The notes: generated by a model from the letters alone, not told the origin. A stretch of 64,000 nt of DNA from Octopus bimaculoides (GCF_001194135.2 NC_068982.1:83998240-84062239); one strand, 5' to 3'; shown: positions 1 through 64,000, counted from the stretch's first letter. Numbers and translations are program-made.

Positions 1-110
1 ACTTCTCGAAATCGGGGAATCAACAGAACACAAAATGGTATGTGCTGGTACCATGAAACCTTCTCACACAAGGCGCAAAGATGTATTCAGCCTTGTTCTT
101 TTAAACAATC

Positions 111-117
111 GGGAAAC
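111..117 (+). promoter_or_regulatory. Putative -1 ribosomal frameshift heptamer G GGA AAC at the gag/pol junction
   Basis: X XXY YYZ in the gag reading phase, one codon before the gag stop (121-123). The -1 frame is open straight into the protease ORF at 132. Confidence 0.75.
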
Positions 118-3100
118 GCGTAAAGGGGAAAATGAGCATGTCACTTTCCTCCACTCAACCAACTTTCAATCGTGCAATATTCATTCAGGACCAGATGTCG
201 GAGGAATTCTTCATGGTTGACACAGGTTCCTGTTGTAGCATTTGGCCACTTCGTCTTACTGTAGACAAACCTCGCCGCTCGGCGATTGTTTTGCACGCCG
301 TTGACTCGTCCCCGATTCCCACCTTTGGTCAGCTTTCTCTACGCTTAGACATCGGTCTTTGTAGAGACTTTCAATGGGTTTTTGTCATAGCTGACATTCC
401 GCATCCTGTTTTGGGTGCGGATTTCTTAAATCACTTCCAGTTGCTGGTAGATGTCCAACGTCGGAGGCTTGTCGACGATTCGACATCCCTTTCCACGCTG
501 GCAAGGAGCTCTACTAACTCCCCTCTTAGCCCAGCGTTTTTTATTGCCACTACTGGGGACGCTTTTCATTCTCTCTTAGCATCTTTTCTGGAGCTGGTGG
601 ACATCACTTTCAACCCGGCGAAGCCCGCGCATTCCACCCTCCATTACATCAAGATGACTGGACCACCCGTTTTTTCGCGCCCACGTCGTCTAACGCCTGA
701 CCGTCTTAAGACAGTCAAGGCCGAGTTTGAACACATGTTTCAACTCGGCCTCATTCACCCCTCCACCAGCCCATGGGCATCTCCTCTTCATTTGGCCCGT
801 AAAGGGGACACGGATTTTCGCCCAGTGGGGGACTATCGGTGACTTAATGCCGTGACGATAGCAGATCGCTATCCAATTAGGAACCTACAGGATTTCTTGG
901 CAAACCTGCATGGGTGCACCATTTTCTCTAAGATTGATCAGATACCAGTCAATCCGGAGGACGTTCCTAAGACAGCCATCACCACTCCCTTCGGCTGTTT
1001 TGAATTCCTGTTCATGAGTTTCGGTCTGCGTAATGCTACCAGCACCTTTCAANNNNNNNNNNNNNNNNNNNNNNNNNNNNNNNNNNNNNNNNNNNNNNNN
1101 NNNNNNNNNNNNNNNNNNNNNNNNNNNNNNNNNNNNNNNNNNNNNNNNNNNNNNNNNNNNNNNNNNNNNNNNNNNNNNNNNNNNNNNNNNNNNNNNNNNN
1201 NNNNNNNNNNNNNNNNNNNNNNNNNNNNNNNNNNNNNNNNNNNNNNNNNNNNNNNNNNNNNNNNNNNNNNNNNNNNNNNNNNNNNNNNNNNNNNNNNNNN
1301 NNNNNNNNNNNNNNNNNNNNNNNNNNNNNNNNNNNNNNNNNNNNNNNNNNNNNNNNNNNNNNNNNNNNNNNNNNNNNNNNNNNNNNNNNNNNNNNNNNNN
1401 NNNNNNNNNNNNNNNNNNNNNNNNNNNNNNNNNNNNNNNNNNNNNNNNNNNNNNNNNNNNNNNNNNNNNNNNNNNNNNNNNNNNNNNNNNNNNNNNNNNN
1501 NNNNNNNNNNNNNNNNNNNNNNNNNNNNNNNNNNNNNNNNNNNNNNNNNNNNNNNNNNNNNNNNNNNNNNNNNNNNNNNNNNNNNNNNNNNNNNNNNNNN
1601 NNNNNNNNNNNNNNNNNNNNNNNNNNNNNNNNNNNNNNNNNNNNNNNCATTCAACGCATCGCACCTCCAACTTCTTTAAAACAGTTGCGCCACTTCGTGG
1701 GATTGTCAATTTTTACAGAAGATTTATAAAGCGATGTGCTGATAAGCTTCTTCCATTAACTAGGCTACTGCAAGGCCATACTAAGAAGGATGCTCGACTC
1801 ACTCTTTCTGGTGAGGCGTTGTCAGCTTTTGAGTCCGTCAAACGGGAATTATCCTCCGTTCCTGTCCTTGCACATCCGGCCCCTGATGCCCCCCTTTCAT
1901 TATCTGTGGACGCATCAGATTCTGCGGTTGGTGCTGCCTTACACCACACCGTAGATAAAAACATACAACCTTTGGCTTTCTTTTCTTGCCAACTACAGCC
2001 TGCCGAGCACAGATATAGCACTTTTGATCATGAGCTATTAGCGATCTATCTGTCAGTTCGGCATTTCCAACATCAGCTCAAGGGACAGGAGTTTGTGATT
2101 TATACTGATCACAAGCCCCTCACTTTTGCTCTGTCCTCTAAAACAGACAAACTCTCTCCTCGTGCTTTTTGTCACCTGGATTTTGTTTCACAGTCTACAG
2201 GTGACATTCGTCATGTGCCAGGGAAAGAGAACATCCCAGCTGATGCTCTTTCATGACTCCCTGTGCATTCTATTTCCACTCCGGCGGTAATTGATTTGCT
2301 AGCAATTTCGCAGGAGCAAACTCCTTTGTCGAGTTTAGACTTAACTTCACCAAAATACCATACTTGTAAGTTTGCCTATCTTCCGCTCCCTTCCTCTGGT
2401 TCTCCCAGGCCCTTAGTGCCTGAGAACCATCAACGTTCTGTTTTTGATGCCCTTCATTCCTTGTCACACCCGGGCATCTCTGCGACAGTCAAACTTATTA
2501 CAGCTCGGTTTTTTTGGCCCAACATGCGGCAGTCAATTACCACTTGGGCATGCTCTTGCTTGAAGTGCCAGAGTGCAAAAGTCCACCGGCACATTCGTGC
2601 CCCACTTGGACAATTTCCATCTACTGAGGCCCGTTTTCGTCACGTCCACCTTGATTTGGTTGGACCATGGCCAGTGAGTCGCGAGTTCTCATATCTGTTA
2701 ACATGTGTCGATCGTTTCTCCCGCTAGCCAGAAGCCATTCCTATAGCTGATATTACTTCTGAGACTGTTGCTCAAGCCTTCGTGTCTGGCTGGATTTCTC
2801 GGTACGGTGTACCGTCCAGCCTGACCACAGATCGTGGCCGGCAATTTGAGGCCGCGCTCTTTTGTGACCTATCACGAATCTTGGGGGTGCATCGTATACA
2901 CACCACCAGCTACCATCCCGCTTCTAATGGGATGGTTGAGCGATTTCATAGGCAACTTAAGGCTGCCTTATGCGCCTGGCTCAACCCGCAGTCTTGGGTT
3001 GAATTTCTTCCGGTCGTCCTCCCTGGATGCCGGACGGCAGTCAAAGCTGACCTGGGTTTCTCCTTGGCAAAGCTTCTTTACAGTACCACACTGGCATTGC

Positions 3101-3453
3101 TTGGTACGATGGTGGTACCAGACTCGTCACAACCACCACATCCAGAGTCCTATGTTACTCAGTTACGGGAGTATTTCTCAAATCTTCCAGCTATGGGTCC
3201 CAGACAACAGTCACCTCCCTCTCAAGTGCCAGCAGACATTGAGTCTTGGTCTCATGTGTTTATTAGGGATGATTCTGTCAAAAGACCCCTTTTTTCTCCC
3301 TATAAAGGACCCTTTCGTGTGCTTTCTCGCACTCCAAAGTTCTTCAAGGTCGACGCTAATGGTCGTACAGAGATTGTGTCTGTCGACTGTCTGAAAAAGG
3401 CGTACGTTGACAAACCCTCAACTTCCGTGGACAACGTGCCCGCTTTTCAAACA

Positions 3454-3560
3454 CTGCACACACCACTGTCAACATCATTACCACCACACACACCACTGTC
3501 AACATCTTTACCACTGCATACACCAACATCAACACCATCACAAACACACACACCAGAAAC
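3454..3560 (+). repeat. ~30-bp degenerate tandem repeat encoding a Thr/Pro-rich integrase tail
   Basis: cacacaccactgtcaacatc(a/t)ttaccac occurs 2-3 times; peptide HTPLSTSLP repeats. Confidence 0.75.
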
Positions 3561-3665
3561 CACTCCACCTTCGTCGTGCGACAAAACTCAAGTGACCCTT
3601 ATGTCACTAGGTCTGGCCGGACAGTGCATTGGCCAAAGAAACTTTCCAAAACAATATACATTTGA

Positions 3666-4650
3666 CATGCTCTTTCCCTGTCTTCATGTCCTTAATTGCT
3701 TTGTCTACCAGAATACTGTCAATTCGGGTAGCTGGTCCCTCAGTTGGATCAGCCTTTGGCAGACTCTCCTCTTCCCATTCATTCTCTGCATTCAGCAATC
3801 TTTCATAATGGTATATCCAAGCCTCTTTCTTTGCTCTAATATTGTTCCACCATCATATTACTCTAGGTCTGGAAAGGACTTTGCACCAGCCACAGATTTG
3901 GTCTGTGGCACTCAGCAAGCTGTCTCTCAGGAATTCCCAGTTGCCCTCTATGTCAGAAGTCTGTAGCTCCTCCTCCCCATCATCAAATTTTTCAATGACA
4001 ATGTCCCTAAATCTCTGACCATATGAAGGGTTCATAAGCTTCCAAATCCTTTTTTTCCAGATTGGTCTGCTTCTTGGCAACCTAAAGTCACTAATACTAG
4101 TCTCTGCTGGTGGGTACATTTTTCAGCAGGGAGGGTCTTTGTGTTTAAGAGCAACCATGCATCCTGCTGTCTGGTGAGGATGAAATCAATCTAGCGAGCA
4201 GAGTCACCTGATTGATAGGTTATCAGATGGTTGGCTGGCTTTCTGAAGTTGGTGTTGCAGATCAATAAGTTATTTGCATCACAGAACTCCAGTAACCTAG
4301 TTCCCTCTTCATTTCTGGAACCGATTCCATGGCATCTATGTACACCATGGAAGATATCAGGTTGCCATCTGACATGCCTATTAAAATCTCCAGCTACAAA
4401 GATGAGATCATTGTCACTTGTTTTTGAGGTAGCCTGCAAAAGAATATTATAGAAGTGGTCCTTCTGTTCATTTGGTAGGCGAGTTTAAGCACTCTATCAC
4501 ACACCCTGACTACCTTTATGACTTTATCCACCCATTTCTTCGTAAGAAGTATGCCCACACCCCCTATTCCATCACTATTACCTTCCCAGAAGAGTTTATA
4601 CCTATGTGCCTTGCCTGTGAGGAACCTGGTTGAAGCTCCTCTTCACTTGA
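3666..4650 (-). mobile_element. RTE-clade LINE fragment (APE endonuclease plus linker), decayed
   Basis: FVAGDFNRHV...GSRNEEGTRLLEFCDANNLLICNTNFRKP and [25 protein letters not shown]; homologous to the copies at 24.7 kb and 37.2 kb. Confidence 0.9.
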
Positions 4651-4715
4651 CATTACAATGGAAAAAGATTAAAATGTGTTGCAGATGTTAAACATACAAT
4701 TATAAGAAAAATATT

Positions 4716-6060
4716 TCACTCTTCAAATCCTGAAAACTGACTGCAGTCATCATAGCCCCATAACCAGAAAAATCATCAGGGTCGCCAATACTGTCTAAAG
4801 TGTCACTATCTTCAAACAGAATGTCATTTTCTGTGCTATCAAATGCATTATTGATGCCACATTTTTTAAAAGATTTTACTGCTACTTCAATTTTCAGTGT
4901 TCCATGATTTCAGGACCCACTCATACACCTGAGCAATTGTTGGCCTTTTCAAACAACCTGTTGGTGTTAGGTCATGGTCCTTGGCTCTCATCTACTGATT
5001 CCACTCTTCTTTCATAAATGCCTTAAAAGGATTGTTGATTGATACGTCCAGTGGTTATATTTGGCTTGTTAAACCACCAGGGATCACTGCAATTTTTGTT
5101 TTCAATTTCTGCACCCTCTCTTTAACAGCCTTTGTTTTGTGGGCATGAAACTGGTCCCACACAAGAAGGGATGTTTTTTTTTGAGGAGGCCACGGGAATA
5201 CCTTGACCAGACCTTATCTAGTCATAACTTCACTCCCTCTTCATCTATCCACCCCTTTGGATGGACATGAACAAAAATTCCACATAGAATTTTGTCTCTT
5301 GGTAAAATTTTCCTCTTGAAAATAAGTAGCAGTGGCAGTTTTGTTCCATCAGCACAACACAATAGTACCATTGGGTTTTCTCATGTCTAGATGTCTTTAC
5401 ACTTATGGTTTTGGACCCTTTAACATCCACTGTTCTATTTGATACCATATCAAACGTTAGTGACACCTCATCCATGTTTCTGCTCTGACCCAATTTGTTG
5501 ACAGCCTCTTTTCTTGCACTGATTATGAACCTGTAAAATTCAATCATTTTGTTATTATAATCTTCAGGCATTTTTTGTGCTATTCTTGCTTTCATTCTCA
5601 TTGCCAGTCTGTGCTGCTTCATAAATCTGTAACAAAGCTTAATGTACCATGGAAATCATCCAGACCTCATGCTGCTATCCTCACTTTTAATTCATTAATA
5701 ATCATTTTTACTGATACTGCAAGACTTGAATTTCTCTCTGCAACTATCCACTCCTTCATCTCTTACTCTAGATCTGGCCACTTAGCTGCAGTCTGATGCA
5801 GGCTTCATTTAAGTCTTGATGCAAGCTTCAACAGGTCCTCTTGTTTCTTCCAGTAGTGGACCATTTTCTCAGTTGGCAGTGCTCCAAATGCTTCTCTACA
5901 GCCCTGTTGCCATGCTGTTTAGCATACTCAATCACTTGTAGCTTGTAACCGATTGTGTAAGAGTGTCTTCTGCTTGAGGCTGTTATAGTAATGGTTTTGC
6001 TAAAAGTTTTAAGTAAAATCTTATGTAGTTGTGGATGACTCTTAATGTCAGCAGGTCCAG
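4716..6060 (-). mobile_element. pogo-superfamily DNA transposase pseudogene (Brinker-like DBD, CENP-B HTH, DDE_1)
   Basis: RRHSYTIGYKLQVIEYAKQHGNRAV; NMDEVSLTFDM..NRTV..KG.KTISVKT..HEK; downstream WDQFHAH and IPGGLTSQI-PLDVSINNPFK; ends SGFEE*. Frameshifted; termini not found. Confidence 0.85.
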
Positions 6061-6689
6061 GCTTACAGAGATCAAGGAGGAAGCCTATGTTGCTGTCTGA
6101 ACAAAACACATTTCAATAAAGAGAATGAGTAAGTGATGACTGAACACAACACATTTCATCACAGAAAGTGAGTAAGTGATTACAATAGTATTGTTATTAA
6201 TATTTGCTTGTAAACCCTTTTAACATACTGCAGTTTTATTTCTTTCATCACTTAATAATGTTCCCTTAAAGTCAGGTTATTTGAAGAGAGTGACAATACC
6301 GGTAATATAGATACACATGTAAAATATCACTCATCAGTTGCCTCATCTAACGGGAATGAATTTTTGTGATTGCATATATTTTAAAAAATTTTTGATACAT
6401 TTGTTTGTTTACTACTTTAACAAAGTATAATTTATACACTTCACTGAGCAGTCATATGCAGGAGTTCAGATTACTATCTAGCATCGATAATTTTCTTTTG
6501 GGGTTAGGATATACCTATGAAAAATGCAACCTTCGACCTCCAGGATGCATGGTAGATTTTCAAAACTTGTTTTAGGAAAAAAGTAACATCTTCAATGCCG
6601 AGAAATACTATATATATATGTTTATACACACACACACATATATAAATAGATATATATGTATATATATATATATATATATATACATATAT

Positions 6690-7306
6690 AAAGAAAACAG
6701 AAAATGGAGAAGTTCTGATGAACAACAATTGACTTACATCAATTATTATTTATTAATTCAATGCAAATAGACTGCATCTCATCTAACAGCTGTTTCTGCT
6801 TCCAATGTATTGCCATTGATATGCAAAAATATTGATCATATTTGGTAATAAAACTGATCTGAAACAAGGAGCTTGATCAGAGTGAAGAATAAATAAAGAA
6901 GAGCATAGAGAAGAAAAAGGGGAAAATTGAATATAGTTGTAATCATACCATTTTGCTTGTGTGTCTCTTTGGGCCATTAAGTAAAAGACTTTTACTTAAT
7001 GGCCCAAGGAGACTCACAAGCAGAATGGTATGATTACAACCATATTCAGCTTTTTCCTTTTTTTTCTCTATGCTCTTCTTCTTTATTTATTCTTCACTTC
7101 AATGAAGCTCCTTGTGTCAGATTGGTTTTATTACCAAACATGATTAATAGTTTAAATATTTTTGCATATCAGTGGCAAAACCATACAACATTGGAAGCAG
7201 AAACAGCTGTTAGATGGGATGCAGTTTATTTGCATTGAATTAATAAATAATAATTGATATAAGTCAACTGTTGTTCATCAGTACTTTTCCATTTTCTGTT
7301 TTCTTT
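6690..7306. repeat. ~617-bp imperfect palindrome (foldback) centred on 6988
   Basis: Centre gtaaaag-a-cttttac. The arms stay alignable out to aagaaaacagaaaatgg / ccattttctgttttctt with scattered substitutions and small indels. Confidence 0.95.
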
Positions 7307-7580
7307 AAATTTTGATTCTTGATAAGCCCATGTTAACATTATGAACATAATATTTTGCATATGTATGCCCATGGTTAAATATAGGTAATATACTAGTAGC
7401 GTAATGGATACTTCTATCCCTTAGACAGTTATTTTAACCTCTAACTCACCTAACCTATATATATTTATATATACATGTTAAAGGAAAGGGAAAACAAAAT
7501 CAAGGCAGGATGAGCATCTCAGGTCATTTAGAATATTTAATTAGAGTAAGGTGGATCAAAAAAGAAGTGTAAGTAATTAA

Positions 7581-7658
7581 TGTCTTACAGCTGTTTGGGG
7601 GATATCCCAAGTAATGGGTCAACATCCTCATACACTAGGTATACCATCATCAGAGACA
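7581..7658 (-). ncRNA. Degenerate type I hammerhead ribozyme motif in a Penelope-like terminal remnant
   Basis: Minus strand reads TGTCT-CTGATGA-...-CAAA-CAGCT-GTA-AGACA: 5-bp stem I and palindromic ACAGCTGT stem III, but the core GAAA is changed to CAAA. Confidence 0.6.
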
Positions 7659-8077
7659 GGGTGTGTATGCAGGAATGTTCCAGACAGAAAATTCACAGTA
7701 TATAAAAGAATAAAACAGTAGATAGAAGGATAAAGATAGAAGAATAAAGTTCACAGTTCATCTTGTTCCAGACAGTATAGCTCCTTAAGTATAATCCCAG
7801 TATAGTTCCTTAAGTATAGACCAAGGCATCATGATAGTCAGATAGATCAGAGAGAATGTGGGGTTGTGAGTGAGTGAAGAGAAGAGATAAACAAAAGAGA
7901 GAATAGTGAAAATGAGCATAAATATAAAAAGGATAAATAATGGAAATAAAAAGAATGAGAATGAAAGTAAAATAAAATAAAAGGTAAAAGGCCAATATTA
8001 TTCTTCATCAGGGTAGGTGAGTATATACTAGCCTTTTATTATTCTTTGTCAGGGTAGGTATGGTATATACCAACCTT

Positions 8078-8452
8078 TTACCTTGCTTACCAACCACATG
8101 GTTCCAGGTTCAGTCCCAGTGCATGGGATCTTCAGCAAGTGTCTTTTACTATAACCTTGGGCTGATCAAAGCCTTGTGAGTGGATTTCAAAGACAGAAAC
8201 TGAGAGAAGCCCATTGTATATATGTGTGCGTGTGTCTGTCTGCCTGTCTTTGCATTTATGTTTGTCCCCTATCACGGCTTGACAACCGGCATTGATGTGT
8301 TTACATCCCCATGACTTACTGGTTTGGTGAAAGAGACTGATAGAATAAGTACTAGGCTTAAGAAATGTTCTGGGGTTGATTTGTTCAACTAAAACCCTTC
8401 AAGGCAGTGCTCCAGCATGGCCACAGTCAAATGACTGAAACAAGTAAAAGAA
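8078..8452 (+). mobile_element. tRNA-derived SINE, family A
   Basis: ccaaccacatggttccaggttcagtccc head, aagccttgtgagtggattt...gaaactga core, gtgctccagcatggccacagtcaaatgactgaaacaagtaaaag tail, all shared with other copies in the window. Confidence 0.9.
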
Positions 8453-8504
8453 TATATATATATATATTCATAGACATCTCTCTCTCTATGTGGATATATA
8501 TATA

Positions 8505-8871
8505 CAGGGGTTGGACAAAATAATGGAAACACCTAGCATCATACCATCATAATTTTGAAATATCTATAAAACCGTCAAAAGCTTGTTTATTCTTATGTTT
8601 TTTGATTTATTATTAGTGTTACTTAATATGTTTTGCTAAAATTGCTGGGGTTTTGGTTTTTTTTCGGATATCATCAGAAAAAGGTAATTAAAATTCATTA
8701 AAATGACAGATCTATTGGACTTTCAAAGAGGTGAAATTGTTGGTGCATGTATAGCAGGCACTAGCATAATGAAAAAAGCCGAAATGGTGTATCAAGAAGT
8801 ACTGTCTTGAAAGTAATGACAGCCTTTGAGAAAGAGGGAAAAACCTCCTCGCTGGAGGAAAACTCTGGAAG
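8505..8871 (+). mobile_element. Tc1-like DNA transposon 5' end (truncated by gap)
   Basis: TA|CAGGGGTTGGACAAAATAATGGAAACACC terminal repeat, then MTDLLDFQRGEIVGA...VMTAFEKEGKTSS (Tc1 N-terminal HTH-like). Confidence 0.85.
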
Positions 8872-9376
8872 NNNNNNNNNNNNNNNNNNNNNNNNNNNNN
8901 NNNNNNNNNNNNNNNNNNNNNNNNNNNNNNNNNNNNNNNNNNNNNNNNNNNNNNNNNNNNNNNNNNNNNNNNNNNNNNNNNNNNNNNNNNNNNNNNNNNN
9001 NNNNNNNNNNNNNNNNNNNNNNNNNNNNNNNNNNNNNNNNNNNNNNNNNNNNNNNNNNNNNNNNNNNNNNNNNNNNNNNNNNNNNNNNNNNNNNNNNNNN
9101 NNNNNNNNNNNNNNNNNNNNNNNNNNNNNNNNNNNNNNNNNNNNNNNNNNNNNNNNNNNNNNNNNNNNNNNNNNNNNNNNNNNNNNNNNNNNNNNNNNNN
9201 NNNNNNNNNNNNNNNNNNNNNNNNNNNNNNNNNNNNNNNNNNNNNNNNNNNNNNNNNNNNNNNNNNNNNNNNNNNNNNNNNNNNNNNNNNNNNNNNNNNN
9301 NNNNNNNNNNNNNNNNNNNNNNNNNNNNNNNNNNNNNNNNNNNNNNNNNNNNNNNNNNNNNNNNNNNNNNNNNNAC

Positions 9377-9459
9377 ATACATACAAAGGTCTTCTTTCAG
9401 TTTCCATTGACCAAATTTACTCACAAGGCTTTAGTCAGCCTTACAATATGGTAGAAGAT
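9377..9459 (-). mobile_element. SINE family A fragment
   Basis: Reverse complement of the ctttcagtttcc...tcacaaggctt core next to a gap. Confidence 0.7.
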
Positions 9460-10296
9460 CAAGATGGGAAGGATGACTTCCCTTTGCAAATACAGACAGG
9501 ACACATATGTGTCAATAGCCAGCTGGAGGAGATATTCTCTTGGGGTTAAAAGCAACAGTAACATCTTCCCTTAGGGGTCAGCCACATTTAAGTGGCAAAT
9601 ATACTTCACCTTGTCATGCAGTTACTGTTAATACCTCGTTCAGAGAGTTAACATTGCTTGTTTTCACTTTTTTATAGAGTTAATGTTTTGTATTTTACCC
9701 ACACATATTTTTTCTTGTTTTCTCCGCCCCCTCCCCTACTAGTTTTACTGTGCATCTATAGACATGTACATGGAACCTTATGTGTGCGCTTGTGAATGTG
9801 TGCGGGTATGTGCATATATAGATGTATGTACGTGCGTATATAGATATATGTGCGTGCATGTAAAAATATGCACATATAGACACGTTTTAACCATATAGCA
9901 TTTTCACACTTTCTTCTGTATTTTGCTTTTAGCCCTATGATTTTTTTTTGCATGCATGTGTATGAGTGTGAGATTGTTGAGTGCCTGTGCGTGTGGGTGT
10001 GTATGCGGGATACCCGTGTATGTGGGTATATATATGGATATGTACATATATGTATAGTTTTTGGCGAGTATGTGGGTGAGCATGTGTGCGTTTCAAGCAA
10101 GGGTGGTTTAGTATATACACATAGGCGAATGTACGGATTGGTGCGCTTACACAAACACTATAGACTTTTCTACTCCCTTACCTTTACTCCCTCCCCTTAC
10201 TTAACGGTCTATAGCTCTTTTGTCTTAATAACGGTCAACCACACAGTAATATCCCTTTGTTTAACGGTCATTTTTCACAGGAATTTTCAATGGCTA

Positions 10297-10358
10297 GATA
10301 ACTGAAGAGATGCTGGCCGTGGGTTCCCACCCCGGCATCCGAAACTTAGAGTTTTATC
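10297..10358 (+). ncRNA. Type I hammerhead ribozyme (near-canonical)
   Basis: GATAA-CTGAAGA-GATGCTGG[loop]CCGGCATC-C-GAAA-CT[TAG]AG-TT-TTATC. Stem I 5 bp, stem II 8 bp with one extra C, stem III 3 bp, GUU cleavage triplet (cut predicted after 10353). Confidence 0.75.
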
Positions 10359-10544
10359 ATGGCTACCGGATAAGTGTTACATATTTTTACAGATGTATAT
10401 AATATATATGTTATATNNNNNNNNNNNNNNNNNNNNNNNNNNNNNNNNNNNNNNNNNNNNNNNNNNNNNNNNNNNNNNNNNNNNNNNNNNNNNNNNNNNN
10501 NNNNNNNNNNNNNNNNCTGTCATATATATATGTATATGTATATA

Positions 10545-10756
10545 TATGTGTATGTGTTTGTTCCCTTAGCATTGCTTGACAACCGATGCTGGCGTGCTTA
10601 TGTCCCCATCACTTAGCGGTTCGGCAAAAGAGACTGATAGAATAAGTACTAGGCTTACAAAAAATAAGTCCTGGGGTTGATTAGCTCTACTAAAAAGGCG
10701 GTGCTCCAGCATGGCCACAGTCAAATGACTGAAACAAGTAAAAGAGTAAAAGAGTA
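10545..10756 (+). mobile_element. SINE family A, 3' half
   Basis: cttgacaaccgatgctgg...ggcggtgctccagcatggcc...taaaagagtaaaagag. Confidence 0.9.
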
Positions 10757-10760
10757 TATA

Positions 10761-10951
10761 TAATTCAATTTGGGGGGATTAATTGATATGCGGGTATTCT
10801 ATTTGAGTTTATACAAAAAATAACCTAATGAGTATATCTGAAAGTAAACCCATGGTATCAGTTTGCATATCACGAAGTAATACTTAAAAGATGTAACCAA
10901 AATTACCAGCAAAGTATATATTATACTTCATTAATTATCTCCTACTTTAGT
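10761..10951 (+). repeat. Left arm of an inverted repeat pair (partner 12603-12793)
   Basis: taattcaatttggggg...gagtatatctgaaagtaaac...ctactttag matches the reverse complement of 12603-12793. Confidence 0.9.
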
Positions 10952-11601
10952 CTATTCAACTGCTTTAGAAATAAAATTATGTGGTTATTTGATTCAGAGG
11001 TTGGGGGTTCAGTGACTTCATTTTACTAAATGTAAAATTACTCTGGTGCCTACATGTAACTCCACATTCATTATGTGTATTTAATAATTCATCCCTAGAC
11101 TGTAGTAATTTCATAAATTCTATTATGCATAATAAACACATTTTATTCCCAATATTATAGGAGTGGGCTCTCAATTAAGGGTGTACTTTCTTTTTCTAAC
11201 AAATTATATATATATCCCAATATAGGTAAATTTGAATTTAAGAATAGAGGATAATTTAAAATTTAAAATTAAACTATGTATAGTGTAATTACCCCACTTG
11301 GTACTAATTACCTATAAATATCTATATTTCCCTGCTATCTTCTTCCTCTAATCACCATTTTAGTACCAGCAAAAAAAAAAAAAAAAAAATGTATTTGAAT
11401 TTAAACACAGACATTTTTATTCTGATGTATAATTTTATATCTCACATTCTGTATTTGACATATACTTGATTTTACATGATTGATATATATGCTAATTCAT
11501 ATTTTTAATGTATAATTTATAAATTTTAATTCTTAATATTACTAAGTACTAGTTTTATTTTTAATTTTTAATTCTTAATTTTTAATCTTTAATGCTTAAT
11601 T

Positions 11602-12389
11602 GGAATCTTTGTGAATTGACGGGCACCACTTGTTTTCTTAACGAAACACTTTCAAACTTGGGATACTGGTAGAATGTGTCATATAAAACATCTTTTTCTC
11701 TTAGCCTTCGTAACAAAAATTTCAATATTGCAAGTTATTTCATGTTAAAGTTGTCGTATTTCTGTAATTTCAACCAATCACTGACGTCTATTCAGGTGAA
11801 TACAGTTACTGCTGTTTTTGTAAACAATAATTTTTGCCGGTGTCAAGATCGTTATTCCCTGGTAATTATATTGTTCCCTAGTAAGGGTTTAGGGTTTTAG
11901 GGTTAGGGTTCAAGTTTTAGAGTTAGGGTTAGGGTTTTAAGGTTTTAGGGTTAAAGTTAGGGTTATGAGTTAGGTTATGGCAAAAATAATCATAACCCTA
12001 ACCCTAACACCCGAACCCTAACCTTAAAACCCTAAAACTAAAACCAGTACAAATGCACGAACGATGTTATAAATAACAGTACCACTGATAGTTGTTGTTG
12101 ACAAACAATGGCACTAATTTTATTCAAGAGAAAAGATCCCATTACACCGCACAACGTGTGGTGTTCACAATTCACAGCAGTAATTGTTTTCACCTCAATA
12201 GACATCAGTGATTGGTTGAAATTACCGAAATACGACAATTTTTTACATGAAATAACTTTGAATACAAAAATTTTTATCTGTTCTATAACACAAAATATCC
12301 AAGTATACGAAGTTTGAAAGTGTTTCGGTACCAAAAACACTACATAAAACATTAATGAAAAGTGGTGCCCGTCAATTCAGAAAGATCCC
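11602..12389. mobile_element. Non-autonomous foldback/MITE-like element with an internal telomere-like core
   Basis: Termini gg(a/g)atcttt(g/c)tgaattgacgggcaccact in inverted orientation; ~230-bp imperfect arms; TTAATT on both flanks (11596-11601 and 12390-12395). Confidence 0.85.
11884..12045. repeat. Degenerate (TTAGGG)n followed by (CCCTAA)n, head-to-head
   Basis: gggtttagggttttagggttaggg... at 11884-11978; taaccctaaccctaac... at 11991-12045. Confidence 0.9.
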
Positions 12390-12602
12390 TTAATTATATT
12401 GCTTATTATTTAAAGGGATGCAAATTTAGATATATAATATTTTGAAAAAGAATCTGAAGTTGTGTTGGAATAATTGTAAATCTGATGATTGCATATATGT
12501 ATTTATATATGTGTATATATATGTATACAGTTGTGTATATGTATATATATTGTAATCTTCCAATACGTGTAGTTCCTTCATATTTAATAAATTTAAGTAT
12601 TA

Positions 12603-12793
12603 ACTAAAGTAGGAGATAATTAATGAAGTATAATATATACCCTGCTGGTAATTTTGGTTATATCCTTTAAGTATTATTTCAGGATGTGCAAACTGATACC
12701 ATGAGTTTACTTTCAGATATACTCATTAGGTTATCTTTTGAATTATCTCAAATAGAATACCTGCATATCGATCAATCCCCCAAAATTGAATTA
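12603..12793 (-). repeat. Right arm of an inverted repeat pair (partner 10761-10951)
   Basis: Reverse complement aligns with 10761-10951. Confidence 0.9.
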
Positions 12794-12966
12794 ATATCGA
12801 CTTTTATCAGATACTTGTATATTTATAGATAAATATATAAATATATGATAAATAAGACTCCCAAGGTACGATATGTAGATGCATATAATGCTGAAGGGTT
12901 GTACTTGATTGATTTGGAAATTTGTTTTCCCAAATTATTTAAATTAATTATATATATATATACATC

Positions 12967-13002
<36 letters not shown>

Positions 13003-13939
13003 ACCCTCTCTCTCTCCCACTCTCTCTCTCTNNNNNNNNNNNNNNNNNNNNNNNNNNNNNNNNNNNNNNNNNNNNNNNNNNNNNNNNNNNNNNNNNNNNN
13101 NNNNNNNNNNNNNNNNNNNNNNNNNNNNNNNNNNNNNNNNNNNNNNNNNNNNNNNNNNNNNNNNNNNNNNNNNNNNNNNNNNNNNNNNNNNNNNNNNNNN
13201 NNNNNNNNNNNNNNNNNNNNNTAAAGAGAGAATTTTGGAAGTGATGTACAGATATTGTCTGCTTAGAATAATAAGATATTCAGAATGTTGGTTGATTGTA
13301 TATATTTTATTTATACTTTCAGACCTTCCATTACTGGATTTATCAAAAAATGGTTTAAATTTAGATTTCTTGGCCTTTTTATATATAAAAAATTTTGTGG
13401 GCTTTGCCAGGGAAAAAAAAAAAAATTTAATGGATGGGGAGGTAAACAGGCATGGCTTTGTATTGGTATGGTCAGACTTGTTTGTTTAGTACTTAGTGAC
13501 CTTTTAGGATGGGGAAGGAAAAAGAATTTTTGTATTTGAATTGGTCAAGGTTTTAATTGTAAAACCAAATGTTGTTTTGACTTTCTTCAGTAAAAATTAT
13601 ATTCACATTTCCAGGTCTTGTTTCTTTATTCTTTTGTATTTATTACTGTAGAGGAAGTAAAGAGGTGTGGTTTTTGTATTAGTGTGGTCAGATTTTTGTA
13701 GTGGTCAGAGTTCTTAATTGAAAAAGTAGATGTTTGCTTTTGACTTCCTTCAGGGAAAATTATAAATGCCTTTACAGGTTTTGTTTTTTATTCTTTTGTA
13801 TTCATTAAAGAATAGTTGCATGGATGTGGTCAAATTGCTTTGATTGAAATTCTAGATGTTTTCCAAAGAGTGATTTTTGAAGTGTGAGGTGTTCAGGATT
13901 GCAAAGCAGTGTATCAGAGAGAATAGAAATGTGTGAATG

Positions 13940-15500
13940 GTTAATGGTATGCTTGCACTTAGTGACTCAGAGAAGAAAGATGCATGGAAGTGCCACTATG
14001 AAAGGTTACTAAATGTGGAAAATGAATGGGAGAAGGAGAGAGTCTTTCAAATATCGAACCAATTGAGGGACCAGCCATCAGAGTTGATAGCAGGCAATTA
14101 ATGATATGAAGACTGGGAAAGCCTCTGGACCACTTGGTATCACTGCCAAGATGATCAAAATATCAGACCAAGTCATGAAAGTTACTGAGAGGGTTATAGC
14201 TCAATTGATTTGGAATAGAATTAAACTAGATGCAGTTTGGTTTTGTGCTTGGAAAGAGTACCAAAGATGCTATGTTCCTGGTGAGACAGCTGCAGGAAAA
14301 GTATTTGGACAAAAGTAGACCGTTGTATTTAGCTTTCGTCAACCTAAAGAAAGCTTTTGACAGTTCCCCGCTCTGTTATATGGTGGTCCCTAAGGAAGTT
14401 GGGAGTAGAGGAGTGGCTTGTTTGAGCTGTACAAGCCATGTGCAGTGGTGCTGTCAGTAAGGCAAGAGTCAGCCACGGATACAGTGATGAATTTAGCATA
14501 CAAGTAGGGGTTCTCAGCATACTCTTATTCGTTATAGTCTTCCAGGCCATAACAGAGGAATTCAAAACTGGATGCTGATGACCTTGCTCTTATTGCAGGA
14601 TCTGTAGCAGAATTGGGGAAGAAATTCCAGGTGTGGAAGCAAAACTTGGAATCAAAGGGCCTTAAAGTTAACCTAGCAAAGACCAAATTTGTTGTTAGCA
14701 AGAAAGATTCTCTTTCTGTCAGGTAAATTGCCTTGCTCAGTATGTTGGAAAGGAGTTGGAAGTAATTCCATTTGCTGCACCCAGTGTAAGCTATTGACTC
14801 ATAAGAGATGCTGTGGAATCACAGGTACATTAACAGGTAAAGTCACCATGTGTGTGCAGGAACTATAAACACTAAGAGAGCATGGGACTTAGATTCTCTC
14901 AAATGCCCAGGTGGTTCTCTTGAGGTTGTAGATAGTTTATGTTTCCTAGGTGACCAAATTATCAAGGGTGGAGGATGCTCTGAAAGTATTGTTTCTAGAA
15001 TAAGAATAAGATGGAGGAAGTTCAGAGAGCTATTATTCCTGTTGGCAACAAAAGGACACTCTCTCAGAATGAGAGGTGGATTGTATGATGCTTGTGTGCA
15101 AACAACTATATCACATGGTAGTGAGACATGGGCTCTGAATGCTGGAAACATGTGTAGACTGAAAAGAATTGAAGGCTGCATGCTCCGCTGAATATGCAAC
15201 ATCAATATGCATGTATGATAAAGTAAAAACATATGGAGAGAAAAGTTGGGCATAAGAGGAATCAAATGCAGCATGGAAGAAAGAAAACTAGATTGGTTTG
15301 GACATGTGATGTGTATGAGTAAAGACAGATGTATAAAGAAGTGTTTGTCACTGAAAGTGGAGGATACCCACGGACGAGGGAGACCCAGGAAGACATGGGA
15401 TAAAGTGGTGAAGGCTGTTCTCAGGATGTTGGGCCTCACAGGAAATGACAATGGATTAAGATGTCTAGCAATATGAAGTTCTTGAGAAGAAACTGAGTTC
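13940..15500 (+). mobile_element. RTE LINE RT/3' portion, decayed
   Basis: MQFGFVLGKSTKDAMFLVRQLQEKYLDK..PLYLAFVNLKKAFD; gctgatgac (ADD); LEVVDSLCFLG; HGSETWAL; GRGRPRKTW. Confidence 0.9.
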
Positions 15501-15963
15501 TAGAAGCACTGTGTAACAAAACTTACCCCAACAAACCAAACTACATCTCTTGTCTTCCTCACATCTCCTTCATGCACTATGCTCATCTCTCACTCCTCAA
15601 TCCTGTCCTGACAGCCCTGTTCGCTATATCATTGCTATCCAATAGTTCCCCTCCTATATACCAAAGTTTTCACCACTCACTACATTCCCCTTCCCCACTT
15701 TCTACTCATGCATCTTTGGCAATGCCCTGCCCCTTATATTATGACCTCTGTACCTCAAGGACCTGCCCTGGCACTTGCCACCATCTCTCTCTCTCTTCTT
15801 TTGCTCAACCATCTCATTCATATTCTGATTACTCAACCATCCCTTTTATATTCTGATCCCCGTCCTTTGTGAATATATTCAGCATTTTGCCACCATCTCT
15901 CTTCTGCTCTCTTTTGCACTCTTGCTCTCTCTCTGTCTCCTGCTCTTCCCTCAGGTTGGGTAA

Positions 15964-16006
<43 letters not shown>

Positions 16007-16233
16007 NNNNNNNNNNNNNNNNNNNNNNNNNNNNNNNNNNNNNNNNNNNNNNNNNNNNNNNNNNNNNNNNNNNNNNNNNNNNNNNNNNNNNNNNNNNNNN
16101 NNNNNNNNNNNNNNNNNNNNNNNNNNNNNNNNNNNNNNNNNNNNNNNNNNNNNNNNNNNNNNNNNNNNNNNNNNNNNNNNNNNNNNNNNNNNNNNNNNNN
16201 NNNNNNNNNNNNNNNNNNNNNNNNNNNNNNNCA

Positions 16234-16279
<46 letters not shown>

Positions 16280-16506
16280 TTAAATTTAAAATTAAAAAAA
16301 TTAAGGTTTAGAAAGGAGGTATTAAATGCAGTATACAAATCTTGTCTCACGGTAAGTCTCACGGTAAGTCTCAGGTAGTGTATCTGCTGGTCACATTCAC
16401 CATTTATGGTATTACTGTGCATTTGTCACTGGATCTACATCTAGAATTCCGAGGTACACATAAGGTATATTTTTAATTATTGATACGGAAGACAGAATAT
16501 AATTCG

Positions 16507-16809
16507 AAGCTTTATTAGCACAGCAATCATTTCAGCTTCATTCTGCACTACTCCCTAGTGGATGTGGGATGATGTAATGATATCAGATGCAACACTCAGT
16601 ACAGTAAGCCTTATCAGGTGATGTAACATACTTCAAAAGTTACCAGATTTACATTTTCTTTTCACTCCAAGCTATATGTTGGCAGTGAGTCACTAGTAGT
16701 TCAGACACATTTTGGTTAAGTGATGAAGAAAATAAAAAAATAAAAACACAAAGAATCAAATGTAAATGGGGTGGTGGTGGAAGGGGTGTGTATGGCATTG
16801 GATTGAACA
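16507..16809 (+). repeat. Left arm of a ~300-bp inverted repeat pair (partner 18851-19247)
   Basis: ctttattagcac...caaaagttaccagatttacattttc...gtgagtcactagtagttcagacacattttggttaagtgatg...ggattgaaca matches the reverse complement of the partner. Confidence 0.9.
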
Positions 16810-16903
16810 CACAGACATATGTATGTACATGAGTGCGTACATGTATGTACCTGTATAGGCACAGCTGCATATTGACATGATGATGATTGTGTGCCAGTAT
16901 GTA

Positions 16904-16952
<49 letters not shown>

Positions 16953-17055
16953 CTTTCCTATAAGTAGGTTATCGCCCTTGGCTAGGCGGCACTCCATGTA
17001 GACAATTAAACTTCCACAGACTATCCACGCTATTGTTATTGTTTTACGTCTTATC

Positions 17056-17328
17056 ATGGATATAAAGCAGCTCGATGATTCAGTTATCGAAGTACTTACT
17101 GTGCTTGAGTTAAAGAAATATTTAAGATTATATGGACAGTATGTTACTGGAAGAAAGGCGGACTTGACTGAAAGGTTGAAAGGTATAAAAATTCTGTCGA
17201 TGAAGAATGTCAACAAAGTAAATTCATCGGACGATAAGTCTGAAGTATCGGACGATAAGTCTGAAGTATCGGACGATACTTCAGACAGGAATGAAGTATT
17301 GCCTGATCCCAATCTGCTTTCAGCATAG
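17056..17328 (+). CDS. Transposon-borne SAP-domain ORF (truncated)
   Basis: LTVLELKKYLRLYGQYVTGRKADLTERL fits the SAP consensus (L.V.EL+..L...G....G.K..L..RL). It also has a 21-bp tandem repeat (SDDKSEV). The stop may be a TGG-to-TAG change (LPDPNLLSA*LSE). Confidence 0.7.
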   Translation: MDIKQLDDSVIEVLTVLELKKYLRLYGQYVTGRKADLTERLKGIKILSMKNVNKVNSSDDKSEVSDDKSEVSDDTSDRNEVLPDPNLLSA

Positions 17329-17455
17329 CTTTCAGAAACCATTCACTGATTTGGCCATGAGCATGATGAGGTGTAGAAGAGGTAGGGACAGTCACACTAT
17401 AAAGTCTAATAATTAGAGGAATATTAGATTCAATGCTGTAAATTTATTATTTAAT

Positions 17456-17527
<72 letters not shown>

Positions 17528-18170
17528 NNNNNNNNNNNNNNNNNNNNNNNNNNNNNNNNNNNNNNNNNNNNNNNNNNNNNNNNNNNNNNNNNNNNNNNNN
17601 NNNNNNNNNNNNNNNNNNNNNNNNNNNNNNNNNNNNNNNNNNNNNNNNNNNNNNNNNNNNNNNNNNNNNNNNNNNNNNNNNNNNNNNNNNNNNNNNNNNN
17701 NNNNNNNNNNNNNNNNNNNNNNNNNNNNNNNNNNNNNNNNNNNNNNNNNNNNNNNNNNNNNNNNNNNNNNNNNNNNNNNNNNNNNNNNNNNNNNNNNNNN
17801 NNNNNNNNNNNNNNNNNNNNNNNNNNNNNNNNNNNNNNNNNNNNNNNNNNNNNNNNNNNNNNNNNNNNNNNNNNNNNNNNNNNNNNNNNNNNNNNNNNNN
17901 NNNNNNNNNNNNNNNNNNNNNNNNNNNNNNNNNNNNNNNNNNNNNNNNNNNNNNNNNNNNNNNNNNNNNNNNNNNNNNNNNNNNNNNNNNNNNNNNNNNN
18001 NNNNNNNNNNNNNNNNNNNNNNNNNNNNNNNNNNNNNNNNNNNNNNNNNNNNNNNNNNNNNNNNNNNNNNNNNNNNNNNNNNNNNNNNNNNNNNNNNNNN
18101 NNNNNNNNNNNNNNNNNNNNNNNNNNNNNNNNNNNNNNNNNNNNNNNNNNNNNNNNNNNNNNNNNNNNNN

Positions 18171-18322
18171 TCTTTCCTCACAAGTCTCGATCTCTGAAGC
18201 CAAATACGACGAATAGCTACGTTTGCAGGATATCTATGTAGTGAAATAACTTTGCCATCTACATTCTTCCCTCTATAGTGGCTGCATATACAGCAGTATT
18301 TGCATGATTTCTTCGGAGACAT
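18171..18322 (-). CDS. THAP zinc-finger N-terminus (runs into gap)
   Basis: MSPKKSCKYCCICSHY...VISLHRYP.....RRIW matches the THAP C..C / (F/L)H.(F/Y)P / W signature. Confidence 0.75.
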
Positions 18323-18571
18323 ATTAACCTGTCAGTACAGTATGTGAGTCGTTAGTCTGCGGAAGTTAAAGCAAGTCACTGAGCATGCGTACATGTCATA
18401 CGGGAGAGTTCCAATCAGGGGTGGATAACAACCTTATAGGAACCCCCTATATGCATGGGGGTGATGAGTGCATGTGTGTATGTATAGTTGGAATTTACAC
18501 AAAAACAAAGCAAAAGATGAAGATGGGTATGTAAACAACAAATTAGTTTAATGCTCAGGAAGCGAGAAATT

Positions 18572-18608
18572 CTTTTACGTTTCGAGCCTACGCTTTTCAA
18601 CAGAAAAG
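18572..18608 (-). ncRNA. Minimal hammerhead-like motif (Penelope-type), degenerate
   Basis: CTTTT-CTGTTGA-AAAGC-GTAG-GCTC-GAAA-CG-TA-AAAG; palindromic ACGT stem III; core reads CUGUUGA rather than CUGANGA. Confidence 0.45.
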
Positions 18609-18850
18609 AAGGCAGAAATAAGCAGAGAGAGAAAATAAAAAAGGTTTAGTGGCTAGCAATCAACCATGGCGAATATATATATACATGTGCACATGTGTGT
18701 ACATATATCTGTGAGTGTGTGTCTGTGTGTGTGTTTGGTATAGTCAGCCACCAAGTCTAAAGATTGGAATAACACCCCTACCAAATTCTTGACCACATTG
18801 TTGTGCTTGGCTGCCACAGTCAGCCATCAAAGTCCTCCACACACTAAAGC

Positions 18851-19247
18851 TGTTCAATCCAATGCCATAAATACCCCCTCCACACATTCACCCTCCATTT
18901 ACATTAGATTCTTTGTATTTTACTTTTATTTCAATTTTTTATTAGTTGTGGTCACTTCTTGACCACAACTATAAACACACACACACCCTATCCTTATTTA
19001 CATTAGATTCTTTATGTTTTTATTTTTTAATTTTCTTCCTGACTACATCATCACTTAACCAAAATGTGTCTGAACTACTAGTGACTCACTGCCAACATAT
19101 AAATTGGAGCAAAAAGAAAATGTAAATCTGGTAACTTTTGAAGCATGTTACATCACCTGATGTTGCATCTGATGTCATTACATCATCTTACACCCACTAG
19201 GGAGCTGTTCAGAATGAAACCAAAATGATTATTGTGCTAATAAAGTT
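18851..19247 (-). repeat. Right arm of the inverted repeat pair (partner 16507-16809)
   Basis: Reverse complement match, with an extra ~100-bp duplicated segment that contains a hairpin. Confidence 0.9.
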
Positions 19248-19526
19248 TCTAGTTACACTCTATCTTTCTGTATCAGTCATTTATATTGTAAGATAACAAC
19301 TTAATGCCATTTGTAGGAAAGGTAAAGGAGGAAGATGAAAGAAAATAAAGTAAAACAAAATAAGATAAAATACAATAAAAGCTAGTAATAGGAAGTATAA
19401 GGAGGTTTAATTTTCTGTAATAGGTTTCTGGATATAATAGTTTCAAAAGTTTATAGATATATAAGTTTATGGACACGCAAGTTTATGAATATATTAAGTT
19501 TATAGATATAAAAGTTTAAGGACATA

Positions 19527-19832
19527 TGGCACTTCCATTGGATATGACAACAAGGGTTCCAGTTGATCCAATCAATGGAACAATCTGCTTGTGAAATTAA
19601 GGAGCAAATTGCTGAGCAGTCTTCAGGCATAGTTCTCAGAAAGATTCAGCATGACACAGAATGTGAATATGTTGGCACTCTGAAATACAGGTACTACTCA
19701 TTTTTGCCAGCTGAGTGGACTAGAGCATTATGTAATATAGTGTCTTCCTCAAGGACAGCACACCACCATGAATCAAACTCACAACCTTATTATTAGGAGC
19801 CAAATACCATAACCACTAAACCATGTGTCTTT
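19527..19832 (-). mobile_element. tRNA-headed SINE, family C
   Basis: Body is homologous to 53950-54282 (gttgatccaatcaatggaac...cagcatgacacag); tRNA-like head on the minus strand. Confidence 0.7.
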
Positions 19833-19999
19833 ACGCTTAAGGATAAGGATATATAAGAAGTTTATTAATATATAAGTAGTTATAAAAGTAGATATTAAAA
19901 TAGATAAAGAGACAGATAGATACATCGATAAATTGACTATAAGCAAAGAACTGGAAATGAATTTGGAGGAGAAGAATTTCACAGATTTATCTTAAAAAG

Positions 20000-20420
20000 G
20001 CAAACAGCCCCTGACACATGGGGATTTGATAGAGCTTCACGAGTAGCAAAATAAAGAAGAGGAAGTTGAACTTGAGCCACGTCACTTTACCAAAAGAAAA
20101 AAAAAAAGAGAATTTTTTGCATATATCGAAAAAGAATATGTTCGAGGATATGGATTCAAATGTTCAACGCTTTTCCAAGATTACGGGGGCTTGTCATGAA
20201 ACTTTTGCTCCTTATAATGTAATCCTTGAGGAAAAGAAGACAGTTCAAGAAACTCTCAACTGGTTTTTTAAGCACATCGAACAACAAGAACAGCCAGAGT
20301 CAGCTGTTGATGTTGATGATCCACAGCCATCTAGATTCAGCCTAGCCTAGCCTAGCCTAAAGACAAGTTAATTCGACTTAAGTTGTGACTCCTGGAACCA
20401 ATTAACAATGTAGGGTGAAG
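20000..20420 (+). mobile_element. Tigger/pogo transposase C-terminal fragment
   Basis: LTHGDLIEL...EPRHFT...FEDMDSNVQRFSKI....Y.VILEEKK..QETLNWFF resembles Tigger C-termini. Confidence 0.7.
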
Positions 20421-20432
20421 TATGCCTGTATA

Positions 20433-20482
<50 letters not shown>

Positions 20483-21175
20483 GCTTTTTTGAAGTGTGCG
20501 TTGTGTTGTGTTTTTAATCAATGAAAATGTTGGATTGGAAAATATGTTGCAATAGAAATAGGGAACAGTCACTGTTTTAGTAGTACATGAGCAGGTTTCA
20601 TCTCCATTTTTACCCAACATTTATTAATGTTATTAATAAAAGAAAGAACCCCCCCTCTCTCTATTTTTAAATGCAATATAGAGAAGAAGAATAATGGTAC
20701 TGATAACGAAAAATAAAGACAAATATTATTTATTTCAGTTGTTACTGTTGTTATTGTAATTGTTGTGACAGCAAGTGTGTAGGTGGCAAGAGCCATCATA
20801 TCAATATAACACTAATACTGCTGCAAAGTATTAAATGTCTAAAAATAATCAGATTTGCCTAGTATGGAAAAATAGAAGTAAAATAATGTTACCCCCTCTC
20901 CACGAGGCATTAACTTTATTTCAGGGTAACAACTATCATAAGCACTTCCCACTGATCAAGAATTATAAATGGCAATAGTTAGATTTTGTTAACTTTTTCA
21001 TATCTGGTATAGAATTTAAAAGATGATTTCATTTTGCTGTTTGGTGAGAAGATGAAAAGTTAGATAAATTTAAAGCATCAGTATATAATTTATTTCCTAT
21101 TCAGCCTTTCTTCAAATCATGTAACATAAAAAATACACCAAATTTACTGTTATTTATTTTGTTTGCTTCTGACAG

Positions 21176-21237
21176 GCTATGGTTGATGATTATTGGAAAG
21201 CTTCTGATTTCAATGGCCCCAAAGAAGTTTCTATGAA
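21176..21237 (+). CDS. SH2-domain gene, internal exon (AMVDDYWKASDFNGPKEVSMK)
   Basis: ctgacag acceptor and gtaagt donor; ends in phase 2, matching the next exon; encodes the SH2 N-terminal W and helix A. Confidence 0.75.
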
Positions 21238-21403
21238 GTAAGTATAATGTATTTACTATAAGTATAATGAGAAAAGATAGCCATTTCATCAACCAATTTG
21301 CTGTGTTTATTAAGATATACTATATATCTAAAATTATTAAAGTAAACATACTTACATCAAATTCAAAGTATATGAGAGTATGCTGGAACCATACAAAATA
21401 AAG

Positions 21404-22375
21404 TATTGGGTCATCCCATAAATAATGCAGTTTTTTCAATTGTATGAACTAAAAATCGGAGTGGGGACAGGATAAACTACCTGCATCAACTTGCTATAAA
21501 AGCAGGTAGTAATTTTACCTTCTGCTTATTCTTAGTGCAAGTTTTTAAGAGTGCAATTCAATTTTAACAGTTATTTTTTCAAAGTTATAATGGAAGTGGC
21601 AAAGGAGCATATTCGGTATATTTTGCTTTATGAGTTCAATAAAGGCAACAATGCAATGGAAAGTCGAAGGGAGATAAGATAAACTAACTGCATCAGCTTG
21701 CTTACTTTGTACTTATTCTTAGTGCAAATTTTGAAGATTGCAGTTTGATTTAACAATTATTTTTTCAAAGCTATAATGGAAGTAACAAGGAACATATTCA
21801 TCATATTTTGCTTTATGAGTTCAATAAAGGCAACAATGCAATGGAAAGTGCAAGGAATATTAATGCAGTATATGGGGATTGGACAATAAGTGTAAGCCAG
21901 TGTCAACAGTGGCACCAGAAATTCTGAGCTGGAAACTACAGCCTAGAAGATGAGCCTCGTCCTGGAAGACCTGTAGAGCAAACCCTGGTGGAACAAAATC
22001 CCATCATAACTGTTGAGGAACTAGCAGAGAAGCTTGGATTTTGTCATTCAACCATTCATTGACACCTGCATGCCACCAGGAAAGTCAACAAATTGAGTCA
22101 ATGGGTTCTTCACAAACTTTACAAGTCTAATCATACACAGAGAATGAATTGTGCTCTTCTTTGCTGTCACATCTCACAAATGAGTCTTTTTTGGACCGAA
22201 TAGTGACTGGTGTCAAGAAATAGGTTCTCTATAAAAATGTCAAGTGCCAAAGACAATGAGTAGAGAAAGGAGAAACACCGGCACACTAGGCTAAAGAAGG
22301 TCTTCACCTATGTAAGGTGTTGTTTGGTGGGATATGAAAGGTTTAGTCCACTTTGAACTTTTAAACCCAAACAAG
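21404..22375 (+). mobile_element. mariner-like element, 3'-truncated, with a duplicated 5' block
   Basis: TA|TTGGGTCATCCCATAAATAATGC end; MEV.KEHI..ILLYEFNKGNNAMES occurs twice; EDEPRPGRP, WVLH, IVTG..K*VLY motifs. Confidence 0.9.
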
Positions 22376-22379
22376 AGTA

Positions 22380-23075
22380 TGTATACAACAATATGAATGA
22401 CGGAGTTGTATAAGCAAGAGTGTGTGTACAATATGTGAGAGTACTAGTTCGTATAAGAGTTACACAGTTGAATGTCTATACTCAAGAAGTTGTGGCCGAG
22501 GAGCAGAGCTGTAGTGCCACATGTTGTGTGTGAAGTTGAGCGTCGATGCTGCGACCAGTTACCTGGTACAGAAGATTCTCACAGGTTGGTTCTGGCTGTT
22601 AAACTTTGTGGTGGAAACAATCCACTCAAACGGTGTCGAGATGAAAACCGTGGTTGTTGTTGTTAGCGTGTACTCTGGTGGTGGTGTTGCTGGTGACGAC
22701 ATTGTGGTAGACAGTACATTGGCAGTGATGACGTCGTCGCTGGAAACTGACTGGTTGGTGTGTTCTGTGTGTGGTCAGCAACCAGAATTGTGAGAGATCT
22801 GAAATCGAAGACACACTGGCGTGGTTCAAACAGGCTTATTTATAGATGAACAGGGGCTCACCGGAACAGTAGAAAAACACTCTTTCACGTGACCTTATTA
22901 GAAGGCCACGATTGGATGGTATGCACCCTGGCGCGAAACAGAACTGTAGACAATTGCCGCGCAAATAAGAACCAATCAGGGTGGTAGATGCAAGGGTCCA
23001 AGGCAGCCGAAGGCTAGATGTTAGCCGCTTCGTTATCATTTGTAATTGAATGCCCAAGAGAGAGGTTTCACTACA
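22380..23075 (-). mobile_element. Probable solo LTR (CpG-rich, ~0.7 kb)
   Basis: Minus strand starts TGTAGTG and ends ...TACA, with a central CTATAAATAAG TATA-like box. No target-site duplication (TSD) found, so the left boundary is uncertain. Confidence 0.5.
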
Positions 23076-23640
23076 GGACCATGTTTACTTGTATTTGATT
23101 TAGTTTCATGCAGTGGATTTAATATGAACAATCACTGTATTTCTGAACCCAAATTCTTTTAAATTGTAATTTAAATTTCTAAATCTTTTACAAGCTCTAT
23201 CAGTTCTATGTTCCTCAAAAGAATTTCATAAATAAATGATAATAGTATATGTAAATCTGAATTACTAATGTTTTTGATTACAGTTAAGAGCAATACATTA
23301 TTAGTATTTATTGTTGTGTAGCGTTTATCAAGCAAACATGAAGGAGATTTAGCTTATTCTAATATACTGGGTGATTGCATAGGTGCTCCTTCATTACTAT
23401 TGTGTCTGAGGAGTTGCAGTTGTTGGCCTGATGTACATCCAATAGAAGACTGAGTAAGATACTGGAGTTACTACAAAACTGAAGAATTTGAGGTTAGTGT
23501 TTTGCAAGAATACACTAGAGAGCCGAGTGTCCTTGGAAAGGACTACATATTGTATTCAGGGCAATGTTTAAGGAAAGTAACACAATATTGTTGATAAGAA
23601 TCAAAATACCTTTTCAAATAGCTATTTCTTTTATTGTTTA

Positions 23641-23918
23641 TTTGCTTCAGTTATTAGACTGTCATCATGCTGGAGCACCACCTTGAAGAATTTTAGTCAA
23701 GCAAATCAACCCCAGTACTTTTTTTTTAAGTTTGGCAGTTATTCTGTTGGTCTATATATAAGACAGACTTCTTTCAGTTTCTGTCTACTGAATTCATTCA
23801 CAAGGCTTTGGCTAGCCCAAGACTTTAGTGAAAAACACTTGTCCAAGGTGCTACACAGTGGGACTGAATCTGGAACCATGTGGTTGGGAAGCAAACTTCT
23901 TATCACACAGCCATGCCC
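23641..23918 (-). mobile_element. SINE family A
   Basis: Reverse complement of the family A head, core and tail. Confidence 0.85.
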
Positions 23919-24131
23919 AGAAATTCTGAAAGCTTCTGTCTGTTAAAGTATCTATAAAAGCTAGAGAAAGAAAGAATACAGAAATTTGGTGAGCCAGATA
24001 TTGACTTTTCTTAAATGAGATGAACTGATCTAATATGGTACATTCTTAGGGATATAGTGAAGAAAACTTTAATTGTCTGACAGGCAAGTTCTGCAGTTAT
24101 TTTCTTTGTTAATTTTATTATACTAATACAG

Positions 24132-24201
24132 GTTGTTGACTGCACTTGAGGAATCTGGAGCTTACATGGTTAGAGAGAGTGAAAATAAAGTAGCCCCCAA
24201 G
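24132..24201 (+). CDS. SH2-domain gene, internal exon (LLTALEESGAYMVRESENKVAPK)
   Basis: aatacag acceptor and gtaatc donor; 70 nt, phase 2 to 0; GAYMVRES corresponds to the SH2 G.FLVRES motif. Confidence 0.85.
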
Positions 24202-24573
24202 GTAATCCACTATTTCTTTTGTTCTGTATGAAACACGTAATTCCTTTCAGATTATTTGTTTCCTTTTTATATTGACATTAAAATTGTTTAAACTTTTAAT
24301 TATTTTGGATTCATTGATTTTCAATGAGGACATTAGCCTTCAAGAAGAGACTAATTTTCACTTGATAGTTCCAATCGTTGTACAATAGTTGAAGGATTCT
24401 TTGCTTTAGCTGTTAGTCATATTAAAGAACATATACAGTGTTCAAATTTTTTATAACTTTGTATGATACTACGGTATTCAGTCTATAACATGTGCTAAGA
24501 TAGAAAGTAAGAATTAAGGTAAATTGCAATGACAATCATCATGGTACTTTCAATGTTTCCTTTTTTTCCCTAG

Positions 24574-24642
24574 ACCTTACTTGTTTACTGTGCTGAATTA
24601 AAAAGAACTCAAAAGTATCAAATCTTTTATGAAGATACTCCA
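24574..24642 (+). CDS. SH2-domain gene, internal exon (TLLVYCAELKRTQKYQIFYEDTP)
   Basis: Polypyrimidine ttttttccctag acceptor and gtaagt donor; 69 nt, phase 0 to 0; beta-C/beta-D strands. Confidence 0.85.
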
Positions 24643-24746
24643 GTAAGTTGAATATTTATGTTTTAGAGGTTTATCTTTATTTAAACTCATACATTGTCAG
24701 TTAGATAATTGAAGAGGTACTTTGTGTCTCATCTTCAGCATCTCAC

Positions 24747-27700
24747 ATCATCATCATTTAATGTCCGCTTTCCATGCTGGCATGGATTGGATGGTTTGAC
24801 TGAGGACTGGCATGCCAGGAGGCTGCACCAGGCTTCAGTCTAATCTGGCAAGTTTTCTACTGCTGGATACCTTTCATAACATCAACCACTCCAAGAGTGT
24901 AGTAGGTGCTTTTTACCTGCCACTGGCATGGGAGCCAGTCAGATGGCACTGGCATGGATCATGCTTGAATGGTGCTTTTTACAGGCCACCAGCATGGGTG
25001 CCAGCCAAGTGACACTGGCATCAACTACGCTCGAATGGTGTTTTTTATGTGCCACCAGCATGGGAGCTAATCAAGTAGCACTGGCATCGACCTTGCTCAG
25101 ATAGTGTTTTTAACATGCCATAGGCATAGGTGTCATTCAGGCAGCACTGGCATCGGCCACACTTGGATGGTACTTTTTACGTGCCAGTGACACAGGTGCT
25201 AGTCAGGCAGCACTGGCATCAACCATGACTATGATTTCGCTTGGCCCAACAGGTCTTCTCAAACATAGCATATTGCCCAACGATAAATGGGCCAGTTATG
25301 CGACTCTGACATTGGCCATGGCTACAATTTCACTTGGCTTGCCAGGTCTTCTTAAGCACAGCATATCTCCAAAGGTCTTGGTTGCTTGTCATTGCCTCTG
25401 TGAGACCCAACATTCAAAAGTTGTGCTTCACCACCTCATCCCATGTCTTCCTGGGTCTACCTCTTCCACAGGTGCCCTCCACTGTTATGGTGTGACACTT
25501 CTTCACACAGCTGTTCTCATCCATATGCAACACATGACCATACCAACGCAGTCATTTCTCTTGCACACATTTGATGCTTTTTATGTCCAACTTTTCTCTC
25601 AGGGCGTTTACACTCTGTTGTGTATGCACACTGACATTGCACATCCAGTGGAGCACACTGGCTTCATTTCTTTCAAGCATATGCATGTTCTCAGCAGTCA
25701 TGGCCCATATTTCACTGCCATGTAGCATGGTTGTTCACACACATGCATCAAACAGTCTACCTTTCACTCTCTGTGAGAAGCCCTTTGTTACCAGCAGAGG
25801 TAGGAGCATTCTGAAGTTTGCCCAGACTATTCCTAGTCTAGCATCTACCTCTGCCACTGACTTGGTCACCTAGGTAACGAAAGCTATCACCTACTTCTAG
25901 TTTTTCTCCCTAGCATGTGATGGAATCTGTTTTCTGTACATCTTTGGTGTCTATTGCCCCTGTGCATCTGTTACACACAAAATGTGTCTTCCTGGTTAAC
26001 CTTCCTTAGATATTGCTGCCCCTCTTATGTGTCCATAGCTTACAACAGGTACATCTTATGGAGTTTCTACCTACACCTTTCTACAGATTGAGCAGGGCCA
26101 TCTACCTGAAGGGATTTGTGATTTGTCTGCCTTCCTACTTATTAAGTAGTTTTTGCTAGATTGACTGTAAGGCCCTTCGATTACAGACCTTGCTTCAACA
26201 CCCTAAACTTCTCTATCTCTAGTAGTGACTCAGCAATTACAGCCAGGTCATCAGCATAGAGGAGCTCCCAGGGGACATCCTGTCTTGAATTCCTCTGTTA
26301 TTGTCTGGAGAACTATGATGAATAAGAGGGGACTGAGGACTGATCCTTGGTGAACCCCTTCTATCCAGAATTCTTCACTATGCTCATTGCCAACCCTCAC
26401 CTTACTGACAGTATCCCTGTACATGGCTTGTACAGCTCTCACTAACTATTCATCTATCCCTAGTTTCCACATTGACCACTAGATAAGTGATTGGAGGACC
26501 CTGTTAAAGGCTTTCTCCATGTCAATGAAAGTCAAGTACAGAGGTTTATCTTTGGCTAGGAATTTCTCCTGCAGGTGTCTTACCAGAAATACAGCATCAG
26601 TGACACTTTTCCCTGGCACAACTCCAAACTGCATCTCATCTAAACTAACTCTCTCCCTAATTAGTTGGGCTATCACCCTCTCCGTGACTTTCATCACCTG
26701 ATCCAACAATTTGATACCTCTGTAATTATTTATATCTAATGCATCACCTTTACCTTTGTAGCAGTTGACTATCATGCTACTACACTAGTCATTGGATATG
26801 ACTCCTTCATGTATCACCTGGTTGACTACATGGGTGACTAGACTATAGCCTACACTGCCAGATATTTTAAGCATCTCAGCAGTGATTCCTGTTGGGCCAG
26901 AGTCTTTCCCTGTCTCCATACCTTTAATTGCTTTATCTACCAAGGTACTGTCAATTTGAATAGCTGTTCCCTCTGTTGGGTCGACATTCAGCAGACTCTG
27001 TTTCTCCCATTCATTCTCCTCGTTTAGCAACATTTCATAGTGGTGTCTCCAAGTCTCTGTTTGCAGCATCATTAAATGTAGGTGAGCCATCATCCATGCG
27101 AACACATTTCCCTCCTACGACATCACGATTCTCTCACACACACTGTCTTGCAATATGAAACATTTCAAGTCTCTATTCTTCACGATGCAGAACATTGGCA
27201 ATTTTTTTCTTATCTGCTTCCCCTCTGGCTAAGTAAACCTGTCTCCTAGCTTCCCTTCTGGCAGTCTGATGCAGTTCTGTGCTACCAGCACACTTCCAGT
27301 CCTTCCATGCCTATTTCTTTTCCTTAATGGCCCTGTCATCTACATTGTTCCACAACCACGTTACCTTAGGTCAAGAGGGAACTTTGCGCCAGCAATAGAT
27401 CTGGTTAGTAGCCCTCAACAGGTTGTCCTGTAGGAACCTCCAGTTGTCCTCCACATTATGTGATGCTATATCCTCCTCTTTTTTGTCAAAAGCTTCAAGT
27501 AATATATCTCTAAATCTCTGTCCATTCAATGGATCCTTAAGCTTCCAGACCCTTCTTTTTCATGCTGGTTGTCTTCTGGGCATCCATTTAGCTCTGATCC
27601 CGAAGTCACTAACTACTAAGCTATGTTGTAGTGTGCATTCTTCACCTGGGAAGGTTTAGGCATTTATAAGTAGCCATCTTTCCTGTTTCCTGGCGAGGAT

Positions 27701-28480
27701 GTAGTCAATCTGACTTGTGTGCCCACCAGACTGGTAAGTGAACAGGTGACGGGCAGGTTTCCTGAAGTTAGTATTACAAACCATAAGATCATTTGCATCA
27801 CAGAACTCCAGGAGCCTGGTTCCCTGCTCATTGTGGGAACCAAATCCATTGCCACCATGTACACCATGGAAGCTCTTTGGATATTGTCCAACATGCCCGT
27901 TGAAACCGCCAGCCACAGAGAGGTCTCTGTCATTTGTTGATGAAGTAGTCTGCAAGAGGGTGTCATAAAATCGATCTTTCTGTTCATCGGGTAGCCCTGG
28001 CTGAGGGGCCTAGGCCGAGATAATGGTTACTAATCCATGTTGCAGCACTAGTCTAAGCTTAAGTATTCTATCACAGACTCTCATTTCCTCAATTTACCTT
28101 ATTAACCCATTTCTCCACAAGGAGTATACCCACGCCTGCAACCCCATCAGTGTTCCCTACCCAGAAAATTTCATACCTATGTTCTTTGCCTGTGAGAAAC
28201 CTAGCAGAACTTCATCTCCACCTTATTTCTTGACTTCTTGGATGCAGCACCAATCGACACATCTCCATTCAAGCCTCTCAACAATCTCACCAGACCTACC
28301 TTTCAATGTGCCATCATTAAGTGTGCCAGCTCTGAGGGTATGGAAGTTGTGGGCTGGCAAGACCCTGGGATCGGGAACAGCAGCATTATGCATATGAAAA
28401 AAAAGCTTGCATTTGACAGATTTCATAAACATACAAATAGCCTTCAACACCATCATTTTATTCACTTCATAATCACTATA
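24747..28480 (-). mobile_element. Near full-length RTE LINE, copy A (decayed)
   Basis: From 5' to 3': GTLN.GTLKGRSGEIVERLE..VD.CCIQEV; GFNGHVG...NTNFRKP...SQIDYIL; KGKGDAL...NYRGIKLLDQVMKV; QGSVLSPLLF; GC-rich 3' UTR repeats; (gat)n tail. Confidence 0.95.
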
Positions 28481-30049
28481 TTCAACAGTAGATAGACACT
28501 AGGTAGGGATGGAGGGGGAAAGGAGGTTGGAAGGTGCTCCATATAGTAAGCTATTTGAGGTGCTCAGGAGAAAGACATTCAGTAGAGGTCAGAGGATAAA
28601 GACTTCCAGTATAGGTGGCAGGAGTGAGATGGGAGGGTACAAAGCAAATGGCAAAGGACTGTGGCAGCCTTCTTCCCTAGCAAAAGCTGATGTGGCATAG
28701 CCACAGACAAAGCGAGTTACTGATTAACAATCAACATGGGAAAAGTAAGTGGTTAACAAAACAGAGAGAGGTGGAGAGTGATGACATTTTCCAGAATTAG
28801 GGCTGGTCGAGGAAACAGTGGGTCATTTGGATAAGATAGCAAAACATAAAGAGATGGAATTTTTGAGATTTAGAGCGAGAGTAAACAGAACTGAACAATT
28901 GGATTTCTTAACTTTGCTATAACATATCGCTAAATGAATAACAATAATAATCATAGAGAACACTATAGAGTAAAACAGAACATTTGCCTTCTTAAATTAA
29001 CTATAGCTATAACTATAACATACAGTATGGAGTAAGTCAAACTTTGTGACAAAAATAGATAAATAAATGAATGAATAACAATAATGATGATTATAATGAG
29101 CATTAAAGTGAGAGAGAATTGAATTGAACATAGGATTTCTTAAGTTTACTATAACATATGGCATGAAATAAATGATACTGTGTGGGTACATAGATAAATT
29201 AAATTAACAAATAATAATAGTAATTATAATTTGCACTAGCCTTTAGTCCATCTAGCTAGGAATAAGTGCTGTGTAGAAGTGCAATAGTATATCTCTGTAT
29301 AACTAATATTTTGTTATCTTGAACTGAATTCTTCTCATAAATATAGCTTGAGAATGCACCGGTCAATTGAGTTAATCATGCACTGATGAATGCATCTGAT
29401 TGTGAATGTAAATCAGTTGACTTTTTTTTTATAATACTGTGAAATAGGTGAAATAAATATCAGAGATGCTTTGCCCCACACAGAAACTGCAGGAGCTCTT
29501 CTAAATCCATTGCAATGCTGAAAACCCTACCATATCATTATTATTGATTGATTCATAAAATTTGATTTAAATAGTCTTTCAACCCAATGAAGACAATAAT
29601 ACTGACGTATGGATGGACAATACTGTAAAGCATTTAGTAGCACTCTATCATTATTGCTAACTTCATTTGCAGTAATACTGAAGGGTTTGAGTGTGCTGGT
29701 AAGTAGGGGAGAGAAAGAGAAAAAAGGAGAGAGAGAGAGAAGATGAGAAAAACTTTGTTTCTTTTTTGTCATTTTTGTGCTATATATTAGAAGAGAAAGA
29801 ATTCTGTATGTTTCTAGAGAGGAAGTATTGAGAAGTGTTTATTGAATCTAGAGAGGGATGATTGGAAAAGTTGAGTTGGAGAGAGAGAGAGTGTGTGTAA
29901 TTAGAATTGTGAGGCCTAGCAGTTGTGATTTTGACTGTCTCACTTGTGTGCAGTTCAAGCATAATGTTGCATGATTGTTTACTTTGTGCCGGTGAAGAAA
30001 CCCAAATTATGTTCTATTTGGGACAAGATCTCTGCTCAAGTATGTATGG

Positions 30050-31000
30050 CATGAAGTGTCTATGCTGCATGTGGATAATACCTATATAAAAAATGTAAAA
30101 GAAGAGTGTGATTTGCAAAGGAGTGTGGGTTAAAGGTGGGGGCTATAATTAATACACATTGCATTGAAGCAGACTGATAAGAAACTTTTGTTTTATTGCC
30201 TCTGCTGCTGGGCGGTTGTGGCGAAGCTTTGAGAAGGCACCAGATCATAGTGTAGAGTCTTCACATAGGTAACTTAGCTAGGAGGTACTCATGGTTGATG
30301 ATGATTGTTTACCTCTGTGAATGGTAATTGGGTGAGAGTTGGATGTGAAATTTGAAATAAGGGTAATTAGGTGAGAGTTAATAGAATCAGAGAACTCGAC
30401 CTTGTTACAGATGAGATACAGTCACACATTTCTGCAAAATGGAATAAATAGATGGTTGTAAAATTCTAACAGACACTGTTTGATAGTAATGGAAGGGACA
30501 CCATCAAAACTGGCTTCATCTACAGGTATGCTACTTTACAGAGTTAACTTGTAAATCAGCTTGCATCATCAATACACAAAGCACCCTGTTTTCCTGATAG
30601 GTATTCTGTAAGCATTGTGGAAGTGACTAAAATTCTCATTGGTGATGCTGAATGATTTTCTGCAGGTCTCTTTTTTTTTTTTTGCCCAAATTTTTGTGCA
30701 TGAACAACCTTGGAAGTTAGGATTATGTCCTTTAATTGTGTGAGGTGTATAGAGGGACATACCTAGAGGATGGTTTCAGCCACCTACTGTGCTACTTTTG
30801 ATACATCTTAACTCAAGTGCATTTGTTGCCATTGTTAATCAGCATAGAACTAATGATATTCAATCAGTTGCAGAGAGTTCAATAGGAAGGGATTATGTTT
30901 TCAGTGGATTAGGCATCCACCTCTTTTTCCAGGATATCCTGTGGAATTATGGTTTCTGTTAAGTGAAATCTACAGCAGACTGTCCTCTGTTTCACTCACT
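30050..31000 (-). mobile_element. Highly decayed Penelope-like RT remnant
   Basis: Scattered motifs: SLYTPHT.KG (cf. SLYTNIPH.EG), YPG...GC..TENI (cf. PGRPIVS..C.TE.IS), PTFNPHSF. Confidence 0.4.
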
Positions 31001-31708
31001 TGTGGGCTTCTCACTCTCAATATATTTAGTGAAAATAAATACCTGTTATCAGCAAAGCTTTCTACTGTGTTTGATATGCAAATCTCCTAGTTAGACTATT
31101 TGCCTATGTGATTCATCTATCTGTTGTCTTTTGGGTCAGAAATTTCTGTACAATTACATCATAGTACTTTGACCCACATTTTGTCACCTTTGAAGTGCTT
31201 CCAGGTTTGGTACGGCCCCTAACATTCATCCCCCTATACATCAATAATCTACTTTCCTAAATTTCTGCACCTATAAAAGAAACAATTCAGTACACCACTC
31301 ACTCATAAACATGAATATGTGACTAGAATCCTAAGGCTGCTACAGTATCACTTCAGAGCCAGAAAATACTTCAGCTCCCCAAACTAAGTAACTATTTACA
31401 AAATACATATGAAACCCACGTTTAAATACTGCAAAAAATGTCACCAGACAGATTGGTATGAAGTCACTTGCCAACTTACTCTCACTGATGTACTGTAGAA
31501 ATTCTGCATTTCAATCATAAATTACCAACATTTTAAACTCCATAATTGGAGCATCAACCTTATATATTCTTGCTTATTTTAACCTAGAGAGATTGTATCT
31601 AACAGGTTAGGGCAATACCTGTCTTCTTCCAAAATAATAATTAACAGCAAAAAGCTTGTGGAGTTTCAGTGCTGACATCTAAAATGTATTTCTTTTTTCT
31701 TTTTGCAG

Positions 31709-31882
31709 AAACCAAAATATTATCTTAAAAAAGGAATTGAATTCAGCTCTTTAGAAGAGCTTATTTATCATTATTTTTATCATAGTATATCAAATGAATA
31801 TGAGTCAAAGCTGTTGATACCTTATACATACGTACAAAACTGGGAAGCTGTTCTTGAAAAATGTATGCAAGAAGAAAAATAA
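31709..31882 (+). CDS. SH2-domain gene, terminal coding exon (KPKYYLKKGIEFSSLEELIYHY...EEK*)
   Basis: tttttctttttgcag acceptor, phase 0; YYL....FSSLEELI.HY and L..PY are SH2 C-terminal motifs; AATAAA hexamers follow at about 32.0-32.35 kb. Confidence 0.9.
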   Translation, partial: KPKYYLKKGIEFSSLEELIYHYFYHSISNEYESKLLIPYTYVQNWEAVLEKCMQEEK

Positions 31883-33459
31883 CCAAATCAGAGATGTTTC
31901 ACAGTGTTCATGTCTATAAACATTTTTATCATATCCTCAGTATTGACTTATCTAATCAGGTATCACACTTTACTTAATACTAAAATATCTGAAATACTTT
32001 TTAAATAGAAATAAATGAAACAGTAATAAATGAATACATCAAAAAGTTTAAATAATTAGTATATTTATGGTATTCCTTAAAGAAAAAAAACTATGGAACT
32101 AACTATTGCTTACTTTTGGGGTTTATTGATGATTAATGTCTTACTGGCTTAATTACTAGTAAGCACATCTACACTGGAAAATTAATACAGTTCTAACAAA
32201 AGTTCATCATATTAGAAAAGCTCTGGACTTATTTAAGAAAATAAAAATGGATGGTCTATGAAATTACATTAACATATGGAAAGCTATTTAAAGTATCTAG
32301 TACCTTACATATTCATAACAAGTTAGCCAAATCAATGACACGGAATAAAATAAACAAATATTGAACATTGGCATATGAGATAACTTATTCAGTTATGTAA
32401 ATTGTTGTGAAAAGCAACAGAAACATTTATTGACTTAGGTGTGGATGATAATGATATAGATTCAAGGAAATTCTACTATATAGGTTAAACTTCTCAAAAT
32501 GCCAGCAAGTTTTAATAAAATTTAATCAATTACTATTTTAAAAACTACATTTTTCAATGAAAATTATTTTTTCTTGACTTTCCATGATTATAAATTTTTT
32601 TCAGGTAATTCACTGTTCCAAAAGGAACTTTTAAAATTCCTGTAGGCATCTTTTTACATTCACTTTTCCCTACTGGTGTATCACTATTTGTTGTAGTCTT
32701 CTGTCAGGCCTGAGATCAGATCTCATCACTTCTTCTCATATCTCTCTATTCTTGCACTTTTCACCCATTTTGCATATGCAGTCATCTCTCTTGTATGCAT
32801 ATCCATTGCTTTCCAGCTTTTGCATAACTCCAACATTCAACCCCCATGTCTTGCTACTATGTAATATTACACACCATATACAAGCCCTTTACTTGGAGAG
32901 GTCAACTTGGTAACAGAGGCTATCAATTATTTTTAGCAAGGTTTTTGGGGAATTGAAAGATTTCAGTTCTTGGGTTTGCTTGCTTCTGAACATCTATTAT
33001 ATATGAAATCCTTTTTCGACCCATTATTGATATAGAATTGGTACCTGTTGACTTTCTGCATACTGGGCATTGCTACTTCCCCGGTGATTGTAGTGTTCTG
33101 TCTTATTTTCTAAGACTTTCATTAACTTTTATGTGTCTTGATTTTAAACACTGCATCTATGTTTGGAACTTTTCCTGTAATTCTTTGACTTATATGACTA
33201 AGAGAATTAAATCACTGAAATAAAGGAGATGCCAACAACAGACTTGAACCTTTGTGTTATAGTCTGGGTAACTATAATAAATGGAAAGAGATTGAGAGCT
33301 AAGCTCTGGTTGATATCTGGTTGCACACTAAATTGATCACTGATCTTATTACCAATGCTTTGTTGACAGTACCCCTATATATGGCTTACATGCCTCTCAC
33401 AAACTATTCATCAACCTCAAGATTTCTTAGTGACCACCAGCCTATCTTTTTATCTTATA

Positions 33460-33790
33460 CTTATTTCAGTCAATGAACTTGCCTGTGCTGGGACACCTTG
33501 AAGTGTTTTTAGTCAAACACATTGACCCCCATTTTAAAATCTGAGTCTTATGCTATCAGTGTCTTTGCCAAACCTCTAAGTTATGGGGATATAAACAAAC
33601 CAACACTGGTTGTCAAGCAATGGTTGGGGACAAACACACACACACATTTACAATGAACATCTGTCTAGCAAATTCACTAACAAAGTATTGGTCAGCTGGG
33701 GGAGACACTTACCCAGGGTACCATGCAGTGAGACTGAATCAAAAATTACGTGGTTGCAAAGCAAGCTCCTTAACCACACAGCCCTGCCTG
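33460..33790 (-). mobile_element. SINE family A (older copy)
   Basis: Reverse complement of family A with many substitutions. Confidence 0.75.
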
Positions 33791-35529
33791 TACCTATGGC
33801 AAATATAAACAGAGGAAAACAATAATACAGCTGCTTAAAATTACGGGATCTTAAAACAGAATCAATTAGTAAAAGACTTAAAAAAAGCTATTCAGAACAG
33901 TGGCACATCATCACTAACAAACACATATTCCAGCGTCTGGCCCACAGGAGAACCATTTCTTTTGTAGCTACTATAATGGCTTCTGCTCCTTAAAGCTGGT
34001 TGGTTTCCCACTTATCTCTCCACCTCTCATCACCCTTTCCCTACACTAACCACTATACCACTATACCCAATCCGTTATTCCCAGAACACAGGTCTTCTGG
34101 AATTTCCTACCCATTCATATCTTTCCTATATCAGTTTAAACAGCATTAACAGCATCGAGCTCACTGGTACTGAAGGGCCTGCCACTCTGCAAGTAAAAGG
34201 AAAATGAGAGTCCAAATTGCTGGATTTTTCAATTCCCATGGTAGATAACCTAAAAGTAATTATTTTTTCTGCAAACTTTTAAATAAAAAATATTCATGTT
34301 GTTTCCAGTATTTCTCAGCTCATACAACTCATTTTTCCTGAAAACAGCACTAAAAGGTCAGGCTGTAAAGTGGCATTTGGCAACCAGGGTCAGTCCTCAC
34401 TCGACCACCAGTTTTATAATATAAACTTTTGTTACAATTGACATATAACTATATTCCAGTACTCTGATTACCATATTTATTAGTTTTGTTATGTATTGAT
34501 GGATATTAGTAAGCAATTTACATGTGGTTACTGTCACTTGCAAGAGAATGCCATATTGATGCCTCACATGCTCTTCGCAGACATGTAGATGCTTCTGCTA
34601 ACTGTCAATTTAGTTCTTCAGCAGAGACTCTACAATACTACACAATGGTAACTGATCAGAAAAGACATAAACTGCATGTTGACTATTTCAAATAACTCAG
34701 CAGCTAGATAAATGAGTGATAGTATAGACCACCACCAACTGTAGAAATGATATGTGAATGAAGAAAATAGGAAAAGTTGTTTTAAAAGAAAACAAGAAGA
34801 AGAAACAAAGGATTTTGTTACAAAGAAATACATCTATGGATACACAATCAATGCAGTATGGGGAATACAGTTTCAACAAAGATGATAATGTGCAAGATGA
34901 CAAAAATTACTTAAATCCAACAAGACTTATTTGAATTGTTGTGAACTCTAGTAGTTAGTATGAAGGATTAGCTAGTGTGAATTTTAAGTCGTAACTCTCT
35001 ACGACAAAATGATTTTACTTTACAATTGTACTGTAAATGTTAAATGTACATAAATAAATTAATTTAGTAATTATCTTCTCTTTCTTCACGTTCTTCAATT
35101 TGTTAATGAAATTTATTTCTGCAATTATGAAACAGTGTATTTTTTTTTTATAGCGGTTAGTGTTTCAGAGTATATATTTCTTGCTATAGCGTTTATGTAG
35201 CTAGAGTCAGGATTTATGTATAATGATAACACTTATAAGTTATAAGTGATGTGTTTATCAATATAGATTCCTACTTCAAAAGTAAAATATATTTATTATC
35301 TTTTTCCAAATAGGAAACATAAAAAATAAGATAGAAAAACCATTACATAAGTAGTGGTACACAAACACTCTCCAAACCGTCTATAAAAAGTGGTGACCCC
35401 TCTGTGATCAAATAGATAAACTGCCACATCATAAAAGTATTGACACTTGTGAAAAATATATAAAATTTTCAATTGAAAATAGATGACAGTTTCGTTACAC
35501 AACATTTTATTAACAAGTTGAAGAACGCT

Positions 35530-36440
35530 GAAGAAATAAACAATAATAGATTTCAACTGCCTTTATCTTTAATTGACAAAACTTTAAAAGGTCCACTATA
35601 GTTATAATTCAGTGAATGATGACTGACATCATTACGTACAAATACATGAATCCAAGAATTAATATCAGAAGGAACAAAACTTTTAATATTTTGTAATTTA
35701 CTTGTAAAAGAAGGAACATCAGAAAGAAATCTCTTGAGTCGGGTTACATAATTGTTAATATCTCCATTGAAAGAATTGGTTTCTTCAAACATTTGACCAA
35801 GTAGAGTTAATGTTCCATACAAAAGTTCACTGGTAAAACTTCTAACCAATTGCTAGAATCAGAATAAGTTCTTAAGGAAGATTTCAACTGCCTATGAAAC
35901 CTTTCTATCATGCCGTTAGATTGTGCTTGATGTGAAGTTGTACGAATTCTATGAATTCCCAACAATTTGTTGAATTCTGTGAAAAGTGTAGACTCAAATT
36001 GTCTTCCACAATCTGTCGTCAATGTGTTGGGTATGCTGAATCTAATCTAGACATCCAACTGGTAAATAAAGTTCTTGCTATAGTTACTGCAGATATGTCT
36101 TTGATTGGATAAGCTTCTGGCCATTGCGAAAAAGATCTATGCATGTTAACAAATAAATAATACCTTCCACAGGAGGCAATGGTCCAACTATGTCAATATG
36201 AATGTGTTGGAATCTGGCATCAGGATTTGCAAAAGTACCTAATGGTGCTTTAATGTGATGATTTACTTTTGCTTTTTGGCACTGCTTATACAATTGAACC
36301 CAAGAACAAATATCCTTATTCATACCAGGCCAAACAAAATCGAATTTTAATGAAGCTCCAATACCAGGATGAAATAATTTATGTAAAGTAGAAAAAAAAA
36401 CTTTCTCAGTTTGCTTGAATATATTCCTCATGAACTTTTA
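35530..36440 (-). mobile_element. Gypsy integrase fragment, decayed
   Basis: HKLFHPG..., [45 protein letters not shown]; related to the element at 1-3665. Confidence 0.9.
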
Positions 36441-37157
36441 TATTCCTAGAATTTTTTGTTTATAAAAAAAAAGTTTTGTAATTTTTTTCCAGAGAAATTA
36501 GATTGAACAATTTAATAAACTTTACAAGAAGGCTGTTGTTATTGTAAAACCGTGATGAGCAGTTATTTTCATTTCTTTAACATTGTAAATTTGTGGATTC
36601 TTTGTAAATTTATATATTTGGCTTGCTAAAAGTATTAATTCAAACATTGTATTGAAATACATATGTATTATGATTATTCTTTTTTCGCAAAATTGACAAT
36701 TTTTCTGATGAAGGGCTTATGTAGCAAGTCATAAAAGGCGGCAATATGACGTAATGGGTAGGGAGAGGGGGTGCTGAGTGGTCTAGTATGTAAGAAGCCA
36801 TGTGTAACTGGCACCAGCTGCACCACCCAGCTTAATATGATGGATAATGAAAGCAGTAACTCCAATAATAGCAATAATAATAATAATAATATTAACAACT
36901 ATAGCAAGAATAACAAAAACAACAACAATAATAACCATCATCATAATTTCTACATCTGTTTTCCATGCTAACATGGGATGGGTTGTTTGATCAGAGCTGT
37001 ACCAGGTTCCAGCTTGATTTGGCTTGATGCCCTTCCTAATGCCAACCACTTTACAGAGTGTTGGGTGCATTTTATGTGCTCTGGCACAGGAGAGTAATAG
37101 TAGTCATAATAATAGAACTAGTAATAATAGCCTTACAGATAACCCGTGTAACAAATT

Positions 37158-40100
37158 AATCATCATCATTGTCGTTTAACTTTCCATGCTTGCATTGGTT
37201 GGATGGTTTGACTGAGGCTGCAAAGTTGACTGATCTGGCAAAGTTTCAACAGCTGGATGTCCTTCTTAATGCCAACCACTCTGAGAGTGTAGTGGGTACT
37301 TTTTACATGCCACCGACACGAGGACCAGTCAGGCGGTACAGGCATCAACCACGCTCAAATGGTATTTTTTACGTGCCACTAGCATGGGTGCCAGTCAGGC
37401 GGTACTGGCATCAGCTGCAACAATGACTTCACTTGACTCAACAGGTCTTAGCAAGCACAGTTTATTGTCTAGTGACTGAAGGGTACTCTTAAATGGGCTG
37501 ATTATGCTGCACTGGCATAGGCCACAGTTACGGTCTCACTTGGCTTGCCAGGTCTTCTCATGCACAGCATATCTCAGTCATTTGTTATCGTCTCCGTGAG
37601 GCCCAACATTCAAAGGTCGTGCTTCACCACCTCATCCCAGGTCTTCCAGGATCTACCTCTTCTACAGGTTCCCTCTACCGCTAGGGGGTGACACTTTTTC
37701 ACACATCTGTCCTCATCCATATACAACACATGACCATACCAGCACAGTCATCTCTCTTGCACACCACATCTGATGCTTCTTATGTCCAACTTTTCTCTTA
37801 CACTCTGTCATGTGTGCACACTGACATTTCACATCCAGCAGAGCATACTAGTTTCCTTTCTTGCAAGCTTACGCATGTTCTCAGCAGTCACGGCCCATGT
37901 TTCACTGCCATGTAACATGGCTGTTTGCAAACATGTGTCATACAGTCTACCTTTTACTCTGAGCAAGAGGCCATTTGTCACCAGCAGAGGTGGAGCTCTC
38001 TGAAGTTTGCCCAGACTGTTCTTATTCTAGCAGCTATACTCTCAGAGCATCCCCCCCTACTGACTTGGTAATGGTAATGGAAGCTATCAACTACTTCTAG
38101 TTTTTCTCGCTGGCATGTGATGGAAGTTGTTTCCTGCACATTTTCAGTGTTATCTTCCCAGTTAGCCTTCCTTTGATATTGCTGCATCACTTATGTGTCC
38201 ATAGCTTTCACCGGGTATATCTTACACCTTTTCTACAGATTGAGCAGGGCCATCTACCTGAAGGGATTTCTGATTTGTCTACCTTCCTACTTATTAAGAA
38301 TTCTTCACTATACTCGTTGCCAACCCTCACCTTACTGACAGCATCTCTGTACATGGCTTTGTACAGCTCTCACTATCCCTAGTTTCTGCATTGACCACCA
38401 GATAAGTGATTGGGGGACCCTGTTAAAGGCTTTCTCCATGTCAACTAAAGCCAGGTACAGAGGTTTATCTTTGGCTAGGTATTTCTCTTGTAGCTGTCTT
38501 ACCAGAAATATAGCATCAGTGATGCTTTCCCGTGGCACAACCCCAAATTGCATCTCATCTAAACTAACTCTCTCCCTTGTTAGTTGGGCTAATGATCCTC
38601 TCCATGACTTTCATTACCTGATCCAACAACTAATTTGTATCTAATGCATCACCTTTACCTTTGTAGCAGTTGACTATCATGCTGCTATCACCTGGTTGAC
38701 TATACGGGTGACTAGACTATAGCTGACACCACCTGATATTTTAAGCATCTCTGCAGTGATTCCTGATGGGCCAGGGGCCTTCCCTGTCTTCATACCCTTA
38801 ATTGCTGTATCTACCAAGGTACTGTCAATTCAGGTAGCTGGTCGTTCATTTGGGTTGACATTCAGCAGACTCTGTTTCTCCCATTCATTCTTCTCATTTA
38901 GCAACTTTTCATAGTGGCATCTCCAAGTCTCTCTGTTTGCAGCATCATTAAATGCAAGTGAGCCATCACCCATGCAGACACATTTCTCTCCTATGACATC
39001 ACGATTCTCTCTTACACACTGTCTTGCTACACAAAACACTTCAAGTCTTTGGTCCTCACGATGCAGAACACTGGCAAATTTTTTTTTTATGTGCTTCCCC
39101 TCTAAGTAAATCTGTCTCCTAGCTTCCCTTCTGGCAACCTGATACAATTCCCTGCTACCACTGTTCTTCCAGTCCTTCCATGCCTGTTTCTTTTCCCTAA
39201 TGGTCTTGTCAACTACATCGTTCCATCACCTTGTTGCCTTGGGTCAAGAGGGGACTTTGCACCAGCAATAGATCTGGTCAGTATCCCTCAACAGGTTGTC
39301 CCATAGGAACCTCCAGTTGTTTTCCACCTCTATTTCAGCAAAAGCTTCAAGTAATAAGTCTTTAAATCTCTGTCCATTCAGTGGATCCTTAAGCTTCTAG
39401 ACCCATTTTCTCTATGTTGGTCATCTTCTAGGCATCCATTTAGCCCTGATCCTGAAGTCACTAACTACTAATCTATGTTGTGGGGTGCATTCTTCACCTG
39501 GGAAGGTTTTGGCATTTATAAGTAGCCATCTTTCCCGTTTCCTGGTGAGGATGTAGTCAAATTGATTAGTGTGTCTACCAGACTGATAAGTGAACAGGTG
39601 ACGAGCAGGTTTCCTGAAGTTAGTACTACAAACCATAAGATCATTTACATCACAGAATTCTAGCAGCCTGGTTCCCTCCTCATTGCAGGAACCAAAACTA
39701 TAGCCACCATGTACGCCATGGAAGCCCCCTACATGTTGTCCAGTATGCTCATTGAAGTCACCAGCCACAAAGAGAAGGTCCCTGTTATTCGTCAATGAGG
39801 TAGTCTGCAAGAGGGTGTCATAAAATCAGTCTTTCTGTTCATCAGGTAACCCTGACTGAGGGGCATAAGCCAAGCTAACTGCAGCACTAATCTAATCCTA
39901 AGTATTTTATCACAGACTCTGACTACCTTGACTACCTTATTAACCCATTTCTCTGCAAGAAGTATACCCACGCCCCCGACCCAGTCAGTGTTCCCTACCC
40001 AGAAAATCTTATACCTATGTTCTTTGCCTGTGAGGAACCTAGCAGAACTTCCTCTCCAGCTTACTTCCTGGATGCAGCAACAATCTACACATCTCCATTC

Positions 40101-40270
40101 AAGCCTCTCAACAATCTCACCAGACCTACCTTTCAATGTGCCAACATTAAGTGTGCCAACTCTGAGGGTATGGAAGGTGTAGGCCTGCAAGACCCTGGGA
40201 TGGGGGACAGCAGCGTCATGTACCTGAAAGGAAAGCACGTATTTGGCAAAACTCATAAATATACAATACC
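37158..40270 (-). mobile_element. Near full-length RTE LINE, copy B (decayed, internal deletions)
   Basis: VGTLNVGTLKGRSGEIVERLE...GVGILLAEKWV; VAGDFNEH...NFRKP...DYIL; MQFG..P..S.TDAIFLVRQLQEKY; collinear with copy A. Confidence 0.95.
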
Positions 40271-40649
40271 CTTCAACCTGCATACACTACACCATAATTT
40301 ATGCGCTACATAATCACAGTGTAACAAATTAATAACCACCACAAAATGATTAATAAAAATGGAGATGGGACTATGGATAACCAAGATAACCTTACTGAGA
40401 AAAAGACAGTGAATAATAATACTACTTCTACCAATAATTAATGGTGTGTATAACACTGACAATATTCTACAGTATGAGGGAAATGAATCTGATGGACCAT
40501 CAGTGTATCATATAATATTACTTGATTTGATGTTCCATACTAGGGCGAAAATACCCCATGTTGGTTATGCTTGAAAGAATGTAAACAAATCCTGTTATTA
40601 AATAGACAGAATGAGGTGTTTACCACACATATCCACAGATTCTTCAAAA

Positions 40650-40950
40650 CATTCCAATTTTATCACAAATCTAAATGTAGAACTTTGAATCTCTCAACAC
40701 AAGTCTCACTCACATAAAAACGGATATACATCATATGCTGATTTAATTTAATTCAACTTTTATCACAAATCTAAACATAGTATATTGACTCTTTTAACAC
40801 ACGTTTCAACCACATAAAGTAGATGTACCTCTTACAACTATTAACTTAACCTATATCACAAACCTATATGTAGTACTGAGAATCTCTATAAAAGTCTCAC
40901 CAACATAAAATAAATGTACCTCTAATGCCTAATTAACTCAACTTAAATTA
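40650..40950. repeat. ~100-bp degenerate tandem repeat, about 3 units
   Basis: Recurrent tatcacaaa(t/c)cta(a/t)a...cacataaa...gta(t/c)ctc. Confidence 0.7.
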
Positions 40951-41794
40951 ATCCCTCTAGTCCACCTAACTCATCTCTCACTATGATTATCTTTCAGTAT
41001 ACCTATCTGACATCTTCATTCACTAAACCCTATTCTAAATTTATCACTTTCTTGAACACTGTACAATTCCATAATCCATAATTTTTAATTTCAGTATCTA
41101 TTCTGACTGGAATTACATTACATCCAAAAGGACCCAGCACACTCTGTAAAGTGGTTGGCATTAGAAAGGTTATCCATCTGCAGAAACCGGGCCAAAATGG
41201 ACTATGAAACCAGGTACAACACCTGATTTTGCCAGCTCCTGTCAAATTGTCCAACCCAAGTCAGCATGGAAAATGGTCATTAAATGGTGATGATAATATT
41301 CTCTAGTTTTGGATATTATCTGCTAAGGTACAAAATTCAGGATCTCTCTGTTTTCACTCATTTACAACTTCTACACACACACACACACACCTAAACATAT
41401 GCATACCCTTCATTAAACTTGCGATTAAATATTATCTCCTTATTGTTACAATGGATAATTTCTTTATTCTGGTTATTACACATACCTCAAGTGCACTGAA
41501 TGATATCTGAACCCAATTGTAGTCAGATGATTTATAACTTTTTCTACCCTAACTCTAGAAATTTATATATCTGTCCCTTGGTGTGAGTGTTAGTTTCTGT
41601 CTATTAGTATGACCTTATTTTCTCTGCCTCTTAACCTTCCTCAGTAAACCAAAGTTCTCTACTAAGGTTCTACCTCATTCTCTTTCCAATGTTATATCTC
41701 ATTTGCCCTCTGATGCTGGAATTGATTGCTGCTATAAGAACAGCTACCATTTGTTTTGCACCATGTGCACATTTATTCTTGAAACAACTGTAAG

Positions 41795-42006
41795 GCAGCA
41801 AACTGGCAGAAAGTTTGCATGCCAGGTGAAATGCTTAGCAGTATTTCATCTGTCTTTTATGTTCTGAGTTCAAATTCCACCAAGGTCGACTTTGCCTTTC
41901 ATCCTTTTGAGATCAATAAATTAAGTACCAGTTGCGTACTGGGGGTCAATCTAATCAATTGGCCCCCTTCCCCAAAATTTTGGGCCTTGTGCCTAGAGTA
42001 GAAAAG
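41795..42006 (+). mobile_element. SINE family B with a 20-bp target-site duplication
   Basis: gcagcaaactggcagaa...gttcaaattccac...gtagaaaag flanked by attcttgaaaca(a/g)ctgtaag at 41775-41794 and 42007-42026. Confidence 0.9.
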
Positions 42007-43284
42007 ATTCTTGAAACAGCTGTAAGAAACTCTGCATACCTTATTACTTCCTTTCGTGCTCATGTAACAACTCAGCCATCATGTTTAAAGATATAGATTT
42101 CATAAGTTAACCTGATGCCAGTTGTTTTCCTGTTTATACTTTTATTCTATTATAGATTGATAGCTGACACTTGGTATACATCTGAAACATCTATGTAGAA
42201 ATGGAAACAAACTGGTGAATTTGTAGCAAACATAGCCAAGCATGTAAATGCACACTATCTTGTTTTAAATGAGATATTTTTTCAAAATAATTCATGGATA
42301 GTAATGTTCATAAATCAGTAAAAACTTTTTTCCAAAATATACCTTACTAGTGTATTTTATCATTTGCTGCAGCTTATGAGTCGGGAATTATACTAATTAG
42401 ATATTAAAAAAATAAATGAATTATTATGAAATTCCTCATCCCTTGTGATAGAAGCTGTGTTTAGTTGAATTTAGTGTAATGCTATCCAATACAACTGAAT
42501 TTGTTCTGAGGTTGTGTACTAGAATTCAGCAATAGTCTATTTAGTTACAGTTCTTATGTTACCTATTCATAAAAAAAGTGGAAGGAGCCAAGTGTTATCT
42601 TGATTATGTAGACATGCAATTCTGATGAAGAGATATGATTTACTTTGATTTATTCTCAAATATTTATACTAGTTCTTAACATCACAAAATGAGTTTACTT
42701 TGTACATCTTATTTCCTTTTTATCTATTAATGAGCTGAAGATGAAGTGCAAGAAAGAGTGAAGGCCTGTTTAAATAAGTTTTATAGAAGTATAACCACCC
42801 CACTAAGTCCCATGACATACATCTTATAATGTAAGATATCTATGTAAACCTATAATGCTCTCTAACATAGACTAAGGATACAAAACACAAAGAAATTTTC
42901 ATGACAAAATTTACAATTGGACCAGTCAAAAAATCATGCATTCATTTTTCCCCAAACCAGTTATTGAAGAAGTAATTAAACAAATTTCTTCATAACAAAT
43001 ATTAATTTCAGGTAGCTGTAAAGGTTATAGATGTTATTTATTTTATTATAAATAAAAAGGGAAAACAATATATTTTGTTTTCTATTTGTCATCATTTTAT
43101 CTGTTAATAAATGGCATATGCACAAATTTGAGGTTGATGCCCATCTGTTTCAACATCTGAACAAAAATATTTTAATGAAATTTTGACAATCAGTAATGAT
43201 TACATTTAGATTAAATCAGAAATAAATTTTTTAAAAAGTCATCATTCAACAGCAGAACTGGACATGCCTATTGCTAAAATAGAG

Positions 43285-43964
43285 CTATAAAGGCTGGGAG
43301 TTACATAAAGTTCTTAATGTCATATCTTTATAATTAAACTGTGGAGTTTCCAGTGGAGTAAGTACTTCATCAACATAAGTTTGATACTCATTGGCAGTTG
43401 TTTTCTTGGATTTAATTTCAAGCTTTTTTTCCAGGTTTTCAATTTTAAGACGTAACAGTTCATTTTCTTCTTGGTAACTTTTTTGTAAGGATTGGTAATT
43501 TTCCACTTCTTTTAATAGTAATAAAATATGCTTGCGGAGATCCTCATTTTGAATTTGCAGTTCTTCAATAACTTGTTTGTCATCTTTTGGCATTTTGGTC
43601 ATAACAGGTTGTGCTGGAGCATGAATGCGAAAATTTATACTATCAGATAAAGTATCTAAGTTTTTAGGTGCATGAGACTGGTTTCGACTTATGAGATACT
43701 GAATTAAAGAATCATTTTCTTCAATAGTACGATAAAGAGTGACAATACGGGGTTCAAAATCTGCTTTTGGACTATTTGGTGTACTCTGAGGTAATCCTGA
43801 AGTAGCTGAATGAGAAGGATCTGATTTCTTTAATTCTTCTTGCTGGACATTCTTTTCTTTTTGTCGAATTATTTCTTGTTGTCGATTATGGTGACGATGC
43901 TGTAGTTGGAGTGAATCTTTTGCTTGTTCCGAATTTACTTCAGACATAGCCTCTAATACACACT
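43285..43964 (-). CDS. NRBF2: NRBF2 (nuclear receptor-binding factor 2 / Atg38-like), terminal coding exon
   Basis: Acceptor tattttgcag at 43965. EAMSEVNSEQAKDSLQLQ, NDSLIQYL, KMPKDDKQVIEELQIQNEDLRKHI and LTPLETPQF parallel NRBF2 EAMKLTQSEQAHLSLELQ, PDTLLYLL, KAPKDDKTIIEEQ..IADLKRHV and LPPL, as recalled from the human protein. Confidence 0.9.
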
Positions 43965-44339
43965 CTGCAAAATAAGCCATAAAAATAAATTCATAAGTAA
44001 AAAACAGACAGAAAGGTAAGTATATATGGACATGGATGTAGTTAGAACTTCAATTGTACTGTATTGCATAAATTATTTTCTATCATAAATTGCAATACAA
44101 CAAAGCACTGTGAGGTAGTTTTAAACAAAACTGTAAAAGATATTTAATTAGTGTAATAGCAATATCACCATCATCATCAGTCTTCTCTTCTTCCTCTTAC
44201 TCTCCCCCTTCTTCTCCTATTCTAGGTTTCTCACTTACTACCATGATAACCCACTCCATCCTCTCTCACACAACCCTGAACTTAACATTAAGCTAGCATG
44301 ACTTAGACATTCCATTCTTAACATCTTAGATAAAAACTG

Positions 44340-45120
44340 GCAATGTTTCTACAGCTGGATGCCTTCCAAACGCCAACCATTCCAAGAGTGTAGTGGGTAC
44401 TTTTTATGTGCCACCGACACGCGAGCCAGTTAGGAGGACCTGGCATCGATCACGTTCTGATGGTGTTTTATACATGCCACCAGCATGGGTGCCACTCAGG
44501 GGACACTCGCATCGACCAGGTTTGGATGATGCATTTTACATGCCACTGGAACAGGAGTCAGTCAAGGAGCGCTGGCCACAGCTACAATTTTGGTTTTACT
44601 ACATTCAACAGGTCTTCTCAAGCATATCATATAGCCCAATGCATCAAGGGTACTCATAAATGGGCCGGACATGCAACACTAACATCGGCCATGGCTGTGA
44701 TTTCACTTTAGTTGCCAGGTCTTCTCAATCACAGCATATCTCAGTCTCCTGTCATTGCCTCTGTGAGGCCCGGTGTTCGAAGGTCATGCTTCACCATCTC
44801 ATCCCATGTATTCCTGGGCCTACTTCTTTTGTAGGTTCCTTCCACAGTTAGGGTATAGCACTTGCTCACACAGCTGTCCTCATCCATACGTAACACATGA
44901 CCATGCCAGCACAGTCGTCTCTCTTGCACACCACATTTGATGCTTCTTGTGTCGAACTTTTTTCTGAGAGTACTCTGTCGTGTATGCACACTGACATTAC
45001 ACATCCAGTGGATCATACTAGCTTCATTTCTTTCAAGCCTACGGATGTCCTCAGTAGTCATGGCTTATGTTTCACTGCCGTGTACATGGCAGTTTGCACA
45101 CATGCATCATACAGTCTACC
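44340..45120 (-). mobile_element. RTE LINE 3' fragment
   Basis: RRLERNEASMIHWMC.VS...RRLCWHGHVLRMDEDSCV...RPRNTW, plus the 3' UTR repeats. Confidence 0.9.
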
Positions 45121-45859
45121 TTTCATATATACACACACACATATATATATATATATATACATGTATGTATATATATACATGAATGTATATATATANNNNN
45201 NNNNNNNNNNNNNNNNNNNNNNNNNNNNNNNNNNNNNNNNNNNNNNNNNNNNNNNNNNNNNNNNNNNNNNNNNNNNNNNNNNNNNNNNNNNNNNNNNNNN
45301 NNNNNNNNNNNNNATGTGTATATATGAAAGGTAGAAACAGCTGTAAGACTTTCTACATAAAATATAATTTTACTTATACCATTGATCTCTTTATCTCATT
45401 CTTTTTTATATATACACACGCTAATACACGACCCATGTTATATTCCCCACTCATATTACGACCACATCAGGGGCAAAACTAGTCGGTATACAACACTTAC
45501 TCGGTATTACCTGTATCTTTAGGGTTTGGTTGACTCTATTACCCTGCGTAATCTTTATATATAAATGTATATATATTAGAGATAAAAATCCAAATTTACA
45601 GGTAAAAACACAAATTCAATTTATCAAACATTAAAATTAAATGAAGTTTCACAGTATATAATATATAAATATATAATTTAGAGAAAAGAACCAAACTTCA
45701 TGAACTCATCCATGAAAATCCACAGTCACATATAGAAAAAATTAATAAGTACATACATTATAAAGAAGTATAAAATACAAAGTAAAAATCATAAAATAAT
45801 TATAAAAACGACTATACGTGTTCCATAACCAAATTTTCAAATACAAAATAAAATCAAAT

Positions 45860-45973
45860 CGCATATGTTAAATGAATTCTTTTATTTCCAGCATATGATT
45901 TACCATATGGAAGGTACAATTTGTAATCTTCGATACCTATGTTGGAAATAAAAGAATTCATTTAACATATGCG
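45860..45973. repeat. Short inverted repeat (36-bp arms)
   Basis: cgcatatgttaaatgaattcttttatttccagcata ... tatgttggaaataaaagaattcatttaacatatgcg. Confidence 0.9.
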
Positions 45974-46087
45974 TTTTACTCTATTTANNNNNNNNNNNNN
46001 NNNNNNNNNNNNNNNNNNNNNNNNNNNNNNNNNNNNNNNNNNNNNNNNNNNNNNNNNNNNNNNNNNNNNNNNNNNNNNNNNNNNNNN

Positions 46088-48389
46088 CATCCACAACTGA
46101 CTCATGGTTTAAGAGTTCAGAGAAGTGTTCGATCCAGTGATCTGTGATTTCTGTTGATTTAGTCAACAGGGTGGAAGACTCCTTGGAAAGCAAACGAGCT
46201 CATGTGGAGTTCTTAGGTCCATAAGCTTGCTTTATAAGATGGTAAAGCTTCTCGCTGTCATTTGCATCAGCAGCAGCCTGAACATCACGAGCAAGATCCT
46301 CCCACCAAGTGTTCTGCATCTTCCTGAGAGATCGCTGCAGTAGTGATTTTACACTGTTATAGTGGGCAAGTGCTAGACTTCGCTGCACAGTAGACAGTTC
46401 TCTGTGTAGCAATACACTGTGAGCATGGCACTTTACCACCAATAGTCGCTGAACTTCAGCATCATTCTCATCAAACCTGTCTCTCTGTCTGGCAGTAACA
46501 TATCCCAGGGTTTTGGCTGCACATTGTAGAACCTGGTCTCGAAAATCCTCCCATGCTCCAGCAGTTTCAATGCTGGACAAGCAAGTCTGAAGTTCTTTCC
46601 TAACCACCATATCATATACCTTGTGGACATTTAGACGGCGAGGAATGCTGACTGGTACTCTTCTTTCTTTTACTCTAATTACCATTCGGAACTTTGCTCG
46701 CACAAGACTGTGGTCTGTCCAGCATTCTGATCCATGGAAGGACTTGACATTACAAATGTCATAAATGTCGCGCTTGCTGATGATGACATAATCCAGCAAG
46801 TGCCAAACTTTGGACCTTGGATGCATCCATGTTGTTGTGTGATCACCTTTGTGCATAAAATGAGTGCTTGCGATGTAAAGTCCATGTTCTTCGCAAAGCT
46901 CCAGTAGCATGAGACCATTGCTATTCATTTTCCCTACTCCAAAACGTCCTAGAGAGTTCCATGTTTGCCAGTCTGTTCCAACTCTGGCATTAAAATCCCC
47001 CAGTAGAATGACTTTATCAGAATTGGGAATTTTTCTAAGTATGGCTCTCAAATGGGTATAANNNNNNNNNNNNNNNNNNNNNNNNNNNNNNNNNNNNNNN
47101 TAATCAAAGTAGGTGCATAGGCACTTATTAGAGTAGCAAACCGCTTACCTTTCAAGTGCAACCGTAGTGTCATTATACGTTCATTTATAGGAACAGGGAG
47201 CTCTTCCAACTTCTTAAGGATATCAGATTGGACTGCAAAACCAACACCAGCCTCTCTGCGCTCCTCCTTCTGCCTTCCTTTCCAAAAAAAGGTGTATCCA
47301 CCTCTTACTGCCTCAAGCTGACCATCACCTTCTATACGAGTCTCTGAGAGTGCAGCTATATCAATTTTATAACGGTTCAGCTCACGAGCAACAATTGCAG
47401 TGCGTCTTTCAGGCCTACAATCACTCTTGTTGTGCAACAGACTGCGCACATTCCAACATTAAATGTTTAAGTTCCGTCCAGATTTTATAAATAAAAAACT
47501 CTTTGCTTTTCGAGTGCAGGATGGATATCCATCAGTCACGCTAAACTGACCAGATATGGAAAGACAAGTAATTTTTGGTTCACCTTTTCTAGAACCTCCC
47601 CGGTCTCCGGGTGAGCATTGCCCTCTCCAAATGGAGCTGCTCAGACACCCATGCAGCAACCAAATCTTACCGCTGTCTTGGGTGACAAGGAGACGACTTT
47701 ATATCTAGCATGGGGCACCTACGTGCAGGTCGCTGACTACATGCTTCCAACCTGTCAGGTCTGCATGCTTCACCACCTTCCCATCGCCGCAGGACTTCCG
47801 AATAAAAAAAAAATATATAAAAATAAAATATATACTAAAAATAAGATAAATATATATAGGAAAATAAATAAAAAAAACGCACATGTCGAGCAGAGGTCGG
47901 CAATGCCTGTGCTGAGTTTTAGGTCTAATGAGGCTTGCACAACACTTCATAGACTCTCTCCACCTTACTGACATTATCGAGAGACAAGTTGGAGCAAGAT
48001 GTCTAGTGCCAATATAAGTCGCAGGCTCAGAGATGTGGGAGCGCCATGATCTCTAGCACAAACCAAAGATCACCAAAATGTCCAATGCCATTCCCTGCAT
48101 ATTTGGTTTTATATCAGAGTGACCTTCTCCTAGAGACATGCTTCAACAAAAGCTGAGAAGCGCCTCACTCCCAGTGGTCTTTCAGCACGCCAGACACCAT
48201 CCCGGAATTTCTGCGTACCCGTGCTATTGCTAGATAGCCGTTGAGCCTGCACTAGGTCCATCCGAGTTTTCAACAGGTCTTGTTTTTAATCCTGCTGGGT
48301 TTCTAGCAACCCTCCTCACCAGGGTAGCCCTTGTGGGGGTGCTAGTTTAGTCGCCGGCAACCTGACCATGCAACAGGTTGTACTGGATT
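46088..48389 (-). mobile_element. Second RTE-type LINE family: 5' UTR plus endonuclease region; both ends abut gaps
   Basis: WNVRSL...RPERRTAIVARELNRYKIDIAALSETR..G.GQL...GYTFFWKG; ILLGDFNARVG; TWMHPRSKVWHLLDYVI; SEC.TDH. Long open frames with few lesions. Confidence 0.9.
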
Positions 48390-49744
48390 NNNNNNNNNNN
48401 NNNNNNNNNNNNNNNNNNNNNNNNNNNNNNNNNNNNNNNNNNNNNNNNNNNNNNNNNNNNNNNNNNNNNNNNNNNNNNNNNNNNNNNNNNNNNNNNNNNN
48501 NNNNNNNNNNNNNNNNNNNNNNNNNNNNNNNNNNNNNNNNNNNNNNNNNNNNNNNNNNNNNNNNNNNNNNNNNNNNNNNNNNNNNNNNNNNNNNNNNNNN
48601 NNNNNNNNNNNNNNNNNNNNNNNNNNNNNNNNNNNNNNNNNNNNNNNNNNNNNNNNNNNNNNNNNNNNNNNNNNNNNNNNNNNNNNNNNNNNNNNNNNNN
48701 NNNNNNNNNNNNNNNNNNNNNNNNNNNNNNNNNNNNNNNNNNNNNNNNNNNNNNNNNNNNNNNNNNNNNNNNNNNNNNNNNNNNNNNNNNNNNNNNNNNN
48801 NNNNNNNNNNNNNNNNNNNNNNNNNNNNNNNNNNNNNNNNNNNNNNNNNNNNNNNNNNNNNNNNNNNNNNNNNNNNNNNNNNNNNNNNNNNNNNNNNNNN
48901 NNNNNNNNNNNNNNNNNNNNNNNNNNNNNNNNNNNNNNNNNNNNNNNNNNNNNNNNNNNNNNNNNNNNNNNNNNNNNNNNNNNNNNNNNNNNNNNNNNNN
49001 AGTCCAATATATATATTCTTAAACTTCACACCTTATCTATAGCTTCAGGGTTTTTGTATAAACTAATTACATTTTTATTATTAACATATTAATTAAGCTA
49101 ATATTGATATCTATAAATTTCCCATACTTAGTATATGTAAAACAAGACTGATGCTTTATTCAGACTAAAGAAAAAGCCCTGTTGACCTAAATGCTTAATG
49201 TTTAATTCCCCAACATTATGATAGCAGTAAAAAAACCCAACCTAAAATAGTGTTGCCACTCTGACCAGAGAAACCTTTATAAGCATATCCATGTATAATG
49301 CTTACACATTCCCTTTCCTTAGAAGTGATTGCCCCCTTATACTGTAACCACTAGATAAGAGACAAATAAAATCAGAGACAGTTGAAATTCTACCTAGAAT
49401 TAATTACTAGCCTGCTAGCCTTGGCTATGTCAAGATGGAGTTTTATGTATTCTTCTTCCCACTTAGATTTTAAATGTTGCCACAATTATAATATGTCTAT
49501 TCTACTGTAATTTTCTACATCCTTGTGCAGCTGAAGATTGTTCTACATATTGCATTTAATGTAATGCTCGCATTACTTAAATAAATGGAGAAGCATGAAA
49601 CATGCGTGCTGCAATAATCTTTTAAATCCGTGTTGCTTTTTTTGATTTTTGATCACCTTGTTTTTGGATAATACCATACTATATTCTGGTGCCTAAACAT
49701 AAGTACCACATTCAATTTTGAATCTAAATCTAAATCTATATATG

Positions 49745-50123
49745 GACTGGCTCTTGTGCGGGTGGCACATAAAATACACCATTTTGAGTGTGGCCGTTGC
49801 CAGTACCGCCTGACTGGCCTTCGTAGGATTTTCGAGCGAGATCATTGCCAGTGCCCCTGCACAGGCTCTTGTGTGGGTGGCACATAAAATACACCATTTT
49901 GAGTGTGGCCGTTGCCAGTTCTGCCTGACTGGCCTTTGTGCGGGTGACATGTAAAAGCACCCACTACACTCTCTGAGTGGTTGGTATTAGGAAGGGCATC
50001 CAGCTGTAGAAACTCTGCCAAATCAGATTGGAGCCTGGTGTAGCCATCTGGTTTCACCAGTCCTCAGTCAAATCGTCCAACCCATGCTAGCATGGAAAGC
50101 GGACATTAAAGATGATGATGATG

Positions 50124-50125
<2 letters not shown>
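49745..50125 (+). mobile_element. RTE 3'-end-derived short element (tandem GC-rich units plus (gat)n tail)
   Basis: ggcacataaaatacaccatttt...ccgttgccag repeated, then ttaggaagggcatccagctgtagaaact...catggaaagcggacattaaagatgatgatg. Confidence 0.85.
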
Positions 50126-50175
<50 letters not shown>

Positions 50176-50600
50176 ATAAATGTGAAAATTAATTTGTGTG
50201 TCAGTGTGTCACACTTAGACTCCCTCTTTCACTATTCCTTGACACTCCTACTATTCCTCATGATGGGGTGAGAGTAATAGTAAAAATAGAGATGGTGAGG
50301 GTGGTCGTGAAGACAGAAAGAGTGAGAGAGAGAGAGGAAGAAAAAGAGGGAGAAAAAGAGAAACAAATAAATTTAGAGAGAGTTGATGTTTTATTAAAAA
50401 TAGTAGTGTTGATGGTGGGAGAGTGAGTGACGGAAAGAGGGAGATGATGTACAACCTTGTTTAACTGTGTGTCTTTGACAGAAATTGCGATCACCAAAAT
50501 ATTGAGCACTATCATTTTTATTTTATTTTTTGCTTTCTTTAATACACACACATATAAAATACATTTTAATTGAAATAAAGTTGCCCCAAAATTAAACATA

Positions 50601-50993
50601 GGTGCAAGAGTGGCTGTGTGGTAAGTAGCTTGCTTACCAACCACATGGTTCTGGGTTCAGTCCCACTGCGTGGCATCTTCGACAAGTGTCTTCTACTATA
50701 GCCTCAAGCTGACCAAAGCCTTGTGAGTCGATTTGGTAGATGGAAACTGAAAGAAGCCCATCGTATATATATATGTATGTGTGTGTATATGTTTATGCAT
50801 CTGTGTTTGTCCCCGCAACATCGCTTGACAACCAATGCTGGTGTGTTTACGTCCCCGTAACTTAGCGGTTCGGCAAAAGAGACTGATAGAATAAGTACTA
50901 GGCTTATAAAGAATAAGTCCTAGGGTCGATTTGCTCGACAAAAGTTGGTGCTCCAGCATGGCCGCAGTCAAATGACTGAAACAAGTAAAAAAG
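50601..50993 (+). mobile_element. SINE family A (young, full-length)
   Basis: gagtggctgtgtggtaag...ggttcagtccc head through the taaaa tail. Confidence 0.95.
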
Positions 50994-51057
50994 TATATCT
51001 AATATAAGGAATGTGAATGTCAGTGTGTCACACAAAAGACACATAATCAACTTTAAT

Positions 51058-51272
51058 AAATCCTTTCTACTGGAAGCGCAAGGCCTCAAATTTTTGGGGA
51101 AGGGATTAAATCGATTACATTGACCTCAGTACATAACTGGTACTAATTTTATTGAACCCAAATGGACGAAAGGCAAAGTCGTCCTCAGCGGAATTTCAAC
51201 TCAAAACCTAACGGCAGACAAAATACGGCTAAGTATTTCGCCCGGCATGCTAACTATTCTGCCAGCTCCCCA
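51058..51272 (-). mobile_element. SINE family B
   Basis: Reverse complement of the ctggcagaa...gttgaaattccgc...agtaccagtt body. Confidence 0.85.
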
Positions 51273-51397
51273 TCTTAGTATAATATAATATAATATAATA
51301 TAATATAATAAATGTGAATGTCAGTGTGTTACACTTTTTCAACTTTACTCCTAGAGACCAAAGCCCAATATATCATACCATTTTGGAATCAGGCTGA

Positions 51398-51720
51398 CTC
51401 CATGAGTAAATTTAAAACACTCCATGCCAAACTTGGACCCACAATCTTGAAATTTTGGATTCCCAAGTTTTCATTACTGTGATTGTTTTCAGCAATATTT
51501 TACTGTGACTTTTTGCAACAAATTTTTTTGTACAATAACAATTTTTATAATCTAAAGGTTAACTCCGAGAGTAAATTAAAAACATTCCAGGTTGAGTCCA
51601 GACCTGCAATTCTGAAATTTTGGATTCCTATGCTTTCATTACTGTGATTGTTTTCGGCGATTTTTTCACACAATTGTTTGCAACGAATATGATTATCATT
51701 GGGATATGAAGCAATTGCAA
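51398..51720. repeat. ~165-bp direct duplication
   Basis: actcc..gagtaaatt.aaaaca...gaaattttggattcc...ttcattactgtgattgttttc occurs twice. Confidence 0.8.
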
Positions 51721-51746
51721 CAAATTCCCCAAACCANNNNNNNNNN

Positions 51747-51802
<56 letters not shown>

Positions 51803-52304
51803 CATGTATGTATGTATGTTGATAATACCTAGAAGAAGATGCTTGTTTCCACTTACCAAAGTAATGTAATCAGACAGTATCCAATTATGATTGATGGGTC
51901 AGCAGAGGTGGCCAAACCACTGCCTCTCATCTCTTCTGCTCCATAACCAACAAGAGGCTTTTTTAACTGCCTTTCCCATCTTGCACACAGCCACCCTTCA
52001 CTCCTTTCCACTCATTCCATTGGTTGCAAGCATACTCCATACCGACTGTGCAGGGAAACCCCTACAGCCAAGCTCAAATGGGAAAAGCCATAACTGCCAT
52101 CCCTTCTGCCTGCAATCCTGCAGAAGGCTGTCATACTTCGCATGCTTCTATTCATGGGTCTGATCATACCCTTCTTCTCACAGGACTGCAAGCTCAGTCA
52201 AGATAATTTTCTTGGTCTTTTTAGACCACAGAACCACATCTGGTCTCAGAATTGTATGGACAACCTGGGAAAACAGCAATCTCTTCCCTATGTATATATC
52301 TTTT

Positions 52305-52490
52305 ATCTATTTCAGTTTTTAGATTGTGGCCATGTTGGGGCACCACCTTGAGGAATTTTAGTTGAACATATCATCCCTAGAACTTATTATTTTTCTATTT
52401 TCTCTTTTGCTGAACTGCTAAGTTATGGGGAAGTAAACAAACCAACACCAGTTGTCAAGTAATGGTGGTGGGCAAACACAGACACACACA
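52305..52490 (-). mobile_element. SINE family A 3' fragment
   Basis: Reverse complement of the family A tail, joined to a mariner fragment. Confidence 0.75.
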
Positions 52491-52494
52491 CACA

Positions 52495-53025
52495 ATGAGA
52501 GGTGTCAAAAGGAGAACAGAGCTGGTTGAGGAAGTTCACAATTTTCTGGATGAAGACTGTTGTGTGTCTACAGTTTGGAGTCAGTGTGCTTATTATCTTT
52601 ATGGACACATTATGGTCTTTTGTACACAGAATTATTCATGAAGATCTGAACATAGGAAAAATTTGTACTAAGTTTGTTCCTAGGGTGCTCAGTGACAAGC
52701 ATCCTGGTAACCAACCACATGGCTGGGATGGACATCAAAATTCTCTTTCACTTCACTACATTCCTGACCTTGCTCCTTGTGAGCTTTGGTTGTTTTCCAA
52801 ACTGAAAGAGAACCTTAATGGCAGTTGTTTGAAGGTGAAAGAGGCTGTGACAAGGGTATTGGACACTTTCACTTTGGAGGATTTCCAGGGTACCTTTACA
52901 AAGAGGCTGGTGTGCTACAAGTACACTGAAATCAGAATCATAACTTGAAGGAGATTAGAGTTTTGTACTTCTTTAAAATTAATAAAATTCTCTTCTGAAA
53001 AAGTCTGAGAACTTTCATAATGATG
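52495..53025 (+). mobile_element. Internally deleted mariner fragment
   Basis: EDLNIGKICTKFVPRVL and HYIPDLAPCELWLFSKLKENLNG (cf. YSPDLAPCDF.LF.KLK). Confidence 0.85.
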
Positions 53026-53116
53026 CATGCCCAACTGTGTCTGTTCATTGGAAAATATGTATATGTAATTGTATTTCTACTGACATAATATTTATGTTAA
53101 TATATAAATGTGTACA

Positions 53117-53282
53117 AGGAGTGGCTGTGTGGTAAGTAGCTAGCTTACCAACCACATGGTCCTGGGTTCAGTCCCACTGCGTGGCATCTTGGGCAAGTGT
53201 CTTCTACTATAGCCTCGGGCTGACCAAAGCCTTGTGAGTGGATTTGGTAAACGGAAACTGAAAGAAGCCCATCGTATATATG

Positions 53283-53313
<31 letters not shown>

Positions 53314-53537
53314 ATGTTTGTATGTGTGTATTTGTCCCCCCAACATCGCTTGACAACCGATGCTGGTATGTTTATGCCCCCGTAACTTAGCGGTTCGGCA
53401 AAAGAGATCAATAGAATAAGTACTAGGCTTCTAAGGAATAAGTCCTGGGGTCGATTTACTCGACTAAAAGGCGGTGCTCCAGCATGGCCACAGTCAAAAG
53501 ACTGAAACAAATAAAAGAGTAAAAGAGTAAAGAGTAA
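53117..53537 (+). mobile_element. SINE family A (young, full-length)
   Basis: High similarity to 50601-50993; (taaaagag)n tail. Confidence 0.95.
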
Positions 53538-53949
53538 GTATATGCTTCGATAAACTTTAATGTCCTGTGATGTATATGTATGTGTGAGAGTGTGTGTGAG
53601 TGAATGGGTTTGTGTTTTTATTTTCATTTCATTTTCACTCAAGCCTACCCTCTGTTTTATTGGCAGATTATTTGAAATACACTTTTTTCACAATTACTTC
53701 TCCAATATTAATTCTGAATGAAACCTTCCATAGCAAATTGCAATTCACACTATATAGGAAACAAGCTCTCAAATTTGAAGTCAGTCTCTTAAGTGCCTTG
53801 CACAGAACTCTTGACCTATTAAGTAGAAAAGTATATATATTATGGGTTTCCATTTTCCTGCTTTGTTCTGCCAAAGGAAGGGAAAAAGGAAAAGAAGCAG
53901 GCAGGCAGGAGGGTAGATAGGAATGTAGATAAGCAGCTAGGTAAGTTTG

Positions 53950-54282
53950 TTGTTGACACTGTCGCTTACGATGTCGAGGGTTCTAGTTGATCTGATCAAC
54001 GGAACAGCCTGCTCATGAAATTAACATGCAAGTGGCTGAGCACTCCACAGACACGGGGGATTTTCAGCGTGACACAGTGTGACAACAGAAACAGGAAGTA
54101 AGAGTGAGAGAAAGTTGTGGTGAAAGAGTACAGCAGGGTTCGCCACCATTCCCTGCCGGAGCCTCAAGGAGCTTTAGGTGTTTTCGCTCAATAAACACTC
54201 ACAACGCCCGGTCTGGGAATCGAAACCGCGATCCCATGACCATGAGTCCGCTGCCGTAACCACTGGGCCATTGCGCCTCCAC
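53950..54282 (-). mobile_element. tRNA-headed SINE, family C
   Basis: Minus-strand head ggaggcgcaatggcccagtgg...gtttcgattccc carries A-box- and B-box-like motifs, followed by a non-tRNA body. Confidence 0.85.
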
Positions 54283-55060
54283 AGCTAAGTAAGTATACAT
54301 ATAGATATACAAAATAAACTTAGTGAAGAGAAAAATAACTGAAAGAATCAATCTATGAATGAAGCCAATTCAGTTAGAGATGTACTGAACACTGTAAACA
54401 AAAAAATGGATAAGTAGGGGAGATAATTTCCAAAACATTCTGATTTGATTAACATACTTAGGAAAAAGGAAGTTTTTACATATGTGTTTGTATGGTTGCC
54501 TTTGACTCCTGGTACTTACTGACACTTAATGTTTTTAGGCTCATCTTTACTAGATCTCATTTTATTTTTGCCTTGTTTAAAGAATTGGCTCTTTCTACTT
54601 TCCTTCTCTAATTCTTACCTTTCTCTCCTTTTGGCCACTTCATACCCCAGTCTTCTAATCCTCTCACCTCACCTTTCTCTTTCTCTCTTGCTTTCTCTCT
54701 CTACCTCTCTCTACCTTCTAAGTATCGTACCACACCACCACCACAACTACCATAACTACTCTTTCAACTTCAATTTCTTCCATTCATTTCATCTCACTAC
54801 CAAAGTGACACCAACTCTCTCTCTCTCTCTCTCTCTTATACTCAGATGTAGGGCAAGGCCCAAAAGGAAGAATTCTACACCCCTCATGGCAGCTGAACTC
54901 ATCAAACTATGGACTAAATATTGCTGGAACAGGCCATCACTATTTCCACAGGTTCTGAACTTTAACCTAATATGTCTTTTTCTCTGAAATATGAATCATT
55001 TATTAAATGTTAAAAAAAAATTAATAAAATAAAATAGAAATTCATTAATTTTAAAACTAC

Positions 55061-55145
55061 CTGCTGCACGTTTATGACAGTTCAAAGCCTCTTCAAATTT
55101 ACCAGATTTTACATAAACATCAGCCTGCCGTCCAAGTTGGTGAGC
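55061..55145 (-). CDS. NRBF2: NRBF2 internal exon (MIT domain: AHQLGRQADVYVKSGKFEEALNCHKRAA)
   Basis: cttttcacag acceptor and gtagtt donor; 85 nt ending in phase 1, matching the 43964 exon; parallels NRBF2 AHQQSRRADRLLAAGKYEEAISCHKKAA. Confidence 0.92.
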
Positions 55146-55266
55146 CTGTGAAAAGGAAGTTAAGGAAGAAAATATTTAAATAAAAATAACTTAATAAATA
55201 ATACTAATGTTTTAAAATTTAAAAAAAAATTGTTTTTCAGTTTTTTTTAAACACATTCCATATTTT

Positions 55267-55460
55267 AAAGCTCTTGTGCAGGTGGCACATAAAATACACC
55301 ATTTTGAGCGTGGCCGTTGCCAGTATCGCCTGACTGGCCTTCGTGCAGGTGACACATAAAAGTACCCACTACACTCTCTGAGTGGTTGGCGTTAGGAAGG
55401 GCATCCAGCTGTAGAAACTCTGCCAAATTGCTAGCATGGAAAGCGGACGTTAAACGAAAT
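55267..55460 (+). mobile_element. RTE 3'-end-derived short element
   Basis: Near-identical to part of 49745-50125. Confidence 0.85.
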
Positions 55461-55769
55461 GAACGAACGACGAGACACTGGTTTAAATTGAAAACGAATG
55501 CTACATTTGTAAATATGAAATTGTGAAACTATACAAACTCAAACTGTAATCTGAGCTGATATTGTTGGCCATAATCCCTCATGGCAGTACTCCAAATGTG
55601 ACACTGCACAAAAAGTATGAAAGGTGCTCTGATACTCTGAAAAATATTGCATAATTTGTCTAGTTCACATAAAAATATCACAAAGAATGTTAGTCACAAC
55701 AAACTTGATTTAACTAAACACCAAAATAAAGCAAAAGCAAAATAAAGTTATCAAATTTAATTCATAGCA

Positions 55770-57450
55770 GATATCTTTCAGAAATAGAACCTGGACCCAA
55801 TGTGACCTTCAAAATGACTCTGATGTCACAATGGAAATCTTGGACTCTGTCCAGATCACTGATATTGTTGGCCTATTCTTTAATTTCAAAAATTAAGGAA
55901 GAATTCCCTAATATCAGCAGAGGTTTGTATAGAGACGATGCATTATTCAGCACAAGCAACTGATAAGGTAAAGATTGATAAAATTATATAACTTAGATAT
56001 TCTATTTGAAAATGTCACTAAATGTGTTAACATTTTGGACGTAACATTAAATTTAGATAATGGCTTATTTTACCATTACCATAAGTTTAATAAAACCATT
56101 AAGTATATCCACACCTTATCAAATCATCCCCAATTATTAATGGGATAGTCAAAGGTGTGTTGATAAAAATCTCTAACTTATCTGCAAACAAAAAGATTTT
56201 TTATAACTTTGCACCCTTTTATAATACAGCTTTGAAGGACAGTGGATTCAGTAGGAAGATATATTATATTAAGAATGCAATATTTTAAAATAAATTAGGT
56301 AAATATTTTCCAAATATTGCGAAAGTAAACATTGACACACCTTCCATGACCCCCGCCAACCGAGCATAAGAACCAACACCATAATAGAAGATACTATAAT
56401 TCATTTAATTATAATAATAATAATAATAATAGCTATACTGGGAAAAGTAGAAACAACTCAGTGAGGAAACAGGAAATTATCTGGTTCACCCTTCCTTTTC
56501 CCCTCCAAGTCAGAATCCTCCCTAAATTATTTTTTAGGATTACTGACAGGGATTTCCCATTAGGCCATAAATATCATTCCATCTTTAATAGATCCTGCCT
56601 TAAATTATTGTACTCAACTATGCCCAACCTAGGATCAATAATTGTAGCCAACAATAGATTTAAACTTAGAAATAATAGTATTGATAGAGATGACAACATA
56701 GCTGACCTTAATATGAAGAACAATGATAAGAATCCTGATATTAAAAATTTAAAAGCAAAGCATAGAAATAAAACATGTAATTACCATAACCGGGAATTAA
56801 GTCCCTTAAAGGGATTCTGTTTAAGAGAAATGTTATATATAAAGTTGAGATCTCAACCCTTAGTGAATCAAAAAGATATTCATAGGAAGTATGACTGATT
56901 TTAAGACAAGATATAGGGCACACACAAACTCATTTATTAATCAAGAAACAAAAAATTCAACTGCACAATAAAGAATTCAGTCTAGAAATCACATCATACG
57001 GTACACACAGCAGAAACTGTAAATTATGCACAAAAGAAGTGATCTGTATACTCTGCCGACAAAAAAAAATTTTACTTAGCAAGCTCTCAGATGTCATTAT
57101 TCTTTGTAAACATAAATATTTATCAACTTCAAAATGTTTTTCCAAAAATAATTAGTTTATATGATTTTAACCTAGTTACCCTTTATGTATTTGGATTCTT
57201 CTTAAAACACTATTATCTATAGCTTCATAATTTATATAAACATGTAATTTTTAGCTCTTATTATATCATCTGCCTGAACAGTATGTTCCAACATAGCATT
57301 TGATTTTTAATGTTGCTTAAAACCTTAAGATTTAAATAACTCTTTTATAAATCCTTTAGATTAACTCTGATGAGTGAAATATAGATGATTGTTATGGTTG
57401 GAATTAACTTACCCATACCAACCTATATCTTCTTGAAACAGCCATCATTC
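55770..57450 (+). mobile_element. Penelope-like retroelement fragment (RT C-terminus plus GIY-YIG region), decayed
   Basis: YRDDAL; LDVTLNLDNG...YHK.N....YIHT.SNHP; IIWFTLPF; HKYHSIFNR..LK..YS.MPNLGSII; CN......PLKG.CL. Confidence 0.85.
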
Positions 57451-57989
57451 TATACCAACTTTCTCCACTTGTATCACATAGTCAAATGGAAACGATGTTT
57501 CCTGGGGCTAAATAGCAGTAGCATTCTTCCCTTTCCTGGGACTGCCACATTAAGTTGACAACAAACTATCACTATATATATATATATATATATAGTTAGA
57601 AGACAAAAATGGATTAAAAAATCCAAGCAGATATCGTTAAAGCATTCAGTTTTAAATGAATTTTGGTTAATTATATCCAACAATCAGACATCAGTAAATG
57701 TAAGGAGAATACACAGCTATTCCTCATGTATGACAAGTAGATATCATTTTGAAGAATTTCAAGAAATTCAGACAAAAAAAGTACATATAGAGAAAATCAC
57801 ATTGTAGAATTCACCTTATAAAGCCGACAACTGTAACATATATAGATACAGAAAATATTGAAATTAATATTTCTGAAAACACGTTAACACAACATTTCCA
57901 AGGTGATCCAAAATTTGTTAAATTCAAAGTGAACTAAGGAAATATTTCCAGTACAAGAACACCTACAAAAAGAACACTAAGAAGAAATA

Positions 57990-58190
57990 TAATCTAAGAA
58001 ATTTGTATATTCAATTATTAGTGACATCAGTGGACAACAAAAGAATAAAAAATAAACATAAGAATTCTACATTACAATAACTAGAAACATAGAGCAATAT
58101 AATTTAAGAAAGGCCAATTTTGTATTCAACTATCAGTGACATCACTGGATAAATAAAGAATAAAAAATAAACATTAGGACAATTGGAAAC
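57990..58190. repeat. ~115-bp direct duplication
   Basis: ttcaa.tat.agtgacatca.tgga...aagaataaaaaataaacat occurs twice. Confidence 0.75.
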
Positions 58191-58210
58191 ACAAAGAATT
58201 TATACATACT

Positions 58211-58218
58211 TACACACG

Positions 58219-58287
<69 letters not shown>
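58211..58287. repeat. (CA)n microsatellite
   Basis: Long uninterrupted CA run. Confidence 0.98.
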
Positions 58288-58294
<7 letters not shown>

Positions 58295-58677
58295 AGTCAC
58301 AGAAATACAAGAAGTTAACTAAACTGTCCTGTGATCCTTCCCTGAAACTGCACATTCTCAGAAAACTATTCTGACCCTACTGCACTTTCTGTCCTCAAAA
58401 TGCACAAGGACAAATATATTTGTGAATTACTAACTTCACATGCTGGTGAAATGAATAAAATGACAGGTGAATTTCACTACATGTATACAAAACTGCTCTA
58501 CTAAGTAGTCTTGTTCCTATTTTGTCTTGTATTTCTTTTTTTTTTTTTGTTTTTCCTTTTTCTTTCTTCTTTTACAATCTGTTGAAATAGTATTCAAACC
58601 TCTAAATAAACAATCTGACCTTGAGTGAATTTATCAAAAGGGAGGGTGAAAGTTGTAAAAATGGCAAGAGTGGATGG

Positions 58678-58903
58678 CGGCAAGCTGGCAGAAACATTAG
58701 CATGCCAGGCGAAACAATTAGCGGTATTTTGTCTGTTGTGAGTTCAAATTCCGCCAAGGTTGACTTTGCCTTTCATCCTTTCAGGGTCGATAAATTAAGT
58801 ACCAGTTACACACTACGCACTGGTGTTGATGTAATCAACTTAATCCCTTTGTCTGTCCTTGTTTGTCCCCTCTATGTTTAGCCCCTTGTGGGCAATAAAG
58901 AAA
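58678..58903 (+). mobile_element. SINE family B with a 13-bp TSD
   Basis: caagagtggatgg at 58665-58677 and 58904-58916. Confidence 0.9.
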
Positions 58904-59209
58904 CAAGAGTGGATGGTACCACTCTAAGTGTAGACCTGTGAGTTGGAGGAAAAGAGCTGGAGAGGGCACTTGTCCTTCGAATTCAAGGAGATCTTGGATT
59001 GTGGAGTCCCTTGGTTATCCCTAAAGGTCCTCTTGTATAAGGAGAACACCATCACTACTGTCCATTTTTTTCTTAATCATTCCATTATATGTAAATCCCC
59101 ACTTTATGTCTGTCTTTGTATTGTCCACCTCATCCTTCGTCCTGGTGGCAAATAAAAGAAAGGACCAGTTACATACTCTGATTCAGGTCTTGTGCCTTTA
59201 GTAAAAAGG

Positions 59210-59282
<73 letters not shown>

Positions 59283-59471
59283 TAGTCAATTCAAATAAAT
59301 GCATAAAATTAATAGACAACAAGAGGATGTGCACAAGAAATGTATTAGCTTGATGCTCATTGAAAAGAGAGAGTTTGATGTTTCGAGCATAGCTCTTCAT
59401 TGGAAAGGAGAAAAGTTCAAAGAAGGAAAAGAATCACCAACAGGACATGTGTAGTTACATTGCTGAAGTGA

Positions 59472-59680
59472 CTGGTGAGCTGGCAGAATTGTTAGCATGC
59501 CAGGCAAAATGCTTAGCAGCATTTTGCCTTCCTTTACATTCTGAATTCAAATTCTGCCAAGGTCAACTCTACCTTTCATCCTTTCAGGGTCAATAAAACA
59601 AGTATCAGTTGAGTGCTGGAGTTGATGTAATTGACTTACACCCTCCAACAAAATCCAGGTCTTATGCTTAAAGCAGGAAG
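59472..59680 (+). mobile_element. SINE family B (older)
   Basis: gagctggcagaattgttagcatgccagg...ttcaaattctgcc...ggtcttatgc. Confidence 0.8.
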
Positions 59681-60204
59681 GATTTTATACACACACTCAC
59701 ACACATTGATATTTCTCTATCTCTCTCTCAGTATACACACACATGCACACACGCACACACACACACACAAAAAACACACACTCACACTCATACATTCACA
59801 TGCATATTTATATACACCAATACAAGTGCATACATATACATGTAGTAATTCTGGTTATCAAACTGGTGAGATTATTGAATACAGATGACTGGAAATGATT
59901 AGCCGCAAATTGGCTTTACTCTTCTAAGAACGAGGGTGTGGTATCTGTCAGTTGTTTTAGTCATGAACCTTGCTGAACAGGAGTCAGCCATGTTTAAATA
60001 TCATTTCAAAGCCTTGTTGGCTGGTGAGATGATGGAAATAACCTTGAATAGTAATAACAGTAATTATTACCACATTCCCTACTGAGTTCAGTGAGTTTGT
60101 AAAGTTCTTAGTCATCAAAATATATGTGTGAATCGTGAATGTATATATCAAGGGAATGGAGGGAATAATATGGAAAATTACAGTATTTCGGATAGTTCAC
60201 GCTT

Positions 60205-63200
60205 TCTAGTTTCTCATGTTGTATGAGTGTAGATGCTGTTGACATTCTTTCAATTGCTCAAGATTATCCAGTTTTGCACCGTGGGCTTCTTCTTCTTCAA
60301 GGTTGATAACACTGGTTCCTATCTCAACTGCCAGTGTTTCTATTTTGAAATCATCCACAGGATCCTGGTTGCACAATGATGTATCAAGCTCAGTTGATGT
60401 AACAGAAAATTGCACATTTACCCACCAGAGCCAGATGTTTTGACAAAATCATTTCCGCCTTGCAGCTTGATAAGCATATATGGGCGTACTATGGATTGCA
60501 TTCAAATAACTCAACCTCTTCTACTGCTAGGTTGAATTTTGAAAACTGCAACTTTTTCTTCAGTAGCACAGGTCCACCTTTCACCAGCCATTCTGGTAGT
60601 GAGGTCCCAGAAGTTGAGCGGCAGTAAAAACTGAAGAGCTTCTTGTGAGGCATGATGTTAGAGACCATACAGAGGAAGGAGCGAATAGAATGCAGAGCAT
60701 CAAGGAATACATGCTGCCAGTGACTCGCACTCAATCCCTTAGACTTCAATGCCAAAGTAATGGTTTTCCATAAGGTTGATTGAGCCTTTAGACCTGACCA
60801 TTCCCCACTGGATTGTATGGGGTCATCCTACTGGTTACTATGCCTTTATCATGAAGGAATTGTCTCAGTTCAGCTGACATGAAGGTAGTCCAAAAATCAA
60901 AAATAGCTGGCAGAAACAATGAATGACAGTAGCAGCTGATATATCTGAACATGCAAACTCAACTGAGTATGTGTAACTTATGGATTGAGCTTCTGCCGTT
61001 TCCAGCATCTGTGCTTGGATGAAGGCCCAATTGAAGTCTATGTTATCCTGTTCCAATAACCGTTGGCTTATGTTACTGGAATGCATACCACTGATGAAGG
61101 CATCTCTTATAGCTTCATTGAGATGTTCAGCAGCTAAAACAGCTTTGTAACACAAACAGAAAGTGAAAAAATTCATCGATAATTGTGAGTAGATATTTGT
61201 TGTGATTAGTGGATGGGATTGGATCCTTGAAATCTACACTTAGTCTCTCAAATGGTTGAGTGGCCTTCACGAGTTTAGCTGTTGATGGCACAATAAATCT
61301 AGGCTTTAGTTCAGCGCATGTGGGGCATTGAGACATCACAGATTTTACATCATGCATGGAAAATGGTAGATTCTCTGAGCACACAAAATGGAGCAATCAT
61401 GTCACACCTAGATGGCACAAGGAATCATGGAGCTGTATAAGGTCCAAGCGGATAGAAGGTGTGTAATAACCCGAAGAAAATACATCTGCAGCCTTGTTCT
61501 TCTTACCTGGCTGATAAACAACATCATATTTGAAACAAGATAGCTCAATCCTCTATTGTAGTATTTTGTTGTTCTTGACTTTACCTTTGTGCTCATTGTC
61601 AAACACAAAAGCCACAGACCGTTGGTCAGTCACTAACTGAAAATGAATGCCAATAAAGTAGTGTTTCCATTTATGAAGAGCTTCAATGATGGCATAGGCT
61701 TCTTTTTTGACCGAGGAATGGTTCCTTTCACTGCAAGTAAGCATTCTGGAGAAGAAGACTACGGGTCCTCCATTCTAGTTCAAGGTGGCAGCAATAGGAA
61801 TATCTGAAGCATCTGTCTCCACAACCAAGGGTACTTAGTGATCAATGGTGACCAAAGCAGTGCCTTTGAGGTCTGACTTGAAGTTTCAGAATGACTGTTT
61901 GACAACATCAGAAAAGGGTAAGTCTTATTTTGTACCAAGGGTGCAATTTTGTCTGACAAATGGGAGATCCAGTGAGAATAATAAGTAAAGATCCTGATGA
62001 TCCTCTCTTGTGTTTTGGCATCTTGAGAAGATGGGAGCTCACATAAGCAGTGTAATCATTCTGGATCTAGTCTGATTACCCCTTTGGACACTTTGTATCC
62101 CAGGAGCATGATTGTCTGGGCAGCAACAACTGTTTTCTTATCATTGAAGGGGAGCCTGTATGTCTTTGTGACGTGTAGGAATCTTTCACAGTTCCCACCA
62201 TGTTCTCTTTTGTTGTACCCGCATATTGTGACATTGTATCCTCGAGTTTTGTTTGTTTGATAAGATTATCAATGATACATTGCAAACAAGTTATACCATT
62301 AGCAAATCCGAATGGTATACAACAAAACTGATACATGCTTTGAATGCTGTAAAATTTTCTCGTCTTCATGTATAGGAATCTGATGATAAGCACTTATCTT
62401 GTAACTAGATATTTTCCAAACCAGTTCATCAATGCATGGTACAGGGTAAGTGTCAAGTTATGTGTATCAATTGTCTGCCTATAATAGATTACCATTCGTC
62501 TTTTGTGTGATTCATCACTGGATTAAAACTCTATGGAGAACAAGATGGTTCAATGATTTGTTCTGATAAAATGACTGACCTTACCTTCCACAAATTTCTG
62601 ATCTGATAATGACAGATGCCTGAATTTAGTAGCAATGGGTTTGCAATGTGGTGAAAGCGACCCAAATAATGTATGTAAATAGTGTGAAACTCAACACTCT
62701 GGTTTATACTGGAAGCTCTGATAGTTACATATCATCTCATACTGTACACTTACATGGTTGGCGCAGCCATCCATCAAACTTTCCTTTACTACCTTGTCAA
62801 GTGTAGGAGTGTCAATGTGAGCCGTGGTCAAGCCGCAAAGTGAAAATAGAGGTCTGGGAGCCCTGAAAGCTATGTTTATATGTTCATGCAGTATCAAAAA
62901 ATTGTGTCCAAGTAAAACATCTGAGTAAAGCTCGGGCAAAAATGAAAGCTTTACATTGGAGTACTCATTGTCATAATAGACCAATTTGGCAAAACAGTGA
63001 CTTCATGTAACACTTGACAAGGTAGTAAAGGAGTGTTTGATGGATGGCTATGCCAACCATGTGAGTATACAATATGAGATGATATGTAACTATCAGAGCT
63101 TCCAGTATTGACCAGAGTGCTGAGTTTTACACTATTTACGTACACTTTAACAATGGCAGAAGACAATGATACCAGAAGAGCTCCCGAGAATATGACAGGC

Positions 63201-63400
63201 AATGTAGGATTTGTGTATGAAACGAAGTGTTTGTTTGTGTGAGATGATTGACATACCTGCTGGAAATGACTGATTTTGTAACAGGTTTTACATGTCACTT
63301 CCCAAGCTGGGCACTTGGAATGTGTGTTTGTCATAACCACAGAAAAAACATTTAGGTGTGGCGGACACTAATTGGTATCATGTACATTTTCATGTCAATG
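60205..63400 (-). mobile_element. Rearranged Ty3/Gypsy element with CCHC gag knuckles
   Basis: KCFFCG and CPAWEVTCKTCYKISHFQQVC; protease LVNTGSSDSYI; KPIATKFR; PFGFANG; VETDASD, KEAYAIIEAL, TDQRSVAF; integrase CPTCAELKP...FERLSVDFK; two internal templated insertions. Confidence 0.9.
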
Positions 63401-64000
63401 ACCTCGAACCCACAAGAGTAAACAAAAGAGACAGAGACAGGTAGAAACAAGGAAAATGCCCCTTGTATTTGAATACTATGCAAATATTCTTTTCAAAAAC
63501 TTTTCTTTTAATTTTTCCAAAATTTAATTGTTTTCCATACTTACAGTTGAAAAAGTCTCAATGACTGAAACCGGTACTGAAATGTTTTTTTATAAAATTA
63601 TTTTAGCCTTTTCTATCTTGACTTTTTTTTTCCATATTTATCAACGTATGTTCCTTTTCAACTTTCTACACACACACACACACACACACATATATATTCT
63701 CATTCACATAACATTTATATATGTTATGTAAAAGATATCTTGAAAACAAAAGTGTTTAATATTTAATTTCATATATATAGTTGTGTGTGTGTGTGCGTGT
63801 GTGTGTGTGTGTGTGTGTGCATGTGTGTAATTAAGAAACTAAATACAATTTATGATAAAAATTTGAAATTCTATTTTGATTAAAATACCAGCTTCTTCAG
63901 AGCAAAACCTTTGAATGTTATTCACTTGTTTATCACTTCTGACTGTCACTCACTCCTACTCCATTTGTTGTTTTACTCTTCCTTCCCTAGCATGACCAAT

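What the first reader, a model, noticed from the sequence alone, without database searches (positions are those of the whole stretch)
16950..18447. Compact element with convergent SAP-domain and THAP-domain genes driven from symmetric ends
Seen: a + strand SAP ORF and a - strand THAP ORF face each other. Each is preceded by the same inverted subterminal motif (aacttcc[a/g]cagacta) and enclosed by short TIRs with TA flanks. CpGs are retained, suggesting recent arrival. Known: ISL2EU-type (PIF/Harbinger-related) transposons encode a THAP-DDE transposase plus a second protein with a YqaJ exonuclease. Inference: a deletion derivative of such a two-gene element, with SAP as the N-terminus of the second protein. 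DDE and YqaJ are not visible because of deletion or the gap, so Kolobok or a new group cannot be excluded.
Basis: partly seen in the sequence, partly recalled or inferred. Interest (0 to 1): 0.7.

Follow-up and report, generated by a model that had tools for sequence, protein, structure and literature searches.

The report
Broken ISL2EU transposon copy in octopus
This is a decayed, internally shortened copy of a known kind of two-gene "cut-and-paste" jumping gene (ISL2EU type) in the Octopus bimaculoides genome, so it is ordinary, although its ends carry a short motif that is conserved across molluscs.

Summary
At 16949-18448 a + strand SAP ORF (17056-17328) and a - strand THAP ORF (18322 down to 18171, cut by the gap) converge. 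Each lies behind an inverted AACTTCCRCAGACTA motif and a TTCCTATAAG..GTTATC terminal inverted repeat. CpG observed/expected is 0.7-1.0 in the element against 0.31 for the window.

The window is Octopus bimaculoides. The SAP ORF has at least 13 paralogues there. A profile built from them finds 450-600 aa mollusc proteins with SAP, a weak SWIM match, and YqaJ. In Sinanodonta, Mya, Mytilus and Pinctada that gene is followed by a convergent HTH_Tnp_4-DDE_Tnp_4 transposase gene, with a THAP N-terminus in the first three. The pair sits between TIRs that align with the octopus ends. The window THAP piece is 70% identical to the Sinanodonta THAP exon. Mya copies show the ISL2EU "AT" target duplication.

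No DDE or YqaJ sequence is visible in the window. The SAP frame is already broken. Full-length relatives need about 3.9 kb where the window has 824 bp (643 of them N). It is therefore most likely a dead, internally deleted copy. Kolobok, P element, Harbinger proper and Spy are rejected.

One modest extra result: CTTCC, usually CTTCCG (ETS-like), is invariant in 12 ends of 6 species. At left ends it lies 55-56 nt from the TIR core.

The parts
16947..16948 (.). Possible left AT target-site duplication. It is ambiguous because it lies inside the (TA)n run 16920-16949.
   Evidence: Sequence. AT TSD in Mya copies. ISL2EU definition.
16949..16974 (+). Left terminal inverted repeat: A-AGGC-TTCCTATAAG-TAG-GTTATC. 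The first base is 16949 or 16950.
   Evidence: It aligns with the left ends of the Sinanodonta, Mya and Mytilus elements.
16982..16992 (+). Left-end-specific block CTAGGCGGCAC, shared with the left ends of the Sinanodonta and Pinctada elements.
   Evidence: Alignments A5 and A7.
17009..17023 (+). Left subterminal motif AACTTCCACAGACTA. The CTTCC core is 62 nt from the terminus and 45 nt before the ATG.
   Evidence: It is also kept in another octopus copy (P0013).
17056..17328 (+). Remnant of exon 1 of the SAP-SWIM-YqaJ gene: 90-aa ORF ending in a premature stop. Homology to full-length proteins fades at about 17325-17346.
17226..17288 (+). 21-bp tandem duplication (two exact units and a 71% third) inside the SAP ORF. 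It is private to this copy.
   Evidence: Paralogues have one SDDKSEV unit fewer than the window.
17347..17459 (.). Internal stretch with no detectable homology to the full-length relatives. It may be degenerate element sequence or a deletion/insertion junction.
   Evidence: tblastn.
17460..17527 (.). (CA)n(TA)n microsatellite abutting the gap. It is the probable cause of the assembly break.
17528..18170 (.). Assembly gap, 643 N (estimated length). It hides, or stands in place of, the rest of the THAP exon and any internal sequence.
18171..18322 (-). First 50 codons of the THAP-HTH-DDE transposase gene. The THAP zinc finger has its N-terminal CxxC, the HRYP motif and the conserved Trp. The frame is open at the gap edge.
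18353..18367 (-). Right subterminal motif AACTTCCGCAGACTA. The CTTCC core is 83 nt from the terminus and 43 nt before the ATG.
18383..18388 (.). GCATGC core of a block specific to right ends (ACGCATGCTC on the - strand). The Sinanodonta (TGCGCATGCGT) and Mya (GGCATGCGCA) right ends share it. It resembles an NRF1 site.
   Evidence: Alignment A6. The NRF1 resemblance is from general knowledge.
18403..18412 (-). Right-end-specific block GGAACTCTCC, conserved in the right ends of all six species.
   Evidence: Alignment A7.
18424..18448 (-). Right terminal inverted repeat, read on the - strand as A-GGGGG-TTCCTATAAG-GTT-GTTATC. The last base is 18447 or 18448.
   Evidence: The boundary is confirmed by paralogue P0122, which diverges from the window after 18450.
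18449..18450 (.). Possible right AT target-site duplication.
   Evidence: P0122 boundary. Mya copies.

Best explanation
The element at 16949-18448 is a dead, non-autonomous, internally deleted copy of an ISL2EU-type DNA transposon (PIF/Harbinger-related 'PHIS' superfamily) in Octopus bimaculoides.

Intact relatives in other molluscs are 4.6-6.5 kb long and carry two convergent genes between asymmetric ends. The left gene encodes a protein with a SAP DNA-binding motif, a SWIM-like zinc finger and a YqaJ (lambda-exonuclease-like) nuclease. The right gene encodes the THAP-HTH_Tnp_4-DDE_Tnp_4 transposase.

Inferred from the family, not shown here: the transposase binds the terminal repeats, cuts the element out and pastes it into an AT dinucleotide, which becomes duplicated. 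The YqaJ protein probably processes DNA ends or helps repair.

Each gene starts about 85-170 nt inside its terminus. The leader holds the TIR, an end-specific conserved block and an invariant CTTCC(G) motif. That motif is most likely an ETS-type promoter element, a second transposase-binding site, or both (inference).

The window copy keeps only both leaders, about 90 codons of the SAP gene (with a premature stop, a 21-bp duplication and a 27-bp deletion) and 50 codons of THAP. It could move only if an intact relative supplied transposase.
For: Host and copy number:
- The SAP ORF hits 13 O. bimaculoides proteins (identity 73-95%).
- THAP hits one more.
- The first 63 aa of the window copy match the family consensus at 61/63.

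Identity of the SAP gene:
- The paralogue profile finds 110 proteins. The long ones carry SAP plus YqaJ, and P0017 also has a weak SWIM match.
- P0006 aligns with P0017 at 40% identity from the SAP motif to the first SWIM cysteines.

Identity of the THAP gene:
- It is 70% identical over 50 aa to the Sinanodonta THAP exon.
- The next Sinanodonta ORF scores DDE_Tnp_4 149 bits and HTH_Tnp_4 53 bits.

Architecture:
- The convergent gene pair is seen in Sinanodonta (2 copies, 99.3% identical).
- Mya arenaria has 8 copies at 99.9% identity; 7 have an annotated convergent partner gene.
- Mytilus and Pinctada also have it.

Ends:
- Octopus left and right ends align with the left and right ends of the relatives, including end-specific blocks.
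- The TSD is AT in Mya, as W-AT-[element]-AT-W, as published for ISL2EU.

Co-occurrence within octopus:
- Gene models P0015 and P0122 join the SWIM-like exon to the + strand reading of window 18370-18450, which is the right terminus.

Deletion:
- No exon 2, YqaJ or DDE is visible.
- The Sinanodonta equivalents of window 17346 and 18171 lie about 3.9 kb apart. In the window they are 824 bp apart.
Against: - No other octopus genomic DNA could be read. Co-occurrence within the species therefore rests on UniProt gene models. The TSD and the existence of a full-length octopus copy are untested.
- The gap length is only an estimate.
- DDE and YqaJ are inferred from relatives that are only 40-70% identical.
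- The left flank is a TA microsatellite, so the exact left boundary is uncertain by one base.
- The TIR begins A-GG rather than the 'usually GG' of the published ISL2EU logo.
- The roles proposed for the CTTCCG motif and for the YqaJ protein are not shown by any result here.
Confidence: 0.87

Rival explanations
1. The copy is really full length (4-6 kb) and potentially autonomous. Under this reading the gap is grossly underestimated and hides the SWIM-YqaJ exons and the HTH-DDE exons.
For: Gap sizes are only estimates. The THAP frame is still open at the gap edge. CpG is retained and the copy is 61/63 identical to the consensus, so it is young.
Against: The SAP gene is already dead in the visible part. 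It has a stop at 17326-17328 and a 27-bp deletion relative to its paralogues. Homology is lost after about 17346, where relatives continue one open exon to about aa 180. A microsatellite follows. About 3.9 kb would have to hide in a gap estimated at 643 bp.
Confidence: 0.07
2. Two separate partial copies, a left-end fragment and a right-end fragment, were brought together by scaffolding or by independent nearby insertions. On this reading it is not one element.
For: A gap and a microsatellite separate the halves. Homology on the left stops about 180 bp before the gap. SAP-side pieces are far more often annotated in the genome than THAP-side pieces (13 against 1).
Against: Order, strands and end types (L on the left, R on the right, genes convergent) are exactly those of intact relatives. 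Both outer flanks are the same kind of TG/TA-rich low-complexity DNA with TATA next to the termini. This arrangement within 1.5 kb is unlikely for independent fragments.
Confidence: 0.06
3. The element belongs to another THAP-bearing transposon superfamily (Kolobok or P element), or is a host gene pair.
For: A THAP domain alone does not discriminate between these.
Against: The THAP exon is 70% identical to the first exon of DDE_Tnp_4 transposases. There is no TTAA or 8-bp duplication at the ends. The partner gene is of the YqaJ type. There are many truncated, near-identical paralogues.
Confidence: 0.01

Closest known systems
ISL2EU group of the PHIS (PIF/Harbinger-ISL2EU-Spy) superfamily of DNA transposons (Repbase; Han et al. 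2014, PMC4122938; Zhang et al. 2015, PMC4482050)
   Same: It has a THAP N-terminus on a transposase whose relatives carry HTH_Tnp_4 and DDE_Tnp_4. The second gene is of the YqaJ exonuclease type. A 2-bp AT-rich target duplication is compatible. The TIRs are short with GG near the tip. The host is an animal. Relatives are 4.6-6.5 kb, against a published mean of about 4.8 kb.
   Different: This copy lacks both catalytic domains (it is a deletion derivative). The TIR tip is A-GG / A-AG rather than GG. The flank is T-AT-A rather than the published A-AT-T preference. The SAP plus SWIM-like N-terminal module of the YqaJ protein and the invariant CTTCCG subterminal motif are not mentioned in the papers read.
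PIF/Harbinger proper
   Same: Relatives have the same DDE_Tnp_4 transposase fold and HTH_Tnp_4. It is also a two-gene element with an AT-rich target.
   Different: Harbinger has a Myb/SANT partner protein, a 3-bp TWA duplication and no THAP domain.
Spy
   Same: It is the sister clade of ISL2EU transposases and is found in invertebrates, including oysters.
   Different: Spy has one gene, no THAP, no TSD, and inserts in AAATTT.
Kolobok and P elements
   Same: Their transposases have an N-terminal THAP domain.
   Different: They have different catalytic domains, TSDs of TTAA or 8 bp, and no YqaJ partner gene. This statement rests on general knowledge of the Repbase classification.

Membership tests
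ISL2EU | Transposase with an N-terminal THAP domain | tested here: met
   Window ORF 18322-18171: Pfam THAP E=0.012, N-terminal half only. Paralogue P0014 scores 30.1 bits against a gathering score of 23.9. The window fragment is 70% identical to the Sinanodonta THAP exon.
ISL2EU | DDE_Tnp_4 (IS5/Harbinger-like) catalytic domain with an HTH in the same protein | tested here: inconclusive
   It is not visible in the window and could be deleted or hidden by the gap. It is present in the homologous gene of Sinanodonta (DDE_Tnp_4 149 bits, HTH_Tnp_4 53 bits), Mya, Mytilus and Pinctada.
ISL2EU | Second gene encoding a YqaJ exonuclease-domain protein | tested here: inconclusive
   Only the N-terminal ~90 aa (SAP) are in the window. 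The YqaJ part is absent from the visible sequence. Full-length homologues found with the octopus profile carry YqaJ at 35-69 bits.
ISL2EU | 2-bp target-site duplication, typically AT | tested here: inconclusive
   The window flanks ...TATAT-AT|A...T|AT-ATG fit AT or TA because of the (TA)n context. Seven of eight Mya copies show W-AT-[element]-AT-W; L007 has a changed right flank.
ISL2EU | Short TIRs, usually beginning GG | tested here: met
   The tips are A-AGGC.../A-GGGGG..., with a 10+6 nt shared core. GG sits at positions 2-3 or 3-4, not at the very first base.
ISL2EU | Both genes and both ends belong to one element (co-occurrence elsewhere) | tested here: met
   Convergent pairs lie between alignable TIRs in Sinanodonta, Mya and Mytilus; Pinctada has the same pair with more divergent ends. 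Octopus gene models P0015 and P0122 link the SWIM exon to the right terminus.
Kolobok | TTAA target duplication and a Kolobok-type transposase | tested here: not met
   There is no TTAA at either end. The THAP exon is orthologous to the first exon of DDE_Tnp_4 transposases.
PIF/Harbinger proper | Myb/SANT partner protein and a 3-bp TWA duplication | tested here: not met
   The partner gene is SAP-SWIM-YqaJ. Mya flanks show 2-bp AT.
Spy | Single gene, no TSD, insertion between AAA and TTT | tested here: not met
   There are two genes. The flanks are not AAA/TTT.

The most novel reading that the evidence does not exclude
The invariant CTTCCG motif reads (C/G)CGGAAGT on the other strand, which is the optimal ETS/GABP-type site. 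It is found at both ends of six mollusc ISL2EU families. It may be a host-factor-dependent promoter element built into each terminus at a fixed distance from the TIR. On the transposase side it may act together with an NRF1-like GCATGCG box. The element would then borrow ubiquitous 'housekeeping' transcription factors to drive both inward-facing genes. The same site might also help position the transposition complex. A further possibility is that the truncated SAP-only or THAP-only peptides of deleted octopus copies act as repressors, as the KP protein does for P elements.
Probability: 0.3. Interest if true: 0.35.

Novelty: new member of a known kind. Interest (0 to 1): 0.2.

Why it matters
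For genome annotation, it assigns a set of O. bimaculoides "SAP domain-containing" and "THAP-type" UniProt gene models to fragments of one ISL2EU transposon family rather than to host genes.

For transposon biology, it adds a cephalopod member to a small superfamily group; the 2015 survey lists 14 animal species. It documents the SAP plus SWIM-like N-terminal module of the YqaJ partner protein. It points to a testable cis-element (CTTCCG) conserved at both ends across bivalves, gastropods and a cephalopod. The near-identical 6.5-kb Mya arenaria copies found on the way look recently active and would be the natural material for experiments.

None of this changes current understanding of how such elements work.

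Tried and rejected
- Octopus genomic DNA for other copies: exact look-ups of P0014, P0006 and the window's own SAP ORF found nothing on record. Genome-wide TIR pairing, the TSD census and the search for a full-length octopus copy could therefore not be done.
- Second exon (SWIM-like) or any DDE/YqaJ remnant elsewhere in the 64-kb window: tblastn and blastn found none, and there is no second copy of either half.
- Literature: no paper in the library mentions ISL2EU together with octopus. A search for YqaJ + SWIM + transposon gave nothing relevant.
- A reading frame across the gap was rejected as meaningless. The long '291-aa' and '250-aa' ORFs in the list are N-runs.
- The inverted microsatellites flanking the left half ((TG)n(TA)n at 16900-16949 and (CA)n(TA)n at 17460-17527) were considered as a sign of rearrangement. 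Such repeats are everywhere in this window, so no weight was given to them.
- Horizontal-transfer-level identity: the closest non-octopus relatives are only 40% (SAP-SWIM) and 70% (THAP) identical at the protein level. Nothing suggests recent transfer. The metagenome and viral DNA collections were not scanned because they were judged unlikely to hold cephalopod DNA.
- Kolobok, P element, Harbinger proper, Spy and a domesticated gene pair were rejected (see the membership test).

Full report
**What is in the sequence**

The window is eukaryotic. It has 11 N-gaps, 37% GC and CpG observed/expected of 0.31. It comes from Octopus bimaculoides, since all close protein hits are UniProt entries of that species.

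Between 16949/16950 and 18447/18448 lie the following features:
- a + strand ORF of 90 aa (17056-17328);
- a - strand ORF whose first 50 codons (18322 down to 18171) run into the assembly gap at 17528-18170.

The Pfam results are:
- The first ORF scores SAP at E=4.2e-4 and 20.3 bits, just under the gathering score of 23.9.
- The second scores THAP at E=0.012 over profile positions 1-38 of 87. Only the N-terminal half of the domain is visible.
- At family level both pass. Octopus paralogues P0001 and P0003 score 25.4 and 24.4 bits for SAP, and P0014 scores 30.1 bits for THAP.
- The window copy scores lower for SAP because it has Leu where all paralogues have Pro.

- A TTCCTATAAG..GTTATC core occurs in inverted orientation at 16955-16973 and 18424-18442.
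- AACTTCC[A/G]CAGACTA occurs at 17009-17023 (+) and 18353-18367 (-). These are the only two matches in 64 kb.
- This 14/15 inverted match is reached by 1 of 2000 shuffles of the right leader.
- CpG observed/expected is 0.80-0.99 (left part) and 0.70 (right part), against 0.18-0.28 in the flanks.

**The gap**

The two ORFs are on opposite strands, so no frame has to cross the gap. The long 'ORFs' listed across it are runs of X. Continuity cannot be proven from the window.

What can be said is this:
- On the left the gap abuts a (CA)n(TA)n microsatellite (17460-17527), a likely reason for the assembly break.
- On the right the gap cuts the THAP exon in mid-domain. Paralogue P0014 continues for 31 more residues from exactly that point.
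- Homology of the left part to full-length relatives fades at about 17325-17346. The stretch 17347-17459 matches nothing.

**What the SAP ORF is**

It has at least 13 paralogues in O. bimaculoides, 63-151 aa long and 73-95% identical. The longer ones continue into a second segment...HVHSIEYHDVSESCSHCIVRCLVIPSIPTSNQKKNPDHRVWVIMSNVTGNVHSADCNC.

A profile of these paralogues was searched against 1.84 billion representative proteins and found 110 hits. The long hits (420-599 aa) come from:
- Sinanodonta woodiana;
- Haliotis;
- Gigantopelta;
- Mya;
- Mercenaria.

Most have SAP at the N-terminus and YqaJ (PF09588, 35-69 bits) at the C-terminus. P0017 also has a weak SWIM match at the point where the octopus segment ends. 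P0006 aligns with P0017 at 40% identity from the SAP motif to the first SWIM cysteines.

**What the THAP ORF is, and the whole element**

Around the Sinanodonta gene (L001 10001-12110, +) the next gene is convergent (12353-14346, -). It encodes THAP plus HTH_Tnp_4 plus DDE_Tnp_4. Its own ORFs score DDE_Tnp_4 149 bits, HTH_Tnp_4 53 bits and THAP 34.6 bits. Its THAP exon is 70% identical to the window fragment over all 50 residues.

The pair is bounded by 41-nt inverted repeats, TATAGGGCATTCCAATAAG.... A second copy is 99.3% identical over 4.58 kb.

The same convergent layout occurs elsewhere:
- Mya arenaria has eight copies of about 6.49 kb at 99.9% identity. Seven carry an annotated convergent partner gene; none was called in L009.
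- Mytilus galloprovincialis has it.
- Pinctada imbricata has it, although no THAP hit is recorded for that gene model.
- In Haliotis cracherodii the partner gene is not annotated, but the inverted motif is present 5.3 kb downstream.

**The ends compared**

The octopus left and right ends align with the left and right ends of the relatives:
- The TIR core TTCC-N-ATAA is shared.
- Left ends share a TAGG.GGC.C block.
- Right ends share GGAACTCTYC. In three species they also share an insert with GCATGCG.
- The window's two ends are therefore of the L and R type, in the right order and orientation.

The most conserved non-coding feature is CTTCC:
- It is invariant in 12 of 12 ends from six species. 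The following G is present in 11 of 12.
- With a common register, it lies 62 nt from the terminus at the left ends of four species. That is 55-56 nt from the TTCC core.
- At the right ends it lies 83, 83, 74 and 75 nt from the terminus.
- Its distance to the ATG varies from 24 to 108 nt.

**Target duplication**

In the Mya copies the flanks read W-AT-[TGTCC...GGACA]-AT-W. One tandem pair shares a single AT. This matches the published ISL2EU duplication: AT, with target A|AT|T.

In Sinanodonta both copies read T-AT-[AGGGC...GCCCT]-AT-A. The window reads the same way if the element is taken as 16949-18448. Because the left flank is (TA)n, TA with element 16950-18447 fits equally well.

Octopus paralogue P0122 is identical to the + strand translation of the window's right end up to ...GTPY (18450) and then diverges. 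This places the right boundary at 18447-18450.

**Co-occurrence within octopus**

No other octopus DNA could be fetched.

Two gene models, P0015 (A0A0L8HP24) and P0122 (A0A0L8HXA0), join the SWIM-like segment directly to SKSLSMRTCHTGEFQSGVDN.... That peptide is the + strand reading of window 18370-18429 and onward, i.e. the right terminal ~80 bp. The SAP-side gene and the THAP-side terminus therefore occur together, on the expected strand, in at least two more copies.

Whether that junction is a genomic deletion or a predicted splice is not known. P0013 shows that the left leader, including the motif, is kept in another copy.

**State of this copy**

The SAP frame is broken in several ways:
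- a stop at 17326-17328;
- a 27-bp deletion (KQKLISPLG) relative to the paralogues;
- a private 21-bp duplication.

Relatives keep one open exon to about residue 180. The Sinanodonta positions equivalent to window 17346 and 18171 are about 3.9 kb apart, and the window has 824 bp there, of which 643 are N. Unless the gap estimate is wrong by several kb, this is an internally deleted, non-autonomous copy. In any case it is not an intact one.

It is fairly young. It matches the family consensus at 61 of 63 residues, other copies match at 58-62 of 63, and CpGs are retained.

**How it works (inference from the family)**

The THAP-HTH-DDE transposase recognises the ends, excises the element and inserts it at AT. 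The SAP-SWIM-YqaJ protein is a DNA-binding 5'-3' exonuclease-type enzyme that plausibly processes ends or assists repair.

The CTTCCG motif reads (C/G)CGGAAGT on the other strand. From general knowledge this is the optimal ETS-family site, and GCGCATGCG resembles an NRF1 site. Both are typical of TATA-less promoters, so a promoter role upstream of each inward-facing gene is attractive. The constant spacing from the terminus, with variable spacing from the ATG, equally suggests a role in the terminal protein-DNA complex. I rate promoter about 0.5, transposase-binding about 0.3, and both or other about 0.2. Nothing here tests this.

**Comparison and verdict**

The two-gene content, THAP, YqaJ, the AT duplication and the animal host define ISL2EU (PMC4482050, PMC4122938). 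Every feature testable in the window or its relatives fits. Kolobok, P element, Harbinger proper and Spy each fail a defining feature.

The closest relatives are only 40-70% identical in protein, so there is no sign of recent horizontal transfer.

No paper in the library links ISL2EU and octopus. This is a new member of a known kind and an ordinary decayed transposon copy. The interest is low. The main side value is the conserved end architecture and the apparently active Mya family.

Noticed in passing
L003-L010 (Mya arenaria GCA_026914265.1), element about 5914-12398 in each locus: Eight copies of a 6.49-kb ISL2EU element are 99.9% identical; six have an annotated HTH-DDE partner gene. This suggests very recent or ongoing transposition. 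In L004 two copies sit head to tail and share one AT dinucleotide.
   Followed up: partly
Alignment A7; window 17011-17016 and 18361-18366; L001, L005, L011, L012, L013: CTTCC(G), which is ETS-like as CGGAAG on the other strand, is invariant in 12 ends of six mollusc ISL2EU families. It lies 62 nt from the left terminus in four species, while its distance to the ATG varies from 24 to 108 nt. Right-end distances fall into two classes (83 and 74-75 nt) about one helical turn apart.
   Followed up: partly
O. bimaculoides proteins P0015 (A0A0L8HP24) and P0122 (A0A0L8HXA0), compared with window 18370-18450: These gene models fuse the SWIM-like exon to the translated right terminus at the same junction, just outside the right CTTCCG motif. 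This could be an amplified deletion-derivative subfamily or a splice prediction.
   Followed up: partly
O. bimaculoides protein P0016 (A0A0L8I7X3, 278 aa): This gene model joins the transposon's SAP exon and part of the SWIM-like segment to a Kazal-type protease-inhibitor domain and an acidic tail. It is either a chimeric annotation or exonisation of a transposon fragment.
   Followed up: no
window 17226-17288: A 21-bp unit (ATCGGACGATAAGTCTGAAGT) is present twice exactly, plus a 71% third unit, inside the SAP ORF. Paralogues have one unit fewer.
   Followed up: yes
window 132-3966 (+): LTR-retrotransposon pol region with RT-RNase H (100 bits) and integrase zinc-binding (62 bits) domains. It is interrupted by the gap at 1053-1647.
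   Followed up: partly
window 46200-47449 (-) and 39792-40283 (-): A LINE-type endonuclease ORF (Exo_endo_phos_2 at 26.9 bits, just under the cut-off) is split by the gap at 47062-47100. A second endonuclease-like fragment at 39792-40283 has no Pfam hit.
   Followed up: partly
window 43285-43980 (-): A 231-aa ORF has weak NRBF2 MIT and NRBF2 matches, both below the cut-offs. It may be a host exon.
   Followed up: no
window 52502-52948 (+): A 148-aa ORF whose sequence (...YIPDLAPCELWLFSKLKENL...) looks like the C-terminal part of a mariner-type transposase. Pfam gave no hit at E<=0.001.
   Followed up: partly
L012 (Haliotis cracherodii) 8222-11352: No transposase gene is annotated downstream of the SAP-YqaJ gene. 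An inverted copy of the ACTTCCGCCGAG motif ends at 11352, so an unannotated or decayed transposase gene probably lies between.
   Followed up: no
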